Origin: Candidatus Altiarchaeota archaeon
GTDB lineage: Archaea > Altiarchaeota > Altiarchaeia > IMC4 > SCGC-AAA252-I15
Reading direction: 5' to 3'
DNA length: 64,000 nt
Assembly (NCBI GenBank): GCA_043813075.1
Contig: JBDRLL010000003.1
Span: 125,811-189,810, forward strand
In this document: positions 1 through 64,000 of the stretch, piece after piece
Layout: each line of letters opens with the position of its first letter
Position numbering within the stretch: position 1 is the first letter of the stretch
The notes under the pieces: generated by a model
Told to the model about the DNA's origin: nothing
Databases searched by the model: none
Seen by the model: only the letters and a program-made list of their open reading frames with translations
Translations under genes and position numbers: made by a program

Positions 1-71
1 GCAAGAGTGAGATTGAAGGCATCAAGTTTCTCACGTTCATAGAGAATCTTGGCGGTGTCGGGGAATACCAT
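1..71 (-). CDS. Partial CDS running off the left edge (N-terminus MVFPDTAKILYEREKLDAFNLTL...)
   Basis: The minus strand has an ATG at 71-69 and stays open to position 1. Only 23 codons are visible and no motif is recognisable. Confidence 0.3.
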   Translation of the reverse strand, partial: MVFPDTAKILYEREKLDAFNLTL

Positions 72-74
72 AAG

Positions 75-842
75 GTGCCTGGGATAATAACCGAGACTGT
101 TCAGACTGGGAATAGGTTCCTAAGCGACATCATCGGATTCACTGGATACAATACCCTACTCGACACTGACCTGACGGAGAGGATTAAGAAGCGTTTTGAA
201 GGCCAGCGGCAGGTCAACATCTTGGACTCCGGATGCGGCAAGGGAAGTGCCTTGGCTGAGTTGGTCCAGAATCTGGATAAGGAGTGGGGCGGCCACACGG
301 TTTTGGATGAGGGTGGTGAGAAGATAGTCTTATTCCGGAACGGTAAGCGACTTAAACTAGTGGGTGTGAGCAGGCTGGAGTACAAGCCGCACCAGGATTA
401 CATAAATTACGTTGTTAGTGACATAAACCAAGCGCCACTTAAAGGACCCTTTGACGAGATATGGGACGTGTACGGGCCATTAACATATATTTTAGAGAAA
501 AAAGAACTGTTGGAGAAGTACTACCGACTTCTAAGGAAGGATGGGGACGGTGGCGAGGCAGGAGCAGTGAGGATAGCGACTAATGAGATGATAATACTGC
601 CCCCCAACCTCAATAAACCATTGGAGGAGCTGAATAGTGATGATGTTGAAGCTGGTGGAAGAGAGCTCTCGAGGAGGGTGGACGGCTTTGAATTGAAAGT
701 CATACGCAGACGGTCGTTGGCTATCGAATTGCGTAGGCTTCACGATCAGATTCAACTGCCACTTGGAAAAGGAGAACCAGTAGCGTATGGTGGGATATAC
801 GTCACAGGCGTTAGAGAGATATACAAGGTGGAGTCGGATTAG
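75..842 (+). CDS. Class I SAM-dependent methyltransferase-like protein
   Basis: Motif I-like ILDSGCGKGSALAELV, with a later LLEKYYRLLRKDG segment. GTG at 75 is the only in-frame start upstream of the motif. Confidence 0.5.
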   Translation: MPGIITETVQTGNRFLSDIIGFTGYNTLLDTDLTERIKKRFEGQRQVNILDSGCGKGSALAELVQNLDKEWGGHTVLDEGGEKIVLFRNGKRLKLVGVSRLEYKPHQDYINYVVSDINQAPLKGPFDEIWDVYGPLTYILEKKELLEKYYRLLRKDGDGGEAGAVRIATNEMIILPPNLNKPLEELNSDDVEAGGRELSRRVDGFELKVIRRRSLAIELRRLHDQIQLPLGKGEPVAYGGIYVTGVREIYKVESD

Positions 843-888
843 TAGAATGCTTCCAGACGTGATTCACATGTAGTTAGATTGGGGGAAT

Positions 889-1146
889 TCAGAGTATCTC
901 CGCCTTGGTGCCCAACGCCTGCCCGGGAAGCCCGTTCTCAAAATGGGCCACCACAGCCCCCTTCCCGCCGTGCGTTCTCGTTACTTCACCAGCCAGCTTC
1001 TTGCCTGAGGACGTCGTCCACTCGACCTTCTTGCCCAAGAGTTTCTCTGCATCCTCCTTGCTCTTCGAATCCGCAGGCTGGAGCACCATCTGCTTGTTGT
1101 TCTGCGTGCGCCTGCCGCCCCGGTAGCTTACGACAACTGCTTCCAT
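889..1146 (-). CDS. rpl35ae: Ribosomal protein eL33 (L35Ae)
   Basis: MEAVVVSYRGGRRTQNNKQMVLQ...GKKVEWTTSSGKKLAGEVTRTHGGKGAVVAHF is typical L35Ae. The listed ORF is trimmed to the internal ATG at 1146, because the upstream 60 codons look non-coding. Confidence 0.85.
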   Translation of the reverse strand: MEAVVVSYRGGRRTQNNKQMVLQPADSKSKEDAEKLLGKKVEWTTSSGKKLAGEVTRTHGGKGAVVAHFENGLPGQALGTKAEIL

Positions 1147-1245
1147 CTTAAAAGGTATATATATTGTGCAATCGGCCTTTAAAAAGAGGTTTCGACCATG
1201 GAACTGTTTTGTTTTTATATTATGCTTCTTAATTAAGAGGCACAT

Positions 1246-1779
1246 ATGAAGGAGGTTCGTTTCCACGGTCGGGGGGGTCAGGGTGCTGTGACTGCCGCCA
1301 TGATACTTTCTGTTGCAGCCTTCCATGACGGCAAATACACGCAGGCGTTCCCGAAATTTGGTGTGGAACGGAGGGGTGCTCCTGTGCAGGCTTTCACCCG
1401 TATTTCCGACGAGTTCGTGAGGCGTAAGAGCCAGGTCTACACGCCGGATTACCTTGTAGTCCTCGACAGCACGCTATTCGGCGCTGAAAATATCACTGAC
1501 GGTTTTAAGGAGGACGGCATGATCATAGTAAACACCAACATGAGTGCAGGCGACTTGGGGCTTAAGGGTTTGAACGTCAAGACCCTTGACGTCAGCAAGC
1601 TCGCTATGGAGGTCTTGGGCAGGGATATTGTGAATACCGCCATGCTCGGCGCCTTCGCGGGATTCACCGGCGAAGTGAGTCTTGAGGGGCTTCTGAAGGG
1701 TGTTGAAGGGCAGTTCTCAGGCGCCATAGCCGAGAAGAACAAGAAACTAGTTGAGGAAGTTTATAATCAGTCAAAATGA
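1246..1779 (+). CDS. porG: Pyruvate (2-oxoacid):ferredoxin oxidoreductase, gamma subunit
   Basis: N-terminus RFHGRGGQGAVTAAMILSVAA...FPKFGVERRGAPV. It is first in a gamma-delta-alpha-beta gene order and shares an ATGA overlap with the next gene. Confidence 0.85.
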   Translation: MKEVRFHGRGGQGAVTAAMILSVAAFHDGKYTQAFPKFGVERRGAPVQAFTRISDEFVRRKSQVYTPDYLVVLDSTLFGAENITDGFKEDGMIIVNTNMSAGDLGLKGLNVKTLDVSKLAMEVLGRDIVNTAMLGAFAGFTGEVSLEGLLKGVEGQFSGAIAEKNKKLVEEVYNQSK

Positions 1780-2075
1780 GCGTCGACTTGGGCAAGAAAA
1801 AACTGGCTGGAGTTGAGATAACCACAGGCTGTGTTCTGCCCAGCGACGGGAGCACTAAGGCTAACAAGACGGGCGGATGGCGTGCCATGAGGCCTGTCAC
1901 CGACCATGAGAAGTGCACTGCCTGCGGCATCTGCTGGGCCTACTGTCCTGACGCGTCGCGGGTTAAAGCCAAGGACGGGAAGTATGATTTTGACGAGGAC
2001 TACTGTAAGGGCTGCGGCATCTGCGCCGACGTGTGTCCAGTCAAATGCATTAAGATGGTGGTGGAAGAGAAATGA
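1776..2075 (+). CDS. porD: Pyruvate:ferredoxin oxidoreductase, delta subunit (2x[4Fe-4S] ferredoxin-like)
   Basis: Two cluster motifs, CTACGICWAYCPD and CKGCGICADVCP. Size and position are typical of porD. Confidence 0.85.
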   Translation: MSVDLGKKKLAGVEITTGCVLPSDGSTKANKTGGWRAMRPVTDHEKCTACGICWAYCPDASRVKAKDGKYDFDEDYCKGCGICADVCPVKCIKMVVEEK

Positions 2076-2134
2076 ATGTCATAATTATGTCTTGCCCAGT
2101 GCGGCTAAGCGAAGCGCATGCCGCACCTTTTGAT

Positions 2135-2154
2135 GAAACTTTTGCAAAAGTTTC
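2135..2154. promoter_or_regulatory. Perfect 20-nt palindrome gaaacttttgcaaaagtttc in the porD-porA spacer
   Basis: I read it directly; it equals its own reverse complement. It ends 12 nt before the porA ATG, just upstream of the gggggagg Shine-Dalgarno-like run. Confidence 0.5.
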
Positions 2155-2166
2155 GGGGGAGGAAAA

Positions 2167-3339
2167 ATGAGGGAGGTTATGGAGGCGTCTCACGCCATTT
2201 CGGATGCTGTTAAGGCGATTGAGCCGGATGTTATAGCCGCCTACCCGATTACGCCGCAGACTCACATAGTAGAGAGGATTTCCGAGTTCGTGGCTAACGG
2301 TGAGATAAACTCTGAGTACATTAGGGTTGAGTCAGAGTTCAGCGCCATATCAGCTTGTTTGGGCGCTTCCGCCGCAGGCTCCAGGGCGTATACTTCAACA
2401 TCATCCCAGGGCCTCGCCTTGATGCATGAGATCCTGTTCATAGTCTCGGGAATGAGGCTTCCAGTCTGTATGTCGGTTGTGAACAGGGCTTTGAGCGCGC
2501 CAATCAACATCTGGAACGACCATTCTGACACTATGGCAGAGAGGGATACCGGCTGGATACAGTTGTATGTGGAGACCGCTCAGGAAGGTTATGACATGAC
2601 GATAATGCAGCATAAGATAAGCGAGGACAAGAGGGTGCTTCTACCGTCAATGGTCTGCATGGACGGCTTCACCCTATCACACGTTTATGAGCCTGCTGAG
2701 ATACACTCCAAAGAGGAGGTGGACTCGTTCCTGCCTAAATTCAAGCCTGTTCACGCCGTATTAGACCCTAAGGAGCCGTTGACGCAGGGGCCGATAGGAT
2801 TCCCAACCCACTACATGGAGTTCAAGAAGGATTTAGAGGATGCCATGAGGAACTCGCTCCCAGTGATAGGGGAGGTTATGAGGGACTACAGCAAGAAGTT
2901 CAAGTGCGGCATCAAGTATTCAAGGCCAGAGAAGTATTATCACGTCGAAGAGTACAAGACTGATGACGCTGACGTGACCCTTGTTGCAATGGGTTCCGTG
3001 TGCGGCACGATAAAGGAGGTCATTGACCAGCTGAGGGAGAAGGGTGTGAAGGCTGGGTTGCTAAAGATAATAACCTACAGGCCGTTCCCCGCAAAGCTCA
3101 TAGTCGAGAAGCTGAAGGGCGCCGGCAAGGTGGCTGTTGTTGAAAAGGCCATGTCACCAGGATTCGGCGGGCCATTATACGGCGAAATCGCAGCAACCAT
3201 GTATGATTCGGATGAGAAGCCTGAGTTGAGGAACTTCATAGTTGGCTTGGGAGGGCGTGACGTCCGCCTGGATCATGTTGAGAGGATAATAGACATGACC
3301 CTCAAGGGAGAGGGGAAGAGGGAGGAGTGGATGTTCTAA
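2167..3339 (+). CDS. porA: Pyruvate:ferredoxin oxidoreductase, alpha subunit
   Basis: AISDAVKAIEPDVIAAYPITPQT...SEFSAISACLGASAAGSRAYTSTSSQGL is the characteristic POR alpha N-terminus. Confidence 0.9.
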   Translation: MREVMEASHAISDAVKAIEPDVIAAYPITPQTHIVERISEFVANGEINSEYIRVESEFSAISACLGASAAGSRAYTSTSSQGLALMHEILFIVSGMRLPVCMSVVNRALSAPINIWNDHSDTMAERDTGWIQLYVETAQEGYDMTIMQHKISEDKRVLLPSMVCMDGFTLSHVYEPAEIHSKEEVDSFLPKFKPVHAVLDPKEPLTQGPIGFPTHYMEFKKDLEDAMRNSLPVIGEVMRDYSKKFKCGIKYSRPEKYYHVEEYKTDDADVTLVAMGSVCGTIKEVIDQLREKGVKAGLLKIITYRPFPAKLIVEKLKGAGKVAVVEKAMSPGFGGPLYGEIAATMYDSDEKPELRNFIVGLGGRDVRLDHVERIIDMTLKGEGKREEWMF

Positions 3340-3340
3340 G

Positions 3341-4255
3341 ATGGCGATACTTGGTTTAGATGAGAAGGAGTATTTCGCGAAAGGCCATAGGGCGTGCGCC
3401 GGCTGCGGTGAAGCCCTGGCTTTAAGGCTCATAATGAAGGCTGCAGGCCCGAATACGGTCGTCACACAGTGCACTGGATGCATGGAGGTCGTTTCCACCC
3501 CGTATCCTGAGACTGCATGGGAGGTTCCATGGGTTCACGGCGCCTTCGAGAACAATGCGTCAATAGCGTCCGGTGTGGAGCGTGCGTTGAAGATGCAAGG
3601 CAAGGAAGACGTTAACGTCCTTGTTCTGGGCGGAGATGGTGGAACATACGACATCGGGTTCCGCGGGCTCTCAGGCGCATTTGAGAGGGGGCATAATATC
3701 ACTTACGTGTGCACCGACAACGAGGCCTACATGAACACTGGAATACAGAGGAGCGGTGCAACACCTTACGGTGGCTCCACCACCACTTCCCCTGCTGGAA
3801 AGAATACTATCGGAAAGGAAGAGTGGAAGAAGGACATAATCCATATAATGGCTGCGCATGGCTCGCCTTACGTGGCGACGGCTTCAGTGGGATACCATAC
3901 GGACCTGGTTAGGAAGATAAAGACTGCCCTCGAGACTAAGGGGCCGACTTTCGTGAACGTGTATTGTCCGTGCACTCCCGGCTGGAGGATCGATCCGTCC
4001 GCAACGATAAAGGTCGCTAAACTTGGTGTTGAGACTGGGGCTACCCCGCTCTTCGAGATAATCGGCGGCAAACACAAGGTGAACATGCCAAGAGACCCTG
4101 GCAAGCTGAAGCCTGTTGAAGAGTACTTGAAGCTCCAAGGCAGGTTCAGGCAGCTCTTCAAGCCAGAGGAGAAGAAGGAGGACCTCAAGTACATTGGAGA
4201 CAGGATACGGAAAAATCTTGAGACCCTTCTGGCTTACGAGGAGAAGGGCTTCTAA
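3341..4255 (+). CDS. porB: Pyruvate:ferredoxin oxidoreductase, beta subunit (TPP-binding)
   Basis: CAGCG Fe-S ligand region, TPP motif GGDGGTYDIGF...TDNEAYMNTG, and a start 1 nt after the porA stop. Confidence 0.9.
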   Translation: MAILGLDEKEYFAKGHRACAGCGEALALRLIMKAAGPNTVVTQCTGCMEVVSTPYPETAWEVPWVHGAFENNASIASGVERALKMQGKEDVNVLVLGGDGGTYDIGFRGLSGAFERGHNITYVCTDNEAYMNTGIQRSGATPYGGSTTTSPAGKNTIGKEEWKKDIIHIMAAHGSPYVATASVGYHTDLVRKIKTALETKGPTFVNVYCPCTPGWRIDPSATIKVAKLGVETGATPLFEIIGGKHKVNMPRDPGKLKPVEEYLKLQGRFRQLFKPEEKKEDLKYIGDRIRKNLETLLAYEEKGF

Positions 4256-4318
4256 GCTTCTACCGCCTATCGCCGGGTTTGAAGCCGTATTTTCGCGGCT
4301 GTTTCCCGTAATAATAAG

Positions 4319-6055
4319 ATGATTGGCAACAACAATCATGGGCGGAATTCTAGCGGAGCCGTAATCCTACCCAGCAGGGAAGAACTAGAGAAGGTTGGAC
4401 TGTTTTCCAGGATGAGGGAAAACAGGAAGAGGATAAGGACGGTTTTAGGGGATAAGGACGTAATGTACGTTTCATTCAGAATCGACGACAGGGCGCTTGA
4501 CGGAGTCTCCCTTGAGATAGATGAGTGGACTAAGGCCCTACACGGGATGTGCAAGAGCATCAGCTTCTTCTCAGGAGACACTAAGAACCCGGGATTCCTT
4601 GATGATAAGGACATGATCGAGCACCCGATATGCCATTTCACGAGGCCTGAGATACGGGGTATTACAGACGAGTGGTTTGAGAGGGATGATATAACCGGTG
4701 CGGAGGTTGAAGTGCTTACAGGATTTAGGAGTATAAGTGATGGCGCTTTCACTAGGCTGAAGCGTATTGGAAGCTATTTAGGGGCGGGCAGCCCAACTGA
4801 AGATGGCGTGCGCAAGCTCATCGGCGATGACGAGACAGGCAGTGAAGTGAGGAATCTTATGCGCGACACAACGGTTGGTGTAGAACAGGAAGACTTCATG
4901 CTGGGGGTGAAGAGGGCGACAGAGCTCGTGAAGCTCCTGGGCATAAAAAACCAGATTAAAGAGTATCTGCTAAAGGCAGCCAGGGAAAAGAAGACGGACG
5001 TCATGATAGTGGACAACGTGCTATGCTATCCAGGTAACATACCATTCTCTCTCGCAGTAGTTGAGGCAGCCAACCAGCTAAACAGGGATGGGGGGATGAT
5101 GGTTGTAAACCACAGCCACGACTTCTGGTGGGAGCAGGAGAGGTTCAACGCGAAAGGCCCTAACATGGAGACGCTGATGGAGTATCTCGCGACGGGGGTG
5201 GAAAACCAGAGTGTGGCTGTCATAAACACTCCTGCAAAGGAGGAGTTGGAGCGTAGGACTGGAGTAAAGGCTGTTGTGATGCCCAATGTCAGGGACTTCG
5301 ACAATGTTGAGGAGACCAGCCGGGACACGGTCAGAGGCTTCAGGCAGCTGGTGCTTGAAAGCGAGGACGACATAATGCTCCTACTGCCGGTTCGACCGGT
5401 AAGGAGGAAGAACCTTAGGCTATCCGTAGAGCTCGCTGATGAACTGCAGAAGAGGCTTGAAGAGCGGGGGGACAAGAGGAAGGTGAGGCTTGTGGTAACA
5501 CACCCGCCTGACGATGAAGGCGACGGATACCTCCGTAGCGTACAAGAGTATGGATTGCGGAGGGGGATACTGGTTATTGACGCCAGTAGATTAGTGAGGA
5601 AGACGAAGACCGGAATGGATGATGGAGTGGAAGTATCCGATATCCTAACATCAAATGGGAAGTCCGGTAGGATAGGGCCTGAAGCCGTGAGGGTCATGCG
5701 TGATGGAATAACGCTGGACGAAGCATATGACGCGTGCGACATGGTAGTATACAGTACTTCAAGGGAGGGTTATGGGAACGTGATACCAGAGGCTGTTAGA
5801 AAACGGAAACCATTAGCAAGCTCTGATTACCGTATAGCTAAAACAGACATACTACCTAATGGCTTTGACTTCATTATAATCCAGGGGGATGGTTTGAAGC
5901 CGTCTTCCGAAAAGATGGTTGATATGATATGCGACCCTGAGAGGAGGAGCGAGAATGTTGAGGGAAACTTCAGCAGGGGGAGACTGCACATGTCGTACGA
6001 CACCTTCTACGAGAGATTCCTCAGCCTAGTCGACAGCCTACAGACCGCGACATAA
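4319..6055 (+). CDS. GT-B fold (GT4-like) glycosyltransferase-like protein with extra N-terminal/inserted regions
   Basis: C-terminal E-x7-E-like motif STSREGYGNVIPEA and an N-lobe-like MYVSFRIDDRALDGVS. The start is ambiguous (ATG 4319, or 4463 at MYVSF). The family is not recognised. Confidence 0.45.
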   Translation: MIGNNNHGRNSSGAVILPSREELEKVGLFSRMRENRKRIRTVLGDKDVMYVSFRIDDRALDGVSLEIDEWTKALHGMCKSISFFSGDTKNPGFLDDKDMIEHPICHFTRPEIRGITDEWFERDDITGAEVEVLTGFRSISDGAFTRLKRIGSYLGAGSPTEDGVRKLIGDDETGSEVRNLMRDTTVGVEQEDFMLGVKRATELVKLLGIKNQIKEYLLKAAREKKTDVMIVDNVLCYPGNIPFSLAVVEAANQLNRDGGMMVVNHSHDFWWEQERFNAKGPNMETLMEYLATGVENQSVAVINTPAKEELERRTGVKAVVMPNVRDFDNVEETSRDTVRGFRQLVLESEDDIMLLLPVRPVRRKNLRLSVELADELQKRLEERGDKRKVRLVVTHPPDDEGDGYLRSVQEYGLRRGILVIDASRLVRKTKTGMDDGVEVSDILTSNGKSGRIGPEAVRVMRDGITLDEAYDACDMVVYSTSREGYGNVIPEAVRKRKPLASSDYRIAKTDILPNGFDFIIIQGDGLKPSSEKMVDMICDPERRSENVEGNFSRGRLHMSYDTFYERFLSLVDSLQTAT

Positions 6056-6102
6056 GCATGATTGATGGTGAAAACAGGGGGGCAGTCATTCGCGTGCACA
6101 CG

Positions 6103-6108
6103 TTTTTT
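6103..6108 (+). terminator. Oligo-T tract (T6) downstream of the 4319-6055 gene
   Basis: cacgttttttaag lies 48 nt after the stop. Archaeal terminators are typically oligo-T. Confidence 0.35.
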
Positions 6109-6195
6109 AAGCACTAGAATCTCATATTATACACGATTTAAACAAAATAAGTCAACCTTGAATTAGATTTTTTAAGGTGACGTGAGGGGTTAAAC

Positions 6196-7326
6196 ATGGA
6201 TTCGATAGTTCAAAACGCGATAAACAAGGCCGTGTCAGGCAGCGGAGGGACGCCTTCCAGGCCAAACGTTTCTGACTCGGACGAAGAGTTAAAGAGGATT
6301 GTTGAAGGTATAAAGACCTCCATAAAGGTTGTTGGATGTGGGGGAGCTGGGTCAAACACGATAGACCGTCTGATGGAGATGGGTGTTGAAGGCGGTGAGG
6401 TAATAGCCGTAAACACTGACGCACTTCATCTATTGTACTGTAAGGCCCCGATGAAGGTTCTTATCGGAACGAGCATTACCGGCGGGGTTGGTGCTGGAAA
6501 CGATCCGGAGATAGGGGAACAGTGCGCTGAAAGCGATGTGGACAAGATTTCAACGTCTCTTCAGGGCTCTGACATGATATTCATAACGTGCGGGCTTGGC
6601 GGCGGTACTGGAACAGGTAGCGCGCCGGTCGTTGCTGAAGTTGCTGAAGACCTGCAGGCGCTGACAATAGCCATAGTGACTCTGCCATTCAGTGTTGAAG
6701 GTAGGGTGAGGGCGACTAACGCGCTGCGGGGGCTTAAGAAGCTCAGGAAATACGCTGACACAGTAATCGTGATACCGAACGACAGGCTTCTGGACATAGC
6801 ACCTAACCTTCCGTTGAACGCCGCATTCAAGGTAGCTGACGAACTGCTTGCGAACGGCGTTAAGGGCATCACAGAGATGGTCACCAAGCCGGGGTTAGTG
6901 AACTTGGACTTCGCTGACGTGCGAGCCATAATGAAGGACGGTGGCACGGCGATGATAGGCATGGGCGCGTCGTCAAAAGACACTTCCATGGACGCCAGAT
7001 CAAGGGAGTCCGTAGAGAAGGCTTTGACGTCACCGTTGCTTGACACAGAGATAAACAATGCCACTGGCGCGTTGATAAACATTATTGGAAGCAGGGACAT
7101 GACGCTAGAGGAGGCTGAGGAGATTGTGAGGATCGTTTCCGAGAGGATAAGCCCTGACGCAGAGATAATCTGGGGTGCGCAGATAGACGAGACACTTGAC
7201 AGGAACGTCATAAAGACGCTTCTAATACTCTCAGGGGTCAGTGTCCCAGGATACGAGGAAGCCCTAGAGGAGAAGGTAGAGAGGGGCGGCGACGAACACA
7301 TGGACATAGGCTTAAAACACCTCTAA
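6196..7326 (+). CDS. ftsZ: Cell division GTPase FtsZ
   Basis: [13 protein letters not shown] and the tubulin signature [16 protein letters not shown]. Confidence 0.95.
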
Positions 7327-7337
7327 AACCCTTAATT

Positions 7338-7353
7338 CCCCCTTAACAGGGGG
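7338..7353 (+). terminator. Stem-loop ccccct-taac-aggggg followed by a T-rich tract after ftsZ
   Basis: Six-bp GC-rich inverted repeat 12 nt after the ftsZ stop, followed by atatccatttatttc. Confidence 0.4.
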
Positions 7354-7427
7354 ATATCCATTTATTTCATGTCTTAGTTTTAGACAGGGATTATTTTTAA
7401 GTTCTGAATCAGAAGTTTTAAGCCAAC

Positions 7428-7592
7428 ATGCGTCTAGCAAGTGCCTTAAGGGATACCAGGAGGATTTTAAGGCTCACCAGAAAGCCCAAGCAGTCCGAAT
7501 TCATGGAGACTGTAAGAGTCACCAGCATAGGGATAATAGTTATCGGACTGGTGGGGGCGTTAATATTCATAATATCGAGGATAGTCGAGTAA
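7428..7592 (+). CDS. secE: Preprotein translocase subunit SecE (Sec61 gamma)
   Basis: This 54-aa ORF is missing from the track because it is under 60 aa: MRLASALRDTRRILRLTRKPKQSEFMETVRVTSIGIIVIGLVGALIFIISRIVE. It has a basic N-terminus plus a single TM helix. It lies immediately upstream of spt5, the conserved position. Confidence 0.8.
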   Translation: MRLASALRDTRRILRLTRKPKQSEFMETVRVTSIGIIVIGLVGALIFIISRIVE

Positions 7593-7593
7593 G

Positions 7594-8103
7594 ATGCCGA
7601 TATACGCTGTTAAAGCAACCGCAGGACAGGAGCGCGTAGTAGCCGAACTAGTGTACCGGGAGGCGGTTAACAGGAGGGAGGAGATACTGCGCGAGGGAGG
7701 GGAGATATACAGCATACTCTACACCACAGGACTCAAGGGATACGTGCTTGTTGAAGCAAGCGGCCCCGGTGTTGTGGAAGACCTTGCCAGGAACGTGCCG
7801 AAAACGCGTGGACTTCTATTGAAGGAGAAGGGGAACCTGGATTCTGCTGGAGTAATACCTATCAGCGACTTGGAGAACACGCTATCCCCGAAGCCGATAG
7901 TGAACGACGTGTCCAGGGGAGACTTGATAGAGCTTATCGCAGGACCATTCAAGGGGGAGAAGGCTAGGATAGCCAGGATAGACGAGGACAAGAACGAGAT
8001 AACAGTCGAGCTGATAGAGGCTGCAGTACCCATACCCGTCGTAGTTAGCGGTGAGGACATAAAGGTCATCAGGAAAGAGGAGGATGGAGAGGAGAATGGA
8101 TGA
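7594..8103 (+). CDS. spt5: Transcription elongation factor Spt5 (NusG)
   Basis: NGN-like N-terminus IYAVKATAGQERVVA and KOW motif GDLIELIAGPFKGEKARI, in secE-spt5-rpl11 synteny. Confidence 0.9.
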   Translation: MPIYAVKATAGQERVVAELVYREAVNRREEILREGGEIYSILYTTGLKGYVLVEASGPGVVEDLARNVPKTRGLLLKEKGNLDSAGVIPISDLENTLSPKPIVNDVSRGDLIELIAGPFKGEKARIARIDEDKNEITVELIEAAVPIPVVVSGEDIKVIRKEEDGEENG

Positions 8104-8773
8104 GAGCATCAGCATACTTGTAGACGGTGGTTCAGCGACCGCGGGACCGCCATTGGGCCCCGCATTAGGTCCGCTTGGTGTTAACGCGCAGAAGGTTGTT
8201 GAAGAGATAAACAAGCAGACGAAGGACTACAAGGGGATGAAGATCCCAGTAGACGTTATAGTCGACACAAGCACGAAGGAATTCAGGATAAAGATAGGGA
8301 CCCCACCCACATCAGCGCTCATACTGAAGGCTATTGGATTGGAGAAGGGCGGCGGTAAAAACGAGTTTGTGGGCGACATCGGATTCCTGCAGCTTTTAGA
8401 TATCGCCAAGAAGAAGTCGGATTCAATGCTATCCATAGAACTTAGTTCAGCCATAAAAGAGGCTGCTGGAGCATGCCAGAGCCTGAAGATAACGATATCC
8501 GGGAGAAAACCCAAGCAATTGATAAAGGAGATAAACGAGGGAGTCTTCGACGCCGTGATGGCAGGGAAGAGCACGGAGATACCGGAGGCAAAGATAGTAG
8601 AGGAAAAGAAGGTAAAGATTATAGGCGTCAAGATAGAGGAGGAGGAAAAGCCGGTTGAGGAGGAGAAAACCGAAAAACCAGGTGAAAAGCCACTAAAATC
8701 AGGTGAAAAACCCGGAAAACCCGGTGAAAAACCCTCCAAATCAGGTGAAAAACCTTCAGACGGCAAGAAGTAG
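8084..8773 (+). CDS. rpl11: Ribosomal protein uL11 with a ~65-70 aa Lys/Glu/Pro-rich C-terminal extension
   Basis: GGSATAGPPLGPALGPLGVN core. The start is ATG 8084 or 8096. The canonical L11 ends near EINEGVFDAVM, and the rest is a low-complexity tail. Confidence 0.9.
   Translation: MERRMDESISILVDGGSATAGPPLGPALGPLGVNAQKVVEEINKQTKDYKGMKIPVDVIVDTSTKEFRIKIGTPPTSALILKAIGLEKGGGKNEFVGDIGFLQLLDIAKKKSDSMLSIELSSAIKEAAGACQSLKITISGRKPKQLIKEINEGVFDAVMAGKSTEIPEAKIVEEKKVKIIGVKIEEEEKPVEEEKTEKPGEKPLKSGEKPGKPGEKPSKSGEKPSDGKK
8681..8764 (+). repeat. Four in-frame 21-nt tandem repeats (ggtgaaaaRcc...) encoding GEKPLKS/GEKPGKP/GEKPSKS/GEKPSDG
   Basis: ggtgaaaa starts at 8681, 8702, 8723 and 8744, an exact 21-nt period, inside the rpl11 3' end. 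Confidence 0.85.
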
Positions 8774-8816
8774 GGTTTTTTAAGGCATTGATGCATAATG
8801 ATTAAAACCCGTTTCA

Positions 8817-8836
8817 CTATCCTGCTCTCAGGATAG
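8817..8836 (+). promoter_or_regulatory. 8-bp stem-loop (ctatcctg-ctct-caggatag) overlapping the rpl1 Shine-Dalgarno
   Basis: Perfect inverted repeat read directly. Its 3' arm overlaps aggagg (8835-8840), 8 nt before the rpl1 ATG. A T6 run (8776-8781) follows the rpl11 stop. Confidence 0.4.
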
Positions 8837-8847
8837 GAGGGCTTGAC

Positions 8848-9477
8848 ATGAATAAAGAGAACATAATAGCGAAAATAAAGGAATGCATCGAGAAATCACC
8901 TAAACGCAAGTTCAAGCAGAATATAGACTTGACTCTTAACTTCTCAGACGTCCAGATGGAGGGTGAACACAAGCTTAACCTGAACATCCTACTGCCCAAG
9001 GGACGTGGCAAGGACGTTGAGATAGGGGTCTTTGCCGACGGAGACATGAACCTCAAGGCGAAGGAAGTGTCAAAACACGTGTTAGACAAGAAGGAGCTTG
9101 AGGGCATGGCTAGCGACAAGCGCGGTATGCGAAAGTACGCTGGTGAATGCTATGGCTTCATAGCGTCATCAGACCTTCTGCCAGTCGTCGGTAAGAACTG
9201 GGGTGTCGTCCTCGGGGTTAGGGGTAAGATGCCACAGCCTGTGCCTCCGAACGCGGACGTTAAGGCCGCCATTGAAAGATCCAAGAACACTGTGAGGATA
9301 AAATCGAAGAAAAACCCTAACATACACGTTCCCGTGGGGACTGAGGATAACAGTCCTGAGGAGCTGTTCGAGAACATACAGGCAGTATACATTTCTGTCG
9401 AGCGTGTGATACATGAGGAGAAGATAAAGTCCGCGTTCATTAAGACAACAATGGGTTCGGCGGTGAGGTTATGGTAG
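8848..9477 (+). CDS. rpl1: Ribosomal protein uL1
   Basis: KRKFKQNIDLTLNF...LPKGRGK...FIASSDLLPVVGK..LGVRGKMP is typical L1. It shares an ATGGTAG overlap with the next gene. Confidence 0.9.
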   Translation: MNKENIIAKIKECIEKSPKRKFKQNIDLTLNFSDVQMEGEHKLNLNILLPKGRGKDVEIGVFADGDMNLKAKEVSKHVLDKKELEGMASDKRGMRKYAGECYGFIASSDLLPVVGKNWGVVLGVRGKMPQPVPPNADVKAAIERSKNTVRIKSKKNPNIHVPVGTEDNSPEELFENIQAVYISVERVIHEEKIKSAFIKTTMGSAVRLW

Positions 9478-10430
9478 CCACATGGAAGAAAGACCTGGCT
9501 AAGGAGATTACTAAGGGAGTTAAGGCAGCTAAGACCATAGGCGTAGTCAAGATTGATAACATACCGTCGAAACAGATGCAGCAGATGAGGAAGACCCTGA
9601 GGGGCAAGGCAAATCTGGTAATAGCGAAGAGGAACGTTTTGAAGCAGTCATTCAGCAAGGCAAACCTTGAGGGGTTGAGTGAATACCTTGATGGTTCTGT
9701 CGGATTACTCTCCAGCGACCTTGACCCATTCCAGCTGGAAAAGCTAGTCTACAGCTGCAGGACAAACGCCCCGGCAAAAGCCGGCGCAACGGCACCATGC
9801 GATATTATAGTGCCTGCAGGCGACACTGGACTGCCGGCAGGTCCGGTGATAGGTGACATACAGGGTGCTGGCATAAAGGCGAAGATACAAGGGGGTAAGA
9901 TAATAGTACAGCAAGAGTCTGTGGTGGTGAAGGAGGGGGACCCCATAAGCGAGGAGGTCGCGACCGCCTTGATGAGGCTCAAGATACAGCCCATGAACAT
10001 CGGCCTGGATTTGAAGGCTGTTTGGAACGATAATGTGGTCTATCCCTACGAAGTCTTGCACATAGAGGAGGCTGAGACCATCAGCAGGCTACAGTCAGCT
10101 CATGTTAAAGCATTCAACCTCGCATTCAATGCTGGATTATTCATGCCAGACACGGTTAGGTTATTCATACAAGAGGCGTTCTGCAACGCCAGGAACCTGG
10201 CCATAAACGCTGAAGTGATAAACAAGGATACCGTCGACTACTTCATAGGCAGGGCAGACGCTCAGGCAAAGGCCTTGAAGAGCGTCCTGCCTGATGATAT
10301 CAAGCCGGCTGAAGAACCTGTGAAGGAGGAGGCAAAGCCTGAAGAGGTTAAAGAGACGCCTGCAGAAGAGAAGAAGGAGACCCCTAGTGAGGATAATAAG
10401 GGGGAGGCTCCTGCTGAGGGGAAGGTATAG
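9471..10430 (+). CDS. rpl10: Ribosomal stalk protein uL10 (acidic protein P0)
   Basis: It has an N-terminal rRNA-binding domain (KQMQQMRKTLRGKANLVIAKRNV) and an archaeal insertion domain. It also has a helical spine region and a charged PAEEPVKEEAKPEE tail. Confidence 0.9.
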   Translation: MVATWKKDLAKEITKGVKAAKTIGVVKIDNIPSKQMQQMRKTLRGKANLVIAKRNVLKQSFSKANLEGLSEYLDGSVGLLSSDLDPFQLEKLVYSCRTNAPAKAGATAPCDIIVPAGDTGLPAGPVIGDIQGAGIKAKIQGGKIIVQQESVVVKEGDPISEEVATALMRLKIQPMNIGLDLKAVWNDNVVYPYEVLHIEEAETISRLQSAHVKAFNLAFNAGLFMPDTVRLFIQEAFCNARNLAINAEVINKDTVDYFIGRADAQAKALKSVLPDDIKPAEEPVKEEAKPEEVKETPAEEKKETPSEDNKGEAPAEGKV

Positions 10431-10437
10431 TAGATTC

Positions 10438-10443
10438 TTTTTT
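10438..10443 (+). terminator. Oligo-T tract (T6) 8 nt after the P0 stop
   Basis: tagtagattcttttttagtc read directly. Confidence 0.3.
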
Positions 10444-10473
10444 AGTCTTGTTCTTCCGCGTTCTATAAGAGAG

Positions 10474-12594
10474 ATGTCTAGGAACAGGACTCTAGAGTAT
10501 ATCAGGGGTAGGGAAAAGCTCGTCGCTAAACTCATTAGGGAGGGGGCTCCGTTACCCCGCATCATGGAAGAGTTGGGTGTGGACGAGTCTGAAGGCAGCA
10601 ACATACGCGCTGGATTCTCAAGGGCCATCACAACCCACCCTGAACTGTCTGGCGCACTGAAGGACAGGGTAGAGTCGATTGTAGAGCAAAACCGTAGGTC
10701 CGGCAGGAACACGTCTGTGAACGAGCTGGTTGAGGCCACCGGCGTAGGCTGGTATCCTATGAAAGCGTTCGTTCATGGGAAGAAGGGGCCTGGACAGTCC
10801 ATCAACCTGACGCCTTTAGGGGACATACATGCTTCAAGGGTGGAACGGATAAAAGCCGAGGCCGCGGGGCAGGGCGGTAGGGTGAGCATCAAATCCACTG
10901 CCAGGAAGCTTGGGACCGATGAGAAGACGGCTAGCAGGCTGGTGAAGGAGGCGGGGGTGGGGGATATGACCCCTGACGCCGCTAAGAGCAGTCAAATCGA
11001 GTTCCAGGCTAAGATACTGTCTGATATTCTATCGGAACATGCTGATGCCTGTGAAATTCCGGAAACGCGTAGGCTCGTGGAGTTGAATGAGGGCGAGAGC
11101 ACAACTCCTGCGGGAAGAAGGAAGCTGGTGAAAACCACGAAGAGGGAGATAACCGCCCGGCTGGTTGGGATGCTTGGCGAGGTCAGGGCGGCCAGGTCAA
11201 GCCAGGCGAGGTCTGTGTGGGAGGAGTTGAATGAAACACGCCAGGAGCTATACTCCCCTGACGTCTGCACTGCAAGAGCCCGGTTAAGCCGTGAGCTAGA
11301 GGAGATGGGGGAGGTTACTGAGGAACAGTTAGCCACCTCACTGCAGGAGAGGGTTAACCAGACATGGTTTGGGGGCAGGGAAGTGTGCCCTTACTGGCTT
11401 CCTGAGAGGCTGGTGCGCATGGACTTGTACGGTGACGCGGACAAGGTACTGCACCCGCAGGTGCCGACACCACAGACGCTTGATGATGTGAGGGACCAGC
11501 TACTGGATTATTCCAAGAGAACGCACGGGCGTAAGAGGTACAGGGTGATACATCAGATGAGCACGCAAGACATGTCGAAGGGTGCGCCATCATTCTATTA
11601 CCTGCTTAAGAGGAAGCTGCCTGACATGGACGCCCGCCAGATAACGCAGACTGCCATATGGATTCTGACTGGGGAGGAAGGCAGGACTTACGACAGGTAC
11701 TGGGATAAGAGGGGTGTGCGTGAGGATGCTGTGGTCGGCATGCTGGAGGAGGCTGGATGGGATCCAACCGGGGTGACGACAGGCGACCTGTCTAGGAAAG
11801 CCCACGGACTGCACATGCATTATAAGAGGCATGAAGGTTCAAAATGCCTGAGAGAGAGCCTCGTGATGGCTTTAAGGGAGTTCAGTGAACTCACGCCAGA
11901 GCAGGAGAGGTTCATACTGGCGAGGAGGAACAGGCCGATGCAGATGAGGCTGATACTCCAGCACCTTGACCCAGGCAGGTCGGTTGAAGAGTACGCTGGT
12001 CTAATGGGGATAGAGAGGACTGCAGCGTACAATGTGGTGCGGAGGCTTCAGAGGGAGTTGACTGACGCCGTAGACGGGGGGGATAGCGTTAGGGAAATTG
12101 CGGACAGGTATGGTGTGGGCGCGAGGGGGATAAGCAATCTCGGACTGCGAGAGCTTGAAAGGCCGGGTGGTATTATAAGGCTGGTAGGATATCCTGTCGA
12201 AGCGGGGGATGAGATGGCTGTTAGAGGGGATATGACGTCTTTGGAAGAGCTTGCCAGGGGTTTTAACGTGCACACTCATATGCTTCAGGGCATAAGCACT
12301 GGAAGGCAGAGGCCTTCAGGGAGGGTTGAGAGGAGCGCCGGCCTGAATCGGCTTGAAGAGCATTCTAGAATGCTTGTTCAGGCGTGCGGTAGGAGGGACT
12401 ACGACGGCATGGCAAGGCTTGCAGGGGAGATAGGATGCGATGTTGAGGGGGTTAGGAAGCTTCCTGAAGGAGAGAGGGGTGTGTCAGTCACCTCAAGGTC
12501 TGGTAACATGAGCATAAGATACGTCACAGACGCCAGGCTGGATGAAATGCTAAGCCTCGCTGGAAGCATAGCTGGTGAGGCAGAATTCAGGTAA
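10474..12594 (+). CDS. Hypothetical 706-aa Arg-rich protein with at least six to seven helix-turn-helix-like units (one sigma-70 region-4/LuxR-like)
   Basis: The long ORF is trimmed to ATG 10474 (alternative 10564). It has repeated S-h-x-E-h-A-x-x-h-G units. It also has LTPEQERFILARR...SVEEYAGLMGIERTAAYNVVRRLQREL. No enzymatic motif was seen. Confidence 0.6.
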   Translation: MSRNRTLEYIRGREKLVAKLIREGAPLPRIMEELGVDESEGSNIRAGFSRAITTHPELSGALKDRVESIVEQNRRSGRNTSVNELVEATGVGWYPMKAFVHGKKGPGQSINLTPLGDIHASRVERIKAEAAGQGGRVSIKSTARKLGTDEKTASRLVKEAGVGDMTPDAAKSSQIEFQAKILSDILSEHADACEIPETRRLVELNEGESTTPAGRRKLVKTTKREITARLVGMLGEVRAARSSQARSVWEELNETRQELYSPDVCTARARLSRELEEMGEVTEEQLATSLQERVNQTWFGGREVCPYWLPERLVRMDLYGDADKVLHPQVPTPQTLDDVRDQLLDYSKRTHGRKRYRVIHQMSTQDMSKGAPSFYYLLKRKLPDMDARQITQTAIWILTGEEGRTYDRYWDKRGVREDAVVGMLEEAGWDPTGVTTGDLSRKAHGLHMHYKRHEGSKCLRESLVMALREFSELTPEQERFILARRNRPMQMRLILQHLDPGRSVEEYAGLMGIERTAAYNVVRRLQRELTDAVDGGDSVREIADRYGVGARGISNLGLRELERPGGIIRLVGYPVEAGDEMAVRGDMTSLEELARGFNVHTHMLQGISTGRQRPSGRVERSAGLNRLEEHSRMLVQACGRRDYDGMARLAGEIGCDVEGVRKLPEGERGVSVTSRSGNMSIRYVTDARLDEMLSLAGSIAGEAEFR

Positions 12595-12595
12595 G

Positions 12596-12871
12596 CTAGT
12601 AAGCCCTTATTTCCGGCAGGGGATTAGATTCAGCCTTCTGTATCGCTTTTATTCCACCCGACTTCTTTGCGATATAATAGGCGTCGAATGCGGATATGAA
12701 GCTGAGCAGAATGTTGAGTGAGAAGGCGAGCGCATAGCTTACGGGAGTGAGCTCGACTGTGGCCAGCTCCATAATGAAGAAGAGTGCGGCCCGCCATAGC
12801 CTGCCCACATAGAGCTGACCCAACCCTGCTACAAGAAAGGACAGTATTGCCGCCAGCCAAGGCTTCTTCAT
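12596..12871 (-). CDS. Small membrane protein (2-3 TM, GLGQLYVG motif)
   Basis: MKKPWLAAILSFLVAGLGQLYVGRLWRAALFF. It is hydrophobic throughout and has an ATG start at 12871. Confidence 0.5.
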   Translation of the reverse strand: MKKPWLAAILSFLVAGLGQLYVGRLWRAALFFIMELATVELTPVSYALAFSLNILLSFISAFDAYYIAKKSGGIKAIQKAESNPLPEIRAY

Positions 12872-12909
12872 GTGGATATATTAAGAACACAGGGATTAAT
12901 TAAAATGAC

Positions 12910-13728
12910 ATGGAAGTCAGGATCGACCTGCGGAAGAGCATACCAGAGAACGCTGAGGCATACTATAATACGGCGAAGAAGTCCAAGCGTAAGATTAACG
13001 GTCTTGTGAAAGCGATTGAGGAGACTAAAGGCCGGCTGGAGGGGATGCCTGAAGCAGATTCGGAGCCCACCCAGCAGGTGATAAGGAAGAAGAAAAAGAA
13101 GAGGTGGTTCGAGTCCTATCGTTGGTTCACTTCAAGCGATGGCTTCCTTGTGGTGGGGGGGCGTGACGCGGGAAGCAACGAGTCGCTGATAAAGAAGCAT
13201 CTGGAAGACAGGGACCTGGTGTTCCACGCGGAGATTCAGGGCGCCCCATTCTTCATAGTGAAAAACCCGGATGGGAAGGAGATCCCGGAGAATACGATAC
13301 TGGAGGCTGCTGAGGCTGCTGGAGCATACAGCAAGGCGTGGGGTAGGGGCATGGGCTCATGCAGCGTATACTACGTGAACCCTGACCAGGTCTCAAAGAC
13401 GCCGCCCGCAGGTGAATACCTGCCTAAAGGGGCTTTCATGATATACGGGAGGAAGAACAAGGTACATGACGTTGAACTGAAGGTTGCCATAGGATTCATC
13501 GTTGACGAGGGCGTGGAGACTGTGGGCGGCCCGGTCTCTTCAGTGGAATCCAAGACAGGATACTATGCGGTAGTCGGTGTTGGAGACGTCAAATCCAGGA
13601 AGCTTTCAGAGGATGTTGTGAAGAGCGTCTTGAGAAAGACCCCTGCGGAAGCAGGGGCTTTGATAAAGAAAACGGGCCTCGATGAAGTCCAGAAGTGGAT
13701 TCCGTCAGGGAAGGGCAGGCTCCTCTAG
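12910..13728 (+). CDS. NFACT-R (DUF814) domain protein, a short Rqc2/FbpA-related protein
   Basis: RWFESYRWFTSSDGFLVVGGRDAGSNESLIKKHLEDRDLVFHAEIQGAPF is the DUF814 signature. It is only 272 aa and shows no NFACT-N domain. Confidence 0.7.
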   Translation: MEVRIDLRKSIPENAEAYYNTAKKSKRKINGLVKAIEETKGRLEGMPEADSEPTQQVIRKKKKKRWFESYRWFTSSDGFLVVGGRDAGSNESLIKKHLEDRDLVFHAEIQGAPFFIVKNPDGKEIPENTILEAAEAAGAYSKAWGRGMGSCSVYYVNPDQVSKTPPAGEYLPKGAFMIYGRKNKVHDVELKVAIGFIVDEGVETVGGPVSSVESKTGYYAVVGVGDVKSRKLSEDVVKSVLRKTPAEAGALIKKTGLDEVQKWIPSGKGRLL

Positions 13729-14771
13729 CGCCTCCTGCTTTTCACGAAAGACTTCGGGTCGCGGAGTATGATGTAGGATGCTGTCAACACTAATAGACCT
13801 GCAGTCAACGAATCCTTTAGCTGAAATCCGAGATGCCAGTGCATCAGGGCTATTGTTGAAGACGATAATGCGGGCGGGATTAGCTTGTACACCCCACTTA
13901 TCTCCGACATCTTGGAGAACAGGAATGCTAGGGGCAGCATGAGCAGTAGGAGTGTCGACGATGCGAGGAGCACGGTTATAGTGAACCATAGGAGCGCCTT
14001 CACACACCAGGATATGTTGGATTCCACTCCCGCGAGATTCCAAGGCTCCTCAGAGAAGAAGAGCATAAGCCATAGGATTATTAGGGTGAACAAAGTGCTT
14101 ATCGGATGAGTGTACAGGTTTTTGAAGGAGCCCTTGAAGTCTATGCTGCTGGGCGCGGCCCCGACCGCAAAACACATCTGCAGGTAGAGCATTATCCATG
14201 ATAATATACTCCCATAGTCCATGCTGAGGAAGGATGATGTCATGATGGATGACGTGTGGATGAATGCGCCGATGAAGTCCTCTGGAACGTTAAGCTGCAC
14301 CGAGTTGACAACGTTAACCAGGTCTCCGCCCTGGAGATAGTTTAGCATTATCATGAGGGAGCCGCACCCAAAGAAGGGGGCGAAGGCTATGACGAACTCG
14401 CGCAACACAATCCACTTGTCCAATGGAGTCCTATAGTTAACGTAGCCCAGCATCCCTGTCTTGGGGTTTGGCTTGAACAAGGACATCCCGGTTATGTAAC
14501 ATCCTGAGAACAGGGCCGCGAAAAAGTGGGATAGCTCGTGGAGTATTGTGCCTGGGGCCATGAAAACTATGAAGGGGTAGGAGCCGAACCTCATCCGCTT
14601 TAGGACGTAGTATTCTATGAGGTCGCTTAACAGCACTTGCACTGCGAAGAGTAGGGGTATGAATGACGCGTATGAGCGGATGTAGTAGCCGTCAAGATAC
14701 GCCCATAGACAGTAGGAGGATGCGAACAATAGTATGAGGGTGACAACCCTGTTGGACAGACCGAAAACCAT
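13725..14771 (-). CDS. Polytopic membrane protein with an HExxH motif (putative membrane metalloprotease)
   Basis: ILHELSHFFAALFSG lies within a multi-TM protein. The family is not recognised. Confidence 0.5.
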   Translation of the reverse strand: MVFGLSNRVVTLILLFASSYCLWAYLDGYYIRSYASFIPLLFAVQVLLSDLIEYYVLKRMRFGSYPFIVFMAPGTILHELSHFFAALFSGCYITGMSLFKPNPKTGMLGYVNYRTPLDKWIVLREFVIAFAPFFGCGSLMIMLNYLQGGDLVNVVNSVQLNVPEDFIGAFIHTSSIMTSSFLSMDYGSILSWIMLYLQMCFAVGAAPSSIDFKGSFKNLYTHPISTLFTLIILWLMLFFSEEPWNLAGVESNISWCVKALLWFTITVLLASSTLLLLMLPLAFLFSKMSEISGVYKLIPPALSSSTIALMHWHLGFQLKDSLTAGLLVLTASYIILRDPKSFVKSRRR

Positions 14772-14831
14772 TTTGTTTAAATATTTTTAGGCTATTGATT
14801 AATCTCAGTAAACCAATAATAACGTCATATA

Positions 14832-15908
14832 ATGGACTTGAGGGAGAAGATAAAGGCTATTGAGGAGGAGATAGAGAAGACCCCATACAACAAGGCCACC
14901 CAGCACCACATAGGGAAGCTTAAGGCGAAGCTTGCTAAGATGAGGGAGAAGGAGTTCAAGGCCTCTTCAAAGAAAGGTAGTGGCGTCGGCTTCGGGGTGA
15001 GGAAGACCGGGCACGCTACCGCAGTCCTTATAGGCCTCCCTTCAGTGGGCAAGTCCACCCTGTTGAACAAGCTGACTAACGCCGAGTCGGAGGTTGCAGG
15101 CTATGACTTCACCACACTGGATGTGATACCCGGGATGCTACAGCACGAGAGCCTTAACGTGCAGATACTCGACCTGCCGGGGATAATAACGGGGGCGGCC
15201 ATAGGGAAGGGGAGGGGTAGGGAAGTCCTGTCGATGGTGAGGAACGCTGACCTGGTGATAATAATGCTGGACGCTGGTAGGACGAGCGTTTTGCATGAGA
15301 TAAAAGACGAGTTGTATGACATAGGAGTCCGGCTGGACTCGAAGCCTCCTGAAGTATCGGTTAAAAAGAAGATAAGAGGCGGGGTCTCGCTGACTTCGAC
15401 CGTTAAGCTCAGGCGGATAGATGTTGAGGAAGTTAGGGCTGTGCTGAACGAGTATGGCGTACATAACGCTGACGTGGTGATAAGGGAGGACATGACAATC
15501 GACCAGTTCATAGATGCCGTGGCAGGGAACAGGGTTTACGTCCCGTCCCTAGTGCTCGTCAACAAGATAGACAAGGGAGGGGTGAAGAACCTGGATTTCG
15601 AGCATCTGCCCATATCAGCGGAGAAGGAGGTCGGAATCGAGGGGGTTAAGGACGCTATCGTTTCAAAGATAGATGTCATAAGGGTTTTCCTGAAGCCGCA
15701 GGGAGGGGAGGCTGACATGAACGATCCGCTGATACTGAAGAATGGATCTAGCATAAAAGACCTGTGCGAGAAACTCCACAAAGACTTCCTCAAAGGCTTC
15801 AGATATGCCCTGATATGGGGGGAATCCGCGAAACACCCCGGCCAACACGTGGGCTTGAAGCACGTATTAAAAGATAAGGACGTAGTAACAATAATAAAAA
15901 GTGGTTGA
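14832..15908 (+). CDS. DRG/Obg-family GTPase with C-terminal TGS domain
   Basis: G1 GLPSVGKSTLLNKLT, G3 DLPG, G4 NKID, and a C-terminal TGS-like ..GSSIKDLCEKLHKDF... Confidence 0.9.
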   Translation: MDLREKIKAIEEEIEKTPYNKATQHHIGKLKAKLAKMREKEFKASSKKGSGVGFGVRKTGHATAVLIGLPSVGKSTLLNKLTNAESEVAGYDFTTLDVIPGMLQHESLNVQILDLPGIITGAAIGKGRGREVLSMVRNADLVIIMLDAGRTSVLHEIKDELYDIGVRLDSKPPEVSVKKKIRGGVSLTSTVKLRRIDVEEVRAVLNEYGVHNADVVIREDMTIDQFIDAVAGNRVYVPSLVLVNKIDKGGVKNLDFEHLPISAEKEVGIEGVKDAIVSKIDVIRVFLKPQGGEADMNDPLILKNGSSIKDLCEKLHKDFLKGFRYALIWGESAKHPGQHVGLKHVLKDKDVVTIIKSG

Positions 15909-15909
15909 A

Positions 15910-16593
15910 ATGAATTACTGGAAGACTATACTATTGATGGCCTTTACGGCCCTGCTCAGCGGATGCATGTGCTGCGGCGGATTCGGCCCTGGAGGCGATG
16001 ATGGCTATGAAGACGTTGATGCCGGCAGCCAGTGCAGTCCGCCATACATGGTTTTCGGGAGCGGATGCTGTCTTGATGCTAATGTGAACAGCATCTGCGA
16101 CGATGATGAGATGACGACAACCCTCATGAAAGAGACGACGATAAAAACCCAGACAACCGTGCGCGTGGAAACGACAGCCAATGATGCCACGACGACAACC
16201 ATGATGGAGCCAGCGACAACAATTATGGAGGCGACAACCACGACCATCGCAGGCAAGACTCCAGTACAGTTATGCGTGGAGAAGGCAGGATACAAGTCAG
16301 ACACTCTAATATACGTGTACAGCAACAGGTGCGGTGTGACTGAGAAGACCAAACTAACAAACGACGGGTTTAGGAAAGGCAGGGAATACCAATACATCGA
16401 CATAGGCATACTAAGCGATCAGGAGAAGGAGGTCCTAGCATGCTTCTACGGCCCATACTACAAGGGCAACATGAAGTACTCCATGTGCCCCATGCTACTG
16501 TGCCCGACGACAGGGGCCCATGAAGCGCACACAGGTTATAGTTCCATAACAGTAATGGCCGCTAGGATGATTAGGGATTGCTTCGGTGAATAA
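15910..16593 (+). CDS. Secreted lipoprotein, paralog 1: lipobox, Cys/Asp loop, Thr-rich linker, glutaredoxin-fold-like domain
   Basis: Lipobox LLSGC, the loop CLDANVNSICDDDE, a T-rich tract, and a C-terminal domain alignable to the next two ORFs (CFYG...CP). Confidence 0.6.
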   Translation: MNYWKTILLMAFTALLSGCMCCGGFGPGGDDGYEDVDAGSQCSPPYMVFGSGCCLDANVNSICDDDEMTTTLMKETTIKTQTTVRVETTANDATTTTMMEPATTIMEATTTTIAGKTPVQLCVEKAGYKSDTLIYVYSNRCGVTEKTKLTNDGFRKGREYQYIDIGILSDQEKEVLACFYGPYYKGNMKYSMCPMLLCPTTGAHEAHTGYSSITVMAARMIRDCFGE

Positions 16594-17016
16594 ATGAGGC
16601 GGATGTTATTGTTGATGGCTTTGATAGCCCTCCTACAGCCGGCGGCAGGCGAAGAAGACATGATGTACGAGACCCTGACGGAAGCATGCGTCCAGAACGC
16701 GGGCTATAATCCAGGATACGTGGCCTACGTCTACAGGAACAGGTACAAGATGGGGGGCACAAAGCCGAAGATAATGGATGCCGGGAGGAAGACGGGTGTG
16801 GGAGTGCATTTCATAGAGACTGGAATACTGACAGAGGGGGAGGAGAGCCTACTAAGCTGCTTCTACGGCACGTATTCAGAAGAGAACAGGGAATACATGA
16901 AGTATCCGAGGATAATCTGCCTTAAAAACGGTGAAGTCAACAATATTAGGAGCGGCAGGCCGGTGACAGTGCAGGCCCGCGAGATGATGTACGAATGCAG
17001 GAGGAGTATGGGATGA
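16594..17016 (+). CDS. Secreted protein, paralog 2: signal peptide plus the same glutaredoxin-fold-like domain, no linker
   Basis: Signal peptide MRRMLLLMALIALLQPAAG. The domain ACVQNAGYNPGYVAYVYRNR...SCFYGTYSEE...YP aligns with paralog 1. The start abuts the previous stop. Confidence 0.6.
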   Translation: MRRMLLLMALIALLQPAAGEEDMMYETLTEACVQNAGYNPGYVAYVYRNRYKMGGTKPKIMDAGRKTGVGVHFIETGILTEGEESLLSCFYGTYSEENREYMKYPRIICLKNGEVNNIRSGRPVTVQAREMMYECRRSMG

Positions 17017-17585
17017 AGGCTATGATAATGAGTTTAACGGCATTGCTTGTCCTAAGCGGATGCCTGTGCAATATGGGGGCTGAAGACTGCCTTGACGCGG
17101 ACAGTAACGGTGTGTGCGACAATGAAGAGAAGGCGACTAGCACGACGGTAAAGACCACCAGCACGACAAACATGCCGACACTACCACCACTTCCCGCGGA
17201 CACCACAATAGAGACGATCACCACAACCCTAGGCCCTACAACCACCACATTATCTATGGCCGAGTGTGTGGGGCAGTATCAGGTACAGAGCAATGAGGTC
17301 ATATTCCTGTATACGACAAGCTGTTGCGCCAGCCTGCACAACACAGTCAACCAGCTGGGCTCATTGAAGTTCGAGAAGATGGAATTGACTGTCATAGATC
17401 CGAGGGAGAGGAATATTCTAGGGTGCCTTGGCATAACGGACGTGAAGGAAATATCGCTCGCACGATTGTACTGTCCGTTCAACAGTGAGAGCATGTACAT
17501 ACCAAAGGAAGAGTTCGCGGGCGCCAGGGACAGGATAAGGGATTTCACGCTGAAATGCAAGGAAGACTCGCTTAAAGATGCCTGA
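17013..17585 (+). CDS. Secreted lipoprotein, paralog 3 (divergent)
   Basis: Lipobox VLSGC, the loop DCLDADSNGVCDNEE, a Thr-rich linker, and the domain ECVGQY...IFLYTTSCC...GCLG...YCP. It shares an ATGA overlap with paralog 2, and aggagg lies upstream. Confidence 0.6.
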   Translation: MKAMIMSLTALLVLSGCLCNMGAEDCLDADSNGVCDNEEKATSTTVKTTSTTNMPTLPPLPADTTIETITTTLGPTTTTLSMAECVGQYQVQSNEVIFLYTTSCCASLHNTVNQLGSLKFEKMELTVIDPRERNILGCLGITDVKEISLARLYCPFNSESMYIPKEEFAGARDRIRDFTLKCKEDSLKDA

Positions 17586-18753
17586 AGTTGTTGAATTATG
17601 CCTTAACGGCAAGAAGGTTTATATCGTAGGTACCGCACACGTCTCCGACGATAGCGTCAGGCTGGTGGAGGAGACTGTCAGGGGGGTGAAACCGGACGCC
17701 GTCGCCGTTGAACTCTGCGAGCAGCGCTTCAAGGCATTGAAGAACGAGCGCGAATGGGATGAGACGGAGATAACAGAGGTCATAAAATCCGGGAGAACAT
17801 ACCTTTTCCTAGTCCAGATACTGATGGCCAACTTCCAGAGGCAGATAGGAGACAAGATAGGTGTCAAACCAGGGTCGGAGATGCTGAAGGCCATTGAGAT
17901 AGCGGAGGAGAACAAGTCGGAGATAGTCCTCATAGACAGGGACATAACCATAACGCTGAAACGGGCCATAGGCTTGACGACGCTAAGGGAAAAGCTGAAA
18001 CTCCTCTATGGATTCTTCAATGACGTGCTAAGCGAGGGGGAGATTGACGAAGAGCTCGTGGAGAAGCTGAAGGAGAAGGACATGCTCTCAGAGCTGATGG
18101 AAGAGCTTGCCGTGGAGACGCCGTCAATAAAGAGGGTGCTGGTTGACGAGAGGGATGAGTACATGGCGTTAAGCATAGCGTCCATCGAAGCCGAGAAGAT
18201 TGTCGTGGTCGTCGGCGCCGGACACGTTGACGGGCTTAGGAGGAGGCTTGAAGAACTTGAGGGATACGTTATAGTAAGGTACAAGCAGGGTATGGGGGAG
18301 CTCATGAAAGTCGAGAAAAAGAGGAGTGTGGTGGGATATGCAGGCTACGCCATACCCCTACTATTCCTCGTGATAATAGGTTGGGGTTTTATGAATCACG
18401 GAAGCGCTATGACTTTAACTATGCTGAAGGAATGGTTCCTGATAAACGGGACGCTATCCGCGCTCGGAGCAGCCCTTGCACTAGCACACCCCCTAACCGT
18501 GTTGACTGCATTCATCGCAGCACCATTCACGTCATTAAACCCCACCATAGCGGCGGGATGGGTGGCGAGCATAGTTGAATTCAAGATGAGGAAGCCAAGG
18601 GTCAAGGACTTCAAGAACCTGCTGAAGCTGAATAGCATGGGAGACTACTGGAGGAACAGGGTAACGCGGATACTCCTGGTGATAGTATTCGCGAACATAG
18701 GGTCCAGCATAGGCACATTCATAGCCCTACCATACCTGGCAAGCCTTATTTAA
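17578..18753 (+). CDS. TraB/PrgY (Tiki-superfamily) protein with C-terminal TM domain
   Basis: YIVGTAHVSDDSV, AVAVELC and VVVGAGHVDGL motifs, plus about four C-terminal TM helices. It overlaps the previous gene by 8 nt. Confidence 0.8.
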   Translation: MPEVVELCLNGKKVYIVGTAHVSDDSVRLVEETVRGVKPDAVAVELCEQRFKALKNEREWDETEITEVIKSGRTYLFLVQILMANFQRQIGDKIGVKPGSEMLKAIEIAEENKSEIVLIDRDITITLKRAIGLTTLREKLKLLYGFFNDVLSEGEIDEELVEKLKEKDMLSELMEELAVETPSIKRVLVDERDEYMALSIASIEAEKIVVVVGAGHVDGLRRRLEELEGYVIVRYKQGMGELMKVEKKRSVVGYAGYAIPLLFLVIIGWGFMNHGSAMTLTMLKEWFLINGTLSALGAALALAHPLTVLTAFIAAPFTSLNPTIAAGWVASIVEFKMRKPRVKDFKNLLKLNSMGDYWRNRVTRILLVIVFANIGSSIGTFIALPYLASLI

Positions 18754-18788
18754 AGCCATAAAAAGACATGCTTCAATAAGATTACACT

Positions 18789-19622
18789 ATGAGACTATAC
18801 TGTGTTGTGGGGCATCCGGTCTCGCACAGCATGTCGCCAGCAATGCACAACGACGCGTTCAAGAAGCTGGGCATGAAATTCAGGTACGAGACCGCTGACA
18901 TAGGACCGGAAAGGCTCAGGGAGTTCATGACCACTGCAAGGTTCACTTACGCTGGAATGAACGTCACAATACCCCATAAAGTCGCGGTCATCGAATACCT
19001 GGACGAGCTGAGCAGGGAGGCTGAGTTGATTGGCGCAGTCAACACAGTCAAGTGCGGAGACAAGATGGTGGGCTACAACACCGATGGAATAGGCTGCGTA
19101 CGCGCGCTATGCGAGGAAGGTGTTGAAGTGAAGGGCAAGAGCGTGCTGATAGTAGGCTCCGGGGGAGCGGGAAGGGCGATATCATTCCAACTAGCGCTTG
19201 AGGGAGCCTGCGTGACGCTGTCAGACCGCCTGATGGATAAGGCTGAGGAGCTTTCAAACGAGATAAAGACGAAGGTCGGTTGTGATGTGGGGGTTGCTGA
19301 CGCCGATGCCTGCTCGTTAGGGGAGGCTCTTAAAGACGCTGACATCCTGATAAACTCGACCCCAGTAGGAATGTCGCCAAACGTGTCCGAGTCGGTGATA
19401 GAAGCCGCACTGCTGCCCAACGACATCGTCGTAATGGACCTGGTCTACAACCCTCTTGAGACGAAACTGCTTAAGATAGCGAGGGAGAGGGGCTGCAAGA
19501 CAGTGGAGGGAGTCGGCATGCTAGTCCACCAGGGAGCCGAGTCATTCAGGATATGGCTGGACGTGGAGCCTCCAGTAGACGTCATGAGGAAGGCTGTCCT
19601 CAAAGGCCTTAATCAAGTCTAG
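18789..19622 (+). CDS. aroE: Shikimate dehydrogenase
   Basis: GHPVSHSMSPAMHN, NVTIPHK, GYNTDG and GSGGAGRA. Confidence 0.9.
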   Translation: MRLYCVVGHPVSHSMSPAMHNDAFKKLGMKFRYETADIGPERLREFMTTARFTYAGMNVTIPHKVAVIEYLDELSREAELIGAVNTVKCGDKMVGYNTDGIGCVRALCEEGVEVKGKSVLIVGSGGAGRAISFQLALEGACVTLSDRLMDKAEELSNEIKTKVGCDVGVADADACSLGEALKDADILINSTPVGMSPNVSESVIEAALLPNDIVVMDLVYNPLETKLLKIARERGCKTVEGVGMLVHQGAESFRIWLDVEPPVDVMRKAVLKGLNQV

Positions 19623-20515
19623 AGGGATCCCACCAGCTTACGGTAGTTTGAAGCTAGCCCCGCTTTGACCAAACCATCCATTTCCATGATACCTGCCAGA
19701 TCATCTGGCGTAACAATTCCTCCGGATATGTGAGACTCTGCCATCGACTTGATTTTCTCCCAGTACACTGCGTCCATGCGAACCAGACTGTCAGTGAACA
19801 AATCATCTAAACGTGATGCTATGGCGTTAAGGAATGATAGTGGCATTGAACCCAGACTCTCCTTCTCTTCCATGCCAGTGAGCGAGAGGAAGTTAACCGC
19901 CGTACCAGTAAGGCAGATGAACCCCCTGCAGACCCCGAGTTTAAGACCGTTCTCGTATAGAATGCACCGGCCGTCGTCATCAAGGAAAAAACACGCCCTA
20001 GCACTGCCGCCGCACCATAGCGGAGACTTCTCGCTCAGGAGGGGCAGATTGGATAGTAGTTCGCGCGATATTGGACTTGCAGGGTTAAGCGGGGTGTGGT
20101 ATACGTAGTCGACACCATCCTCGGTTGACACATAGTGGGATTGACTCTTATCGAGCCTAATTTTTAGGTCATCATCTGCCTCATCCAGTCTGGAGCGGAG
20201 GAGAGGTGGATAACATGACTCCAGTATAAACTCGTTGAGAATAGGGGTCATCACCTTGTCGACCACAACACCTTTGTCATTGTTGAAGAAGCAGCAGGCC
20301 TTGCACTCCCGGATACTGCATTCCGGGTGATGGACTATCTTCTCGATAAAACGGGTGATGGAATCGTGAACAACCAGCATATAGTCCCGCACTTTCCGCG
20401 CGGAGTCTTCATGGGGATCACGCTGTAAATCCCCTCTGCGCGAGTCGAACCATGATGCAAGAGCGCGCCTGGATTCAACCCACTGCCTGTATCTGCCGAC
20501 CCTTACTTCCCGCAT
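19619..20515 (-). CDS. Cys-rich protein with YkgJ/UPF0153-like metal-binding motifs
   Basis: CSIRECKACCFF and CFFLDDDGRCILYENGLKLGVCRGFIC. It overlaps the larC 3' end by 13 nt. Confidence 0.55.
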   Translation of the reverse strand: MREVRVGRYRQWVESRRALASWFDSRRGDLQRDPHEDSARKVRDYMLVVHDSITRFIEKIVHHPECSIRECKACCFFNNDKGVVVDKVMTPILNEFILESCYPPLLRSRLDEADDDLKIRLDKSQSHYVSTEDGVDYVYHTPLNPASPISRELLSNLPLLSEKSPLWCGGSARACFFLDDDGRCILYENGLKLGVCRGFICLTGTAVNFLSLTGMEEKESLGSMPLSFLNAIASRLDDLFTDSLVRMDAVYWEKIKSMAESHISGGIVTPDDLAGIMEMDGLVKAGLASNYRKLVGSL

Positions 20516-21564
20516 TTCACCAAGCCCTTAGCCATTCTAAAAGACATGCCATGCTTCAAGGCAAGCCGCCTAACGTCATCGTATTCAGGCTTACACCCCA
20601 CGCCAGAGTACTTCACGCCAACCTCCTCCAGGCAACCGTCCACATTAACCGAAACACTACCCATCATGCGACGAGCCTCGAAACGCCCTAAGACAGGCTG
20701 CCTACGAACGCCCAGAGTCCCAGTCTCCTCCATGATTATGCTTGAATGCTCTTCAGGCAGGTCTGACAGGACTCTTATCAAGTAGCCGAGCCTCCCCTTC
20801 TTCATCAGGCACGGTATTACATGGACGTCAATGGCGCCTGCACCCATCAGCGACTCGATCATGAAGGAGACGTGCTCTGGAGTGCAGTCGTCGACATTAG
20901 TCTCCAGGATGAACTTATCCCGAGACTCCACAGCCCTCAGAACGTTAGGATACTCCAGCATCATTGAGCCTGCGCCAACACCGGATCTGCCTTCCGGAAT
21001 GGTGCATTCATAGCGTGAGGCGATGACTGAGAGTATGGCCGCGCCGGTCGGCGTTGTTATCTCCCTGCCTGAAGTGTGCCTGACAGGCATGCCAGAAGAC
21101 CGGATTATGTGCATTGTGGCGGGAGCTATATAACCCACCGACACGGGAGTTGCAATAACCCCAGAGTCTAATGCACCCAATTCCTCCAACGCCAGTGATG
21201 TTGAGACAGCATCCACAACACAGTCAACAGCCTCGTGCAGATGCACTTTCTTGAGTGGGACTTTATGGGCCTTAGACTCCGCCCTAGCAAGCTGCTTCAA
21301 TATCTCCAACGAAATCTTCTCGCATTTACGGGAGAGTCGGAGTGACTTCACAACATTCACCAAGTCGACATACTCCCTCGACTTGGGAGCGAATTCCACG
21401 TCAAACTTCAATGCCCTCACGCCACGACGCCTGACCTTCCTGAAACCCACCACAGCAACCCTGCGGAGGACTTTCCGTATCCGCTCAGCATCAGCACCCA
21501 AATCAACGAGCGCTGCAACCACCATGTCTCCGCTAGCACCAGCAGAGCAGTCGAGGTAAATCAT
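20503..21564 (-). CDS. larC: LarC-family nickel insertion protein (DUF111)
   Basis: The N-terminus MIYLDCSAGASGDMVVAALVDLGAD is the LarC/UPF0272 signature. Confidence 0.85.
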   Translation of the reverse strand: MIYLDCSAGASGDMVVAALVDLGADAERIRKVLRRVAVVGFRKVRRRGVRALKFDVEFAPKSREYVDLVNVVKSLRLSRKCEKISLEILKQLARAESKAHKVPLKKVHLHEAVDCVVDAVSTSLALEELGALDSGVIATPVSVGYIAPATMHIIRSSGMPVRHTSGREITTPTGAAILSVIASRYECTIPEGRSGVGAGSMMLEYPNVLRAVESRDKFILETNVDDCTPEHVSFMIESLMGAGAIDVHVIPCLMKKGRLGYLIRVLSDLPEEHSSIIMEETGTLGVRRQPVLGRFEARRMMGSVSVNVDGCLEEVGVKYSGVGCKPEYDDVRRLALKHGMSFRMAKGLVKCGK

Positions 21565-22031
21565 TTGTCAAACAAAAGCCTCACTTCAAGGAACCGGAGG
21601 TCATTCGGGCAAGACTCCAAAACCCTCTGATACTCGACCTTAGCCTTGTCATACTCTCCAGTGAAATAATATAGCAAAGCGAGATTATACCTAGCCTCAT
21701 GGAAGTCGGGCTTCAAACGCAAAGCCTTCTTATACGCTCTAACCGCCTTCTTAACGCTATCCGAGTCTTCTGCGAGAGGCCCGTCCTCGGTGTGGTGGAG
21801 GCCCATATTGTAGAATATGTATGGGTTCTTAGGGTCCAATAGCATCGCCTGCTGCAACAGCATTCCGGCGATGGGGTAGTGCTGGCTTGTGGAGTACTCG
21901 AGGCAGCCTGCTATGTGGCTGAGCTCGTCAGCCATCGCCTCCCGGTCCTCAACCTGGTCTGAAAGCTTTAACGCCTCCAGTATCTTGCCATCCCCCAATA
22001 GCTTCTTGACTTCCTGTATCGTAGCCATCAT
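21561..22031 (-). CDS. TPR-repeat protein
   Basis: AYKKALRLKPDFHEARYNLALLYYFTGEYDKAKVEYQRVLE. It is trimmed to the ATG at 22031, which overlaps the larB stop (ATGA). Its own stop overlaps the larC ATG. Confidence 0.7.
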   Translation of the reverse strand: MMATIQEVKKLLGDGKILEALKLSDQVEDREAMADELSHIAGCLEYSTSQHYPIAGMLLQQAMLLDPKNPYIFYNMGLHHTEDGPLAEDSDSVKKAVRAYKKALRLKPDFHEARYNLALLYYFTGEYDKAKVEYQRVLESCPNDLRFLEVRLLFDK

Positions 22032-22684
22032 AACCTCGCTATCTGGTATGCCAGTACCGCAGCACCATAGCCGTTGTCTATGTTCACGACTGCGACTGGC
22101 GTGCACGAGTTGAGCATAGTGTTCAACGCAGCCCTACCGCCCTTGCCGACCCCGTAACCCACTGAAGTGGGGACGCCTATGACTGGCACGTCAACAAGCC
22201 CTGACACCAGGGCTGGCAGAGCACCCTCCATGCCGGCGACAACTATTATGGCCTTAACGCCAGACATCTCCTTTAGAGCTGGGAACAGACGGTGGACTCC
22301 CGCTATGCCGATGTCATAGCTTGACGTGACAATGCACCCTAATTCCACCGCAATCACCCTAGCCTCCTCCGCTATGGGAACGTCTGAAGTGCCTGCAGTG
22401 ATTATGCCTATCGAACCGGTTTCAGAGACAGTGAACCCCTTTTTCCTTGCGACAATAACCCTCGCCTTATCATGGTACACCACTTCAGAGCCCTCCAGGC
22501 CGACGCGTTTTATGAATTCTGATGCGGCAGCTCCGCTGACTTTCGTGGCAATGAACCTGCCCATCTTGCCGATGAAGTCATGGGCTATCTCAATCAGGTC
22601 TTCAACAGTCTTGTATTCCCCGTATACTACTTCAGGTATCCCGCATCGTTCAGGCCTGTCGTAGTCAGGAGTCACTATCTTCAT
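22028..22684 (-). CDS. larB: LarB (AIR-carboxylase-like; pyridinium-3,5-biscarboxylic acid mononucleotide synthase)
   Basis: RCGIPEVVYG..., IITAGTSDVPIAEEA and AGMEGALPALVSGLVDVPVIGVPTSVGYG. ATG at 22684, with GTG at 22687 as an alternative. Confidence 0.85.
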   Translation of the reverse strand: MKIVTPDYDRPERCGIPEVVYGEYKTVEDLIEIAHDFIGKMGRFIATKVSGAAASEFIKRVGLEGSEVVYHDKARVIVARKKGFTVSETGSIGIITAGTSDVPIAEEARVIAVELGCIVTSSYDIGIAGVHRLFPALKEMSGVKAIIVVAGMEGALPALVSGLVDVPVIGVPTSVGYGVGKGGRAALNTMLNSCTPVAVVNIDNGYGAAVLAYQIARL

Positions 22685-23360
22685 CACACAACAACCCCAG
22701 CATCGTTTTTAACTCGTCCACCGTCAACTGGCCTGGAGCAGACTCTTTCCCACGTTCAGCGCACCCGAAAGTCAGGTAGGAACCGTACATCGGAGCCATT
22801 AAGCGGGTTATGCTGCCCATAGCGCCCATCGACAATGCTATAGCCGGCTTCTTGCCCTTCCACCGGTCATCCCACTCGTACAACGCGTCCATCAGGTTAA
22901 GGACATCCTTCCGCTCCTTCGGCATGTACGCCACCTTACCTATGTCGGCGCCCACAATCATCTCCCTCTCAAGGGTCTTGAGTATCTCGATTATCGGTGG
23001 GGTGGACTCGAAATCATGGTGTGCGACAATCACCTTTACGCCAGCAGCCTTTGCCTTAGCGATAAGCCCTTCCCTTAGTTTCTCCTTGGTATCCAATTCT
23101 ATGGTGACATAGTCGGAGTGCTTTAGAGAAGACTCGAGTATCCCCATCCTAACATCCTCCAGGACCTTGCAACTGCCCCCCTCCCATGTAGGCATGCAAG
23201 TGGAGATGACGGGCTTCCGTATGCCAGCCAGCCCACTCAGGTCAGAAGCATCCCGCAGATAATCCAGGCGGACTTCAACCAAGTCAGAATCAACCCTATT
23301 CGCGACTTCCACGACATCCTTCAAATCCTCCATAGCCAGCGAGAGACATATCAAAGCCAT
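22665..23360 (-). CDS. aroD: 3-dehydroquinate dehydratase, type I
   Basis: DLVEVRLDYL, VIVAHHDFESTP, GADIGKVAYMP (catalytic Lys context) and ALSMGAMGSITR. ATG at 23360, where the track start was a TTG at 23369. Confidence 0.85.
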   Translation of the reverse strand: MALICLSLAMEDLKDVVEVANRVDSDLVEVRLDYLRDASDLSGLAGIRKPVISTCMPTWEGGSCKVLEDVRMGILESSLKHSDYVTIELDTKEKLREGLIAKAKAAGVKVIVAHHDFESTPPIIEILKTLEREMIVGADIGKVAYMPKERKDVLNLMDALYEWDDRWKGKKPAIALSMGAMGSITRLMAPMYGSYLTFGCAERGKESAPGQLTVDELKTMLGLLCDEDSDS

Positions 23361-23404
23361 TCTAATCAATAAGGTAAAGAATAATAGAATTTATATTAGA
23401 TATA

Positions 23405-24313
23405 TCAGAATTCAATCCTTCCGGGCGGTATCCTACCTGGCTTTTCGAGTATCTCGTAAACCATCTGGCGTACAGGCTTGTCCTCGGTCTTATGGCTGCC
23501 GTCACCGGTATAGAGGAATAAACCGTGCGGGTAGTATTCAGGATGCCTGCGCAGTTTAACGCCGAGACGGCCAGCGATTTCCTCGAACTCCTCGCAGGCC
23601 ACAATCATCGAACCGTCAACACCATCATATCCATAGGAGTTTATGTTAACCAGTCCGCCAGTCTTAACCACCCGCATCAACTCCTTAAGCATAGACCTGC
23701 GTTTAGCATGATCCTCAACATAGGATGCGACAGAGATTAAAGCCGCCTTATCCACCATGTCATCATCCAGCGGCAGGTGAAAAAGATTCGTCTCCATGAA
23801 CCGCACATTCGGGAGAGTTCCGCCAAGCTGCTTCACGTGCTTGAGGAAGCCGACTTCCTCAGGCATCTCGTCTTGACGGCCGGAGGCGACTAGAGGAAGT
23901 ACCGCCCTTAGGTTAGGCTTAGCCTCATCTATGTGGGATACGAGATGCTGGAATTCATTGGGGTGAGAGTAGGCTACTTGGGATAGTATCCTCCCGCAAG
24001 CGACTTCCTCAGGGTATGCGCTCAGACCGAGAGAATGCCTGACAGGGGTTATCTCCCCTGGCATGCCCAATCCAGCGAGGACAGTGTGCTCGCCCATGCC
24101 ATGCCCAACGTCAAGGAAAAAATCCGTTCTCTTCAGCTGAAGAGGTAGTAATGCTATATAGTATGATGTGCCAAGGCCAGGCCATCCTCCGACATGGTCA
24201 ATGAAGTCCCTGGTGATTTCCGCTGACGCAGGTAGTTTAGCGAACAAAGGCTCCCTCTCAAGCCCATGAACATCGGCCATCGGACCATCATATGCCCTCC
24301 TTGAAGTCGCCAT
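23405..24313 (-). CDS. Class I methyltransferase-like protein (weak)
   Basis: Motif I-like FFLDVGHGMGEHT and later LKELMRVVKTGGLVNI. There is a large insertion between the motifs, so the assignment is tentative. Confidence 0.4.
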   Translation of the reverse strand: MATSRRAYDGPMADVHGLEREPLFAKLPASAEITRDFIDHVGGWPGLGTSYYIALLPLQLKRTDFFLDVGHGMGEHTVLAGLGMPGEITPVRHSLGLSAYPEEVACGRILSQVAYSHPNEFQHLVSHIDEAKPNLRAVLPLVASGRQDEMPEEVGFLKHVKQLGGTLPNVRFMETNLFHLPLDDDMVDKAALISVASYVEDHAKRRSMLKELMRVVKTGGLVNINSYGYDGVDGSMIVACEEFEEIAGRLGVKLRRHPEYYPHGLFLYTGDGSHKTEDKPVRQMVYEILEKPGRIPPGRIEF

Positions 24314-24346
24314 AATACATTAATTATTGGGAATTCAATCAATAAG

Positions 24347-24724
24347 ATGACTAGTATGAGGGTCGTCAACAAGACCAGGAACAAGGTACTGAGCGAGGAT
24401 GCTGGAGTCAGGGAATCATTCCTTGGACGGCTGACTGGACTTATGATGCAAGACAGGAAGGACATAGTCATAAAAGTGCCGTGGGAGGGAATCCTAGAGG
24501 CCTCGATACACATGATGTTCATGAGGTACGGCATATCCGTAATATGGGCGGACTCTGACATGAAGGTCGTGGATGTGGAGAAGAATGCGAGGCCATTCAA
24601 CCCGTTTAAGCCTCGGACCTGGCGGACCTATAAACCATGCGGCCCTGCGAAGTACGTTGTCGAACTGGGAAAAGGCAGGTTAGGGGGAACCAGGCGGGGG
24701 GATGTCATCGAGTTTACCCACTGA
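24347..24724 (+). CDS. DUF192 family protein
   Basis: The size, together with ...RLTGLM..., SIHMMFMRYGISVIWADSDMKVVDV and AKYVVELGKG, is typical of DUF192 (COG1430). Confidence 0.7.
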   Translation: MTSMRVVNKTRNKVLSEDAGVRESFLGRLTGLMMQDRKDIVIKVPWEGILEASIHMMFMRYGISVIWADSDMKVVDVEKNARPFNPFKPRTWRTYKPCGPAKYVVELGKGRLGGTRRGDVIEFTH

Positions 24725-25469
24725 AACCCCTGCTCCTAAGGAGATATCCTATGCAGGCGCCTGAAACCATTGTTAACGCCAATGCTATGCCAATATCAAC
24801 GTAGGGTATCCTCCTCTCAGCGAGTATCCGGGGGGCCTCATCATAAACCAACTCGACTTCAGGGAATGTCGTTGAAGGCGCCGGCCCTACTGCAACATCC
24901 TCTTTCTTGTCCAAGTCAAGCCCATCCACTTCACCGGCTGCCATTATGTCTTCATACTCCATCATCCTATTTAGGGGAACATCATCCCGGCTTCGCCCGG
25001 CTTTTTTCTCAGCCTCCACGCCGGATTTGGCTAGTAAAAGCCCACCCCCATCGACAGGAGGGGCATCGCGTTTAGGCTCGCCAGCCTTAAATGACTGCTG
25101 GACTGCAAGCGGCTGTATGCTGACTATGTCTGCAAGGTGTGTGTGAAGGCTTATCATAGAGGCGCCCAACAGTAGGAGGCTTACACCAAGCATTATCCAC
25201 ACCTTGGTCTCAGCCGGGTTTAAGACACCCCTGCCCTTGTAAGTGAGCTTATAGTACTTCCACTTGGTGCCCCGCTCCACATGCTCTATCAGGCCGGCGG
25301 ACACAAGCTTGTCCAAATGCTCTTTTATGGTGGACGGGCTCATGCCCATCTCCTGAGCAAGGTCTGTGAGAGTCTTCTTATGGGACTCAATCCTCTTGAG
25401 TATCTCCACCCTAGTGTCGGCGGCCAACACCTTGAAGGTCTCCCTGTCTAACGTTATCTTGTCTGTCAT
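24714..25469 (-). CDS. ArsR-type winged-HTH regulator fused to a two-TM membrane module
   Basis: LAADTRVEILKRIESHKKTLTDLAQEMGMSPSTIKEHLDKLVSAGLIEHV is followed by a TM helix. About 130 non-hydrophobic residues and a second TM helix come after that. It is trimmed to the ATG at 25469. Confidence 0.7.
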   Translation of the reverse strand: MTDKITLDRETFKVLAADTRVEILKRIESHKKTLTDLAQEMGMSPSTIKEHLDKLVSAGLIEHVERGTKWKYYKLTYKGRGVLNPAETKVWIMLGVSLLLLGASMISLHTHLADIVSIQPLAVQQSFKAGEPKRDAPPVDGGGLLLAKSGVEAEKKAGRSRDDVPLNRMMEYEDIMAAGEVDGLDLDKKEDVAVGPAPSTTFPEVELVYDEAPRILAERRIPYVDIGIALALTMVSGACIGYLLRSRGFSG

Positions 25470-25578
25470 ATTCCAAGATGATACAACAACACTGTTATGT
25501 TCACGAACAGCAACAAAACAGCGACATACTCCCTCATAGATAAATAGAAGGAGGACGTATTTAAAGCAGTTTCGGTTT

Positions 25579-25598
25579 GTTTCGGCCAATGCCGAAAC
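25579..25598 (-). terminator. 8-bp stem-loop (gtttcggc-caat-gccgaaac) abutting the srp54 stop codon
   Basis: Perfect inverted repeat read directly. It touches the first base of the srp54 stop (25598-25600). Confidence 0.4.
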
Positions 25599-26911
25599 TA
25601 GACGCCGAAGCCCATCTTCTTCATCATCCGCTCCATCTTCCGGCCTCCACCCATCCCCTTCATAAGCTTCTTCATCTTCTTGTAGTAGTTCAAAAGGTCG
25701 CGGACGTCTTCTGGCCGCGTCCCGCTGCCGGACGCAATCCTGTCTATGCGGGTGCGCTTGATTGCGGACGGGTCATCCAACTCGTCACCGGTCATTGAGT
25801 CCATGATGACCTGGTACATCACGAGCTTGTCCTCCTGGAGGTCCATAAGCTCCTTGGGTATCTTAGCCTGGAAGGGGAGCATCTCCATCAGCTTGCTCAT
25901 GGAACCCATATTGCCCATCTGCTCCAGCTGCTGGTACAAGTCCCTCAACGTGAACTGGCCCTTCATCATCCTCTTGGCGGACTCCTCGTCGAAGTCGACT
26001 TCCATCGCCTTCTCCAGCAGGCCCTCGATGTCTCCCATACCTAGGAGGCGGGAGACGAACCTCTTGGGGTCAAATGGCTCTATGTCTTCAATGTGCTCGC
26101 CAACACCTATGAAGTAGACTGGCGCATTGGTTTCAGCGCAGGCTGCTAGAGACCCGCCGCCCTTGGCACTGCCGTCAAGCTTTGAGATGATGACCCCGTC
26201 TATGCTGCACGCCTCTGAGAAAGCCTTTGCCTGGTCGCCTGCACCCTGACCGATGGTGCCGTCCAGGACTAGGATGGTCTTGCTAGGTTTGACTTCCCGG
26301 TGTATCCTGTTGATGTCGTCCATAAGCTCCTTGTTGAGCTTGTGCCTGCCCTCCGAGTCTATGATCACGAGCCCCTCATTCTTGAACTGCTTCATACCCT
26401 GGTTGATTATGTTCAACGTGTCTTTCTCATCGTTCTCGCCGTAGAATGGGACGTGTATCTCCTCAGCCAGCTGCTTTAACTGGTCGTATGCCGCCGGACG
26501 GAAGGTGTCAGCGCATATGAGGCGCGGATTCAATCCCTTCTTCTTCACGTGGGACGCGAGTTTTGCGGCGGTAGTCGTCTTACCTGAACCCTGGACGCCA
26601 ACAAGGAGTATTCTGTCGCCGTCCTTCAAATCCAGTTCTACCCCAGCACCAACCAGGTCCACAAGCTCCTCATAGGTTATGCGCACGAGGTTCTCAGTCC
26701 TGTTGAGCATGCCTGGAGGCTTCTCCAGCAGGCCGCGCTCCTCAATCCTCTTCGACAAGTCAAGGACCAGCTTAACGTTCACGTCAGCGGATAACAGCGC
26801 CTTCTGTATCTCCTTAGTATACTCTCTGATGGTCTTCTTGTCCACCACAACCGCCTTCCTGAGGGTCTTAACCGCACCCTGGAGGCCGTCCTTGAGTTTT
26901 TCGAACGCCAT
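25598..26911 (-). CDS. srp54: Signal recognition particle protein SRP54
   Basis: GVQGSGKTTTAAKLA, DTFRPAA, and a Met-rich M domain with a C-terminal MGGGRKMERMMKKMG. Confidence 0.95.
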   Translation of the reverse strand: MAFEKLKDGLQGAVKTLRKAVVVDKKTIREYTKEIQKALLSADVNVKLVLDLSKRIEERGLLEKPPGMLNRTENLVRITYEELVDLVGAGVELDLKDGDRILLVGVQGSGKTTTAAKLASHVKKKGLNPRLICADTFRPAAYDQLKQLAEEIHVPFYGENDEKDTLNIINQGMKQFKNEGLVIIDSEGRHKLNKELMDDINRIHREVKPSKTILVLDGTIGQGAGDQAKAFSEACSIDGVIISKLDGSAKGGGSLAACAETNAPVYFIGVGEHIEDIEPFDPKRFVSRLLGMGDIEGLLEKAMEVDFDEESAKRMMKGQFTLRDLYQQLEQMGNMGSMSKLMEMLPFQAKIPKELMDLQEDKLVMYQVIMDSMTGDELDDPSAIKRTRIDRIASGSGTRPEDVRDLLNYYKKMKKLMKGMGGGRKMERMMKKMGFGV

Positions 26912-26965
26912 TTTACATCCTTGCTAGTGGAGTATTTAGGGTTAAATGGAATATAAGTGGGGTTT

Positions 26966-28237
26966 CTACTTCTCCCATATGTTTATGTTTTCCTTCCTCT
27001 TGGAAAAAGGATTCAACTCCAGTATTAGGGGGGTTATGAAGGCTATTAATGCCATTATGGAGTAGGGGAAGAAGAAGAATATGGCCAGCAGATGCCTCCA
27101 TGTTATCCTAGTCCACCTTAGGATGGATAGTAGGTTATAGGATAGGCCAAGTAGGAATGACGTGAAGCAGAATATGAAGACTGTGGTCATCGGGTACACG
27201 CCAGTGAGTGTGTTGTAGGAGTATTCAACCATCCCGTAGAGGGATATCCACCCGAAGAAATACTTGAGTACGCTGAATGAGAGGTAGTCGCTATATTTAG
27301 CGAAGTATATTATGTATCCGTTGGTTATCTGGTATAGAGAGATTGGAAGTGCTATGAAACCGTGTATGAACCAGTATAGTTGGGTTGGTATCCCGTAGAA
27401 TCCTATTGCCCCGTACTGGGGGTTGAATGGGACGTCCGAATGTTTTTTAACAACCTGTATCGTACCCCTTCCCCAACGGAACCTCTGGCGTAAGAGGGAC
27501 TTTATGTCCTGAGGCACGTGCGTGTACATGACTGCGTCAGCCATCAGCATTCGGTAGCCGGCCTTCCTCAGACGCAGGCCAACCTCGAAATCCTCTGAAA
27601 GCGTATCCCTTGTGAATCCGCCGATCTCTATTAGAGCGCTCTTTCGGAATGCTGTGAATCCTGGAAGCAGGTAAGTGGAGTCCAGCTTATCGCATATGAG
27701 ACGCCATGTCGAGGACATCAAGTACTCCAGGTCCTGGAACCAGACCAGAATGTTGTTGTTTACGATAGCCCTTATGACGCCGGAGACGGCGCCAACACGC
27801 TCGTCTGAGAATGGTGCCACCAGTTTGACCAGGGCGTCCGCGTTGAGCTTCGAGTCCGCGTCGACTACGACCACTATCTCGCCCTTAGCCTCGTTCAGGG
27901 CAGTGTTTATCGCATTTGACTTTCCACCGTGATCTAGGCTGATGAGATTCAGTCGGCTGTCGGAGGACATCACTTGCTTGACTAATGCCGCGGTATCGTC
28001 TGTCGAACCGTCGTCCACCACGATAACCTCCTTGACGCCGTCATAATCGGAGTCCAACGCATTCTGGATGGATTCCCTGATTATACCCGCCTCGTTGTGG
28101 GCTGGGAGTATTACTGAGACTGGGGGGAATATTGGTTCCGCTGGAGCTCTTCTCCGAGGAGTGAAGAAGAGGATTAGCCATGAGGAATATAGCACTATCA
28201 TGAATGAAAACAGCACTAGAAGTATCTCCTCAATCAT
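26966..28237 (-). CDS. Processive family-2 glycosyltransferase (membrane-embedded synthase)
   Basis: LPAHNEAGII, VVDDGSTDDT, DADS, SEDFEVGLRLRKAGY and QRFRWGRG (QxxRW), with N- and C-terminal TM helices. Confidence 0.85.
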   Translation of the reverse strand: MIEEILLVLFSFMIVLYSSWLILFFTPRRRAPAEPIFPPVSVILPAHNEAGIIRESIQNALDSDYDGVKEVIVVDDGSTDDTAALVKQVMSSDSRLNLISLDHGGKSNAINTALNEAKGEIVVVVDADSKLNADALVKLVAPFSDERVGAVSGVIRAIVNNNILVWFQDLEYLMSSTWRLICDKLDSTYLLPGFTAFRKSALIEIGGFTRDTLSEDFEVGLRLRKAGYRMLMADAVMYTHVPQDIKSLLRQRFRWGRGTIQVVKKHSDVPFNPQYGAIGFYGIPTQLYWFIHGFIALPISLYQITNGYIIYFAKYSDYLSFSVLKYFFGWISLYGMVEYSYNTLTGVYPMTTVFIFCFTSFLLGLSYNLLSILRWTRITWRHLLAIFFFFPYSIMALIAFITPLILELNPFSKRKENINIWEK

Positions 28238-28262
28238 GTTCTATTATCGCCTCCAACGCCTA

Positions 28263-28943
28263 TTAATCACAGATGGACAGGTTGCTTGTGCTGCACAGTA
28301 TCTCGGTCATCTGCTCCCTGTCGAGCAGGCTGCAGTGCGCTCTGTCACCGACAACAACACACGGGTACTCTGTCACATTGTATATCCCAAGCAGGACGTT
28401 GACTGAAGGCAGGTCCAGGTCCGCGTCAAAACTGAATACCGCTATCTCAGGGTCTATCTTCTGGTTGAAGTAGTTGAGCACGTAGGACTGCTTGTCGCAG
28501 TCCGGGCAGAATTCGCTCCTACGGTAGAAGTAGAGTATCTCCGTCTGGTTCATGTCGCACTGTTGCTTCATCTCCTTCAGCAGGGACAGGTATATGACTT
28601 CCTGCCGGTTGAACTTCTTCTTCTGGATGTTGTAGTATGGGTCGTTCATATATTCCCTGGTCAGCTCGCGGTAGGAATCTATCTTCTCGCCCATCTTCCA
28701 TATCTTGGTGTCTAAAAGCTTTATGTTGGTCTCCAATGCTATGCAGCTCGCGTTCTCGCCGAAGACGCGCATCATTGTGGTCAACGCCTGCATCTCCTCA
28801 AAATCCTCGAGTATCTCTGCCATGCGCTCGTCCAGAGACTCCTCGCGCATTGAGTTAAGGTAGACGTTCAGCGAATAGACGCTCGCGAATATTATCAGTG
28901 TTATCACAAAAGCCTTCAGGAATATGGACTTGCCTACCTCCAT
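28263..28943 (-). CDS. Membrane-anchored thioredoxin-fold protein with a CPDC active-site motif
   Basis: An N-terminal TM helix and a helical region are followed by ILYFYRRSEFCPDCDKQS...EYPCVVVGD. That segment carries a CxxC motif and a candidate cis-Pro loop. It overlaps the upstream GT2 gene by 10 nt. Confidence 0.55.
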   Translation of the reverse strand: MEVGKSIFLKAFVITLIIFASVYSLNVYLNSMREESLDERMAEILEDFEEMQALTTMMRVFGENASCIALETNIKLLDTKIWKMGEKIDSYRELTREYMNDPYYNIQKKKFNRQEVIYLSLLKEMKQQCDMNQTEILYFYRRSEFCPDCDKQSYVLNYFNQKIDPEIAVFSFDADLDLPSVNVLLGIYNVTEYPCVVVGDRAHCSLLDREQMTEILCSTSNLSICD

Positions 28944-30181
28944 TTTACCTCTTTTCTCGTCAACACGCTGTAGAATGAGTTAAGCCAGAACATCTGGTAG
29001 AACACGAAGAAGAACACGAATCCTATGAAGCCTAGTACATTCTCCCTTATCCTCCTGCCCAGCGTATTGAAGCTAAGTTTGGTGAGTATCACGGTGATGC
29101 ATATCATCGTGAAAGCCATTGTGGTGAATATGTCTATGGACAGTGGATCCAACTCCAAGACGAAGTTGAAGTGGCTTAAGTCGAAGTTCACCAGACTCAG
29201 GTAGTTTATGTTCTTCAGAATCTTTGATGAAAACAGGTAAATGGAGTAGATGAAGAGCATCATGCCCATTGTTATGAGAGAGTAGTTGAATGGCACGTAA
29301 ATGCCGAAGAGCCCCATCTTGCGGTTGAACATCATGTCCTTGTGCTGCCAGACAGTCAGAAGCGATCCGGAATACCACCTCTTCCTCTGCTTGAAGAGGG
29401 ACTTGATGCTGGAGGGGACTATCGTGGACACCGAGGTTGAAAGGCAGAATGACAGCTTATAGCCGGCCTTCTGTATCCTGAAGGCTATCTCAAGGTCTTC
29501 GGTTATGTTCGTCTCGTCAAAGCCGCCCAGCTCTGTGAGAACGCTCTTACGGTATATGCTGAAAGGCCCTGGAGTCACGTGCATTATGTTGAGGAAGGAT
29601 AGTATCTTCAGGGAAATCGACAATCCAACGACGTATTCAACGTCTATAACCTTCTCAAGGAAGTTTTTAGGCTCACGGACGTTAACCCTCACGCTCACAG
29701 AACCCATCTTCGGGTCGCTGAAGTAACCGACCGTCTGTGAGAGTATGTCAGGCTTTACTAGGCTATCCCCGTCCATGCAGGCGATGAGTTCTCCGGAAGC
29801 GCGTCTTATGGCCTCATTTAGGCTGTAGCTTTTACCCTGATTCTCCACCCGATCTATGAATACAATGTTCAGAAACCTGTTTTGGGATATGAATTCCTTG
29901 ACTAGGGCGCTGGTATTGTCAGAAGACCCATCGTTTACCACTATGACCTCATATAAATCCTTCGGGTAGGTTATATTGGATAAGGAAATCAGAGCTGGTA
30001 GTATACCCTCCTCCTCATTGTATGCTGGCAGTATTATGCTTACCTTGGGTTTAGCCTCCTGACACCCCACTTTGGCGAATAACTGCCTCCTCTTCTCGAG
30101 GATTATGAGCAATACAGTCACCACAAAGAAGGTGGACATGAACCAGACGGTGAGGACCATTGTGGAGTAGATTACGTTCAT
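28934..30181 (-). CDS. Processive family-2 glycosyltransferase (second paralog)
   Basis: LPAYNEEEGI, VVNDGSSDNT, DGDS, TEDLEIAFRIQKAGY and KQRKRWYSG, with flanking TM helices. Confidence 0.85.
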   Translation of the reverse strand: MNVIYSTMVLTVWFMSTFFVVTVLLIILEKRRQLFAKVGCQEAKPKVSIILPAYNEEEGILPALISLSNITYPKDLYEVIVVNDGSSDNTSALVKEFISQNRFLNIVFIDRVENQGKSYSLNEAIRRASGELIACMDGDSLVKPDILSQTVGYFSDPKMGSVSVRVNVREPKNFLEKVIDVEYVVGLSISLKILSFLNIMHVTPGPFSIYRKSVLTELGGFDETNITEDLEIAFRIQKAGYKLSFCLSTSVSTIVPSSIKSLFKQRKRWYSGSLLTVWQHKDMMFNRKMGLFGIYVPFNYSLITMGMMLFIYSIYLFSSKILKNINYLSLVNFDLSHFNFVLELDPLSIDIFTTMAFTMICITVILTKLSFNTLGRRIRENVLGFIGFVFFFVFYQMFWLNSFYSVLTRKEVKWR

Positions 30182-30229
30182 CGTAAATCGGCCTTATTAG
30201 ATAGGATACCTCCATTTATATAATACAGT

Positions 30230-30817
30230 ATGGCGTTAAAAGGGCTTAAAACCAGGGAAAACAGGCTGGAACTGCGCAGGCAGTTGGTTCATATGACGGG
30301 GGGAGTGCTTATCAGCATAATGGCCTATCTGATGAAGCCGCTGTTGGGCTGGCTCATCGTATTCCCTGTCCTGGGGGGCCTCGCCTGGTTCCTGTCCGCA
30401 CCAAAGCTCTTCCCCAACCTCAAGGACTCTAATTCCATACTATTCCACTTCGAGCGTGAAGAAGACGTGAGGACACTACCCTACAGGGGGGCGATATACT
30501 TCGGGTTCGGGATGCTTATACCCCTGGCTCTGCTGCCTACAGAACCTGCCTGCGCGGCGATAATAGTATTGAGTGTGGGGGACGCACTATCCACAATAAT
30601 AGGAAGACTCTACGGTAGGGTGAGGATAGGAGGCAAGAGTCTTGAGGGATTCGCGGCCTTCGTGATTTCAAGCTTTATCGCTGCACTAGCATACGTCGAC
30701 CCTAAGACAGCGATCGTTTTCGCAGTGATAGGGGGTGTGGTGGAGTTAATACCGCACGCCAACGACAACATATCAATACCAGCCGCACTGACCCTGGCAT
30801 ACAAGACACTACTTTAA
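30230..30817 (+). CDS. CTP-dependent polyprenol (dolichol) kinase family membrane protein
   Basis: SVGDALSTIIGRLYGRVRIGGKSLEGFAAF matches the cytidylyltransferase/dolichol kinase family signature. The protein is multi-TM. Confidence 0.7.
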   Translation: MALKGLKTRENRLELRRQLVHMTGGVLISIMAYLMKPLLGWLIVFPVLGGLAWFLSAPKLFPNLKDSNSILFHFEREEDVRTLPYRGAIYFGFGMLIPLALLPTEPACAAIIVLSVGDALSTIIGRLYGRVRIGGKSLEGFAAFVISSFIAALAYVDPKTAIVFAVIGGVVELIPHANDNISIPAALTLAYKTLL

Positions 30818-31420
30818 AACGCGCACGCGCCGGCCATCAATCCGGAGCTTACCCTCGACAAACAACTTCACGGCCTCAGGATAGGCCTTATGCTCCTGCT
30901 CTAGTATGCGGGCGGCCAGGGATGCCTCATCATCGCCTTCACGGACTTCAACAACCTTCTGGATTATTATTGGGCCATGGTCTACTTCATCGTCGACGAA
31001 ATGGACTGTGCATCCGGTAACCTTCACCCCGTATTCAAGGGCATCCCTCTGGCCGTGCAGTCCTGGAAATGACGGTAGTAGGGCGGGATGTATGTTTATG
31101 ACACGGTTCTTGAACTCGCGGACAAAATAGGAGGATACTATCCGCATGTAGCCAGCCAACAGCACCAACTCCACGCCACGCTCCCTTAACTCCCGGACAA
31201 TCTCCCTGTCGAAATCATCACGAGAAGCATGGCTGGAGGGGTCTATGAATACCGAGTCTATGCCGTGTTTTCTAGCCCTCTCCTGGGCGTAAGCATCTTT
31301 CTTGTCCACTATGAGGACTACTATGCTGGCATCACGAACGTGGCTGGACTCAACAGCGTCTATCAACGCCTGGAAATTGCTCCCACGACCAGAAGCAAGG
31401 ACACCAATCTTCACAACCAT
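30809..31420 (-). CDS. purN: Phosphoribosylglycinamide formyltransferase
   Basis: VLASGRGSNFQALIDA, NIHPALLPSFPG and VHFVDDEVDHGPII. Confidence 0.9.
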   Translation of the reverse strand: MVVKIGVLASGRGSNFQALIDAVESSHVRDASIVVLIVDKKDAYAQERARKHGIDSVFIDPSSHASRDDFDREIVRELRERGVELVLLAGYMRIVSSYFVREFKNRVINIHPALLPSFPGLHGQRDALEYGVKVTGCTVHFVDDEVDHGPIIIQKVVEVREGDDEASLAARILEQEHKAYPEAVKLFVEGKLRIDGRRVRVLK

Positions 31421-31476
31421 GTTATTGATTAATATTCTATGGAAAAAAATGATGTATCTAAGCTTATGAGGGTGAA

Positions 31477-32709
31477 ATGGACTCTTGGATCTTGTTTTTC
31501 ATAATAATGGGGTCAAGCTTCCTGCTCCCGGAGATAACCCGGAGATTCCACATACCATACGTGACCGCGCTCATGGTGGCAGGCATAATAATAGGCCCGC
31601 GGGGCATGGGAATCATCGAAGTCGACGACACGCTGAGATTCCTCGGGGAGATAGGGGCGGTATTCCTCATGTTCACCGCAGGACTTGACGTGTGGCTCAG
31701 CAGCCTCAAGAAGATCAAGACGAAGATAGTAACAGTCTCCATGCTGAATGGCATAATGCCGTTCATAATCGGATACGCGATAACACAATACCTGGGTTAT
31801 GGCTTCTACCAGTCGCTGGTGATTGGCATACTATTCATATCCTCTTCAGTGGGCATCATAATACCGACGCTAAAGGAAGTCGGACTGATCTCAAAGGATT
31901 TGGGGAAGACGATACTAGCGGCAGTGGTGTTTGAAGACGTTGGAAGCCTCCTCCTGCTCACGCTAGTACTCCAGAAGATAAGCCCTAAAAGCTACCTGCC
32001 GCTCCCCATATTCATAACACTGGTAGTACTGCTGTTATACGTCATGATAAGAATACTACCCAGAATAGAGAAGTACTACCTCAGCCTCTGCCCGACGTGC
32101 ACCGGAGAAGATGACGTGTTCGAGAGGGAACTCCGCTTTGTAGTGATGATACTCGTAGTCACATCCATACTATTCGAAGCACTAGGATTCCACGCGATAA
32201 TAGCAGGCTTCTTCCTTGGCCTCATACTCTCAGACATAATAAAACACCGGCAGGTATTCCACAAGATACATACCATAGGATACGGCCTCTTCATCCCAGT
32301 ATTCTTCCTTGTAATAGGAATGCAGACCAACATCAACGCAATATTAGATTCTAAAAGCCATTTCCTGGTGACATTCGCCATCGTCTCAGGCCTCTTAGCC
32401 AGCAAGGTGCTGAGCGGCGTCTTAGCGGGTTTTATGACCGGATTCGATGCGAAGGATAGCATCGTGATGGGGGTCTCGAGCATACCACAACTCTCCACCA
32501 CAATCGTAACGGCATTCGCAGCCTTCACATACCATGTGATAGACGAAGTCTTACTAGGCAGTGTGATAGTGTTGTCCATAGTGACAAGCTTTCTAGCACC
32601 CATCCTGGTGGGGATAGCATGTCATCCAAAGAGGAGGCTGGTGCGCAAGGGCCTTAGGAGGTACGAGAGGAGGGAGTACATAGACGAGTCTGATGAATTC
32701 ATCGCCTAA
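31477..32709 (+). CDS. Cation:proton antiporter (CPA family, Na+/H+ or K+/H+)
   Basis: About 12 TM helices. N-terminal LPEITRRFHIPYVTALMVAGIIIGP and FLMFTAGLD are typical of the family. No KTN domain is present. Confidence 0.8.
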   Translation: MDSWILFFIIMGSSFLLPEITRRFHIPYVTALMVAGIIIGPRGMGIIEVDDTLRFLGEIGAVFLMFTAGLDVWLSSLKKIKTKIVTVSMLNGIMPFIIGYAITQYLGYGFYQSLVIGILFISSSVGIIIPTLKEVGLISKDLGKTILAAVVFEDVGSLLLLTLVLQKISPKSYLPLPIFITLVVLLLYVMIRILPRIEKYYLSLCPTCTGEDDVFERELRFVVMILVVTSILFEALGFHAIIAGFFLGLILSDIIKHRQVFHKIHTIGYGLFIPVFFLVIGMQTNINAILDSKSHFLVTFAIVSGLLASKVLSGVLAGFMTGFDAKDSIVMGVSSIPQLSTTIVTAFAAFTYHVIDEVLLGSVIVLSIVTSFLAPILVGIACHPKRRLVRKGLRRYERREYIDESDEFIA

Positions 32710-33515
32710 CGCATCACTATCCGCCCAATCAGGTCCAGAGCCTCGCGATTCTCCCTCACGTCATGGACGCGGACCAATTCCACGCCATGGGAGACAAGAT
32801 ACGCGGTAACCGCGACAGTAGCGTTCACCCGCTCGCCCACAGGAAGATCCAGGGTCTTGCCTATGAAAGACTTGCGGGAATGGCCAACCACCAGCGGGTA
32901 ACCGAGGTCCTTGAACTCGTCGATGCGTCGGAGTATCTCGAGGTTGTGTTCGACGGTCTTGCCGAACCCTATGCCAGGGTCAACTAGGATGTTTTTCGCA
33001 TCAACGCCCTTGGATTCCGCATACCCGGCCTGCTTCCCCAAGAAGGCCTTTATTTCGCAGACGACGTCATCGTACTCTGGATTATCCTGCATGCTGCTTG
33101 GGGAACCCTGCATGTGCATGATGCATACGGGGACGCCATGCCCTGCTACGAGTTCGGCCATTCCAGGAGTCCGCAGGCCGTTGACGTCGTTGACCATGCT
33201 GGCGCCAGCATTCAATGCGGCCTTGACGACATCAGGCTTGTATGAGTCTATCGACACGGGAATATCGTATTCACCGGTAATCTCCTTGATGGCAGGGAGG
33301 ACGCGGCCCAACTCTTCCTTAAGACTCAATGATTTCGCGCCAGGACGCGTGCTCTCACCACCAACATCTATTATGTCAGCACCCTCACCGATCATCTTGC
33401 GCGCGTGGCTGAAAGCCTTAGCAGAATCATAATGTTCTCCACCATCACTGAACGAGTCGGGGGTGACATTGAGCACACCCATCAAACGCGTCTTGTCTCC
33501 GAACCTTACCCTCAT
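32706..33515 (-). CDS. folP: Dihydropteroate synthase
   Basis: GVLNVTPDSFSDGG and DVGGESTRPG. The ATG at 33515 overlaps the folC stop (ATGA). The track start at 33536 is a TTG. Confidence 0.9.
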   Translation of the reverse strand: MRVRFGDKTRLMGVLNVTPDSFSDGGEHYDSAKAFSHARKMIGEGADIIDVGGESTRPGAKSLSLKEELGRVLPAIKEITGEYDIPVSIDSYKPDVVKAALNAGASMVNDVNGLRTPGMAELVAGHGVPVCIMHMQGSPSSMQDNPEYDDVVCEIKAFLGKQAGYAESKGVDAKNILVDPGIGFGKTVEHNLEILRRIDEFKDLGYPLVVGHSRKSFIGKTLDLPVGERVNATVAVTAYLVSHGVELVRVHDVRENREALDLIGRIVMR

Positions 33516-34810
33516 AAAACACACTCCCTGAACCAAAACCGCCTGGCCTCCCCAACCAGGTAGATACTCCCCGCCACCAGCACCATATCACCCCTGCCGG
33601 CAAGCCTTAAAGCCTCAACCAAAGCACTCTTAACGGAGGGGAAAGCCTTTGAGTTAGTATACTTACCCGCCTCTCTTGAAATAACACCAGCATCCAAAGC
33701 CCCCGCATAACCAGACTCCACAGCCAACACCATCTCAGACATGCCCGCTATCCGGGGTATCATATCCATGTAGTCCTTAGTCCTGGTGAACCCCAACACA
33801 GTGAAAAGCCGGTCGTATTCAAACGACTCCATCGTCTTTAGCAGCGAGTCGAATCCTGAGGGATTATGAGCTCCGTCAAGAACAGTCAACGGCCTCTTCC
33901 GCACCACCTCCATGCGGCCAGGCCACACAACCTTGCTTAAACCGACTTCAGTGTCGTCGACGTTAACCTCAATCCCAGACGAATCCAATTCTTCCAAGGC
34001 CGCTATAGCTGTCGCCGCATTGACCACCTGGTGGCCGCCCAAAAGCTTTAGCGTTAGGTTGTATGAATTGCGGGCGTCGACGAGCGCATTCTGCGCGTAG
34101 TCTACTATACCAAGGTCCTTGTATTTAACGTCAACACCAACCCTCACAAGACGGGAATTCTTTTCAGCGCAAACAGCCTTGAGAACATCCAGCGGCTCCT
34201 GCTTTGATTCAGCAGTGACTAGACATGTGTTATCAGATAGTATCCCTGACTTCTCCCTTGCGATGTCAGATAAAGCCTGCCCCAGATACTCCATGTGATC
34301 GAAGTCAACGTTCGTGACGACGGAAAGACTCCCAGGAACCGCGTTAGTCGAGTCGAGCCTGCCCCCCATACCAACCTCGAGGACCATCACTTCGACGCCA
34401 GACTCCTCAAGATGCTTAAGACAGACCGCAGTCGTGATTTCAAAGAACGTGGGGGAGCCGGAAGAATACTTCATACCATCGACAAAATCCACGACCTCGG
34501 ACGTTAATGCGGCAAGCCTCTTCCGGCCTATCGGCCTGCCTGACACGAAGACACGGTCAGTGAAATCCATTAGCTCGGGGGAAACATAGAGTCCAGTGTT
34601 CATGTCCTGACCCCTTAAGACCCGCTCCATCATCGCGGACACACTACCCTTCCCGTTGGTGCCTGCCACATGCACTACGACACCTTCATAATCGAACCCC
34701 AACTCGTCCAGAATAAGCTTAGTATGCTCTATGCGAGGCTTGATACCCTGTGACTTGAACGAATTCAGATAGTCCACTGCACCAGCATAATCCACGGAAG
34801 AACACCCCAA
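33512..34810 (-). CDS. folC: Folylpolyglutamate synthase / dihydrofolate synthase
   Basis: VHVAGTNGKGSV P-loop and Mur-ligase-like architecture. The start is non-ATG (TTG 34810 or GTG 34795). Confidence 0.85.
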   Translation of the reverse strand: MGCSSVDYAGAVDYLNSFKSQGIKPRIEHTKLILDELGFDYEGVVVHVAGTNGKGSVSAMMERVLRGQDMNTGLYVSPELMDFTDRVFVSGRPIGRKRLAALTSEVVDFVDGMKYSSGSPTFFEITTAVCLKHLEESGVEVMVLEVGMGGRLDSTNAVPGSLSVVTNVDFDHMEYLGQALSDIAREKSGILSDNTCLVTAESKQEPLDVLKAVCAEKNSRLVRVGVDVKYKDLGIVDYAQNALVDARNSYNLTLKLLGGHQVVNAATAIAALEELDSSGIEVNVDDTEVGLSKVVWPGRMEVVRKRPLTVLDGAHNPSGFDSLLKTMESFEYDRLFTVLGFTRTKDYMDMIPRIAGMSEMVLAVESGYAGALDAGVISREAGKYTNSKAFPSVKSALVEALRLAGRGDMVLVAGSIYLVGEARRFWFRECVL

Positions 34811-34854
34811 TATGATGGTATATAACTAAATACTGTCGTTAATTAACCTAAACC

Positions 34855-35652
34855 ATGGCGAATATAAAAATCCGTCTCAGTGACAACGCCAACAGGCCGA
34901 GAGAATCCTACGTCTCAGAATCCCAGTCCATGGACTCTGTGGAACACGGGGAGCCGATGAGGTACGGCCTGTTCAAGCGTCAGAGCGGGCTCATAGACAT
35001 AAACAGGCCAGGAACCATAGTCGCGAGCATAAGCCTGGGGCCTCACTGCGCGAATGACGGGAGCAGGGGGTTCGAGTTCGCGAAGGAATTGTTCCACAAG
35101 ATGATGGACGCTGACTTCATAGCTGAAAGCCCTTTCACAGTACGGCCAGGTAGAAGCCACAAAGACATATTCCCCGCGGGGGAGGAGTCACCCATTAGCC
35201 TGGCTGTGATAGGCGATGGGGGCTTCAAAGGATCGACTGCCATGGGAGACTCTGAATTCGGGCTGGCGTACATAATTGACCCGGCATATGTTGAGGGGAA
35301 CATAGATTCTTTCACGTTCACTGGAAGCGCGGCAGACTCTAGTTTCCCGCAAAAACACATACTAGACGTGTTGCACGGAACCCCCCAGGGGATGAGGATG
35401 CTGGAGGGAAGTGGGATTGTGCTGCCTGACTCCGCCATACTGGACAAAAAAGCAGTTTTAAGCGAAGCAGTAGTCGGAGTGGTAGCAGGCATCGAAAGCG
35501 GATGGTGGATGCCACAGGAGATGAAGAAGAGGCATGATGAAGGAAGGAAAACCCTGCCACTCTACTCCGTGAGGGGGGACATTCTCTGGCACCAGGATTT
35601 CCCGGAAGGCCTGAGCAATAGCAGAGTAATAGAGATGACTAGGAGATACTAG
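34855..35652 (+). CDS. Hypothetical protein (265 aa), no recognisable motif
   Basis: It is a clean ORF with an ATG start, wedged between folC and fhs. I could not assign a family. Confidence 0.5.
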   Translation: MANIKIRLSDNANRPRESYVSESQSMDSVEHGEPMRYGLFKRQSGLIDINRPGTIVASISLGPHCANDGSRGFEFAKELFHKMMDADFIAESPFTVRPGRSHKDIFPAGEESPISLAVIGDGGFKGSTAMGDSEFGLAYIIDPAYVEGNIDSFTFTGSAADSSFPQKHILDVLHGTPQGMRMLEGSGIVLPDSAILDKKAVLSEAVVGVVAGIESGWWMPQEMKKRHDEGRKTLPLYSVRGDILWHQDFPEGLSNSRVIEMTRRY

Positions 35653-37307
35653 AACAAGCCGGATACCTTACCTTCATCATCTATGTCAATCGCCTCGGCA
35701 GCGGGCTTCTTGGGCAAGCCAGGCATTGCGATGATTTTCCCTGCCATAGCCACTAGGAATCCAGCGCCCGCTGACGCAGTAACCTTCTTGACTGTTATCT
35801 TAAAACCCTTGGGCCTTCCCAGAAGGCTGCCGTCATCTGAAAACGACTTCTGAGTCTTGCTCATGCATATCGGGAAGTTCCTGAAGCCAAGTTCCTCAAG
35901 ATGCTTTATGTCATGCTCCGCGGACTCTGTGTAGTCCACTCCATCAGCGCCATACATTTCAACGCAAATCCGTCCTATCTTCTCCTTGACGGTCGAATCG
36001 TCGCCATATAGGAACTTGAAACTGCCTTCAGACTCCAGAGCCCCCACAACCTTCTCAGCCAGCTCTATCCCTCCATCACCACCGCGGGTGTGGACGTCAG
36101 ACAATGCGACAGGAACCCCAAGCTCACCGCACTTCTCCAAGACAAAACCGACCTCGTCTTCAGAATCAGACTTGAAACGATTCAATGCCACGACAAATGG
36201 GACGCCATACTTGCCGACATTCTCTATGTGCTTCTCCAGGTTAGGCCAACCGCGCTCTACTGCTTTAACGTCCGGCTTGTCGTATTCCGTGACGCCGCCG
36301 TGATGCTTCAAAGCACGCACTGTCGCGACTAGGACTATTGCACTGGGCTTCAGGCCAGACGACCTGCAGAATATGTTGAAGAACTTCTCAGCCCCAAGGT
36401 CCGAACCGAATCCCGCCTCAGTCACGACTATGTCGGCCAGCTTTAAAGCTATCTTAGCGGAGACGACGCTGCTGCAGCCGTGCGCTATGTTGGCGAACGG
36501 TCCGCCGTGTATGAACGCTGGAACCCCCTCTAGGGTCTGGACCAGGTTGGGGTTGAACGCGTGCTTCAATAGCGCAGCCATCGCACCCTCAACCTTCAAC
36601 TGTTTTACGGTGATGGGCTTCCCGAAGATGGTGTATGCCACAATAATCCTGCCTAAACGCTCCTTAAGATCGTGGTAGCTTTCAGCCAGGCATAGTATGG
36701 CCATGACTTCACTACTTGCTGATATGTCAAAGCCGTCTTCCCGAGCGATAGCGGTGGTGTCGCCTATGCCTATGAATATCCGGCGCAGCGCCCTGTCATT
36801 CATGTCAACCACCCTCCGCCACAACACCATGTTGGGGTTTATCGCCAACTCGTTGCCGTGGTATATGTGATTGTCCAATACCGCGGAAAGCATGTTGTGG
36901 GCTGCGCTCACTGCGGGAATGTCCCCAGTGAAGTGGAGGTTTATGTCTTCCATAGGCAACACTTGACTGTATCCGCCGCCCGTAGCCCCTCCCTTAACCC
37001 CCATGCAAGGGCCCAACGAAGGTTCTCGTATGCAAAGCGTAGCCTTCCTGCCAATCTTGTTCAAAGCCTGTGTCAGGCCGATTGTCGTGGTGGACTTCCC
37101 CTCGCCAGCGCGAGTCGGGGTCATTGACGTGACCAAGACTAGTTTACCGTCAGGATTGTCATTCAGCTTACCGAGTATCTTGACGCTCACCTTGGCCTTA
37201 TACCTGCCGTAATGCATTATGTCTTTATCTGACAGACCCAGCTTTGACGCTATCTCGTCTATGGGCTTGAGCTTCACGCCACCTGCTATTGATATGTCAG
37301 ACTCCAT
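35649..37307 (-). CDS. fhs: Formate-tetrahydrofolate ligase
   Basis: PTRAGEGKSTTTIGL and full-length similarity to FTHFS. Confidence 0.95.
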   Translation of the reverse strand: MESDISIAGGVKLKPIDEIASKLGLSDKDIMHYGRYKAKVSVKILGKLNDNPDGKLVLVTSMTPTRAGEGKSTTTIGLTQALNKIGRKATLCIREPSLGPCMGVKGGATGGGYSQVLPMEDINLHFTGDIPAVSAAHNMLSAVLDNHIYHGNELAINPNMVLWRRVVDMNDRALRRIFIGIGDTTAIAREDGFDISASSEVMAILCLAESYHDLKERLGRIIVAYTIFGKPITVKQLKVEGAMAALLKHAFNPNLVQTLEGVPAFIHGGPFANIAHGCSSVVSAKIALKLADIVVTEAGFGSDLGAEKFFNIFCRSSGLKPSAIVLVATVRALKHHGGVTEYDKPDVKAVERGWPNLEKHIENVGKYGVPFVVALNRFKSDSEDEVGFVLEKCGELGVPVALSDVHTRGGDGGIELAEKVVGALESEGSFKFLYGDDSTVKEKIGRICVEMYGADGVDYTESAEHDIKHLEELGFRNFPICMSKTQKSFSDDGSLLGRPKGFKITVKKVTASAGAGFLVAMAGKIIAMPGLPKKPAAEAIDIDDEGKVSGLF

Positions 37308-37372
37308 TCCACCACCAGGTATAAAGATTGAGTAGGGGATTAATAAAAACCCGGGAGAATGAATAAGTAGGG

Positions 37373-38224
37373 ATGAAGATACGCTTAGACGTTAAAACAG
37401 AATACGGTACTCTCCGGGATGCGATAATTGGGCTGCCTAACACATTCAACCAGACTGGAAGGCTAACGCCGATAAACGACACCGAAGAGTATTATTTTAA
37501 CGGGAGGGAAGCGCCTAAAAGGGGTCTGCTGACTGATGAAGTGCATGCGCTGGCTAGGGTGCTGAGGGAACACGGGGTAAAAGTCCACTACCCGAAACCC
37601 CTTAGGGGGACTATAGACCAGCTGACGCCAAGAGACCTGGGCTTTGTGATAGGAGACACATTTGTGATATCCCACATGGCATACAGGATAAGGGAGAGGG
37701 AGGAGAAGGGCATACTAAAGTACGTGAAGCACTTTGACGGGAGGGTTATTAAGGCCCCTAGCAACGCCGTAATCGAAGGGGGGGACATACTGGTGGATGG
37801 ACATGACATATATGTGGGCGTCGGACAGAGGACTAACAAGGCGGGATACGAGTTCATTAAGAGCAGATTCGGGGGGGAGTATAAGGTATGGCAGGCCAGA
37901 CATAATGCACTGCACTTGGACTGCGTGTTCAACATACTCGGAGGGGGCAGAGCACTCGTCTATTCCGGAGGATTCAAAAACAAGCCAGGTAAGATGCTTG
38001 AGAGATTCAGGAAGATAAGGGTGGGTGGAGAAGAGGCCGCTATGCTTGCCACAAACACGCTCTCAATCTCGGAGGACACTGTGATATCGCGCAAGACGTG
38101 CGTTAGCACCAACAGTAAGCTGAGGAGTAGGGGTTATGATGTCATTGAACTGGAATTCAATGAAGTCAATAAGACTGGAGGCTCGTTCAGGTGCTGCACA
38201 CTACCGCTCTCCCGCGGGATTTAA
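37373..38224 (+). CDS. Guanidino-group-modifying enzyme superfamily (amidinotransferase / DDAH / arginine deiminase-like)
   Basis: GGDILVDGHDIYVGVGQRTN, HLDCVFN, and a C-terminal catalytic-Cys context GGSFRCCTLPL. Confidence 0.7.
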   Translation: MKIRLDVKTEYGTLRDAIIGLPNTFNQTGRLTPINDTEEYYFNGREAPKRGLLTDEVHALARVLREHGVKVHYPKPLRGTIDQLTPRDLGFVIGDTFVISHMAYRIREREEKGILKYVKHFDGRVIKAPSNAVIEGGDILVDGHDIYVGVGQRTNKAGYEFIKSRFGGEYKVWQARHNALHLDCVFNILGGGRALVYSGGFKNKPGKMLERFRKIRVGGEEAAMLATNTLSISEDTVISRKTCVSTNSKLRSRGYDVIELEFNEVNKTGGSFRCCTLPLSRGI

Positions 38225-38247
38225 CGAGCTAAATTCATTATCATAAT

Positions 38248-39615
38248 ATGGACTACACTGCCCTGGAGATGAACGCCGGATGGTGGGGCGTCTCCACAGA
38301 AGAGCTTATGGAGAACGCTGGACGAGCAGTAGCAGGAGAATGCAGCGGATTCATGAGGATAGCCGTGTTCTGCGGTCCAGGCAACAACGGGGGTGACGGA
38401 CTAGTAGCGGCAAGACTGCTGAGCGAGAAGGGTGTTAGAGTAGTAGTCTATTACGTTGAGGGTAGGAAGACTGTGTTGAACGAGAAGAACCTTGACAGGA
38501 TTCCTAAGGAAGTTGAAGTGATAAGAATACGGTCTGGTGAGGATATCGGAGAGTTAAAGGGATTTGACTTGATAATAGACGCACTAACAGGCACAGGATT
38601 CAAAGGCGAACTACGGGAGCCAATGAGGGGGATAATAGAGAGGATAAATGAGGAGGATGTGGAAAAACTCTCTGTGGACGCTCCGAGCGCCGGGAAAGTC
38701 GAGGCAGATGCGGTAGTATCATTCCATGAGGCTAAGGTGCCGGGCGCAGTTGTCGTGGACATAGGAGTGCCTGAAAACGCGCGGCTATATTGCGGTCCTG
38801 GAGATGTCTACCTTGCACTGCCAGAGAGGAGGGAGGTATCACATAAAGGAGACTACGGCAGGCTCATAGTCTTGGGTGGCAGCAGGGACTACGTTGGCGC
38901 GCCCACACTGGTGGCGCAATCCGCCTTCAAGACAGGAGTTGACTTGGTTACCGTGTGCGTGCCCCAGTATGTCGCAGACAAGATGCCTTTCGACCCAAAC
39001 CTCATAGTGAAACCGCTCGAGTCTACTGATTACATCATGGAGGGGGATGTTGAAGACGTTCTTGGGCTGAAGTATGACGCCATCGTGGTCGGCAACGGGA
39101 TGTCAAGGGAGAAACCCTCCGTCAGGGCGTTGGAGAAGCTGCTGGAGTCGGTTGAAAAACCAGTAGTAGTTGATGCTGACGCGATAAGCGTGATGAAGAG
39201 GGGATGGGTCAGGGGGAACATGATTCTAACACCACACGCAAAGGAATTCGAGAGGTTGTTTGGGGAGTACGATGAGGAGAAGAGGGTTGAGTTGGTGGTT
39301 AAACACGCGGAGGAGACGGGGGCTGTGATAGTCCAAAAAGGGGCTGTGGACGTGATAAGCAATGGTAGAGAACTGAGGCTCAACAACACCGGCAACCCTA
39401 AGATGACTGTAGGCGGCACTGGAGACGTGCTTGCGGGGGTTATAGGAGGCCTATTAGCCCAAAACAAGGACGCTATGACATCATCCTGCGCGGGGGCCTT
39501 CATAACAGGGCTCGCCGGAGACATAGCGTTCGAGAGGCTGGGCGTGTCGATGACTGCGACAGACGTGATAGAGGAGATACATGAGGCCATAAAACATTCA
39601 ATGGGATTCAGATGA
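38248..39615 (+). CDS. nnr: Bifunctional NAD(P)H-hydrate repair enzyme (epimerase + ADP-dependent dehydratase)
   Basis: GPGNNGGDGLVAAR (YjeF-N). GGSRDYVGAPTLVAQSAFKTGVDLV and GTGDVLAG (YjeF-C). Confidence 0.9.
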   Translation: MDYTALEMNAGWWGVSTEELMENAGRAVAGECSGFMRIAVFCGPGNNGGDGLVAARLLSEKGVRVVVYYVEGRKTVLNEKNLDRIPKEVEVIRIRSGEDIGELKGFDLIIDALTGTGFKGELREPMRGIIERINEEDVEKLSVDAPSAGKVEADAVVSFHEAKVPGAVVVDIGVPENARLYCGPGDVYLALPERREVSHKGDYGRLIVLGGSRDYVGAPTLVAQSAFKTGVDLVTVCVPQYVADKMPFDPNLIVKPLESTDYIMEGDVEDVLGLKYDAIVVGNGMSREKPSVRALEKLLESVEKPVVVDADAISVMKRGWVRGNMILTPHAKEFERLFGEYDEEKRVELVVKHAEETGAVIVQKGAVDVISNGRELRLNNTGNPKMTVGGTGDVLAGVIGGLLAQNKDAMTSSCAGAFITGLAGDIAFERLGVSMTATDVIEEIHEAIKHSMGFR

Positions 39616-40028
39616 TAGGATTGATTTCAAACATACGGGAGTTGAACGAACACGCAAAGAAATCAGGGAAACAGTACAAGCAAGCGATAATAGAGTACTA
39701 TAGGACAATCGGCGAAAGCCAGGGATTCACTACCGCAGAAAACTCCAGCGTGATAAACAACACCGTGAACTACGGGAACATAGACTTAGTGTGGATAGAG
39801 CCTAACATAGTCTTTTGCATAGAGTTCGGACTGCTGGATGACATATACAAGCATTTTTTCAGGCTCATACAATTGAGGCCGAGCCTCAGCGTGCTCATCC
39901 TATCATCGAACTCCAAATGCAGGCCAGACAAGGTTGAGGAGATAATCAAGAAAACGCCGGAATTGAAGTTCCTAAGGGATAAGACTGTGATAGTTGATGT
40001 CAACGAATGCAGTGTGACAAAAACATGA
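39612..40028 (+). CDS. Hypothetical 138-aa protein translationally coupled to nnr
   Basis: ATGA overlap with the nnr stop. The segment NIDLVWIEPNIVFCIEFG is faintly PD-(D/E)xK-like, but no Lys completes the motif. Confidence 0.45.
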   Translation: MIGLISNIRELNEHAKKSGKQYKQAIIEYYRTIGESQGFTTAENSSVINNTVNYGNIDLVWIEPNIVFCIEFGLLDDIYKHFFRLIQLRPSLSVLILSSNSKCRPDKVEEIIKKTPELKFLRDKTVIVDVNECSVTKT

Positions 40029-40583
40029 TCACTTTGAGGATATCTCGTATATCTCCACACGCGTTATCGGCATTATGGACTTGCATCTCTTGTATACTTC
40101 AGTGCCCATCTTGCCGAAGAGTGTCAGCTGGACGGCGTGATCGAGCTTGTCTGACTGATGAGCCTCCAGGACGCCGTCTATCTCACGGTATAAAGCAGTC
40201 TTCTGGTCGTCGCTTATACCACTCCGCGTTAGTATCATCAGCTTGAACCTCGCCTTACCCTCCTTGAACTTGAGTTCCTTTATATAGTCAAGCTTGGACG
40301 TGCCCTTACGGACCTTAGACCTTAGGTATCCGGTTGGTATGAAGAACTTCTTGAACTTGGTTAAAACCGTGTCCCCCTTGACCTCGCTTATCTGGAAAAC
40401 CAGCTTCAGATACTGCTTACCCCTGTCGCCCACAATACTGCCAAGGGAAGTGTCCACAGTACGGCCGATCATGCTCTCAGGCTTAGACGATATCGTCTCA
40501 CCCAACTCCTTACCCTCGAAATTATCTGGAGCCAGTATTGTGTACCTCTTCTTGCTCTTCCATGATGAAACAGTCTTAGCCAT
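40029..40583 (-). CDS. rps3ae: Ribosomal protein eS1 (S3Ae)
   Basis: MAKTVSSWKSKKRYTILAPDNFEGKELGETI... is typical of S3Ae. Confidence 0.9.
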   Translation of the reverse strand: MAKTVSSWKSKKRYTILAPDNFEGKELGETISSKPESMIGRTVDTSLGSIVGDRGKQYLKLVFQISEVKGDTVLTKFKKFFIPTGYLRSKVRKGTSKLDYIKELKFKEGKARFKLMILTRSGISDDQKTALYREIDGVLEAHQSDKLDHAVQLTLFGKMGTEVYKRCKSIMPITRVEIYEISSK

Positions 40584-40584
40584 T

Positions 40585-40803
40585 TTACATTAACTCTTCC
40601 GATGCCATCTGGCACCTTAACAAATCATCGAGTGTGCCAAGGAGCGTCTCGACACTAGCGCACTGTATTCTCGTCTCAACAAGGCTTCCGCAGGCAGACG
40701 AGCTCACCAGTAGGCCGTCCATAGGCACGTTATCCACTTTGACTGCGTCAGCCACAGCACCAGCGTCCTTCGACTCCGTCGACAAAACTGCGTTAATCCT
40801 CAA
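40585..40803 (-). CDS. pcc1: KEOPS subunit Pcc1-like protein
   Basis: It is 72 aa, with ...AGAVADAVKVDNVP... and ...ETLLGTLDDLLRCQMASEEL resembling Pcc1. It sits between rps15 and rps3ae. TTG is the only available start. Confidence 0.5.
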   Translation of the reverse strand: MRINAVLSTESKDAGAVADAVKVDNVPMDGLLVSSSACGSLVETRIQCASVETLLGTLDDLLRCQMASEELM

Positions 40804-40806
40804 CTC

Positions 40807-41259
40807 CTACACCCATAGCTTAGCTTTCTCAGGATCGTACCGCCAATCCTTAGGCAGGACGCCCTCCTTAAGGTAATACTTTGAGAGTCTCCGTATCTTA
40901 GACTCGATGAGATAAAGACCCCGCTTGTTGTGAAGGTCCTTACCATGCTTTTCAATGTGATCACGAACCTTCAACGCCCTCTTTATAAGATTCCTCAAGT
41001 CCTCAGGAAGATCATGGCACAAACCATTATCCTTAAGTATCTTGGTCAGCTTCACCCCAGTTAATAGTTGAACGTCTGGTATCCCGTACTGGTCTCGGAG
41101 AATCAATCCTATCTCGCTCGGAGTCTTATCGTCCTTAGCCAGCTTGACTATTATCTCCTTAACCTCCTCGCTACTGTATGAAACCCACTCTGGAGGCTTA
41201 TCCCTATTCGGGTTGCTGGAACCTGACTTGCCCTTCTTTCGAGCATGTATTCGAGCCAT
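40807..41259 (-). CDS. rps15: Ribosomal protein uS15 (S13e)
   Basis: [17 protein letters not shown]...[12 protein letters not shown]...[11 protein letters not shown]. It is trimmed to the ATG at 41259. Confidence 0.9.
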
Positions 41260-41368
41260 TCTAGTTGAAAATAGTCTTAAAACCCGGTATGGGCCAGAAA
41301 TAATCCAACCCATCCAGAATAAAAGCGTAGGATAATATAAGGAATACCTTATATAAATACGCTTGTTT

Positions 41369-42775
41369 CTAGGATACCTGCCCTCCAAAGGCCTTATTGA
41401 CGGAATCCAGGAATTCAACCAGCTTTTCCCCAGGTATACGGGCCCCTGCGGCTATGTCGTGACCCCCTCCTTCACCGTCAAACTCCTTGCTACAGTCCCG
41501 CATGGCCTTCCCCAAGTGTATGCCCCTGCGCACAAGCCCCCAGTTCGCCCTGGCAGACACCTTCAGCCTGGTGCCGTCATCACGGTCCACGGCAAAGCCG
41601 AGTATGGGCTTGTCCGCGGTCATCCCAGAGACCCCTGCCCCGTACGCCATGCCGGCAACAACCCCGACCAGGCTCTCCTTTATGGCGTCCCCAGCATTGA
41701 AGTAGTAGAGATTATCCAGCTCAGTGACGCCATTATCCTTCAGGAACTCGATGCCCTTCCGCAGCATTGAACGATGCTTCTCAAGCATACCCTGCGCCTT
41801 CGACCATTTGACGCCCCTATCGCCCAAGCAGACTTCAACGCCAAGCTCCGGCTGCTCCTGCCTCCCGCAAGCATTCAAGACGGTAGCGAACTCCTTAGCG
41901 TCCCTGAGCTCGCTCTTGAACTCCTCCTTCACAAGAGTATACACTTCCCCCACCATGCCCTGTATTATGAACTCTGGCGTGTTTGACTCCAGCAGATGTA
42001 TGTAGAGCGACTCCAGCAGCTTCTCACGCTCTTCAGGGCCGAGCTCCACATAACTCCTCCAGGAGCCGTCCGGATTCTTGACTTCAATCCCCTTAGACTG
42101 TAGGAACTGGGCGGATGCTTGAGGATTACCAGACAAACCTGGGAGAACAGGCTCTGAAGAATAGGCCAGCATCTGGGCTATAGTCCTGCTCTGACGCCCG
42201 AATAGGCGGATGTCATGCTCCACGTGAAGCAGTCCCTGACCCACCGCGTCATCGAGTATCAGACGGTTCAGTGAGAAAAGCCGTCCACGACTATCCTGCA
42301 TGTCGCCGACAGCCCCGACAACCGCGATGTGCGCGGTATCAGTCTTTCCTAGCGCGCGAGACACAAGATAGGCCATTCCAGCACCGCTGACGTCTATACC
42401 GCCGTCATATCCATAGAAGTGGGGGTTAATCTGACGTTCATCCTCCCTCTCAGGCGGATGATGGTCTATTATGTAACAGTCTTCTATACCATGCTCTTCA
42501 ATCAGGGAAAGGTGGCCGCTGCCGAAGTCCGTGAATACGATGCACTTCTCCTTATGAGGCTCTATGTGCTTTACGGTAGTGCTGTCCAACTGTTTGATGC
42601 ACTTGAACGCCACGTCCTTACCAAGTGACCGGAGAAGGCTGACTGTTATCGCGCATGAGCTTATGCCGTCCGCGTCATGGTGCCCTACCACAAAATAATC
42701 GTCTTGCGCCACGACCCTCTTTGAGAATTCCTGTATATCCCCCCAGAATTCATCGCTCATTGGTTTGTCTTCCAT
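41369..42775 (-). CDS. DHH/DHHA1 phosphoesterase, archaeal RecJ/GAN (Cdc45-like) family
   Basis: [24 protein letters not shown] and [10 protein letters not shown]. It is adjacent to rps15, as in many archaea. Confidence 0.85.
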
Positions 42776-42849
42776 CTTATGAAGTGTTGAATATGGTATT
42801 GCGTAATAAAAAAAGAGTTTTAACCAGGTCCGCTAAATAGAGAATAAGT

Positions 42850-43581
42850 ATGGACTTCAGGATAATACCGGCAATAGACATAATGGGCAAACGGTGCGTG
42901 CAGCTGGTCGGGGGAAGACCGGAGACTATGGTGGACTATGGAGACCCGGTTGAGAAAGGCAGGATATGGAAGAAGCTTGGGGCGGAGATGCTGCATGTTA
43001 TAGACTTGGATGCCGCGTTAGGAAGGGGGGAGAACATGAAGACCATACTTAACGTTAAGAAGGCTACTGGACTCCCCATTGAAGTGGGAGGGGGCATAAG
43101 AAGCGTTGAACGGGCGGAACAGATGCTTGATGAACTAGGGCCTGAAGACAGGGTGATACTCGGCACGCTCGCGTTGAACGACTATACGAGCGGCTTCAGC
43201 ATTCTAAGGCATTTGAGCGAGAGGTACGGTGAAGACAAGGTTATAGTCGCTGTTGACAGCAAGGATGGTTTTGTCTCAACAAAAGGATGGACAGAGAAAT
43301 CCATGTTCAAAGCCACTGACCTCATGAAGTCTTGTGAGGAATACGCATGGGGGTTCCTGTACACCAACGTTGACGTTGAAGGTAGGATGGGGGGGATTAA
43401 TGTGGATGCCATCAAGGAAGTTCTGAATGCGACAGACAAGCCGGTCATCATATCTGGGGGTGTCTCGGGAGAAACAGACATAGAAGTTGTTAGGGGTCTC
43501 GGAGCATGGGGCGTAGTCCTTGGGAAAGCACTGTATGAGGGTAAGATAAGCCTTAAAGACATCAGACAAGATGGAAATTAA
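42850..43581 (+). CDS. hisA: HisA-type (beta/alpha)8 ProFAR isomerase
   Basis: IIPAIDIMGKRCVQLVGG, VAVDSKDGFVSTKGW and ISGGVSG. Confidence 0.8.
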   Translation: MDFRIIPAIDIMGKRCVQLVGGRPETMVDYGDPVEKGRIWKKLGAEMLHVIDLDAALGRGENMKTILNVKKATGLPIEVGGGIRSVERAEQMLDELGPEDRVILGTLALNDYTSGFSILRHLSERYGEDKVIVAVDSKDGFVSTKGWTEKSMFKATDLMKSCEEYAWGFLYTNVDVEGRMGGINVDAIKEVLNATDKPVIISGGVSGETDIEVVRGLGAWGVVLGKALYEGKISLKDIRQDGN

Positions 43582-44794
43582 AGGGCATTTCATGATAGTA
43601 GCCTCAGTGCTGTATATTACGCTAATGCTGATAACGCCGCAGGGCAGCACGCACAAGCGGTCATCCAGCACAATCGGATTGCCGGATAACGTGTTCGGCG
43701 ACGGGATATACTACGTTCACCTGACGCGCGCGATAGCTGAAAAAGGACGTTTAAGCGTATACGAGAACGTCTCTGAAGTGGGTGGATGGTACGTCAACAC
43801 GGGCGGATACAGCATGGGACGGGACGGTAGGATATACATAGCCTTCTCGCCCGGATTCTCGCTTATCGCATTGCCATTCTACATAATCGGGGGGATGCCA
43901 GCGGCATACCTGATGAACGTGATAATCGGGCTTGCTACCATATACTTCATGTACAAGACATGCAGGCTCTTCGTGGATGAGGATACCGCGGCTAAGACCG
44001 CATTGATATTCGGCTTCTGCACCACAATATTCACATACTCTCAAGCATACTATCCAGACACGCTAAACAGCCTCCTCGTGATAGCATCCTTCTACCACCT
44101 GACCCTATGGTCCAAGAAAGGGGGGCAGCGAAACATAATCGCTTCAGGAGCGATAGCAGGACTCACACCCCTCGTAAGGCCGACGCTCCTCCTGGTCGCA
44201 TTAGCCTACTTCTCGGTATTGTGTGTTAGGGGGAGGCGTCTAGGGGCTGTAATGTTTGCCGCCTCCATGATTCCGGGATTGCTCTTGTTCATGGCATACA
44301 ATACTGTAGCATTCGGCAGCCCATTGTCGACGAGCTATTCAAGCCAGTTCGTGATAAACAATGGTGGGGGTGTGGAGTTCAAAGACCAGGTTGGGCTGTC
44401 AGCGTGGGGCAACAACTTGGTTAAGGCGTTCACCGTCAGGATGATACTGTTGTGCCTCACCCAGCCGGTGATATTAGCTTCTATCGTTGGACTGATACGT
44501 GAGAGGGATTCGCATGACATCAGGGTAATAGCGGCGACAAGCATGCTCATGCTACTGACATACAGCATGAGGGGCAACCCGCTGGGGATATGGTGTTGGA
44601 GCGACCGGCTTGCGACAGGCATAATCCCGTTGCTAAGTGTTCCGTTCGCGATTACCATGAGGAAAAAACAGGTGGCATGGGGATTGCTGATGGTATTAAC
44701 ATACGCTTCATTATACCTTACTATAATGAGCCTGGACACTGGAAGCTGGTACTTGTTCAGCCAGTTCCCACTGGTTGAATGGATCATGGAGTAG
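43571..44794 (+). CDS. GT-C fold membrane glycosyltransferase (ArnT/PMT-like)
   Basis: About 10-12 TM helices, a first-loop acidic motif FGDGIYY, and PGFSLIALPFY. The call is tentative. Confidence 0.5.
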   Translation: MEIKGHFMIVASVLYITLMLITPQGSTHKRSSSTIGLPDNVFGDGIYYVHLTRAIAEKGRLSVYENVSEVGGWYVNTGGYSMGRDGRIYIAFSPGFSLIALPFYIIGGMPAAYLMNVIIGLATIYFMYKTCRLFVDEDTAAKTALIFGFCTTIFTYSQAYYPDTLNSLLVIASFYHLTLWSKKGGQRNIIASGAIAGLTPLVRPTLLLVALAYFSVLCVRGRRLGAVMFAASMIPGLLLFMAYNTVAFGSPLSTSYSSQFVINNGGGVEFKDQVGLSAWGNNLVKAFTVRMILLCLTQPVILASIVGLIRERDSHDIRVIAATSMLMLLTYSMRGNPLGIWCWSDRLATGIIPLLSVPFAITMRKKQVAWGLLMVLTYASLYLTIMSLDTGSWYLFSQFPLVEWIME

Positions 44795-45553
44795 GTGTGG
44801 GAAATGCTTGTTGACGTGCACTGCCATATAGACTACAGGGATTACGACAAGGACAGGGACAATATTATAAAAGAGTGCGCTGAAAACAACGTGCTAATCG
44901 TTAATTCCACGGTGGATCCATGCAATCTTCTCGGGCTTACGCTCGCTGAAAAGCATGATAACGTATACTGCACCATAGGCATGAGCCCCAGCAACCTGGA
45001 CAAGGAAGACTTTGAGAAGACAAAAGGACTGATAAGAGAGCATGAAGACAGGATTGTGGGTGTCGGCGAGGTCGGGTTAGACTATTACTGGGTGAAAGAC
45101 GGTGAAAAACAGGATGTTATGGAAGAACGGTTCAGGGGATTCATAGAGTTAAGCACGAAAATCAGAAAACCATTGGTGATACACTCGAGGGATGCGGAGG
45201 AAAGAGTGATAGAAATCATTGCCGAATACGGGATTAAACCCCTGCTACACTGCTTCTCAGGGAGTGTGGAGCAGGCATTGGAGGCTGTTGAACTAGGATG
45301 CCTCATATCAATACCCACAAGCATAGCATACTCCAAACCCAAAAAAAAGCTTGCTGAAGCCATACCCCTTGACTCCATCGTTTTAGAGTCTGACGCCCCC
45401 TTTCTAGCCCCTAAACCGGGGGCAAGAAACAATCCAGTGAATATAAAGGAGTCCGCCGTATTACTTAGTCTTTCAAAGCAACTAGTACTGGAGGACGTCA
45501 TTGAAACAACCTCCAGGAATGCCATCAGTTTTTACGGGTTGAAAGTTGGTTAA
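44795..45553 (+). CDS. tatD: TatD-family metal-dependent hydrolase
   Basis: VDVHCHIDY, GEVGLDYYW, VIHSRDA and ESDAPFL. The start is GTG 44795 or ATG 44804. Confidence 0.85.
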   Translation: MWEMLVDVHCHIDYRDYDKDRDNIIKECAENNVLIVNSTVDPCNLLGLTLAEKHDNVYCTIGMSPSNLDKEDFEKTKGLIREHEDRIVGVGEVGLDYYWVKDGEKQDVMEERFRGFIELSTKIRKPLVIHSRDAEERVIEIIAEYGIKPLLHCFSGSVEQALEAVELGCLISIPTSIAYSKPKKKLAEAIPLDSIVLESDAPFLAPKPGARNNPVNIKESAVLLSLSKQLVLEDVIETTSRNAISFYGLKVG

Positions 45554-46184
45554 AGCAGTCTTATTCGACTGGGACGGGACGCTCTACGACATATTCGACT
45601 TCATGGTAACCACATACACCGAAGTCATGAGAGAAAGGGGTGTGAGGACCTGGACCAGAGAGGAATACAGGAACAACTTCAGGATAGAGTGGAGGGACAT
45701 GCTGGAGGAGATGGGGCTGAAGGACGATGAGGAATTTCTAATAGAAAAATGGAGGGAGAACATGAAGACGCTAAAGGAAAAACTAAGGCTCCATGAAGGC
45801 GTGATAGAGACACTCGAAAAACTAAAGGAGAAACACTCACTAGGGATAATAACCTCAGGCCCGCGGAAGGCATTGAATGCGGAGATGAAGCGGCTTGGAG
45901 TGAAAAGATTCATGGACATCACCGTGGCCGGCGGGGAGGCGGGCAACGGGAAGCCAGAGCCTGACCCTCTCGTCTACGCCATGGAGAAACTAGGTTTAGA
46001 TCCAGTGGAATGCGCCTACGTCGGGGACATGATAGAGGACGTGCAGGCTGCGAAAAAAGCTGGGATGCACTCGATAGCAGTCTCATGGGGCCTGCATAAC
46101 AGGAAAAAGCTTTCACTGGAAACACCAGACTTCATTGCAGACGATTTAAACGAGATGGTTGAATATATAGAAGGCATTAAATAG
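45546..46184 (+). CDS. HAD-superfamily phosphatase (phosphoglycolate phosphatase-like)
   Basis: AVLFDWDGTL, ITSGPR, GKPEPDP and VGDMIEDVQAAKKAG. The start is TTG. Confidence 0.8.
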   Translation: MVKAVLFDWDGTLYDIFDFMVTTYTEVMRERGVRTWTREEYRNNFRIEWRDMLEEMGLKDDEEFLIEKWRENMKTLKEKLRLHEGVIETLEKLKEKHSLGIITSGPRKALNAEMKRLGVKRFMDITVAGGEAGNGKPEPDPLVYAMEKLGLDPVECAYVGDMIEDVQAAKKAGMHSIAVSWGLHNRKKLSLETPDFIADDLNEMVEYIEGIK

Positions 46185-46199
46185 TTTATGTGAGCTCCC

Positions 46200-47234
46200 A
46201 TGAAGGAAGATGATAAGAAGCCAGACACGTACGCGAAGGCGGGTGTAGACTTCAGGAAAGAGGACAGGGCCATAAAATCCATCTCCAGGTGGGTTTGCAA
46301 GACATTCAAGTTCAGGGAAGGCAAAATCGGGTGCGTTATGGAAGACCTGGGGCTGTTCGCCAACCTCATAGACATGGGAGAATTCGCGCTAGCAGTATGC
46401 ACTGACGGGGTGGGCAGCAAGGTGCTTGTCGCCCAGGAGATGGAGAAATACGATACCGTGGGCATAGACCTCGTTGCCATGAACGTCAACGACCTCATAT
46501 GCATCGGCGCCGAACCAGTGTGCATGGTAGACTACCTGGCCATGCAAAACACCAACGAGGAGATGGCGAAGGAGATATCCATAGGGATATACGAGGGTTC
46601 CAAACAGGCGGAGATATGCATTATAGGGGGCGAGACCGCATCCCTCCCGGAGATAATAACAGGTGTGAAGAACCGTGGATTCGACCTGGCTGGGACTGCG
46701 ATAGGCGTCGTGAAGAAGGAGGCTGTGATAACAGGGAAGAAAATACGCCCAGGAGACGCTGTGTTGGGTTTTGCAAGCAGTGGGATACACAGCAACGGGC
46801 TCACACTAGCAAGAAAACTACTGCCAAGGAACATGTGGATGAACCTGCTAGTGCCCACCAAAATCTACGTGAAGGAAGTAAAAACGCTTCTAAGCGAATT
46901 CAAGATACTCGGCCTCGCCAACATAACCGGCGGGGGAATGCTCAACCTGACGAGGATAACGAAACACGGCTTCCTTCTTGACAACATGCCTGAACCCCAG
47001 ATGGTGTTCAAGAAGATGCAGGAACTTGGTAACATCAGTGATGAAGAGATGTACAAGACATTCAACATGGGGGTCGGATTATGCGCGGTAGCCAGGGAGG
47101 AGGAAGCTGACAGGATAATAGGGAAATACGGGAGAGAAATGAGGATAACGAGGATAGGGACTGTCGTCCCAGACGCAGGAGTCAAACTTGTGCTGGATGG
47201 CAGGGAAGTGGTTCTAGAACGCTCTATGTACTGA
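46200..47234 (+). CDS. purM: Phosphoribosylformylglycinamidine cyclo-ligase (AIR synthetase)
   Basis: YAKAGVD, CTDGVGSK, and NDLICIGAEP. Confidence 0.9.
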   Translation: MKEDDKKPDTYAKAGVDFRKEDRAIKSISRWVCKTFKFREGKIGCVMEDLGLFANLIDMGEFALAVCTDGVGSKVLVAQEMEKYDTVGIDLVAMNVNDLICIGAEPVCMVDYLAMQNTNEEMAKEISIGIYEGSKQAEICIIGGETASLPEIITGVKNRGFDLAGTAIGVVKKEAVITGKKIRPGDAVLGFASSGIHSNGLTLARKLLPRNMWMNLLVPTKIYVKEVKTLLSEFKILGLANITGGGMLNLTRITKHGFLLDNMPEPQMVFKKMQELGNISDEEMYKTFNMGVGLCAVAREEEADRIIGKYGREMRITRIGTVVPDAGVKLVLDGREVVLERSMY

Positions 47235-47278
47235 TTTATATACCTAATGCTTAATCCTTAAACCTAAAGGTGGTTTAA

Positions 47279-48196
47279 ATGCCGATAACAAAGACAGACA
47301 AGATTTGGATGAACGGGTCCATGATAAGCTGGGATGATGCAAAAATCCACTTGCTTACGCACGCCCTCCACTACGGTTCAGGAGTCTTCGAGGGGATACG
47401 CTGCTACAAGACAGTGAAAGGGCCCGCCATATTCAGGCATAGGGAGCACATGGAGAGGCTGGAGAATTCAGGTAAAATCTACTACATGGAGCTGCCGTAC
47501 ACCATAGACGAGCTCATGGAAGCCTGCAGGGAACTCATAAAAGCCAACAAACTGGATGAATGCTACATACGGCCGATAGCATACAGGGGCTATGGTGAGA
47601 TGGGCTTGAACCCGTTGAACGCGGTGGTGGACGTCGCGATAGCCGCATGGCCGTGGGGCACCTACCTAGGAGAGGAAGGATTGAAGAGGGGTATAAGAGT
47701 GAAGATAAGCAGCATAGAGAGGATAAGCTCCAACGTGATGCCGCCAGCCGCGAAGGCGACGGGACAGTACATAAACAGCATACTAGCCAAAGTAGAGGCC
47801 TTGAAGGCAGGATACGACGAGGCTGTTATGATGGATAAGAGGGGCATGATAAGCGAAGGCCCTGGAGAGAACATCTTCCTTGTTAAGAACGGGATGTTGT
47901 TCACCCCACCATCACACGCCAGCATACTGCCTGGCATAACGAGGGATAGTCTGATACAGATAGCGGGAGACAATGACATACCCGTCTGCATGACGGACAT
48001 AGACAGGGGCATGCTACTTCAGGCAGACGAGCTGTTCTTCACAGGAACCGCCGCGGAAGTGACTCCCATACGGGAGGTTGATGGCATAGAAATAGGGAAA
48101 CCAGGGCAGATAACCAAGAAACTGCAGGCCAAATTCTTTGACATAGTGAAAGGCAAGAACAAGGAATATGACGGCTGGCTGGACTACGTGAAATAA
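47279..48196 (+). CDS. ilvE: Branched-chain amino acid aminotransferase
   Basis: IWMNG..ISWDDAKIHLLTHALHYGSGVFEGIRCY, KATGQYINS and GITRDS. Confidence 0.9.
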   Translation: MPITKTDKIWMNGSMISWDDAKIHLLTHALHYGSGVFEGIRCYKTVKGPAIFRHREHMERLENSGKIYYMELPYTIDELMEACRELIKANKLDECYIRPIAYRGYGEMGLNPLNAVVDVAIAAWPWGTYLGEEGLKRGIRVKISSIERISSNVMPPAAKATGQYINSILAKVEALKAGYDEAVMMDKRGMISEGPGENIFLVKNGMLFTPPSHASILPGITRDSLIQIAGDNDIPVCMTDIDRGMLLQADELFFTGTAAEVTPIREVDGIEIGKPGQITKKLQAKFFDIVKGKNKEYDGWLDYVK

Positions 48197-48206
48197 GTCG
48201 GCCAGA

Positions 48207-48623
48207 CTATTTTTTATTTTTCATGAACAACAGCATCAGGGTGAACGCCAACGCTATGAAAATAGGGTATATGAGCATGCTAGAACCATCTTCATGCTTT
48301 GCTCTACGTGCTGGACTTATGGTAGGGCCTACCCCACCCAAAGAAGCATTAGAGTAATCTGATGACCCATTCATCTTCTCGCGTATATCCCTCAAGAGCT
48401 TTGAAGCCTCAACCGAACCGGACGCATAAGGACACTCCCCGTAAGCTCGGCTGGCGTTCACCGCATACTCCCTGGCGAGAGCATAATCCTCTTGCACGTA
48501 ATACGCCCGAGCCTTGTTAAGCAGGTCGTCCGAAGTCTGGACGCAGTTTACTTCTGCGCCAACAATGATGGGTGATAGCAGAGAGATTAAAACAGTCAAA
48601 CAACACACATGCTTGTATTCCAT
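48207..48623 (-). CDS. Hypothetical secreted/membrane-anchored protein
   Basis: An N-terminal signal-like segment, a TPR-like ARAYYVQEDYALAREYAVNASRAY, and a C-terminal TM helix. The ATG is at 48623. Confidence 0.45.
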   Translation of the reverse strand: MEYKHVCCLTVLISLLSPIIVGAEVNCVQTSDDLLNKARAYYVQEDYALAREYAVNASRAYGECPYASGSVEASKLLRDIREKMNGSSDYSNASLGGVGPTISPARRAKHEDGSSMLIYPIFIALAFTLMLLFMKNKK

Positions 48624-48625
48624 CG

Positions 48626-49303
48626 TCAAGTGGTGACTGTCGTGCCAGAGAACCCGGAACCCTCAATGCACATGCCTATGTTATCCAGGTCACGGCCGTC
48701 CAGTATGATCGTCCTTATACTGCTCCTCCGGATTATCTTAAGGGCTACTGGATCCAGTAGCGGGTACTCTCCGGCATTAACACCCTCATTGTCGAGCAGT
48801 CTTGTTAGCTCAGTTATTGTAATCGTCTTAAGAGGCTTCGCGTCTTTGAACTGCTTCGGGTTCTTGTCGTAGACCGCGTCAACGTTACTCGCGTTGAGGA
48901 ACATGTCTGCCTTAACCCACTCCGCCAACAGCGCCGCCACCGCGTCCGTCGAATGCCCAGGCTCTGTACCACCCATCACCAACACCCTATCTCCGCTGAA
49001 GGAGTCCGCAGCCCCCTTAAGGGTCTCGGGTATGCCAAAAGCCTTGTCTCCCATGGCCTTAAGTAGCACCCCAGCGTTTTCACGGGTGGCTAAGATACCT
49101 TCATAATCGCATTCCGCCTCGCTAGCCCCGGAATCCCTTACTTTAGCTATGCGTCTGCGGGCCGGCTGGCCGCCTCCGACAACAACGGCGATAGAATGGT
49201 TTTCCAGTAGTTTTTCCAGGAAGGAGGATAGTTTCTGGACGTATTCCGCATCCACTTTATCTGGCGCGATGACGGATCCGCCGAAACTGAAGACCAACTT
49301 CAT
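48626..49303 (-). CDS. pyrH: UMP kinase (archaeal type)
   Basis: MKLVFSFGGSVI..., VVVGGGQPAR and GHSTDAVAALLAE. It is trimmed to the ATG at 49303. Confidence 0.85.
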   Translation of the reverse strand: MKLVFSFGGSVIAPDKVDAEYVQKLSSFLEKLLENHSIAVVVGGGQPARRRIAKVRDSGASEAECDYEGILATRENAGVLLKAMGDKAFGIPETLKGAADSFSGDRVLVMGGTEPGHSTDAVAALLAEWVKADMFLNASNVDAVYDKNPKQFKDAKPLKTITITELTRLLDNEGVNAGEYPLLDPVALKIIRRSSIRTIILDGRDLDNIGMCIEGSGFSGTTVTT

Positions 49304-49349
49304 CAGTCGTTTAATTAAACGACGATGTAAATAAATTACTGGTGGTTGG

Positions 49350-50249
49350 ATGAGTAATCTTGACCTTTTAGTTTTTGGGGATACTGCCATAGACAACTTC
49401 TATGAAGTCGGTAAACTGCCCTCCCTTAATGAGGCTAGCGACGTCTCCAAAAGCCATAGATTCTACGGTGGAATGGGCGCCAACACCGCGGTGGTGGCCA
49501 GGACCCTTGGGCTTGAAGTGGGGTTGGTAAGCGTTATCGGAACTGACGCGGAAGACTACAGGAAGTATATGGAAGGTATGGGCATCAAGCTGCTGTTGAA
49601 GGGAGTCTTCGGAGACACAACAAAAAGCATGTTCTTCAAGGAGAACGGAAATCAGATAAGCTTCTTCTACAAGGGCGTCACAGAGATGCTAGACAACCTG
49701 GATCCTGAGGAAGAATTTGGCAAAAGGTTGAACCGTAAGACAAAGGCAGTGTACATGGCAAGGACATACCTTGAGATGCAGAGGAAGGTCGTTAAGATGT
49801 ATAAGGACAGTTTCACAGTCTACAATCCAGGGTATGGTGTGTTCAAGTTCGACAGGATACCGCGCCTGTTCAAGGCCATCGTAAGGGAGTCTGACGTGCT
49901 TGTGTTAAACCACCACGAGCTGGAGCACTTGAATAAACTGGGCTTCAAGGTAAGGATGGGCGTTAAACCAAGGGTATTCATAGTGACGCGGGGTGAGAAG
50001 GGGTGTAGGGTTCACACAAAAAACACGTCAATAGACGTTAACCCCTACAAGACCAAGGTGGTAGACACGTCAGGAGCGGGCGACGCATTCAACGCAGGAT
50101 TCCTTGCAGGAATGATAAAAGGACACGACGTCTACCAGTCAGTCGCAATAGGGAATGCTGCCGCCTCATTCATAGTGGAAGCATGGGGATGCCAGACCAA
50201 CATCCCAAAATGGCCGCAAGTCATTGAGAGGTACGATAAGATAAGATGA
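49350..50249 (+). CDS. PfkB-family carbohydrate/nucleoside kinase
   Basis: DTSGAGDAFNAGFLAG and an N-terminal GDTAIDNF. Confidence 0.8.
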   Translation: MSNLDLLVFGDTAIDNFYEVGKLPSLNEASDVSKSHRFYGGMGANTAVVARTLGLEVGLVSVIGTDAEDYRKYMEGMGIKLLLKGVFGDTTKSMFFKENGNQISFFYKGVTEMLDNLDPEEEFGKRLNRKTKAVYMARTYLEMQRKVVKMYKDSFTVYNPGYGVFKFDRIPRLFKAIVRESDVLVLNHHELEHLNKLGFKVRMGVKPRVFIVTRGEKGCRVHTKNTSIDVNPYKTKVVDTSGAGDAFNAGFLAGMIKGHDVYQSVAIGNAAASFIVEAWGCQTNIPKWPQVIERYDKIR

Positions 50250-51244
50250 AGAACGCTGATAAATGGTATGCGATAGACGCGCTGGGGGAGTCCTTTGACA
50301 GGACTAGGAAGCTGCTGTTCGAACCATTTGACATAGGTTTCTGGGCTAAGCTGGCGCTGATAGCATTCATAGCTGGGATGGCGAGCAACGGCAACTCCCA
50401 ATTCAACTTTGACGGTTCAGGGGGCGGATTCCAGAACATGCCAGACCCTGCAATAATCATCACGCTGGCAGTGATGATAATAGCGTTCGTAATAGCCCTC
50501 ATGTACCTGTCTTCAGTAGCCAGCTTCGCGTTCATACAATCCCTGTCAGAAGGCAAGGTAGAGGTTATAAGATACTTCAAGGATAACAAGTGGCTTGGCC
50601 TCAGACTATTCGTACTGCAGGTAGCCATGATTTCAACCATCATACTGTTGACCATACTGTTTATCACCGGCCTCGTGTTCAAGGGATTCGGAAACATGGG
50701 GGGGGCTGACGTCATAGCAATAATAATCATGGTGCTGGTGATATTCGCCATGATCTTCGCATTCATGCTCTTCATGCTGTGGGTGAACGACCTGGTCGTA
50801 CCCATAATGTATGCGAGAAACTGCGGGGTAATAGAGGGTTTCTCACAGTCAATCAGTATAGCCCGTGCCGAGGCCATGCAATTCCTAGTCTACATCCTGG
50901 CTAGGGTCGGGCTTGGCTTTATGGTGGCCATCATAACGCTGTTCATCAGCATACCATTCATGATAATAATGTTTTTCTTCGCAATCAGCGGCGTGATACT
51001 ACAGGCCCTTTCAACACCACTGGCACTGGCATTCATGATCGTGGTCATAATGGTGACGGTGATGGTTTCATACATAATCACGTTAATAACACTGCCTTTG
51101 AGCGTTTACGTCAGGTGCTACAACCTGTTCTTCCTGCAGCACACGAGAGGGGGGCTCAAATTCTTCGGCAGTAAGGGTGCTGGAAACGCGGCTGCCACCG
51201 CGGAAAAGCTTATAAACAATGAAGACGAGATAAAAGTGTATTAA
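50246..51244 (+). CDS. Polytopic membrane protein, unknown family
   Basis: Six to seven TM helices. It shares an ATGA overlap with the pfkB-like gene, and argC starts 2 nt after its stop. Confidence 0.5.
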   Translation: MKNADKWYAIDALGESFDRTRKLLFEPFDIGFWAKLALIAFIAGMASNGNSQFNFDGSGGGFQNMPDPAIIITLAVMIIAFVIALMYLSSVASFAFIQSLSEGKVEVIRYFKDNKWLGLRLFVLQVAMISTIILLTILFITGLVFKGFGNMGGADVIAIIIMVLVIFAMIFAFMLFMLWVNDLVVPIMYARNCGVIEGFSQSISIARAEAMQFLVYILARVGLGFMVAIITLFISIPFMIIMFFFAISGVILQALSTPLALAFMIVVIMVTVMVSYIITLITLPLSVYVRCYNLFFLQHTRGGLKFFGSKGAGNAAATAEKLINNEDEIKVY

Positions 51245-51246
51245 AG

Positions 51247-52218
51247 ATGAAGGCGATTATCGTAGGAGCGTCAGGATATACGGGAAGAGAATTGTTGAGG
51301 ATACTGTCACAACACCAGGAAGTAGAGTCTCTCGCCGCAACTTCACGAAGCCATAAAGGCAAGCACGTGTCAGAGGTTCATAAAAGCCTTTCAGGAGTGG
51401 TGGACTTGAAGTTCACAAACTTTGAGTTGGAAGGCCTTGACGCAGACCTGGCTTTCCTCGCAGTACCCCACACTGAGGCGATGAAATACGCGGAAGGCAT
51501 CCTGGAGAAGGGCATTAGGATTGTGGACTTGAGCGCCGACTTCCGCCTTAAAGACGAGGAAGCGTATGAAAAGCATTATAAGGTAGAGCACTCATGCCCC
51601 GAGTTGATTCGGGAGGCCGTCTACGGGCTCCCAGAGTATTATAGGAAGGATATCCGAGGCGCACGCCTGGTAGCTAACCCAGGCTGCTACCCCACAGGAG
51701 CGATACTAGCCTGCAAGCCGCTTGCCGACGGCTTTACGGTGGACGATATCATAATCGACAGCAAGAGCGGTGTTTCAGGCGCAGGAGTTAAGAAGGAGGA
51801 TGCTATGATGAAGTTCGTGTCTGACGAGAACCTGAAGGCTTATAGGCTGACAGACCACCAGCATACTCCAGAGATAATCCAGGAGCTCGGGCGAAACGTA
51901 TTCTTCACCCCACACATAGCCCCACTGAACCAGGGGATATACACAACAGTGCACGCGCTGACTGACGCGGACGCTGGTGAAGTCATCGAAGCCTACATGA
52001 GGAAGTACGGGGTTGAGCCATTTGTGGAAGTCGTTGACGAGACAGACGTCCTTAGCGTGCGAAACACCAACAAATGCACTATAGGTGGATTCAAGTCCGA
52101 TGGAAAGAGAATGGTGATAACATCAGCGATAGACAACCTGATAAAAGGAGCTAGCGGCCAAGCAGTCCAAAACATGAACATAATGATGAGATACGAGGAG
52201 ACGACAGGACTAGTGTAG
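51247..52218 (+). CDS. argC: N-acetyl-gamma-glutamyl-phosphate reductase (ArgC/LysY family)
   Basis: GASGYTGRELLRIL and the catalytic NPGCYPT. Confidence 0.85.
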   Translation: MKAIIVGASGYTGRELLRILSQHQEVESLAATSRSHKGKHVSEVHKSLSGVVDLKFTNFELEGLDADLAFLAVPHTEAMKYAEGILEKGIRIVDLSADFRLKDEEAYEKHYKVEHSCPELIREAVYGLPEYYRKDIRGARLVANPGCYPTGAILACKPLADGFTVDDIIIDSKSGVSGAGVKKEDAMMKFVSDENLKAYRLTDHQHTPEIIQELGRNVFFTPHIAPLNQGIYTTVHALTDADAGEVIEAYMRKYGVEPFVEVVDETDVLSVRNTNKCTIGGFKSDGKRMVITSAIDNLIKGASGQAVQNMNIMMRYEETTGLV

Positions 52219-52293
52219 AATCAATTATTACGACTGAACAAAGCCGCCTATTTTTCGTCCACATGAATCGGAGATTCCTAAAGGGGCCAAAAA

Positions 52294-55161
52294 TCACCTT
52301 TTGCCTTTTTTCTCCAGGTTAGTCTCCACTTCTATGATTTTTTTCTGGTAGTCAGTCATCAACTCGTGATACATCTCCTCAGACAGCTCGCGCTTATGAT
52401 ACTTCTCCTTTGCCTTGTTTATCATCCTCATTAAATCCGACCTCTTCCCCAGAAGCATGCTTAGTTCAGAGACGACTGGCCCCCCATCATCGCCGCCTTG
52501 ATTCGTTTTCAGGAAATTATTTATGTCATCCCACAATTTGGAGTATAACTCACGCTCCCCGCTGTCCATCAGCTGGCTCCGAGCCTGAAGGAACCAGGGT
52601 ATTATCGAAGACTTCCTGTTGGACAAGACAGACACGAAATCATCCATGCCAACAGGCCTTTTCAATCCAGACTCCATTGACTCCTTCCAGGGTATCTCCG
52701 ACGCCTCGTCGCAAATCACTTTTATGTCCGCAGATGAGAAGCCGGCCGTCATCTCTGCAAGCATCACGAAATCGATTTCATCTGACACTGGTTTGCCCTT
52801 AGAGTGCAGTTTGAATATATCCACCCTACTCTCCATGTCTGGGGAGGGGATGTATATCTGGTCGCTGAACCTGCCAGCACGCCTCAATGCAGGGTCGATA
52901 TCCCAAGGAGCGTTAGTCGCACCCAGTATCATGACTCCCTTCCTCTTCTCGAACCCATCCATCTCAGTCAGCAGCTGATTCACAAGCCTCCTCTCAGCAC
53001 CCTTCTGGCTCACACTCCTCTTGCTTGCCACCGCATCAATCTCGTCGAAGAATATTATCGAAGGGGTGTTTCTAGCCGCCCGCTCGAAGATTGAGTGGAG
53101 CCGCTTCTCGGTAACACCCTCCTCATGGGACATCAAGTCGGTTATCTTCACATTGAAGAAAGAGGACTCGCATTCGCCAGCACTGGCACGGGCGAGATAT
53201 GTCTTACCGCAGCCCGGCGGCCCGTATAGGAGTATTGCGCCGCCAACCTCCCTGCCGTACTCTTTGGACAGTTCCGGATTCTTAAGGGGGTAGACTACCT
53301 TGACCTTGATTTCTTCTTTTACGTCTGATAGCCCGCCAACGTCAGAGAAGTTAAGTGAAGGTTTTATGGACTGATTTATCCCACCAGCCCTTTTAAGAAC
53401 GTATTCCGCGAGTTCAGGATACACGTCTTCCTCGCCGCTGTCGCGAATCTGCTTTTCAGCCACACGCAACCAGGGTATTATTGTGGACTCCCTCTGGTCT
53501 ATGACCATGCGGAAATCACGGAGAGTGATCTTGCGTTTCGCACCCCCGTGAATCGTCTCACCCCAAGGTATCTGAGACGACTCATCGCATATCGCAGTGA
53601 TGTCTGCTGAAGAATATCCTTCAGTGATACGGGCTAACTCCCCGAAGTCCACGTCTTCAGACAAAGGCCTGCCCTTAGTGTGTATGTTGAACAAACCCAC
53701 CCTCGCCTCATTGTCTGGTGGCGGCACGAACACTTGAAGCGTGAACCTACCGGCCCGGCGTAAAGCAGGGTCAATATCCCATGGAGCATTCGTCGAACCG
53801 ATGACAAGCATGTTCTCGTTCGACGCATCAACACCCTCCATTTCAGCGAGGAACTGGTTGATTACTAGGCGTTCAGCACCCTGCGTACTGCCCCTGGCTC
53901 GGCCGAGAGCATCCAGCTCGTCGAAGAAGAGTATGGAAGGTACCCCATCACGCGCCTCCTGGAAGGCCTGGTGGAGTTTGCTCGCAGCCACCTCAGGATT
54001 GTCCCCCATGATGTCCTGTATGCTGAAACTGTAGAAGTTGTATCCGCACTCGCCGACCGTAGCACGGGCGATATATGTTTTACCGCAGCCCGGCGGCCCG
54101 TAGAATAGCACGCCACCACCCGCTTTCCTCCCGAATTCCTCGGACAAGTGCGGGTGGGTGAGCGGGTAGATTATCGCCTCCCGTATATGCTCTTTCAACC
54201 TGTTCATGCCGGCCACATTGGAGAAGTTAATGGCCTCAGACTCTACGGGTATTGAATCCAACCCATAGCCCTTAGTGCCGAGAGTCAGGGTCTTAACCGC
54301 CTTTTTGTTGGGATACTCCCATAGGGTGTTGGACTTTTCTATGCAGGGGAGGTATTTCACTTCAACATAGTCTTCTCCGCCAATCAGGTAAGTGCACTCG
54401 AGGAAAGGCATGTATACTATCTCCTCGACAGTAAGCTTGCATGTGAACAGCTGGGACAGGAGTATGGCTATCTTGTCTGGAGTGTGCCGTATCGGCATCT
54501 TATGGAATGAATCCTCGATGTAGTCGACTTCAAGAAGCCCTGAGGAGATGTCATAACCCTTGCTGGTAAACTTGGGTGCTGTGATCACCGGCTTGATGTA
54601 GTATATCTTGGTGATGATATCCCAGTCGGTTATCTCCCGCACAAGTGTCTTCAGGGTAGACTCGTTCTCTGTGGGGGAAAAGACGACAGCCATCTTCTTT
54701 CCGACAATCTCCCTCGCAGCATCCTGCTGGTTTATATCCAGCATGTCGAACTTCGTTGTACCGTACTCTATCAGATACCCCAGCATCTTCATCGCGGGGG
54801 GGGAGAGCTTCAAGAGTTCGACTAGTATGTTACTCTTGTTCAGAAACGTGTATTCAACATATTGCTTGTCAAAGAATTTCTTGAACTTACCCTCAACATT
54901 ATGGGCGGTCCGATAGTACAACGACAGGTCGGTCAAGTCAACATGAAGAGTATTACTTACCCCAGTCAGAATCTTTTGACCCTCAACCTCCTTGTGCTGG
55001 CTCGCCCGCATCTTAAGGACGGGAGCGTACTTACCCTCTATACGGAAGTTCTCAGACGCGCCAATCCTAGCCTGTATGCCAGCCTTTACGTCATATACAG
55101 CCTGCTGCATCACGTCACTGGCAATCGCGTAAGCCCGGGTCTGTACTTTATTGAACCTCAT
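52294..55161 (-). CDS. Tandem AAA+ ATPase (two classic-clade AAA modules) with an unrecognised N-terminal domain and a coiled-coil tail
   Basis: Each feature occurs twice: Walker A GPPGCGKT, Walker B FFDE(L/I)DA, and NAPWDIDPALRRAGRF. The first ~320 aa match nothing I know. Confidence 0.85.
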   Translation of the reverse strand: MRFNKVQTRAYAIASDVMQQAVYDVKAGIQARIGASENFRIEGKYAPVLKMRASQHKEVEGQKILTGVSNTLHVDLTDLSLYYRTAHNVEGKFKKFFDKQYVEYTFLNKSNILVELLKLSPPAMKMLGYLIEYGTTKFDMLDINQQDAAREIVGKKMAVVFSPTENESTLKTLVREITDWDIITKIYYIKPVITAPKFTSKGYDISSGLLEVDYIEDSFHKMPIRHTPDKIAILLSQLFTCKLTVEEIVYMPFLECTYLIGGEDYVEVKYLPCIEKSNTLWEYPNKKAVKTLTLGTKGYGLDSIPVESEAINFSNVAGMNRLKEHIREAIIYPLTHPHLSEEFGRKAGGGVLFYGPPGCGKTYIARATVGECGYNFYSFSIQDIMGDNPEVAASKLHQAFQEARDGVPSILFFDELDALGRARGSTQGAERLVINQFLAEMEGVDASNENMLVIGSTNAPWDIDPALRRAGRFTLQVFVPPPDNEARVGLFNIHTKGRPLSEDVDFGELARITEGYSSADITAICDESSQIPWGETIHGGAKRKITLRDFRMVIDQRESTIIPWLRVAEKQIRDSGEEDVYPELAEYVLKRAGGINQSIKPSLNFSDVGGLSDVKEEIKVKVVYPLKNPELSKEYGREVGGAILLYGPPGCGKTYLARASAGECESSFFNVKITDLMSHEEGVTEKRLHSIFERAARNTPSIIFFDEIDAVASKRSVSQKGAERRLVNQLLTEMDGFEKRKGVMILGATNAPWDIDPALRRAGRFSDQIYIPSPDMESRVDIFKLHSKGKPVSDEIDFVMLAEMTAGFSSADIKVICDEASEIPWKESMESGLKRPVGMDDFVSVLSNRKSSIIPWFLQARSQLMDSGERELYSKLWDDINNFLKTNQGGDDGGPVVSELSMLLGKRSDLMRMINKAKEKYHKRELSEEMYHELMTDYQKKIIEVETNLEKKGKR

Positions 55162-55232
55162 CTAGTCTCTTTTAAAGTAATCCATGTGAAAGCTTTTATA
55201 TCCTGACTCACATCCATTATACAGTAGATAAC

Positions 55233-55721
55233 ATGGTTAACGCAAGCAAGGTCTTGATACCTTCATTGATAAGCGGTATTGCGCTGGGCCTAGTGGGCAG
55301 CATAGGGGGCACTGTAATAGGGATGATCCCGTGTATAGGCTGCGCCAACTGCCTGCTGTGTTTCCTATGGCCGATACTCTCAGGCATGCTTGGTGTTTTC
55401 CTAGTCTCGAATAAACAGCCGGTCGACAACAGGGATGGTGTATTGATAGGCGCCATGTCAGGGGCTTTCGGCGGGATTACCTCGGCAATCGTGGGTGCGA
55501 TAATATTTGCCTTAAAAACAGTATTCGGTATAGGGGCTAGCTTAGTCATGCCTGCAGCAAACATGAAGAGTAGCATGAAACAAGCAGGTCTAGCAACTTT
55601 GGTTGGCGGCCTGGTCGGAATACCCCTGATGATAGTGACCTCTTTCCTGACATTCTGCTTCTGGATCATCATGGGCGCCTTAGGCGGCATGATTGGCGTC
55701 ATGGTTTTCGGGAAGAAATAG
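55233..55721 (+). CDS. Gly-rich small membrane protein (about 4 TM)
   Basis: The hydrophobic, Gly-rich sequence is chosen over the co-extensive Pro-rich antisense ORF (55217-55702). Confidence 0.45.
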   Translation: MVNASKVLIPSLISGIALGLVGSIGGTVIGMIPCIGCANCLLCFLWPILSGMLGVFLVSNKQPVDNRDGVLIGAMSGAFGGITSAIVGAIIFALKTVFGIGASLVMPAANMKSSMKQAGLATLVGGLVGIPLMIVTSFLTFCFWIIMGALGGMIGVMVFGKK

Positions 55722-55732
55722 AATCCCGTAGA

Positions 55733-56221
55733 ATGAATACTGACGTGGCAGTCTACACGGCTTTTCTCTCTGTCGCAGCAGGCATTTGCGTTCTACTGGT
55801 TGCCGCACCATACTTGACGTATTCAGGCCACATCTTCCTCGGAGGGTATGTATACAATTCTTTCTCAGGCCTGTGCCATCAGCTGCCTGAAAGGTCTTTC
55901 CACCTGTTTGGGAATAAGCTCGCTGTTTGCGCTAGAGATACTGGAGTATATTTCGGACTGCTTTTCTCAACGCTAGCATACCCGCTCGTAAGGAAGTTGG
56001 GCGACAGGAGCATACCCCCCAGATGCTGGTTCATAGCATGCATACTCCCACTGGCGGTGGACGGCACAACCCAGTTGCTAGGGCTCAGGGAGAGCAACAA
56101 CACACTTAGGGTTGCGACAGGACTGTTGTTTGGCATGATAATACCGTTTTATCTGATACCAATGTTCTCAGAGATAGCGGACGTTTTCATGGGGGAGTTC
56201 AGCAAGCTGCGGGGGGGGTAA
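55733..56221 (+). CDS. DUF2085-family membrane protein
   Basis: CHQLPERSFHLFGNKLAVCARDTGVY. Confidence 0.65.
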   Translation: MNTDVAVYTAFLSVAAGICVLLVAAPYLTYSGHIFLGGYVYNSFSGLCHQLPERSFHLFGNKLAVCARDTGVYFGLLFSTLAYPLVRKLGDRSIPPRCWFIACILPLAVDGTTQLLGLRESNNTLRVATGLLFGMIIPFYLIPMFSEIADVFMGEFSKLRGG

Positions 56222-56222
56222 C

Positions 56223-57020
56223 CTATTTCTTTTCAACCAGGCCTATCGAATACGCCTTTCCGCCACGGTCCAGTATGGAACACAGCAGTATGTTGAGGGC
56301 TTGATCCACGGCAAGCTGGCTGGTTCCAGTGAGCTCTAGAAAAAGGTTTCTTGAACCCTCAGTAAGCCGGGTTAGCTCGCCGTTTATTATGGGAGGGAAC
56401 GACAGGACACTGCCTTTCTTATCCACAAAAAGCGGGTATTTGCTGGCACCATCAAGAGTCCACGCATAATCCCTGCCCTTGGGATGCTCTAGGAGGATCT
56501 CCCTAAGGGAAAGCTCCTCAGTCATGTCCAATGGCACGAAACTAACGGAGTCAGGGTCAACAGCCGTATAAGTGAATGGCGGCTCAACCCGGTCCAAATC
56601 ATGGACGCCTATAGCCACCTTCACCCTGTTGCGACCGTGAGTCAGGTGAAGCTTCTCCTGTATGCTCATCAGAGACTTGACTGAATAATCATCCAGAACA
56701 ACATCCCGGACAACAGCCCCCGCACAGAACGGCCGGACGTTCTTGACAGACTTATCGACGTACAACACAACGTCGGAATCCCCTAGACGGTATTCCACGA
56801 AACCTTTCTCAACACCCAGGAAACCCTTCAAGGCCCTTGCAAATCCTTCGATGCTAAGCATGTCAGGACGGTCTGGGAAAACCTCCAACACTATCCTCCG
56901 CTCGTCAATACTCTCCAAGCCGACGCCAATCATCGGTATCCATCCTTCCAGTTCCTGCACGCTAAAATCACGGCCTAAAAGACCCACCAGGTCCTGGAAT
57001 TCATATTCAACAGAAGGCAT
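56223..57020 (-). CDS. pheT: Phenylalanyl-tRNA synthetase beta-subunit N-terminal fragment (B1 + B3/B4 domains only)
   Basis: I aligned it by eye to the archaeal PheT N-terminus. Matching segments are PDRPDMLSIEGFARALKGFLG, VKNVRPFCAGAVV, VAIGVHDLD and SFPPIINGELT. It ends after ..LDRGGKAYSI at 265 aa, whereas a typical PheT has about 550. Confidence 0.75.
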   Translation of the reverse strand: MPSVEYEFQDLVGLLGRDFSVQELEGWIPMIGVGLESIDERRIVLEVFPDRPDMLSIEGFARALKGFLGVEKGFVEYRLGDSDVVLYVDKSVKNVRPFCAGAVVRDVVLDDYSVKSLMSIQEKLHLTHGRNRVKVAIGVHDLDRVEPPFTYTAVDPDSVSFVPLDMTEELSLREILLEHPKGRDYAWTLDGASKYPLFVDKKGSVLSFPPIINGELTRLTEGSRNLFLELTGTSQLAVDQALNILLCSILDRGGKAYSIGLVEKK

Positions 57021-57080
57021 AATTGTTTTAATTAAGTGAACGAATCTAATAAATTCACATAATCTAAAAGGAGGTTTCAA

Positions 57081-57473
57081 ATGAAGGTATTAATCATAGG
57101 TGGAGGGACTATGGGACGCCACATAGCCTTGAATCTGCCGGAACACGATTTGACTATCATCGAGATGAACAGCAACAAATGCCATAGGATAGAGCAGGAG
57201 ATAAAGGCAAAGGTTGTGGAAGGCGACGCAAGCAAACTATACGTCCTGAAGAAGGCAGGATTCAAAGACAATGACGCTATAATAGCGGTCACAAGCAACG
57301 ATGAGGTTAACCTCTTTCTCGCGCTATTAGCAAACAAGGAGGGTAAACAGACGGTGGCGAGAGTCAAGGAGCCGGAATACATCCCATTGTTCAACGAGCT
57401 TGGAATAAAGAACATAGTATCCCCAGAGCAAAGGGCCGCCATGGACATAGCTAAAAAGCTTACCTGGAGTTAA
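57081..57473 (+). CDS. trkA: TrkA-N (KTN/RCK) NAD-binding domain protein
   Basis: MKVLIIGGGTMGRHIA Rossmann motif. It is 130 aa, the N lobe only, and lies upstream of trkH. Confidence 0.8.
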   Translation: MKVLIIGGGTMGRHIALNLPEHDLTIIEMNSNKCHRIEQEIKAKVVEGDASKLYVLKKAGFKDNDAIIAVTSNDEVNLFLALLANKEGKQTVARVKEPEYIPLFNELGIKNIVSPEQRAAMDIAKKLTWS

Positions 57474-57485
57474 GCTGTATTACTG

Positions 57486-58979
57486 GTGGGTCATATGAGT
57501 AGCGTGTTTTTCAGCATAGGGTTAGACGACATTAAGATATCGCTCAGAGACCTCGCAGCGATAATACAGATGCTTTCAATAGTAATGCTCTTCCCGCTGG
57601 TGGCCACCATAGCGTACAGCAGTCAAGTTAGTCTATTGGGGAGGATAGGGGAGGCTTCCGCGTTCATACTGCCATCACTCATCCTCTACTCGTTCTACAA
57701 GACCCTTAACATGTTCAGGGTGGAGACCCGCACCAAAACCAAGCACATAATGATTACAGTGGGCCTAGCATGGATTATAATGTCGCTAGTCGGGTCCATA
57801 CCCTTCATGATGAGGGGGACTTTAGGTCCCCTAGACTCCTTCTTCGAGAGCATGAGCGGTTGGACGACCACCGGATTCAGCATGATAGAGGACTTTGAAG
57901 GCACCGACAGGGACATTCTAATGTATAGGGGGATAATGCAGGCCACTGGAGGCCTTGGTGTCATCTCCCTGGGCATGATGGTTCTGCTACAGGGAAGCAG
58001 TCCAGGGATAGGCTATGCTGACATAGGGATACAGAAGATTAAGCCGGGCATAAAGAGCACGATAGTCGAGACTTGGAAGATATACGGGTTATACATACTG
58101 ATGGGCATCGTGCTCCTTAACATCGCGGGCATGGACTTGTTTGACGCAGTAAACCATAGTTTCACTGCCATGGCCACCGGAGGATTCAGCACCCACAGTA
58201 GCATAGGATACTACGACAACGCCTTGATAGAGATAGTACTCATCTTCCTGATGATAGTGGGGATGACCAGTTTCATACTCCACTACAGGCTGTTCAACGG
58301 CGACAGGAACGTGTTCAAGAGCGCTGAAGTGAGATACGGCTTCGGGATGATAGCCATAGCGATACTCGCGTTCAGCGCAGTGATATGGGGTACGCCAGTT
58401 GAGGGTGTGGACACTAACTCGGTGTTTGACGTGATAAGGCAGAGCAGCTTCCAAGTGATAGCGGGCGCGAGCACATGCGGGTACAATACGGTGGACTTCG
58501 GGAAATGGCCTGACTTCGCTAAGACGTTCATGATAGGTTTGATGTATGTCGGGGGGATGAGCAGCAGCACCGCAGGCGGGATAAGGATAGTCAGGTTCAT
58601 AATAATACTAAAGGCAATACACTACAGCCTTAAGAAGCTTGTCCTACCAAAGAGCGCTCTGATAATAATGAAGGTGGATAAGAAGGCCGTCCAGGAGGAC
58701 ATAATAACTGTGGTGGGATACTGCGGGGTATACTTATCCATCTGCGTAATACTCTCGTTAAGCCTCATGCTGGTGGGATACCGTTCAGTAGATAGCATAT
58801 TCACCATAATGTCTGCGATGGGTAATGACGGGCTTAACGTTTTTTCAGGAGGGGACTGGTACCACATGAACCCGATAGGAAAACTGACCATAATACTTGG
58901 TATGTGGATAGGGCGTGTTGAGATATACCCAGGGCTTCTGATACTAAGGAGTTTTATGATAAGACTGAGGCTTCTATAA
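57486..58979 (+). CDS. trkH: TrkH/KtrB-family K+ transporter
   Basis: A polytopic protein with repeated MPM-like units (SGWTTTGFS, MATGGFSTH, STCGYNT, AMGNDGLN). The start is GTG 57486 or ATG 57495. Confidence 0.85.
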   Translation: MGHMSSVFFSIGLDDIKISLRDLAAIIQMLSIVMLFPLVATIAYSSQVSLLGRIGEASAFILPSLILYSFYKTLNMFRVETRTKTKHIMITVGLAWIIMSLVGSIPFMMRGTLGPLDSFFESMSGWTTTGFSMIEDFEGTDRDILMYRGIMQATGGLGVISLGMMVLLQGSSPGIGYADIGIQKIKPGIKSTIVETWKIYGLYILMGIVLLNIAGMDLFDAVNHSFTAMATGGFSTHSSIGYYDNALIEIVLIFLMIVGMTSFILHYRLFNGDRNVFKSAEVRYGFGMIAIAILAFSAVIWGTPVEGVDTNSVFDVIRQSSFQVIAGASTCGYNTVDFGKWPDFAKTFMIGLMYVGGMSSSTAGGIRIVRFIIILKAIHYSLKKLVLPKSALIIMKVDKKAVQEDIITVVGYCGVYLSICVILSLSLMLVGYRSVDSIFTIMSAMGNDGLNVFSGGDWYHMNPIGKLTIILGMWIGRVEIYPGLLILRSFMIRLRLL

Positions 58980-59113
58980 CGGGACGTCGTCCTTGCCCTT
59001 CTTCCTGAAGCTAGAGCACTTGTCTTCAGGAGTCATGAATTCCCTGAGCGTGCACCGCTCATACCAGACGCACAGCCTGCACTCCACAATAGGAATAGGA
59101 ATACGGGGTATAA

Positions 59114-60331
59114 TTAAGTGTAGTCGGTTATCCTCCTCTGCTTCAACAACTCTGACTTGGCCACATAATCGCCGACAGGTATTAGAAGCCGCTCGTTAAC
59201 GTCATCCAATGCGGCACGCAAGGTGGTGAACCTGGAGGGCTTTGACTGCATAGCCTTCCTGACGTTCTCACGCACCTCCCACACCCCAACTGGCATCACG
59301 TAGCTGTCATATATCTCGCGGAAGACGACGACCCTAGCCTGCCTGCGCATGCCATCGAGCGCTTCAGCGACAGCAAGCCGGGACGCATAATACCCACCAC
59401 CCTCCTTGAATGCATAATCCTTCCGCCCCCTATAGTATTCACTCTCCAACTGTATCACAGGCTTGTCGTAGGATAGCGTCCATAACGTCCTCGGCGCCCA
59501 TGCCTCGAACTGCTCGAACTCCCATGAGCCAGGGATGAGCAGGACTTCAAAATGGTTCTCAAGATAAGTGTTGTGATAAACCATGAAGTCAGTGACTTCA
59601 GGGTAATCACGTATCTGGGATAATAGCGTCTTACCCAGCATGTCGTCGACAGCGGTTATGCTCCACCTTGTGGGGACCATCTTCCTGGAGTCCTTCATGC
59701 CGAGGACTCCTGATGCGAGTATGTTTGTGATATAGTATACGTCATGACCACACCCATATAGTTTAGACATTTGGGTTGTCGACTTCAAGTCGTCAGACAC
59801 GATGTAGTCGACCTTACGAGGAATCCTAGGATTCTCTGTTATAGTCATCCTGTCCAAGACTCCGGAAGGCCCCATCGGCTGGCTTATAGGAGAGAAAGAG
59901 AGCGAGTAGGACGGCTTACTCTTGAATAATGTCTCCACATCAACAGGCTTGACTGACAACGCAAGCTCCCGCATTCCTTCCACGAACCTGGACTGCTCCC
60001 GCACGTTATGCTGCTGCTTCGAACGCACCAGCATGGACCGCATCTGTATGATATCGTCAAAACCCTTACCATACCATTCCCCAGGATTATCAAGCAGACC
60101 AGGGTCTTCAGCATCCACCGCAGTCATAGGACCCGCAAACACGCGCGGATAATCTTTCCATCCGACAAACACGGATGTGCTAGGCCCGAACATGTGGTCT
60201 GAAAGGCTATCTGACACCGGATGCTGGAGACTTATCTTCCTAAGCAAGGGACATGAGTCGTGGCCACAGAGAAGCCTACCACCCTTACATTGAAGACACA
60301 TCTGCCTGCTCATAGGCCGTGCAGAATACAT
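59114..60331 (-). CDS. Archaeal Nre-family (DUF650/DUF651) DNA-repair-associated protein
   Basis: The N-terminal MCLQCKGGRLLCGHDSCPLL is a Nre-like zinc motif. It is trimmed to the ATG at 60331 to remove the overlap with nrdD. Recognition is from memory of the family. Confidence 0.6.
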   Translation of the reverse strand: MYSARPMSRQMCLQCKGGRLLCGHDSCPLLRKISLQHPVSDSLSDHMFGPSTSVFVGWKDYPRVFAGPMTAVDAEDPGLLDNPGEWYGKGFDDIIQMRSMLVRSKQQHNVREQSRFVEGMRELALSVKPVDVETLFKSKPSYSLSFSPISQPMGPSGVLDRMTITENPRIPRKVDYIVSDDLKSTTQMSKLYGCGHDVYYITNILASGVLGMKDSRKMVPTRWSITAVDDMLGKTLLSQIRDYPEVTDFMVYHNTYLENHFEVLLIPGSWEFEQFEAWAPRTLWTLSYDKPVIQLESEYYRGRKDYAFKEGGGYYASRLAVAEALDGMRRQARVVVFREIYDSYVMPVGVWEVRENVRKAMQSKPSRFTTLRAALDDVNERLLIPVGDYVAKSELLKQRRITDYT

Positions 60332-60350
60332 TGCCTTGAGTATCTCGCAC

Positions 60351-62588
60351 CTAGGGTTCTCCCAGGATTGATGCTTTACTTGACGAGGCATCGTACTTAC
60401 CTATTATCTTCAGCTGCCTTTTAGTCAACTTCACCCTCCTGCCTGAAGCATCATAACGTACCCTAGAGGCAAATTCCTTTATCTGGCTTGGAGTCCATTT
60501 CGACACATTCTGGTAGTGCCCGGTATCCCTTGAGAACAAACCAACCTTGCTTGACTTGCATTTAACGCACTTGCTGACTATTGAGGGGTTAACGTGACCG
60601 CACTTGCCGCATATGGTAAGATCCCTTGTGAAGAGTGTGAAGTCACACCCCTTTGTGAATATGACCTTACGGATTGTCTTATGTAGTTCATCAGGGTTTA
60701 CCTGACCTTCAGACAAGTATATGTGGGTCAGATTCCGGGAGTTAAGCGCCTGATTCATGCTGGATTCAGCCCGTATTCTCGAGCTTAAACGTCCGGAGCT
60801 CACAGTATGGTCCTTAGAATAGTAGTAGGCTCCTTCGCCACCTGACGTAGAAGCCTTTAGATTATACCTCACGTTGTCGAGCATCGCAAAACGGGTGTAG
60901 CACAATCCCTTCGGGGTTCCAGACAAAAGGAAGTTGAGTTCACTCTCACCCCGGAATTTCTCCACCGTCTTGGTCATGAAACGCAACACCTTCCTGCCAA
61001 AAGACGCGCCACCCCTATTCGACAGGTCGTAGCCAGTGAACTGACGGGACAGCTCATTCAACCCGACATAGGATATCATGTACTGCTGTTTGTCTGGATT
61101 AAGATACCTGCCCCTACCCACAGACTGCCTCATGAAGGGGAGCATGTTCCGGTCGATGTTCTTTGAGATAATCTTCTTCTTGAGCAATAGGACTTCACGC
61201 GCCTTCTTAAGCCGGTTCTCCAGCACAGAATACAATTGGGAGAGGGAGGTGCTGTTATAGCCTGCCTGGGGAAGGTTGATTGTGACATACTGCATTATAC
61301 CCCTGCCAGCACCATACAACTGCCGTCCGCTCGTGTTATAGTAGGGTGTCCCGAACTTGGCTGACAGCAGAGATAACTTGTATAACAATCCCTCATCAAT
61401 CTTCTTGGACAGGTTTACCTTAAACTTCGGGAAGACAAAAGGCTTCCCGATATAATCACCACCAGTGTACACGTCAACCATAGCATCCAGTATCCTATCA
61501 GACTCATCAGCGAAATCAGCGTAGGTAACATTACTACTGACCTTGCCTCCTGGGCGCACCGCGGGGAGAGCCTTCAAATGACCGGGAATGCATGAATCAC
61601 AGTTAAGGGAGGAATAAATCGCCTGACCGCCATTACCGACAGAAGTCTGAGAAACCTCATAAAGCACCATCTGCACTAGCTGCTTCACCCACTTATACTG
61701 CAAGCCCTCAACGTATGGGGCGAGTATTACGTTGAAATGCTCTATCATCTGCTCCCTAGAACACTCCGTAGAACCTGCTACAAGCAACTTGACCGCATGC
61801 ATGAAAGCAGCCTCCGGATTCTTAGCTGGACCTGCCACAGCAGTGTATTCCCCGGTACCGTCCACCCGGATACCATTAATGAGGAATGAACGCATATCAT
61901 GGGAGAATGTGGTGGGCCTCAACGGGAAATAGTTCAAGTCATGTATGTGTATCTGACCGTACATGTGGGCGTCCGCCAGGTCTATTGGGAGTATGTTTAT
62001 GAGGGAGTATTCCCGGGTTATCTGATCCGACATCAGCTTGTGTATCGCCTCTGGACTATACTGTTGTATGTCGCGCGTACCGTCCTCTAACAGGTTTTTT
62101 ACGTCGTACACTGGCATACCAAGCCTTGTGTAACGGGCGCGGACGGATTCCATGCCGTGCTCGAGGAGCTTTACGTTGACTATCTCGCGTATCAGTGGGG
62201 CGGTAACGTAATTCAAGCGCATTCTGCCAAGTTCCTTCTCCACGGCAAGCGCTATGGTCTCCGCAAAAGAAGAGTCGACTTTAGTCTCCTTAACCAGCGA
62301 GTCGATTATCTTGCGGGAATTGAATCCTTCAAGGGAGGTTCTAGAAGTCCTCACCCTCATGCGGGAACGATAGACATACTGCTCCGCTATTGAAGGGTCT
62401 ATTTGGCATAATTTATCGTATACTATAGAGCGGATTTCATCGGTTGTCGTTCCTTCCCGTATATCACGACGCACTTCAGAAGCTAGCTTAGAGGCTATTT
62501 TAAGAGGGGCTCCCGCAGTCATGCAGGTCTTGACTATCTTGTTTCTGTCAAACTTTACCAAGATATTGCTCCTCTTGCGGATTTTCAT
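60351..62588 (-). CDS. nrdD: Anaerobic (class III) ribonucleoside-triphosphate reductase
   Basis: An N-terminal ATP-cone (VKFDRNKIV...) and a C-terminal Zn ribbon CGKCGH...CVKC. This is followed by a glycyl-radical-like SRDTGHYQNVSKW. Confidence 0.9.
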   Translation of the reverse strand: MKIRKRSNILVKFDRNKIVKTCMTAGAPLKIASKLASEVRRDIREGTTTDEIRSIVYDKLCQIDPSIAEQYVYRSRMRVRTSRTSLEGFNSRKIIDSLVKETKVDSSFAETIALAVEKELGRMRLNYVTAPLIREIVNVKLLEHGMESVRARYTRLGMPVYDVKNLLEDGTRDIQQYSPEAIHKLMSDQITREYSLINILPIDLADAHMYGQIHIHDLNYFPLRPTTFSHDMRSFLINGIRVDGTGEYTAVAGPAKNPEAAFMHAVKLLVAGSTECSREQMIEHFNVILAPYVEGLQYKWVKQLVQMVLYEVSQTSVGNGGQAIYSSLNCDSCIPGHLKALPAVRPGGKVSSNVTYADFADESDRILDAMVDVYTGGDYIGKPFVFPKFKVNLSKKIDEGLLYKLSLLSAKFGTPYYNTSGRQLYGAGRGIMQYVTINLPQAGYNSTSLSQLYSVLENRLKKAREVLLLKKKIISKNIDRNMLPFMRQSVGRGRYLNPDKQQYMISYVGLNELSRQFTGYDLSNRGGASFGRKVLRFMTKTVEKFRGESELNFLLSGTPKGLCYTRFAMLDNVRYNLKASTSGGEGAYYYSKDHTVSSGRLSSRIRAESSMNQALNSRNLTHIYLSEGQVNPDELHKTIRKVIFTKGCDFTLFTRDLTICGKCGHVNPSIVSKCVKCKSSKVGLFSRDTGHYQNVSKWTPSQIKEFASRVRYDASGRRVKLTKRQLKIIGKYDASSSKASILGEP

Positions 62589-62715
62589 GAAAGATTATGT
62601 GTCTGGATTCTATTAAACCGGAGAGCATGCGACAGGAAAATATGCGATAAGAGAAAGGGTTATATTCTATAAAACACATATAATACCGCTCTCTGGGGTT
62701 GGTGTCGAGGGCACG

Positions 62716-63918
62716 ATGCTAGAGTATCTGGCGCTAACCATTATAGGATGTCTGATGGGGGTGGTAACAGGACTAGTGCCTGGAGTCCACGTCAACACGG
62801 TATGCCTGTTGGGATTGACACTGTACCCTAGGCTTGGAGTTAACGTTGTCGAGTTCAGCGTCATCATGATCTCGATGAGCGTGACCCATACTTTCCTGGA
62901 CTTCATACCCTCCATATTCATAGGAGTCCCTGAAGAGGGAACCGCATTGAGCGTGCTACCAGCACACCAGCTTGTAATGAATGGAAAGGCCCTTGAGGCT
63001 GTGAAATTAACGGGTTATGGTAGTCTTATGGGCCTGTTATTCTCGGTTCTGATGGTCATACCAGCACTAGTGATACTACCAATGGCATATGAGAAGACTA
63101 GGAACGTCATCGTCTATGTGGTCGCCGCCTCCGCACTACTACTCATGCTAAGGGAAAAAGGAGTCAGCGGAAAAGTGAAGTCCCTCATCATATTCACGGC
63201 CGCAGGCGCTATGGGAGCTATTGTATTGAACATGAAGGCCATCTCAGAAACCCACGTGCTCTTCCCAGTGTTTGCTGGACTGTTCGGGTTAAGCAACCTG
63301 GTTTACTCCTTGAGGAGCAGGGTCAACAATATCCCGCAAGAGAAGTATGTGATAGTCAAAACAGATCGTGGAATGCTGTCCAGCGGACTGCTCGGCTCTG
63401 TTGGGGGGATGGTTGTCGGACTGCTGCCTGCCATGAGCCCGTCACAGATAGGGATAATCATGTCGGAGATATTCGGCGGCAGCGTACAACGATTCCTAGT
63501 GTCAGTTAGTGCGATAAACACTGCAGACAGCATATTCTCATTAGTGTCATTATACTCGCTCGGGAATCCACGAAATGGTGTGACTGTGATGATGGACAAG
63601 ATACTTGAAGTTGGAGCCCACCACTTCATGATGTTCACTGGAGTTGTATGCCTGACAGCCCCGATAGCATTAACCGCACACACGTTCATCGGGCGACAAG
63701 CGATGAGATACTTCAGTAGAGTGGATTACAGTAAAGTGTCGGCCGCCATAATCATATTCATCACGCTACTCGCTTGGGTTATGGAGGGGGGCCTCGGGGT
63801 TTTCATAATGTTTCTAGCGACAGCCATAGGCATTCTGCCGATAACAGCAGGAGTGAGTAGGACGCATCTTATGGGAGTCCTGATACTGCCGACCATACTA
63901 TTATACGCCAGCATATGA
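62716..63918 (+). CDS. TctA/DUF112-like polytopic membrane protein
   Basis: About 10 TM helices with N-terminal GVVTGLVPGVHVNT. The family assignment is tentative. Confidence 0.5.
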   Translation: MLEYLALTIIGCLMGVVTGLVPGVHVNTVCLLGLTLYPRLGVNVVEFSVIMISMSVTHTFLDFIPSIFIGVPEEGTALSVLPAHQLVMNGKALEAVKLTGYGSLMGLLFSVLMVIPALVILPMAYEKTRNVIVYVVAASALLLMLREKGVSGKVKSLIIFTAAGAMGAIVLNMKAISETHVLFPVFAGLFGLSNLVYSLRSRVNNIPQEKYVIVKTDRGMLSSGLLGSVGGMVVGLLPAMSPSQIGIIMSEIFGGSVQRFLVSVSAINTADSIFSLVSLYSLGNPRNGVTVMMDKILEVGAHHFMMFTGVVCLTAPIALTAHTFIGRQAMRYFSRVDYSKVSAAIIIFITLLAWVMEGGLGVFIMFLATAIGILPITAGVSRTHLMGVLILPTILLYASI

Positions 63919-64000
63919 AAGACGAATTTTTGGGTTATAGAGCCTTTAGCACCAGAATTCTTTGGTTTAAAAAAAAGGAATAGCCCTGAAAAAAATAGCA

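Follow-up and report, generated by a model that had tools for sequence, protein, structure and literature searches.

The 229-aa protein described here is almost certainly an ordinary, single-copy ribosomal protein uL11 that carries a genuine, translated C-terminal extension typical of its lineage. Its gene lies in a window of 64,000 nucleotides (the whole stretch of DNA analysed) from the genome of a Candidatus Altiarchaeota archaeon, an assignment that the source names of the closest homologues also give. The best overall explanation, to which we assign a probability of roughly 0.6, is that the extension would act as a lineage-typical disordered tether on an ordinary uL11 and contains a repeat derived by slippage. 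The protein is located at the GTPase-associated centre, one of the ribosome's most highly conserved functional sites, and to our knowledge every solved uL11 structure, whether from archaea, bacteria, or eukaryotes, stops soon after the RNA-binding domain.

The uL11 (rpl11) gene occupies positions 8084..8773 of the forward strand in the list of open reading frames, with a second ATG at 8096 as an alternative start that would give a product of 225 aa. Searches against Pfam detected Ribosomal_L11_N (PF03946) at residues 9-67 (E 4.6e-24, 84.4 bits against a cut-off of 32.9) and Ribosomal_L11 (PF00298) at residues 73-136 (E 1.2e-12, 48.5 bits against a cut-off of 21.4), and the scan of all 229 aa returned no further domain. 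The N-terminal domain includes the GPPLGP-loop sequence AGPPLGPALGPLG, the best PDB match is L11 of M. jannaschii (E 1e-49), and a single match was found in the genome (1.80 Mb in 41 contigs, approximately 89% complete). Upstream, the Spt5/NusG gene (7594..8103, forward strand; Pfam Spt5-NGN and KOW domains) overlaps the start of uL11, and downstream, on the same strand, stand the genes encoding uL1 (8848..9477; Pfam Ribosomal_L1, E 5.9e-41) and P0/uL10 (9471..10430; Pfam L10 and RL10P_insert only, with PF00428 absent). According to the open reading frames and Pfam, the local gene order is FtsZ-SecE-Spt5-uL11-uL1-P0, and the conserved Spt5-L11-L1-P0 neighbourhood is the operon context also found for canonical archaeal uL11.

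Comparison with solved archaeal uL11 proteins shows where the canonical fold ends. The proteins of M. jannaschii (5col/5d8h, 161 aa in 5col), P. furiosus (4v6u, 164 aa), and H. marismortui (1s72, 162 aa) have the same two domains and short C-terminal helix, and they align over query residues 7-162 (E 1e-49 to 2e-34), with the individual alignments stopping at 157-162. The canonical body thus corresponds to residues 1-160 (8084..8563, forward strand), modelled at pLDDT >90; it combines an N-terminal domain with a C-terminal one that binds RNA, and includes the short C-terminal helix of archaea and eukaryotes. Since these alignments stop by residue 162, whereas the protein continues to residue 229, about 67 extra residues (163-229) are present. 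The initial annotation had given the usual archaeal length as about 160 aa and the charged tail as about 65 aa, and both values hold.

The tail can be divided into four parts, all encoded on the forward strand. Directly after the body lies a conserved proximal module (GKSTEIPEAKIVEEKKVKIIGVKI; residues 161-184, 8564..8635), recognised by the motif G[KE][ST]xxxP...VK[IL][VL]G, and this is followed by an acidic low-complexity spacer read from the sequence and predicted to be disordered (EEEEKPVEEEKTEKP; residues 185-199, 8636..8680), by four 21-nt tandem units (residues 200-227, 8681..8764), and by a terminal Lys-Lys with a TAG stop (8765..8773), a Lys/Arg-rich tip of the kind common among long tails. 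The charge counted from the sequence is roughly -4 over residues 163-198 and roughly +5 over residues 199-229, the distal part being rich in Pro, Gly, and Lys; the first half of the tail is slightly acidic and its last quarter is the most basic (+0.17 per residue). In an AlphaFold2 prediction made with a 56-sequence alignment, no secondary structure was assigned past residue 159, and the pLDDT was 88 at residues 161-170, 58 at residues 171-180, and <50 at residues 181-222, with values of about 40 in the repeat. The distal tail (residues 181-222) is therefore predicted to be disordered, in agreement with the earlier description of a flexible tail at the base of the stalk, and folding of the proximal module may require a partner.

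The four units start at 8681, 8702, 8723, and 8744 and encode exactly the GEKPLKS, GEKPGKP, GEKPSKS, and GEKPSDG first read there, followed by KK and the stop codon. Tandem Repeats Finder reported an array at 8666-8754 with a period of 21, 4.3 copies, and a score of 95, and a 42-nt superperiod scored higher, at 127 (2.1 copies with 85% matches). Ahead of the four units, at 8660 within the spacer, lies a degenerate fifth one, EEKTEKP. The description of the units as heptads is correct as to the seven-residue period, but it does not extend to a coiled coil, which was rejected: Gly and Pro occur in every unit, hydrophobic positions are all but absent (one Leu across the four units), and no secondary structure is predicted. 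At the DNA level all units begin with GGTGAAAA(G/A)CC, and just 12-16 of 21 nt are common to them. The repeat uses GAA four times, GAG never, and GGT four times, whereas the remainder of the gene prefers GAG, and this exclusive codon choice points to the amplification of one seed.

The head-to-tail, in-frame units with a shared codon choice are those of a slippage-type coding tandem repeat, and replication slippage or unequal recombination is probably their origin. The units would represent the expansion of one 21-nt, later 42-nt, seed inside the low-complexity part of the tail. A second copy of the repeat or tail was found nowhere in the genome, as DNA or as peptide, and neither a palindromic mobile repeat nor copying of tail DNA between genes was seen there; a mobile module, or one gene-converted from the tails of other ribosomal proteins, was rejected because the genome holds this tail DNA once only. 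An exact 33-mer spanning units 2 and 3 had no match in metagenome or genome contig collections, a 20-mer from the uL11 core had 88 matches, all of them unrelated to the uL11 gene by blastn, and no other assembly of the species turned up when the metagenome and genome collections were scanned at the DNA level. The distal repeats of the closest relatives are different (AKEGE x3, GEKA, and GEKKPE). Judged by these sequences, the GEKPxKx repeat is a species-specific, ordinary low-complexity expansion, and in the low-complexity part the composition, length, and Lys-rich tip appear to be constrained while the exact sequence does not.

The initial annotation had treated the tail as an unusual feature of archaeal L11, a view that the wider survey does not support: the annotation had named commonness of such tails in archaeal L11 as grounds for refutation, and in two phyla they are indeed common. 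Among the best 120 uL11 homologues, 44 are at least 175 aa long and have charged tails. A survey of 61 Altiarchaeota genomes, 56 of them with a complete uL11 gene, found tails of 57-110 residues in 26 of the 56 complete genes, distributed as 13/20 in the family of this archaeon, 2/2 in f3, 1/1 in f4, 3/20 in f5, and 7/7 in f9. It had also been proposed that the same tail be sought in related genomes, where the tail and the proximal module do occur but the distal repeats differ; the uL11 of the same-genus genome G001, for example, has a tail with the repeat AKEGE x3, and the closest metagenomic uL11 (69% identical) carries GEKAGEKAGEAGEKP.

Over the first 25 or so tail residues, the consensus of the own family is (Y/V)I(S/A)GK(T/S)xxxPxLVH(K/H)EE(K)xVK(I/L)(V/L)G, and the motif G[KE][ST]xxxP...VK[IL][VL]G is present in 34 of the 65 long tails of the Altiarchaeota set. 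The protein described here belongs to this own-family extension type, with a proximal module that reads GKSTEIPEAKIVEEKKVKIIGV and a tail ending in ...GKK. The strand-like module is characteristic of the own family, and an amphipathic-helix type is shared by family f9 (...KTEMSEEKKKLMAEEL...) and Nanoarchaeota; the proximal piece of family f3 is an E/R-rich helix, and in one genus of family f5 the tail is pure low complexity. Because the sequence types vary in this way between families, a single shared function is not established.

Several general properties are nevertheless common to these tails. Tail length is bimodal among 171 homologues, with at most 20 or at least 46 residues and none between. 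At least two Lys/Arg residues occur among the last four in 61 of the 65 long tails, against 14.4 expected by shuffling, although the tails are phylogenetically non-independent; the baseline for such a tip among all open reading frames of this genome is 17.5%. On average, the net charge is acidic in the middle quarters of a tail and basic in the last one. The plan that the tails share begins with a proximal piece, structured or helical, continues with a low-complexity spacer of E/K/A/P, and closes with a tip rich in Lys.

Tails of this kind extend beyond Altiarchaeota. A core-only query (residues 5-160) compared with 1.84 billion representatives of 50%-identity clusters gave 67 matches with a complete core, about 30 of which have E/K/A/P-rich charged tails of 40-130 residues. 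Three tailed clusters with a named source are all labelled Nanoarchaeota or Candidatus Nanoarchaeia, and the contig of one of them is contained in genome G061. A sample of 151 genomes was then drawn evenly from the phylum of G061 (Nanoarchaeota), and among the 147 with an uncut uL11 gene, approximately 123 (about 84%) have uL11 open frames of at least 212 aa, which makes the C-terminally extended form the norm in the sampled phylum. No tail is present in the solved model archaea or in the uL11 proteins of about 160 aa of Bathyarchaeia and Methanospirillum. The tail is, on the sequences compared, not unique to this genome, and the repeat alone is peculiar to it. The literature searched on tails of uL11 or other ribosomal proteins in Altiarchaeota and DPANN archaea contained no description of such tails, and no structure of a DPANN-type ribosome was found in it.

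Charged tails are not general to this proteome. A scan of the 2717 open reading frames of at least 100 aa for a charged, hydrophobic-poor C-terminus of 45 residues retrieved four, all of them large-subunit ribosomal proteins, namely uL11, P0, eL34 (166 aa, Pfam domain at 4-81), and eL24 (114 aa, Pfam domain at 2-60). When the scan was repeated on the last 30 residues with other thresholds, it added three proteins, named by eye as uS17, an Rpo7-like protein, and V-ATPase subunit A.

The tail would, as we picture it, form an intrinsically disordered, dipolar, flexible tether projecting from the base of the stalk. Its basic, Lys-rich tip could make transient electrostatic contacts with rRNA or with the acidic hinges and tails of P0/P1, and such contacts could tune the dynamics of the GTPase-associated centre. 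We infer this tether function as a real possibility, short of a probable one.

The main rival to the tether is an effectively neutral, or weakly selected, low-complexity appendage, according to which a solvent-facing C-terminus simply gathers slippage-prone DNA coding for K/E/P and has no role in translation. The distal sequence is unconserved even inside the genus, as this explanation would have it, and tails have been gained or lost recurrently, with at least 8 changes on the Altiarchaeota tree and 7 on the Nanoarchaeota tree, which makes the tail dispensable. Many close relatives are tail-less, including G005, which is placed within a tailed Altiarchaeota clade, and in this genome ribosomal proteins besides uL11 have similar tails. 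An appendage without function accounts less well for the absence of any tail of 21-45 residues, for the conservation of the proximal module and of the position of the Lys-rich tip, for the retention of the tail in about 84% of the phylum-wide sample, and for the rarity of such tails in the remaining proteome. Taken together, we regard it as unlikely, though by no means negligible.

Another explanation concerns the stalk itself. The initial annotation had noted an atypical P0 tail and the absence of P1 from the locus, and had suggested that these features and the uL11 tail together reflect a remodelled stalk. The observation on P0 was correct: its tail is E/K/P-rich and ends in ...GEAPAEGKV, the conserved C-terminal ...GLxxLFG peptide is absent, and Pfam returned no match to PF00428. 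P1, by contrast, is not missing from the genome: its gene sits on a separate contig (G000:C22:6997-7254), and the product, of 107 aa, ends in ASGLASLFG and is the sole PF00428 match in the genome. Among the matches listed for the order of this archaeon, P1 is located away from P0, and it follows P0 directly in family f9 only. A P1-like fusion as the source of the uL11 tail was rejected, as uL11 has no match to PF00428 at E <=0.01, its tail ends in ...SDGKK with no hydrophobic peptide, and an intact P1 exists elsewhere in the genome.

Loss of the P0 peptide is frequent in these archaea, with 21 of 34 complete Altiarchaeota P0 proteins lacking it. Across 33 Altiarchaeota genomes, the peptide is lost in 16 and kept in 2 of those with a uL11 tail, and it is lost in 4 and kept in 11 of those without one (Fisher p = 4e-4 on raw counts). 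The Nanoarchaeota sample leans in the same direction (peptide absent in 34/37 tailed vs 13/24 tail-less genomes), and the two features pair separately in f1, f4, f9, genus g23 of f5, and Nanoarchaeota. These observations would favour a functional coupling of the uL11 tail to the loss of the P0 peptide, in which the tail makes up for the altered stalk or works together with it. On the phylogenies, the association comes down to very few independent events. The Altiarchaeota tree, built on the uL11 core, uL1, and the P0 core, offers a single independent pair when supported branches are counted and four when every branch is (sign test p = 1), and the Nanoarchaeota tree, with 3 changes of the peptide state and 7 of the tail state, likewise offers one on supported branches (sign test p = 1). 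Despite the strong raw association, there are too few independent events for a coupling to be shown.

Further points are at odds with a coupling. Ten of the 11 tail-less, peptide-keeping Nanoarchaeota genomes belong to one clade, six of about eight tail-less Nanoarchaeota lineages are also without the P0 peptide, family f3 combines a tail with an intact P0 peptide, and the end of P1 in this genome is canonical (...GLASLFG), while the uL11 tail terminates in Lys-Lys. What stands of the remodelled stalk is thus a real uL11 tail and a P0 without its peptide, and not an altered P1 or a demonstrated link between the two; a functional coupling seems to us improbable. As predicted from the genes, the uL11 tail and P0 peptide loss are both common in Altiarchaeota and Nanoarchaeota, and in both phyla the canonical factor-binding peptide is gone from most of the P0 proteins examined.

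A lineage-specific rRNA expansion near H42-H44 was also considered as the binding partner of the tail. In eukaryotes, rRNA expansion segments often come with basic protein tails, which makes such a partner conceivable. The 23S rRNA of this genome, however, measures 2873 nt against 2987 consensus positions, and its H42-H44 region aligns to positions 1089-1492 of the archaeal model RF02540 (365.8 bits) with zero insertions. The rRNA site bound by uL11 is thus canonical, with no expansion there for the tail to go with, and this explanation is very unlikely.

It is extremely improbable that the tail is an artefact, whether of a frameshift, an assembly error, or a wrongly called stop codon, even in a repeat region prone to slippage, since homologous tails in the same frame occur in more than 60 independent assemblies, the conserved proximal module begins directly after the core, and across the tail only the uL11 frame is open, the +1 frame having five stops. 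Relatives at 50-70% identity have the same frame and the conserved 25-residue module GK(S/T)xxxP...VK(I/L)(V/L)G, both of which are retained in the same-genus G001 (64% identity) and in ten further genomes of the family; a frameshift hiding a stop near 8565, raised at the outset, does not fit these data. The bimodal length, the Lys-rich tip, the charge layout, and the conserved module likewise argue against accidental read-through as well as a frameshift. No remnants of a pseudo-tail were found 3' of the stop in tail-less relatives, and an apparent read-through match in G046 was rejected, being the L1 gene in another frame.

The disordered tether on an ordinary uL11, which remains the preferred reading, has partial parallels in known systems. 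Eukaryotic uL11 has a flexible N-terminal MPPKFDP motif that contacts the P-complex/uL10 and aids translation (Yang et al. 2022, PMC9122527). It is likewise a lineage-specific, unstructured terminal extension at the base of the stalk, but it is placed at the opposite terminus and consists of 7 conserved residues with a reach of about 25 angstroms, whereas the tail described here has about 67 residues, is mostly of low complexity, and has putative partners only. In archaeal stalk tails the terminal peptide, ...GLxxLFG, is hydrophobic and binds factors that include aEF1A and aEF2 (PMC4267659, PMC5887453, PMC7768734). The hinge and C-terminal tail of aP1/aP0 (PF00428) resemble the uL11 tail in forming a flexible A/E/K/P-rich segment at the GTPase-associated centre; to this extent the likeness to stalk hinges suggested earlier is borne out, but it fails at the Lys-Lys end, where aP1/aP0 have ...GLxxLFG, and in the lack of a PF00428 match in this uL11. 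The uL11 tail of one relative, G035, gave a weak match to PF00428 (E 2.7e-4). The K/E/A-rich terminal extensions of eukaryotic ribosomal proteins are also charged, of low complexity, and prone to repeats, and in this genome extensions of that sort occur on eL34, eL24, uS17, and P0 as well.

A more far-reaching proposal is that the uL11 tail, with its Lys-rich tip, has a working role in a redesigned GTPase-associated centre common to DPANN-type archaea (Altiarchaeota and Nanoarchaeota). Where the P0 peptide has been lost, the tail would arrange the acidic P1 tails or assist in capturing the factor-tRNA complex. We consider this a long shot; if true, it would represent a third solution for factor recruitment, beside bacterial bL12 and the P0-P1 tails of archaea and eukaryotes. 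A C-terminal uL11 extension of 50-110 residues with a recurring three-part plan is widespread in uncultured archaea, and how widely uL11 tails and the loss of the P0 peptide occur among DPANN-type archaea is of more interest than the repeat itself. The tailed uL11 thus offers a concrete, testable target for ribosome structural biology.

The P0/uL10 stalk protein encoded in the window (9471-10430) does not carry the conserved factor-binding peptide GLxxLFG at its C-terminus, and this peptide is absent from 21 of the 34 complete P0 proteins in the Altiarchaeota genomes examined (relatives at loci L032-L086). Among the P0 proteins without it, some retain a long E/K/P tail (up to 426 aa) and others lack a tail entirely (275-285 aa). 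P1 retains the GLxxLFG peptide. The P1 gene of the window's genome is located at G000:C22:6997-7254 (1441-1764 of the extracted locus L001), separate from the L11-L1-P0 cluster, and the same detachment was observed among the matches listed for the window's order; within the class, the arrangement of P0 followed by P1 was found only in family f9.

Nearly all long Lys-rich C-terminal tails in the window's genome are carried by ribosomal proteins, namely eL34, eL24, uS17, uL11, and P0. Long Lys-rich C-terminal extensions are present in eL34 (contig C8 from base 15499, + strand; 166 aa, with the Pfam domain at 4-81 only), eL24 (C9 from 22589, + strand; 114 aa, domain at 2-60), and uS17 (C31, - strand; 131 aa). 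K/E/P-rich low-complexity tails were also detected at the ends of a V-type ATPase subunit A (C41, - strand; 638 aa) and an Rpo7-like RNA polymerase subunit (C10 from base 68972, + strand; 200 aa), both identified by eye from their N-terminal sequences.

The uL11 tail of the related genome G035 (G035:C8:1044-1268, locus L048), which contains four GEES repeats, gave a weak match to the stalk-protein family PF00428 (E 2.7e-4), probably because its low-complexity sequence resembles the acidic hinge. Another relative, G039 (L067, G039:C66:2100-5500), carries a second copy of the last ten uL11 codons just past the uL11 stop. The uL11 end reads NEGKFDEKFR followed by a stop, and the copy, NEGKFDEKFK also followed by a stop, lies in the same frame about 40 codons downstream, ahead of the L1 gene; the arrangement resembles a 3' gene end that has been displaced.

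LFG is likewise missing from 47 of the 61 P0 proteins in the Nanoarchaeota sample. Many of the proteins without it have another conserved motif at the C-terminus in its place, such as ...AADLLRQLTDKKIRGEI, ...AQELLKKLQDEKIKKG, or ...LTQELIKKGTLRK (genes at L220, L224-L227, L230, L232, L233, and L237), which may represent an alternative interaction peptide at that end.

Follow-up and report, generated by a model that had tools for sequence, protein, structure and literature searches.

The ribosomal stalk protein P1 (Ribosomal_60s) is a protein of about 100 aa with an N-terminal dimerisation helix bundle, an acidic hinge and a C-terminal GLGALFG-type tail. Its gene normally follows that of P0, as an earlier note on the DNA studied here had assumed and as was found in 30 of the 34 archaeal P0 loci that were fetched. 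In the 64-kb stretch of chromosome analysed here (the window), from a Candidatus Altiarchaeota archaeon, the position right after P0 is taken by a 706-residue ORF, and this position is all that its product has in common with P1. Unlike P1, it is basic rather than acidic, 706 instead of about 100 aa long, ends in EAEFR instead of an acidic GLGALFG tail, and shows no sequence similarity to P1, of which real copies are encoded elsewhere in the phylum.

The architecture of the protein recalls several other described systems. Helix-turn-helix (HTH) domains of IS630-Tc1/mariner and IS3 transposases are likewise short tri-helical units in consecutive pairs, and HTH_23 and HTH_28, the sole profile models passing threshold in this protein, recur across members of its family. 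However, six modules are found here versus two in transposases, they share the chain with a conserved core of 400 aa not present in transposases, and the ORF is single-copy, lacks inverted repeats and has no DDE or other catalytic domain following the modules. One part of the protein resembles region 4 of sigma-70 and LuxR-GerE: it has a conserved I-A-x-x-x-G-V-[SG] helix-turn-helix, begins with L-[TS]-P-x-Q/E...R-R and is compatible with their four-helix layout. It differs in an extra helix inserted at aa 487-496, in the absence of a sigma-2 or receiver domain, and in its archaeal host. Several small helical nucleic-acid-binding domains per chain also occur in the C-terminal four-WH array of SelB, in RPC62 of RNA polymerase III and in Myb repeats. 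Arrays of the SelB/RPC62 type (1lva, 2xv4) were among low-probability local fold matches, but none was significant (E>1, rmsd >13 Å), and their domain order and partners are different.

The ORF, its neighbours and its family

The ORF is Arg-rich (11.6%; pI of the protein 8.35) and begins 43 nt past the P0 stop codon (10428-10430) on the same strand, in agreement with the earlier note. Its product is identical in sequence to NCBI "hypothetical protein ABIH11_01120" of a Candidatus Altiarchaeota archaeon MAG. The five genes upstream (7428-10430) were confirmed by Pfam and are tightly coupled, with gaps or overlaps of -20 to +74 nt:

7428-7592: SecE
7594-8103: Spt5
8084-8773: L11
8848-9477: L1
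9471-10430, + strand: P0 (uL10), which closes the secE-spt5-L11-L1-P0 cluster, with Pfam Ribosomal_L10 and RL10P_insert; context, outside the feature
10431-10473, + strand: intergenic spacer of 43 nt holding the T-rich element AGATTCTTTTTTAG (10433-10445; T6 tract at 10438-10443) and TTCTATAAG (10461-10469)
10474-12594, + strand: the 706-aa ORF, from ATG at 10474 to TAA at 12592-12594
12596-12871, - strand: convergent gene for a 91-aa membrane protein with a weak DUF6677 match; right edge of the indel discussed below

Plausibly, AGATTCTTTTTTAG may act as an oligo-T terminator of the stalk cluster, as the TATA-like box of the ORF, or in both capacities. Elsewhere in the window, FtsZ and SecE are preceded by comparable T-rich elements at a distance of 20-40 nt.

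An exhaustive phmmer search of 1.84 billion protein representatives returned a homolog family of 17 clusters. Six reached E<=1e-30, and several aligned full-length. The 706-residue ORF is a real gene under purifying selection: in one homolog pair, from two strains, dN/dS was 0.18, compared to 0.20 for the adjacent aconitase gene. Its codon usage is native, with a distance of 0.114 that falls within the host range of 0.08-0.165 and the same bias towards AGG for Arg. Pfam, NCBIfam, PHROGs and PADLOC, the sequences and folds of the PDB, and the folds of BFVD yielded no whole-protein match, and the earlier description of a multi-HTH protein outside any described family is supported. Literature searches for stalk gene order in Altiarchaeota, or for their HTH proteins, retrieved nothing relevant. 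The family is small, unannotated and previously undescribed.

Helix-turn-helix modules

Structure models were obtained with AF2 for the full protein (pLDDT 83.7) and for the core (pLDDT 87.8, pTM 0.62), and show six tri-helical HTH units. Seven peptide units had been listed in the earlier note as copies of an HTH-like motif, with the claim that at least six were present. All seven were found in their places, and a strict version of the motif was counted 4 times, compared to 0.04 expected from 2000 shuffles. Five of them are true helix-turn-helix units in the models; the other two, SLEELARGFNVH (aa 589) and MARLAGEIGCD (aa 646), sit within single continuous helices and are not HTH. The count of at least six still holds, because a winged-helix-like unit at aa 175-215 that had been missed adds to these five. 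From N- to C-terminus, the protein is built as follows (helices as modelled by AF2):

10513-10635, + strand: HTH module 1, aa 14-54 (helices 14-22, 27-33, 42-54), containing IMEELGVDE; Pfam HTH_23 at aa 16-39, 31.7 bits
10639-10776, + strand: HTH module 2, aa 56-101 (helices 56-75, 82-89, 93-101), containing SVNELVEATGVG
10825-10950, + strand: HTH module 3, aa 118-159 (helices 118-132, 139-146, 150-159), containing SIKSTARKLGTD; Pfam HTH_28 at aa 135-158, 31.2 bits, and a weaker HTH_Tnp_1
10996-11118, + strand: HTH module 4, winged-helix-like, aa 175-215 (helices 175-187, 198-204, 212 onward), the newly added unit
11107-11370, + strand: long helical, coiled-coil-like segment, aa 212-299 (helices 212-257, 262-279, 283-299)
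11374-11883, + strand: conserved all-helical core domain of 170 aa, aa 301-470, from family alignments
11896-12075, + strand: HTH module 5, aa 475-534 (helices 475-483, 487-496, 504-511, 515-534), LTPEQERFILARR...SVEEYAGLMGIERTAAYNVVRRLQREL, described earlier as sigma-4/LuxR-like
12088-12153, + strand: HTH module 6, aa 539-560 (helices 539-546, 550-560), IADRYGVGARGI
12238-12591, + strand: C-terminal alpha/beta domain, aa 589-706 (AF2 pLDDT 84-97), which holds the two rejected units

Only HTH_23 in module 1 and HTH_28 in module 3 exceed Pfam gathering scores; HTH_Tnp_1 and HTH_Tnp_ISL3 stay below, as do HTH_23, HTH_28 and HTH_29 in module 5. Equivalents of module 4 match HTH_24 or MarR_2 in at least four family members, and across the other members HTH_23, HTH_24, HTH_28, HTH_29, HTH_38 and MarR_2 were matched. 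Profile comparisons link modules 1, 2, 3 and 6 mutually at 73-94% probability, with P down to 8.5e-8 (modules 2 and 3, 94%, P 8.5e-8; modules 1 and 6, 93%), and judged from these profiles, four of the six modules form a set of mutually homologous repeats. The segments of modules 2 and 3 are basic (pI ~10).

Of all HTH modules in the family, module 6 is conserved best. Residues G549, G552 and L556 are nearly invariant, and members that are about 20% identical still share the near-invariant recognition helix GVGARGI. Such constancy would be unusual in a transcription factor if its targets diverge, and it could reflect a conserved protein or RNA partner instead.

Core and C-terminal domain

The coiled-coil-like segment, which includes one helix of 46 residues, leads into the core, whose motifs are RLxRL, NPQVPTPxTLxEV, LTGEE, DW..R, GL..YY and EF. 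The C-terminal domain has the order alpha-beta-alpha-alpha-beta-beta-alpha. Six residues only are invariant in the family, five in the core (R312, T332, P333, R416 and E469) and one in the C-terminal domain (E702).

Core and C-terminal domain together account for about 40% of the protein. Like them, the coiled-coil-like segment has no relative in Pfam, NCBIfam, PHROGs, PADLOC, PDB or BFVD. For the core there was no recurrent Pfam match, no PDB sequence match and no fold match, and searches of Pfam, PDB and folds found no relatives of the C-terminal domain. With the full-length model, the PDB fold search returned helical-repeat noise only (E>=0.019, rmsd >13 Å); with the core only, the best E was 0.68; and the top BFVD folds, A0A141HSI3 and Q2XUW5, had a probability of 0.95 at rmsd >37 Å. 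The one "significant" PDB sequence match, to the "CAP repeat" 8vd6 (E 3e-8), was discarded as non-homologous because this is a de novo designed repeat protein (PMC12339374). Among phage and defence profiles, no significant match marked the protein as a phage terminase small subunit or another HTH protein of this kind: the best PHROG match had E 0.0066, to a family of function unknown, and the best PADLOC match of the window protein E 0.0054 (CasR), to the HTH part only. Since core and C-terminal domain lack recognisable fold relatives, the protein may have a function that does not involve DNA.

A pattern scan of the protein for Walker, CxxC, HNH, GIY-YIG and PD-(D/E)xK signatures was negative, which bears out the earlier impression that it has no Walker, zinc, nuclease or recombinase motif. 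With so few invariant residues, this speaks against an enzyme. A tyrosine recombinase or type IB topoisomerase, whose catalytic set on the integrase fold is R...[HK]xxR...[HW]...Y, was considered from the spacing of R312, R416 and Y450 (104 and 34 residues) and rejected: Y450 is replaced by M or F in two members, the residue three before R416 varies, and the fold search gave no integrase or topoisomerase match.

Proposed role

We consider the chances somewhat better than even that the product of the ORF is an accessory nucleic-acid-binding protein, non-enzymatic and resident on the chromosome, from an undescribed family. Its most likely role is that of an accessory, self-transcribed, multi-site predicted DNA-binding regulator or organiser. 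DNA would be bound at multiple sites by way of the HTH array. The four N-terminal modules would be flexibly linked, the second HTH pair would pack against the conserved helical core and the alpha/beta C-terminal domain, and the long coiled-coil-like segment between the two sets could mediate dimerisation. An array of this kind could recognise one long or composite DNA site, or connect sites that lie apart, and the protein may therefore be a lineage-specific transcription regulator or a chromosome-organising factor. It is tempting to place its promoter within the 43-nt spacer, from whose T-rich element the ORF is probably transcribed. The gene would have no functional tie to the stalk and just happen to fill the position after P0, which is variable in this lineage with its relocated P1. 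Should this reading be true, one small family of large multi-HTH proteins would be added to the archaeal "dark matter", and its conserved core would merit a Pfam entry and a solved structure.

A mobile origin is the most serious alternative, and an unlikely one. The protein would be a relic or domesticated product of a mobile element, for example a DNA-binding subunit from a transposase of IS630/Tc1 or IS3 type or the regulator of an integrated element, horizontally acquired and kept solitary. All matching HTH models are indeed homeodomain-like and of transposase type (HTH_23, HTH_28, HTH_29, HTH_32, HTH_38, HTH_Tnp_1 and HTH_Tnp_ISL3), and there is weak similarity to the PAI subdomain of Sleeping Beauty. 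Members of the family are very sparsely and patchily distributed, perhaps as far as a contig that looks bacterial (L039, where Mur ligase, DapF, YbeY and BacA are encoded). In related genomes there is presence/absence polymorphism at two loci, and the gene evolves faster than its neighbours (49% vs 69% identity, dS 0.042 vs 0.011). Nevertheless, no DDE, serine or tyrosine catalytic signature was detected: DDE/rve domains are without Pfam match in any member, the core is all-helical in AF2, and the invariant residues (R, T, P, R, E and E) include no acidic triad. Neither terminal inverted repeats nor target duplications are present, no repeats flank 10431-12595 and no integrase lies nearby, as the earlier note had also reported, and no integrase or element genes adjoin any homolog. 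The ORF is fitted between its neighbours with 43 nt upstream and 1 nt downstream, leaving the ends of both genes intact, and its native codon usage and single copy in the window also speak against this origin. Collections of viral (IMG/VR), phage and plasmid sequences gave no match, including a viral-contig scan with a 5-sequence alignment. Elsewhere in the family, the position beside PAC2 is stable in two lineages whose copies are 49% identical, and the context of one homolog (P0012) is unchanged across 10 contigs.

Comparison with a sister genome (L020) bears on the same question. Its flanking proteins are about 80% identical and in the same order, with P0 followed by the membrane-protein gene and no ORF between them. 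The 91-aa membrane protein is 47% identical to its ortholog there, with the C-terminus kept to the last residues. The K/E/P-rich tail of P0 is common to the window and a third genome of the lineage (L019) and is missing in L020; this truncation favours deletion in L020 over insertion here. A recent insertion or foreign origin was rejected, given the codon usage, the lack of repeats and what the P0 tails show.

Less probable again is a bolder proposal, in which the family would be a new, large nucleic-acid-binding class whose conserved core of about 400 aa (aa 301-706) has a function new to archaea. That function could be lineage-specific chromosome organisation or segregation, an accessory role in replication or transcription initiation with a conserved target recognised by the near-invariant IADxYGVGARGI helix-turn-helix, or DNA recognition within an unrecognised single-gene mobile or selfish element.

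Relationship to the ribosomal stalk

The earlier note had placed the ORF inside the stalk operon, at the site where P1 belongs. This does not hold for the present lineage, in which P1 never follows P0: it is not found there in any of the three loci examined (the window, L020 and L019), and P1 of Altiarchaeota is encoded away from P0. That the ORF has nothing in common with P1 was confirmed, with no PF00428 match and nothing in the ORF by tblastn of 12 archaeal P1 sequences. A search for P1 elsewhere in the window, by regular expression and tblastn, matched only the low-complexity tails of L11 and P0.

A tie to the stalk or to translation, with the ORF product regulating the L11-L1-P0 cluster or standing in for the absent P0-adjacent P1 and P0 tail, appears very improbable. 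Its appeal lies in the location of the gene on the same strand 43 nt past P0, in a P0 that here lacks the usual ...GLGALFG tail, and in the closest homolog (L037), some 2 kb away from a P1 gene; a member is near a stalk gene in these two genomes of the Altiarchaeota lineage. Yet ordinary P1 genes exist in Altiarchaeota, both L020 and L019 have the tail-less P0 arrangement without the ORF, and another genome (L046) shares the P1...HAD-PAC2 neighbourhood of L037 without any family member. The synteny survey proposed in the earlier note went against conservation of the site: no homolog adjoins P0, and homologs occur in contexts foreign to translation, with neighbours such as PAC2/aconitase, a radical-SAM enzyme together with a HIT protein, UbiA or a B3_4-domain protein. 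There is no conserved synteny, and the stalk-gene position of the ORF is incidental to this one genome. Because its neighbourhood is such an accident, the product is an accessory predicted DNA-binding protein and no stalk component.

This negative result is the more useful one. Position after P0 is no pointer to a new stalk component; in Altiarchaeota, P1 has lost its link to P0, whose downstream neighbour differs from genome to genome, and correcting the gene-order expectation should prevent repeated false leads in this phylum.

Resemblance to sigma-70 region 4 and LuxR

One unit had been likened in the earlier note to a sigma-70 region 4/LuxR-type module, and a region-4-type promoter-recognition module at aa 475-560, of a sigma-factor-like or LuxR-like transcription factor, is slightly less credible still. 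The four-helix layout of aa 475-534 and its LTPEQ..F.L.RR start recall region 4, weak PDB matches were found to region 4 of RpoH (E 0.15, to region 4.2 from HTH module 6) and FliA (E ~1), and the PhyR sigma-like domain came up as a low-probability fold match. However, Sigma70_r4, Sigma70_r4_2 and GerE matched neither the window protein (E<=10) nor any of the aa 462-566 fragments of 14 members (E<=1), which match HTH_23, HTH_28 and HTH_29 instead. In the PDB, sigma-4 (E 0.15-1) does not surpass HTH proteins unrelated to it, the PAI subdomain of Sleeping Beauty transposase matching as well, and the four-helix topology is generic, with PhyR the only fold match at probability 0.2. No Sigma70_r2, Response_reg or autoinducer-binding match was obtained for the window protein or the members, so a sigma-2 domain is absent, and to our knowledge sigma factors are not used by archaeal RNA polymerase.

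Finally, the notion of a spurious ORF or of a pseudogene in decay, suggested by its sole annotation as a hypothetical protein and by a word-indexed search of 5.8 billion clusters that returned self-matches only, with the protein as with the family alignment, is refuted by the homologs with their conserved motifs and by purifying selection, and is further opposed by a frame open over 706 codons and a confident AF2 model.

A conserved gene of native composition

The ORF begins with ATG 43 nt downstream of the P0 stop codon and terminates with TAA at 12592-12594, and the genes on its 5' side were assigned by Pfam to FtsZ, SecE, Spt5, L11, L1 and P0. The earlier note had described the ORF in the same way, and this observation was confirmed.

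10438-10443: T6 tract in the spacer between P0 and the ORF
10474-12594, + strand: ORF encoding the 706-aa multi-HTH protein
12596-12871, - strand: small membrane-protein gene

The ORF is a real gene according to four lines of evidence: homologs, conserved motifs, purifying selection and native composition. Exhaustive searching with phmmer, over 1.84 billion cluster representatives, recovered 17 proteins at E<=1e-3, of which 10 reach E<=1e-10 and 6 reach E<=1e-30; several homologs are full length (e.g. P0002, 705 aa, 42% identity). Motifs kept in the family alignment include RLxRL, NPQVPTPxTLxEV, LTGEE, DW..R, EF..TPEQ..ARR.R...LQHLDP, IADxYGVGARGI, RxDMxS..DL and a C-terminal E..F. N-terminal residues are kept from about aa 8 onwards, which supports ATG 10474 as the start codon. 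The near-identical copies of the family gene in two strains (contigs L037 and L047) show 19.5 synonymous changes against 12.5 non-synonymous ones (dN/dS 0.18), and the adjacent aconitase gene gives a dN/dS of 0.20. The codon-usage distance of the ORF (0.114) lies within the span of 19 host genes (0.08-0.165), and its Arg codons (mostly AGG) and GC3 (0.635) are host-like. The slightly raised GC content (0.56 vs 0.51) is due to an Arg/Gly/Ala-rich composition, codon usage being native; the protein contains 11.6% Arg and has a pI of 8.35. The identical NCBI entry, on a 190-kb contig, is annotated [quoted passage not shown].

In the same strain pair, dS of the family gene (L037 3782-5926 vs L047 778-2895) was about 4 times that of aconitase (0.042 vs 0.011), from small counts, and may reflect recombination or a locally raised mutation rate.

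Domain organization

AlphaFold2, with the family alignment of 19 sequences as input, predicted a protein that is helical nearly throughout (mean pLDDT 83.7, pTM 0.45; for the core only, aa 296-706, pLDDT 87.8 and pTM 0.62). Six HTH modules were recognized when this model was combined with Pfam matches.

aa 14-54: HTH1, Pfam HTH_23 over threshold
aa 56-101: HTH2
aa 118-159: HTH3, Pfam HTH_28 over threshold
aa 175-215: HTH4, winged-helix-like; other members match HTH_24/MarR_2
aa 212-299: long coiled-coil-like segment with a 46-residue helix, separating the N-terminal HTH set from the core
aa 301-470: helical core domain (170 aa)
aa 475-534: HTH5, the module previously read as sigma-4-like
aa 539-560: HTH6, the best-conserved HTH of the family
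aa 589-706: alpha/beta C-terminal domain

The seven HTH-like peptides listed earlier are all present, and the strict form of their motif is found 4 times where shuffled sequence would give 0.04; two of the seven, SLEELARGFNVH (aa 589) and MARLAGEIGCD (aa 646), are not HTH units, each lying within one unbroken helix of the model. HTH1, HTH2, HTH3 and HTH6 are mutually homologous, judging from profile-profile comparison (H2-H3 94%, P 8.5e-8; H1-H6 93%, P 2.9e-7; H3-H6 73%), which sets HTH4 and HTH5 apart as separate types. The number of N-terminal modules differs between members, with extra copies in P0009 and P0022 (936 aa) and none in P0004, P0005 and P0012-P0016; HTH modules have evidently been gained and lost freely across the aligned family.

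The N-terminal two-HTH module is repeated several times in P0009/P0022 and P0010. An insertion of about 90 aa within the conserved core of P0009/P0022, P0010 and P0013 (family alignment columns 660-725) resembles another HTH (LEKLPEVHRRVLHLF...IGITDGRKAKIIAEKAKRL).

Relationship to known proteins

The view of the ORF product as a multi-HTH protein of no recognized family was supported, since none of the models in Pfam, NCBIfam, PHROGs or PADLOC extends beyond an HTH. Neither the core nor the C-terminal domain gave a recurrent match in sub-domain scans of all members, and profile searches of PDB sequences found none for these two domains or the whole family. With the full model, Foldseek against PDB found nothing at E<0.01; with the core, its best hit had an E of 0.68, and a BFVD fold search returned only two proteins, neither carrying a name and both with rmsd >37 Å. 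The suggested kinship of one module with sigma-70 region 4 or LuxR fails: Sigma70_r4 and GerE match no family member at E<=1, and sigma region-4 matches in PDB (RpoH, E 0.15; FliA, about 1) are not superior to that with the PAI subdomain of Sleeping Beauty transposase (E 0.4-1). Walker, zinc, HNH, GIY-YIG and PD-(D/E)xK patterns are all missing from the protein, in agreement with the earlier reading.

The sole significant PDB match of the aa 462-566 profile, 8vd6, is a false positive because it is a de novo designed repeat protein. A tyrosine recombinase, considered from the spacing R312...R416...Y450, was rejected because Y450 is not invariant.

This is a small new family of a familiar kind, HTH DNA-binding proteins, with a core fold for which no relatives were found. 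That it constitutes a new class of large nucleic-acid-binding protein, with a core function new to archaea, seems improbable.

Genomic distribution and origin

Family members occupy unrelated housekeeping neighbourhoods.

P0022: flanked by a radical-SAM enzyme and a HIT-family protein on an archaeal contig of 341 kb
P0018, P0002 and the L044 copy: divergent from PAC2, upstream of aconitase
P0019: 74-kb contig also carrying PcrB and UvrB
P0006: beside an amino-acid kinase
P0007: near HTH_10 and PEP-utilising genes
L045 copy: beside a B3_4-domain protein
P0012: 597 aa, L039 10001-11794 (L039-L042, Logan SRR312144xx), contig GC 31.6%

The neighbours of the distant member P0012 (Mur ligase, DAP epimerase DapF, YbeY, BacA and UbiA, with a 196-aa HTH_17 protein preceding) look bacterial, so members of the family may occur in both domains. 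At the PAC2 position common to L037 and L044, the family proteins are only 49% identical (PAC2 proteins, 69%), which indicates vertical inheritance at this site with fast evolution. Genome L046 has the same P1...HAD-PAC2 neighbourhood as L037 and lacks the family gene.

The best-supported reading is that of a non-enzymatic multi-HTH protein that is accessory and chromosomal. Most likely it would bind DNA, either over extended sites or at several of them, perhaps dimerizing through the coiled-coil-like segment, and would serve its lineage as a specific regulator or as an organiser of the chromosome. The main rival, a protein domesticated from a mobile element, would fit the HTH models of transposase type, the patchiness of the distribution and the polymorphism in presence or absence. 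Against it, the protein has no catalytic residues, no flanking repeats were found at the ORF, as had been stated, the 64-kb window holds no second copy, and element genes are lacking: there is no integrase or transposase near any homolog locus examined, and no family match in IMG/VR, phage records or plasmids.

Gene order around P0 and P1

The expectation that P1 follows P0 holds for most of the archaeal loci compared: among 34 P0 loci from species-representative genomes, 30 have an adjacent P1 of about 100 aa ending in ...GLGALFG. The remaining four are L024 (contig end), L034 (masked), and L020 (Altiarchaeota) and L019, the two nearest relatives of the window. P1 is uncoupled from P0 in this Altiarchaeota lineage. 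Altiarchaeota nevertheless possess it: the P1 of L037 is nearest, among annotated proteins, to named Altiarchaeota P1 proteins, and that of L046 (8001-8306) has ThiC on one side and a TPR protein on the other, distant from P0.

P0 lacks a following P1 in all three related genomes (window 9471-10430, L020 10001-10858, L019 9986-10939). The P1 gene of L037 (1328-1642) adjoins genes for a 165-aa protein, HAD and PAC2.

Membership of the ORF in a stalk operon, as proposed earlier, was not supported. The sister genome L020 is collinear with the window from 1246 through P0 (flanking proteins about 80% identical), and there P0 is followed at once by the convergent membrane-protein gene, with a 4-nt overlap; the two genomes therefore differ cleanly in having or lacking the ORF, over 2.16 kb. 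As the K/E/P-rich tail of P0 is common to the window and the more distant L019 and absent from L020, deletion in L020 appears more parsimonious than recent insertion here. A stalk-related role is unlikely, P0 adjoining none of the homolog loci examined; an oddity is that the gene lies near P0 in the window and, in the nearest homolog (L037 1328-5926), about 2 kb from P1, a proximity in two Altiarchaeota-lineage genomes that may be fortuitous or left over from an earlier gene order. Positions -41 to -29 of the ATG carry the spacer element AGATTCTTTTTTAG, which has similar T-rich counterparts 5' of FtsZ and SecE, and could be an oligo-T terminator of the stalk cluster, a TATA-like box of the ORF, or both.

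Beyond the membrane-protein gene, L020 (11138-20795) continues with orthologs of window 52294-60391 (double-AAA ATPase, DUF2085, B3_4-domain protein and others), so that a block of about 39 kb was inserted or rearranged between the genomes. This block (about 12900-52300) lies one gene from the ORF and carries ordinary housekeeping genes, with no integrase at its borders. Neither a tRNA gene nor any Rfam family passing the gathering threshold occurs in window 1-64000.

The conserved hydrophobic GLGALFG-type motif recruits translation GTPases. The C-terminus of the window P0 (10300-10430) is a K/E/P-rich tail (...EDNKGEAPAEGKV) with no such motif, and the 285-aa L020 ortholog lacks even the tail; many of the DPANN P0 encoded at the fetched loci are without the motif too, and their P1 retain it. 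The window L11 (8084-8773) carries a low-complexity C-terminal extension of about 90 aa (EKPGKPGEKPSKSGEKP...), coded by a 21/42-nt tandem repeat (8666-8754); the L11 of L020 is extended in a similar, K/E-rich way.

Follow-up and report, generated by a model that had tools for sequence, protein, structure and literature searches.

The window, a 64,000-nt stretch of one strand from Candidatus Altiarchaeota archaeon (GCA_043813075.1, JBDRLL010000003.1:125811-189810), carries three consecutive genes, ORF1 to ORF3, which are read with reasonable, though not high, confidence as tandem copies from one family of exported surface proteins that centres on Altiarchaeota, had no model before, and has non-catalytic, disulfide-locked heads. 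The family would add to the annotation of Altiarchaeota surface proteomes a domain for which neither Pfam nor NCBIfam has a model, namely a head of predicted thioredoxin fold that lacks CxxC, is locked by disulfides and is carried by an anchor cassette reused on archaeal surface proteins, and would serve as an example of a redox fold turned structural head. The features are listed in Table 1.

Table 1. Genes of the packed run and its neighbours, with the segments of ORF1 (positions counted from the first nucleotide of the window)
Feature	Position	Strand	Evidence or remarks
Polytopic membrane protein, 348 aa	13725..14771	-	Divergent upstream neighbour; HELSH (HExxH) inside a hydrophobic segment
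DRG-type GTPase, 358 aa	14832..15908	+	Pfam MMR_HSR1, MMR_HSR1_Xtn, TGS; heads the packed run
ORF1, 227 aa, MFH1402857.1 (NCBI, hypothetical)	15910..16593	+	Lipoprotein-type precursor
ORF1 signal peptide	15910..15966	+	Ends in lipobox L-S-G-C (Cys19), then conserved xCCGG; sequence read, lipobox scan
ORF1 Cys-knot module CSPPYMVFGSGCCLDANVNSICDDDE	16030..16110	+	12-residue loop D-x-N-x-N-S-x-C-D-x-x-E; regex match
ORF1 Thr-rich linker (stalk)	16111..16254	+	14 Thr within one 30-aa window
ORF1 thioredoxin-fold head (predicted)	16255..16590	+	Six Cys: C122, C141, C178, C193, C198, C224; AF2, Foldseek
ORF2, 140 aa, MFH1402858.1	16594..17016	+	Signal peptide without lipobox, then head only
ORF3, 190 aa	17013..17585	+	Lipobox, truncated knot, Thr-rich stalk, divergent head
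TraB/PrgY/Tiki-superfamily membrane protein, 391 aa, MFH1402860.1	17578..18753	+	PF01963, TIGR00261
Shikimate dehydrogenase (aroE)	18789..19622	+	35 nt 3' of TraB; Pfam Shikimate_dh_N, SDH_C

The spacings between DRG, ORF1, ORF2, ORF3 and TraB, read from the sequence, are +1, 0, -4 and -8 nt. The DRG stop (15906-15908) is followed after 1 nt by the ORF1 ATG (15910) and the ORF1 TAA (16591-16593) directly by the ORF2 ATG (16594), the ORF2 TGA (17014-17016) shares an ATGA with the ORF3 ATG (17013), and the ORF3 stop (17583-17585) lies in an 8-nt overlap with TraB (ATG at 17578). The tight, co-directional and overlapping packing of four ORFs behind DRG that had been described in an earlier note on this DNA was thereby confirmed exactly. 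An A/T-rich, TATA-like element, TTTAAATATTTTTA, is located about 45-60 nt upstream of DRG, and from it DRG, ORF1-3 and TraB would probably be transcribed together. In the NCBI annotation, ORF3 starts at 16995 and encodes 196 aa (ABIH11_01155).

The C-terminal domains of ORF1 and ORF2 are 33% identical over 110 aa (E 6e-18). The ORF3 head had no detectable similarity to ORF2 in a pairwise comparison, and the lone ORF3 sequence reached a probability of only 5% against the ORF1/ORF2 profile; once orthologues were added, the probability in hhalign rose to 93% (E 2.8e-7), with the four core Cys aligned in 5/5 sequences. The three proteins are paralogous, as had been proposed, with the kinship of ORF3 visible at the profile level only. 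In 1.84 billion proteins the family has 45 representatives (E<=1e-3), which share one architecture, and all named members are archaeal, assigned to Candidatus Altiarchaeota or to an uncultured archaeon. The family had no sequence match in Pfam, NCBIfam or PDB, and a PDB profile search with the family returned chance matches only (E>0.4). The copy number of 1-3 would have been altered through local duplication, and ORF2 would be a copy reduced to signal peptide and head.

The N-termini differ in the way that had been claimed, with lipoboxes in ORF1 and ORF3 and a simple signal peptide in ORF2. By pattern scan only, [LVI][ASTVI][GAS]C is present in ORF1 and ORF3 (LSGC, at Cys17 in the latter) and has no match in ORF2, the N-terminus of which, MRRMLLLMALIALLQPAAG, is plain and signal-peptide-like; SGCxCC is conserved among ORF1 orthologues. 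Since the lipobox stands in a Sec-type signal peptide, ORF1 and ORF3 would be lipid-anchored via the conserved Cys. A signal peptide ending in the same pattern is found in archaeal lipobox lipoproteins such as those of Haloferax volcanii (AliA/AliB pathway), and lipoproteins are reported to be common across Euryarchaeota and DPANN (PMC12462473); the present family differs in a conserved CC at +3/+4 of the lipobox Cys, and its lipidation is predicted.

The family consensus of the knot that follows is CxxPYIxxGxxCCLDxDxNGxCDxxE, and in ORF1 the AF2 model has a beta-hairpin at residues 46-55 (block pLDDT 89-92). Cys-bounded acidic loops had been noted in ORF1 and ORF3 and are present as DANVNSICDDDE and DADSNGVCDNEE, the second of them within the truncated knot of ORF3. 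Their resemblance to Excalibur-type loops proved approximate only, as the spacing DxDxNGxCDxxE differs from the Excalibur DxDxDGxxCE and fits a 12-residue EF-hand-type pattern; neither Excalibur (PF05901) nor EF-hand was among the Pfam matches listed at E<=1. The likeness to EF-hand-like, Excalibur, thrombospondin-type-3 and dockerin-type Ca2+ loops lies in the Cys-bounded acidic 12-residue motif D-x-[DN]-x-[DN]-[GS]-x-C-D-x-x-E, and the disulfide knot with this EF-hand-like loop would probably form a Ca2+ site, binding being putative. The long Thr-rich linkers of ORF1 and ORF3 also proved real (25-33% Thr+Ser). The ORF1 linker is predicted to be disordered (block pLDDT 52-60) and has a sub-threshold match to Pfam Mucin; such a stalk would be disordered and probably O-glycosylated. 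Export, lipidation, Ca2+ binding and glycosylation are predictions.

The conserved loop could also point to a Ca2+-related role in which the head takes part, either extracellular Ca2+ binding or buffering or action with a Ca2+ transporter. A Na+/Ca2+-exchanger gene lies 3' of two signal-peptide-only members (L028, L042), and calsequestrin, a thioredoxin-fold Ca2+ buffer, appears at rank 34, far down the Foldseek list of the ORF3 head. However, the loop belongs to the reusable anchor cassette, which recurs on unrelated heads in P0055 and, within the same MAG, in P0054, and not to the head; the members adjoining the exchanger are without the loop, there is no obvious exchanger at the third signal-peptide-only locus (L043), and the ORF1 head is not acidic, with about 14 K/R against 12 D/E counted from its sequence. 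Such a role is highly improbable.

The shared head, about 110 aa long, is predicted to have a thioredoxin/glutaredoxin-like fold. AF2 models of the ORF1 head (pLDDT 94-98) and the ORF3 head (pLDDT 93.5, pTM 0.86) have the order a0-b1-a1-b2-a2-b3-b4-a3, assigned by DSSP in ORF1 as H118-125, E133-138, H145-156, E160-164, H170-180, E195-197, E204-206 and H213-225, and contain the core b1-a1-b2-a2-b3-b4-a3 with a mixed four-stranded sheet. Foldseek with the ORF1 head listed glutaredoxin- and thioredoxin-fold proteins throughout the best 50, and with the ORF3 head the best matches were TrxP (Bacteroides), ArsD, glutaredoxin and the PDILT b' domain. The best E-values were weak (1.5e-2 and 4.6e-2, none at E<=1e-3), with probabilities of 0.8-0.93 and TM scores of 0.38-0.54, so that the assignment is made by topology and by the consistency of matches that are individually not significant. 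At the sequence level, Grx3 and NrdH of E. coli reached probabilities of only 9-10% in hhalign, and no thioredoxin or glutaredoxin profile was among those listed for Pfam (E<=1 to 10) or NCBIfam (E<=0.1). The proposed fold was supported by the structure predictions, which showed a thioredoxin-like topology with best matches nearly all to glutaredoxins and thioredoxins (E 0.015-0.05).

Within the thioredoxin-fold superfamily (glutaredoxins, NrdH, and the redox-inactive PDI b', ERp29/Wind and ArsD), the family shares the predicted core and adds a helix at the N-terminus. The b1-a1 loop has a Cys where CxxC would sit, a Pro stands before b3 at the expected place of the cis-Pro (ORF1, ORF2), and the best Foldseek matches were Grx C1, Grx2, Trx, TrxP, PDILT b' and ArsD. 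It differs in its predicted export and stalk mounting, in the lack of a sequence-profile match and of CxxC, and in four extra near-invariant Cys together with a Cys pair that would bridge the active-site and cis-Pro loops. The position of the CxxC is degenerate and different in each copy, as had been stated: NRCGVT in ORF1, NRYKMG in ORF2 and TSCCAS in ORF3, against a family consensus of xxCGxx. A CxxC or CxxS at the N-terminus of a1 is absent from ORF1-3, and only the distant member P0042 has CQGC. The 'C/Y-P turn' of the earlier note is present in ORF1 (C193-P194) and ORF2 (Y-P), whereas in ORF3 and its orthologues an Ala replaces the Pro.

Four Cys are near-invariant across the family. The remaining pair, C2 and C4, which in ORF1 are C141 at the CxxC position and C193 before the cis-Pro, was present in 33 members and absent in 10, with 3 members retaining C2 only and 1 retaining C4 only (an alignment artefact; Fisher p 5.6e-7). 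The joint losses were at least two separate events, one in ORF2, where both positions are Tyr and the orthologue P0003 retains both Cys, and one in the signal-peptide-only clade. Because the two Cys co-vary and vanish together, and given the geometry of the fold, C2-C4 is probably a structural disulfide. The near-invariant Cys would lock the head together with this pair, which would tie the residue preceding the cis-Pro to the b1-a1 loop. A head with no CxxC and a Cys-locked fold is most likely stable and non-catalytic, serving in binding or as a scaffold much as the redox-inactive PDI b' or ERp29-type domains do; a 'binding head' is the default reading of such a domain.

If the 'redox-fold heads' of the earlier description are meant as a function, the covariation and the family-wide absence of CxxC leave little room for it. 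Extracytoplasmic thiol-disulfide oxidoreductases, in the manner of DsbA-, TlpA- or Etrx-like lipoproteins and working with the atypical pair C141-C193 (ORF1) or the CC dyad (ORF3), would account for a thioredoxin fold with a Cys where the first CxxC cysteine sits. The surface lipoprotein thioredoxin Etrx1 of pneumococcus is at rank 12 in the ORF1 Foldseek list, Bacteroides TrxP gave the best matches to the ORF3 head, and with CC in the ORF3 type and CQGC in P0042, redox activity is possible in part of the family. An oxidoreductase role of the head is unlikely, however: ORF1, ORF2 and at least 40 family members have no CxxC, C2 and C4 are jointly dispensable in 10 members (ORF2 included) with the rest of the domain conserved, the ORF3 orthologue at L001 has FRSHAS at the site, without Cys, and the synteny block contains no redox partner gene. 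The predicted lipid-anchored or membrane-tethered extracytoplasmic thioredoxin-fold head has its like in bacterial surface thioredoxin-like lipoproteins (pneumococcal Etrx1/2, TlpA, ResA and BdbD), but these have a functional CxxC and known redox partners (CcdA, MsrAB), and the present family differs further in its archaeal host, Cys knot and Thr-rich stalk.

The TraB/PrgY protein is a genuine family member, as had been recognized, with IVGTAHVS, AVAVELC and VVGAGHVDG read in translation (GTxH, E and GxGH of the Tiki superfamily) and matches to PF01963 (E 1.3e-34, 120.7 bits, cut-off 26.8) and TIGR00261 (E 2.1e-115, 385.7 bits, cut-off 178.35, profile positions 2-377 of 380). Archaeal TraB proteins are not known to have a substrate, nor, to our knowledge, has one been defined for any prokaryotic TraB. 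Downstream of the N-terminal domain with its three motifs, the protein is hydrophobic at roughly 249-273, 293-335 and 362-387. By hydropathy and charge there is no signal peptide, KKR precedes TM1, and the loop at 336-364 is K/R-rich, which would place the N-terminal domain probably in the cytoplasm. PrgY and TRABD have C-terminal membrane segments as in this protein, whereas Tiki is GPI-anchored and extracellular. The N-terminus of TRABD faces the cytoplasm, and metalloprotease activity is putative even for most characterised TraB/Tiki members (PMC12329661).

The order DRG, 1-3 family members, TraB, aroE was found with tight junctions in 10 further distinct loci, in which family members lie directly 3' of the retained DRG. 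aroE follows TraB in L001, L026, L031, L033, L034 and L037, and orthologues of the HExxH protein, which have sub-threshold Peptidase_M50B/M50 matches, are present in L026, L001, L033, L031 and L029. The conserved block thus consists of the HExxH membrane protein, DRG, the family member(s), TraB and aroE. The family recurs beside TraB, so that the plain lack of co-occurrence which the earlier note had named as a refutation did not arise, but it is absent at 24 other TraB loci examined, and the idea of a dedicated TraB module was weakened, the family being coupled to DRG as tightly as to TraB. Because unrelated housekeeping genes share the block, other subfamilies sit away from it and those 24 TraB loci are without the family, the adjacency is one inherited synteny block, a single evolutionary association and not repeated co-occurrence. 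A functional link of the family to TraB is possible.

One such link would be an operon of enzyme plus substrates, in which TraB acts as a lipoprotein-processing protease (a signal peptidase II analogue or signal-peptide hydrolase) on co-translated ORF1 and ORF3. Wnt ligands are lipid-modified. Tiki trims their N-terminus (PMC12329661), and enterococcal PrgY and TraB neutralise pheromones that derive from lipoprotein signal peptides, of which they form the final 7-8 residues (PMC7117660). No signal peptidase for lipoproteins is yet known from archaea, and of the top 25 arCOGs co-occurring with archaeal lipoproteins only 2 are uncharacterised membrane proteins, one being the Tiki-superfamily membrane metalloprotease arCOG02142 (PMC12462473); this co-occurrence keeps the idea open, the window's TraB being likened to arCOG02142 by shared family description only. 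TraB overlaps a lipobox gene here and overlaps or lies 1-4 nt from one in 9 other distinct loci, lnt is two genes upstream of TraB in deltaproteobacterial loci, and the HExxH protein with its M50-like hints adjoins the run. Set against this, the adjacency, shared with DRG and aroE, counts as one event, no lipobox gene was found <=2.5 kb from TraB at the archaeal loci L002-L015 and L024, ORF2 is in the run though it has no lipobox, the lipobox-bearing subfamilies P0014 and P0034 are not near TraB, and TraB probably has its N-terminal domain in the cytoplasm. The enzyme-plus-substrates operon is unlikely. A broader form, in which archaeal TraB/Tiki proteins (arCOG02142-like) are the missing lipoprotein-maturation protease, cutting at the lipobox or destroying released signal peptides (ancestral to PrgY/TraB pheromone shutdown), with the operon coupling enzyme to substrates in translation and the HExxH neighbour Eep-like, is a speculation that we hold to be quite unlikely. 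The gene context ties an archaeal TraB/Tiki protein to lipobox proteins, alongside the published co-occurrence, and hints at a link to archaeal lipoprotein processing; as the evidence is a single synteny block, it is a lead for experiments (Haloferax, methanogens) and not a result.

The paralogues and their neighbours in the block have diverged at different rates. Identity to the counterparts at L026 was 54% for ORF1, 34% for ORF2 and 43% for ORF3, compared with 76% for DRG, 79% for TraB and 80% for aroE, and the heads evolve much faster than the neighbouring genes.

The run of genes from the DRG-type GTPase to TraB (a membrane protein of the TraB/PrgY/Tiki superfamily) was found in both the ORF table and the raw sequence to be packed as the earlier note had described, with three genes (ORF1, ORF2 and ORF3) between the two. 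The sole sizeable intergenic region of the run lies 5' of DRG, and the region upstream of DRG contains an A/T-rich TATA-like element, TTTAAATATTTTTA; one transcript from DRG to TraB is plausible. Exact-sequence look-up returned MFH1402857.1 for ORF1 and MFH1402858.1 for ORF2, both annotated 'hypothetical protein', and MFH1402860.1 for TraB, annotated 'TraB/GumN family protein'; the database version of ORF3 (ABIH11_01155) begins further upstream, with its ATG at 16995. The Rfam scan of the window gave 0 matches, and no further copies of the ORF1-3 family or of its N-terminal cassette were found in the 64-kb window. The 298-aa protein 3' of aroE, which carries Cys motifs and had no Pfam or NCBIfam match, is kept at this place in two related loci (L001 and L026), and the counterpart of its neighbour in L026 is Ni_insertion (LarC-like, PF01969).

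Genes of the DRG-TraB run and its flanks (positions in the window).
Feature	Position	Strand	Note
HExxH membrane protein, 348 aa	13725-14771	-	
DRG-type GTPase, 358 aa	14832-15908		from ORF table and raw sequence
ORF1, 227 aa	15910-16593		1-nt gap after DRG
ORF2, 140 aa	16594-17016		0 gap after ORF1
ORF3, 190 aa	17013-17585		ATGA overlap with ORF2
TraB, 391 aa	17578-18753		8-nt overlap with ORF3
aroE, 277 aa	18789-19622		35-nt gap after TraB
298-aa protein	19619-20515	-	
Gene next to 298-aa protein	20503-21564	-	13-nt overlap with 298-aa protein gene

No Pfam or NCBIfam model matched ORF1-3. A word-indexed search left the ORF1 head (the shared C-terminal domain) without any match and returned only ORF3 itself for ORF3; the family was recovered by exhaustive HMMER search only, in which 1.84 billion representatives yielded 45 proteins at E ≤ 1e-3, including 32 at E ≤ 1e-10. 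Members with a name were assigned to Candidatus Altiarchaeota or 'uncultured archaeon'. A Pfam scan of the members gave nothing relevant, and a PDB sequence-profile search gave chance matches only. According to the member sequences and a feature scan, the signal peptide ends in a lipobox, typically SGC then xCCGG, and is followed by a Cys knot (CxxPY[IM]xxGxxCCLDxDxNGxCDxxE), a Thr/Ser-rich linker some 50-130 residues long and the head (YxCVxxAGYxPDxxIYxYSxxCG...GVxxxxIDIGxL...ExxxLECFYGxYSxxNxxFxxCPxLLCPKTG...QMxGFAxxC). Variants carry a signal peptide alone (like ORF2), a lipobox alone, or added Cys-rich C-terminal domains. The export signals proposed before, lipobox signal peptides with a signal peptide only in ORF2, held. 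The SGC-x-CC-GG motif places extra Cys at +3 and +4 from the lipobox Cys and is kept in nearly all DRG/TraB-linked members (15964-15981 in ORF1); ORF3 has one extra Cys only (LSGCLCN, 17061-17072).

The ORF1 AlphaFold2 model was built on a 38-sequence family alignment. The block of residues 121-220 had pLDDT 94-98 and the flanking blocks 81 and 90, with the head predicted in the order a0-b1-a1-b2-a2-(short helix)-b3-b4-a3, the linker disordered and the knot a confident beta-hairpin. The ORF3 head, modelled on its own with a shallower set of close relatives, had pLDDT 93.5, pTM 0.86 and the same order of secondary structure. Using Foldseek against the PDB, all 50 matches listed for ORF1 were thioredoxin-fold proteins (glutaredoxins, thioredoxins, a GST, YbbN and others), led by poplar Grx C1 (E 1.5e-2, probability 0.92); those listed for the ORF3 head were TrxP, ArsD, Grx, PDILT b', P5 a0 and Wind, mixed with prolyl-tRNA synthetases. 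Neither head had a match at E 1e-3 and TM-scores were 0.38-0.54, so the fold is not counted as a statistically significant match; by predicted topology and consistency of the matches, the thioredoxin fold of the heads is well supported, and the glutaredoxin/thioredoxin-fold guess made from the sequence was right. Alignment by hhalign with approximate E. coli Grx3 and NrdH sequences gave 9-10% probability. For NrdH the register agreed with the assigned fold, though not significantly, and for Grx3 it was off by two residues.

The C-terminal ~110 aa of ORF1 and ORF2 were 33% identical in pairwise comparison (E 6e-18). Pairwise likeness of ORF3 to ORF1 lay mainly in the N-terminal anchor region, nothing was detected between ORF3 and ORF2, and the lone ORF3 sequence was not significant against the ORF1/ORF2 profile. 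When orthologues from a related genome were used on both sides, hhalign aligned ORF3 with ORF1/ORF2 at 93% probability (E 2.8e-7), and the four core Cys lined up in 5/5 aligned sequences; all three proteins are therefore accepted as paralogues, as had been claimed, with ORF3 a divergent subtype. Identity to L026, a JGI contig, was 34-54% for the heads vs 76-80% for the neighbouring genes; the heads evolve fast, which fits surface exposure.

Cys positions were read from the HMM alignment of 50 family sequences. Among the six positions (C1-C6; C122, C141, C178, C193, C198 and C224 in ORF1), four hardly vary at all: C1 in a0, C3 where a2 ends, C5 following b3 and C6 where a3 ends. C2 lies in the b1-a1 loop, at the place of the first CxxC Cys, and C4 directly precedes the Pro that stands at the cis-Pro position, ahead of b3. 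C2 and C4 were both present in 33 sequences and both absent from 10, C2 alone was found in three sequences of the ORF3 type, and the single C4-only case is an alignment artefact; the association gave a Fisher p = 5.6e-7, with phylogeny ignored in the statistic. Joint loss occurred at least two separate times, in ORF2 (its orthologue P0003 has both) and in the signal-peptide-only clade. Since the cis-Pro loop of thioredoxin folds lies against the active-site loop, a C2-C4 disulfide would be geometrically natural. Because the loss leaves the rest of the domain conserved, the pattern argues for a structural disulfide, and a redox-enzyme role for the head is unlikely. The motifs NRCGVT, NRYKMG and TSCCAS, read earlier as a degenerate CxxC, are present as described, and the putative structural pair would account for them instead; with C2 and C4 co-varying and lost together, the proposed redox heads were not supported.

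ORF3-type heads keep a vicinal CC, with Ala in place of Pro, and in the distant member P0042 the CxxC position is filled by a genuine CQGC; on these grounds the family probably descended from a redox-active ancestor. P0042 may represent that ancestral state, and some members may still be redox-active. P0042 (306 aa) has a zinc-ribbon at its N-terminus and, in place of the lipobox, a transmembrane anchor; the knot and stalk are kept. A calsequestrin-like role of the head as an acidic Ca2+ buffer was rejected, the head not being acidic.

The loop of the knot, D-x-[DN]-x-[DN]-[GS]-x-C-D-x-x-E, has the 12-residue spacing of the EF-hand type, the Excalibur spacing being DxDxDGxxCE, and no Excalibur match was among the Pfam matches listed at E ≤ 1; the Excalibur resemblance noted before is only approximate. 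The lipobox, knot and Thr-stalk cassette also occurs on different Cys-rich heads in P0054 (ABIH11_05990, 370 aa, same MAG, outside the window) and in P0055; the knot of these proteins reads CxxPYxxxxxxCCLDxNxNxxCDxxE. The cassette would thus serve surface display in these archaea generally, beyond this operon, and suggests a modular surface-display system in Altiarchaeota. We infer lipidation, Ca2+ binding and O-glycosylation of the cassette proteins.

The TraB protein of the window matches TIGR00261 over its full length (E 2.1e-115) and carries the motifs GTAHV, E and GAGHV. A scan of the genome collection returned 25 TraB loci, of which L001 was the closest (TraB 79% identity); it keeps DRG, the ORF1 and ORF3 homologues, TraB and aroE, without ORF2. 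The three-paralogue layout of L026 is identical to that of the window. The metagenome scan, for which the family profile came from a tighter 7-sequence alignment, gave nine loci, and in 7/9 a family gene stands directly after DRG and directly before TraB (L032, one of the seven, is the same contig as L027). L035 reads DRG, family member, contig end, and neither DRG nor TraB was seen in L036. Identity to the window proteins in these metagenome loci was 49-66% for DRG and 51-62% for TraB, with 1 or 2 family copies each and junctions of -8 to +11 nt, the aroE gap being larger. The earlier note had held that an absence of family-TraB co-occurrence would count against it; given these conserved DRG-family-TraB loci, the co-occurrence recurs, and the association is real and conserved. 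In L001 the place of ORF2, between the homologues of ORF1 and ORF3, is taken by two unrelated genes of 164 and 351 aa (4638-6196), and DRG of this locus is in two ORFs (2800-3909), a frameshift or assembly error.

The conserved block consists of DRG, the family member(s), TraB and aroE, preceded in five of the loci by a divergently oriented gene for an HExxH membrane protein, and the family gene is coupled to DRG as tightly as to TraB. In a second Altiarchaeota genome (L002) the gene separating DRG from TraB is a different one, for a membrane protein and on the opposite strand, so the DRG-TraB neighbourhood also exists without the family. The other 24 TraB loci from genomes gave no family member, and the archaeal ones among them had no lipobox gene closer than 2.5 kb to TraB. 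The association counts as one evolutionary event, one inherited synteny block, and therefore cannot alone show function. Other subfamilies stand elsewhere: P0013 and P0021 are each placed directly 5' of a Na+/Ca2+-exchanger gene (PF01699), not in the TraB block, P0034 is flanked by Band_7 and zinc-ribbon genes, and P0014 is on a short contig with neither DRG nor TraB adjoining. A dedicated TraB module was consequently not supported, the block being mixed with DRG and aroE and TraB loci without the family existing. The overall reading was partly supported: its fold, export signals and conserved adjacency held, and its redox heads and dedicated module were not supported; the head of the thioredoxin-fold superfamily, the lipobox lipoprotein and the TraB-family neighbour are each of an already known kind.

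P0013 and P0021 are signal-peptide-only and lack C2/C4, and the exchanger genes of their loci (L028, 314-1787; L042, 502-1120) have near-identical N-termini; no obvious exchanger was seen at the third signal-peptide-only locus (L043, P0025). An independent TraB-lipoprotein adjacency was also sought among the 25 genome loci and rejected, with none in archaea outside the clade; the matches in Deltaproteobacteria were lnt.

In Hong et al. (Nat Commun 2025, PMC12462473), arCOGs were ranked by co-occurrence with predicted lipoproteins, and the top 25 hold two uncharacterised membrane proteins only, arCOG02177, which proved to be AliA (its relative AliB was studied in the same work), and arCOG02142, a Tiki-superfamily membrane metalloprotease; according to this paper, the archaeal lipoprotein signal peptidase awaits identification (PMC12462473). 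Enterococcal PrgY and TraB neutralise pheromones that correspond to the C-terminal 7-8 residues of lipoprotein signal peptides, and Eep is a membrane-localised metalloprotease (PMC7117660). A part for the TraB family (arCOG02142-like by family description) in archaeal lipoprotein maturation or signal-peptide destruction would fit the translational coupling of the window TraB gene to lipobox genes and, because Eep is such a metalloprotease, also the HExxH membrane protein next door with its sub-threshold M50/M50B similarity. Eep itself is an M50 enzyme. This role is nevertheless considered improbable, as the positive-inside rule and the missing signal peptide make a cytoplasmic location of the TraB domain probable, TRABD has its N-terminus on the cytoplasmic side (PMC12329661) and ORF2 has no lipobox. 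One useful context clue is added to the open question of archaeal lipoprotein biogenesis.

The HExxH protein is polytopic, with HELSH inside a hydrophobic segment, and had no Pfam or PDB match. Orthologues with 40-66% identity to it occupy the corresponding divergent position upstream of DRG in L026, L001, L033, L031 and L029, that of L031 having sub-threshold Peptidase_M50B (E 0.0017) and M50 matches; it may be a divergent intramembrane metalloprotease. In Deltaproteobacteria/Thermodesulfobacteriota MAGs (L016, 3368-8134; also L017, L018 and L022) the order is corC, lnt, prfB, TraB, which places a lipoprotein-maturation gene, the apolipoprotein N-acyltransferase lnt (LNT_N and CN_hydrolase), two genes upstream of TraB in bacteria.
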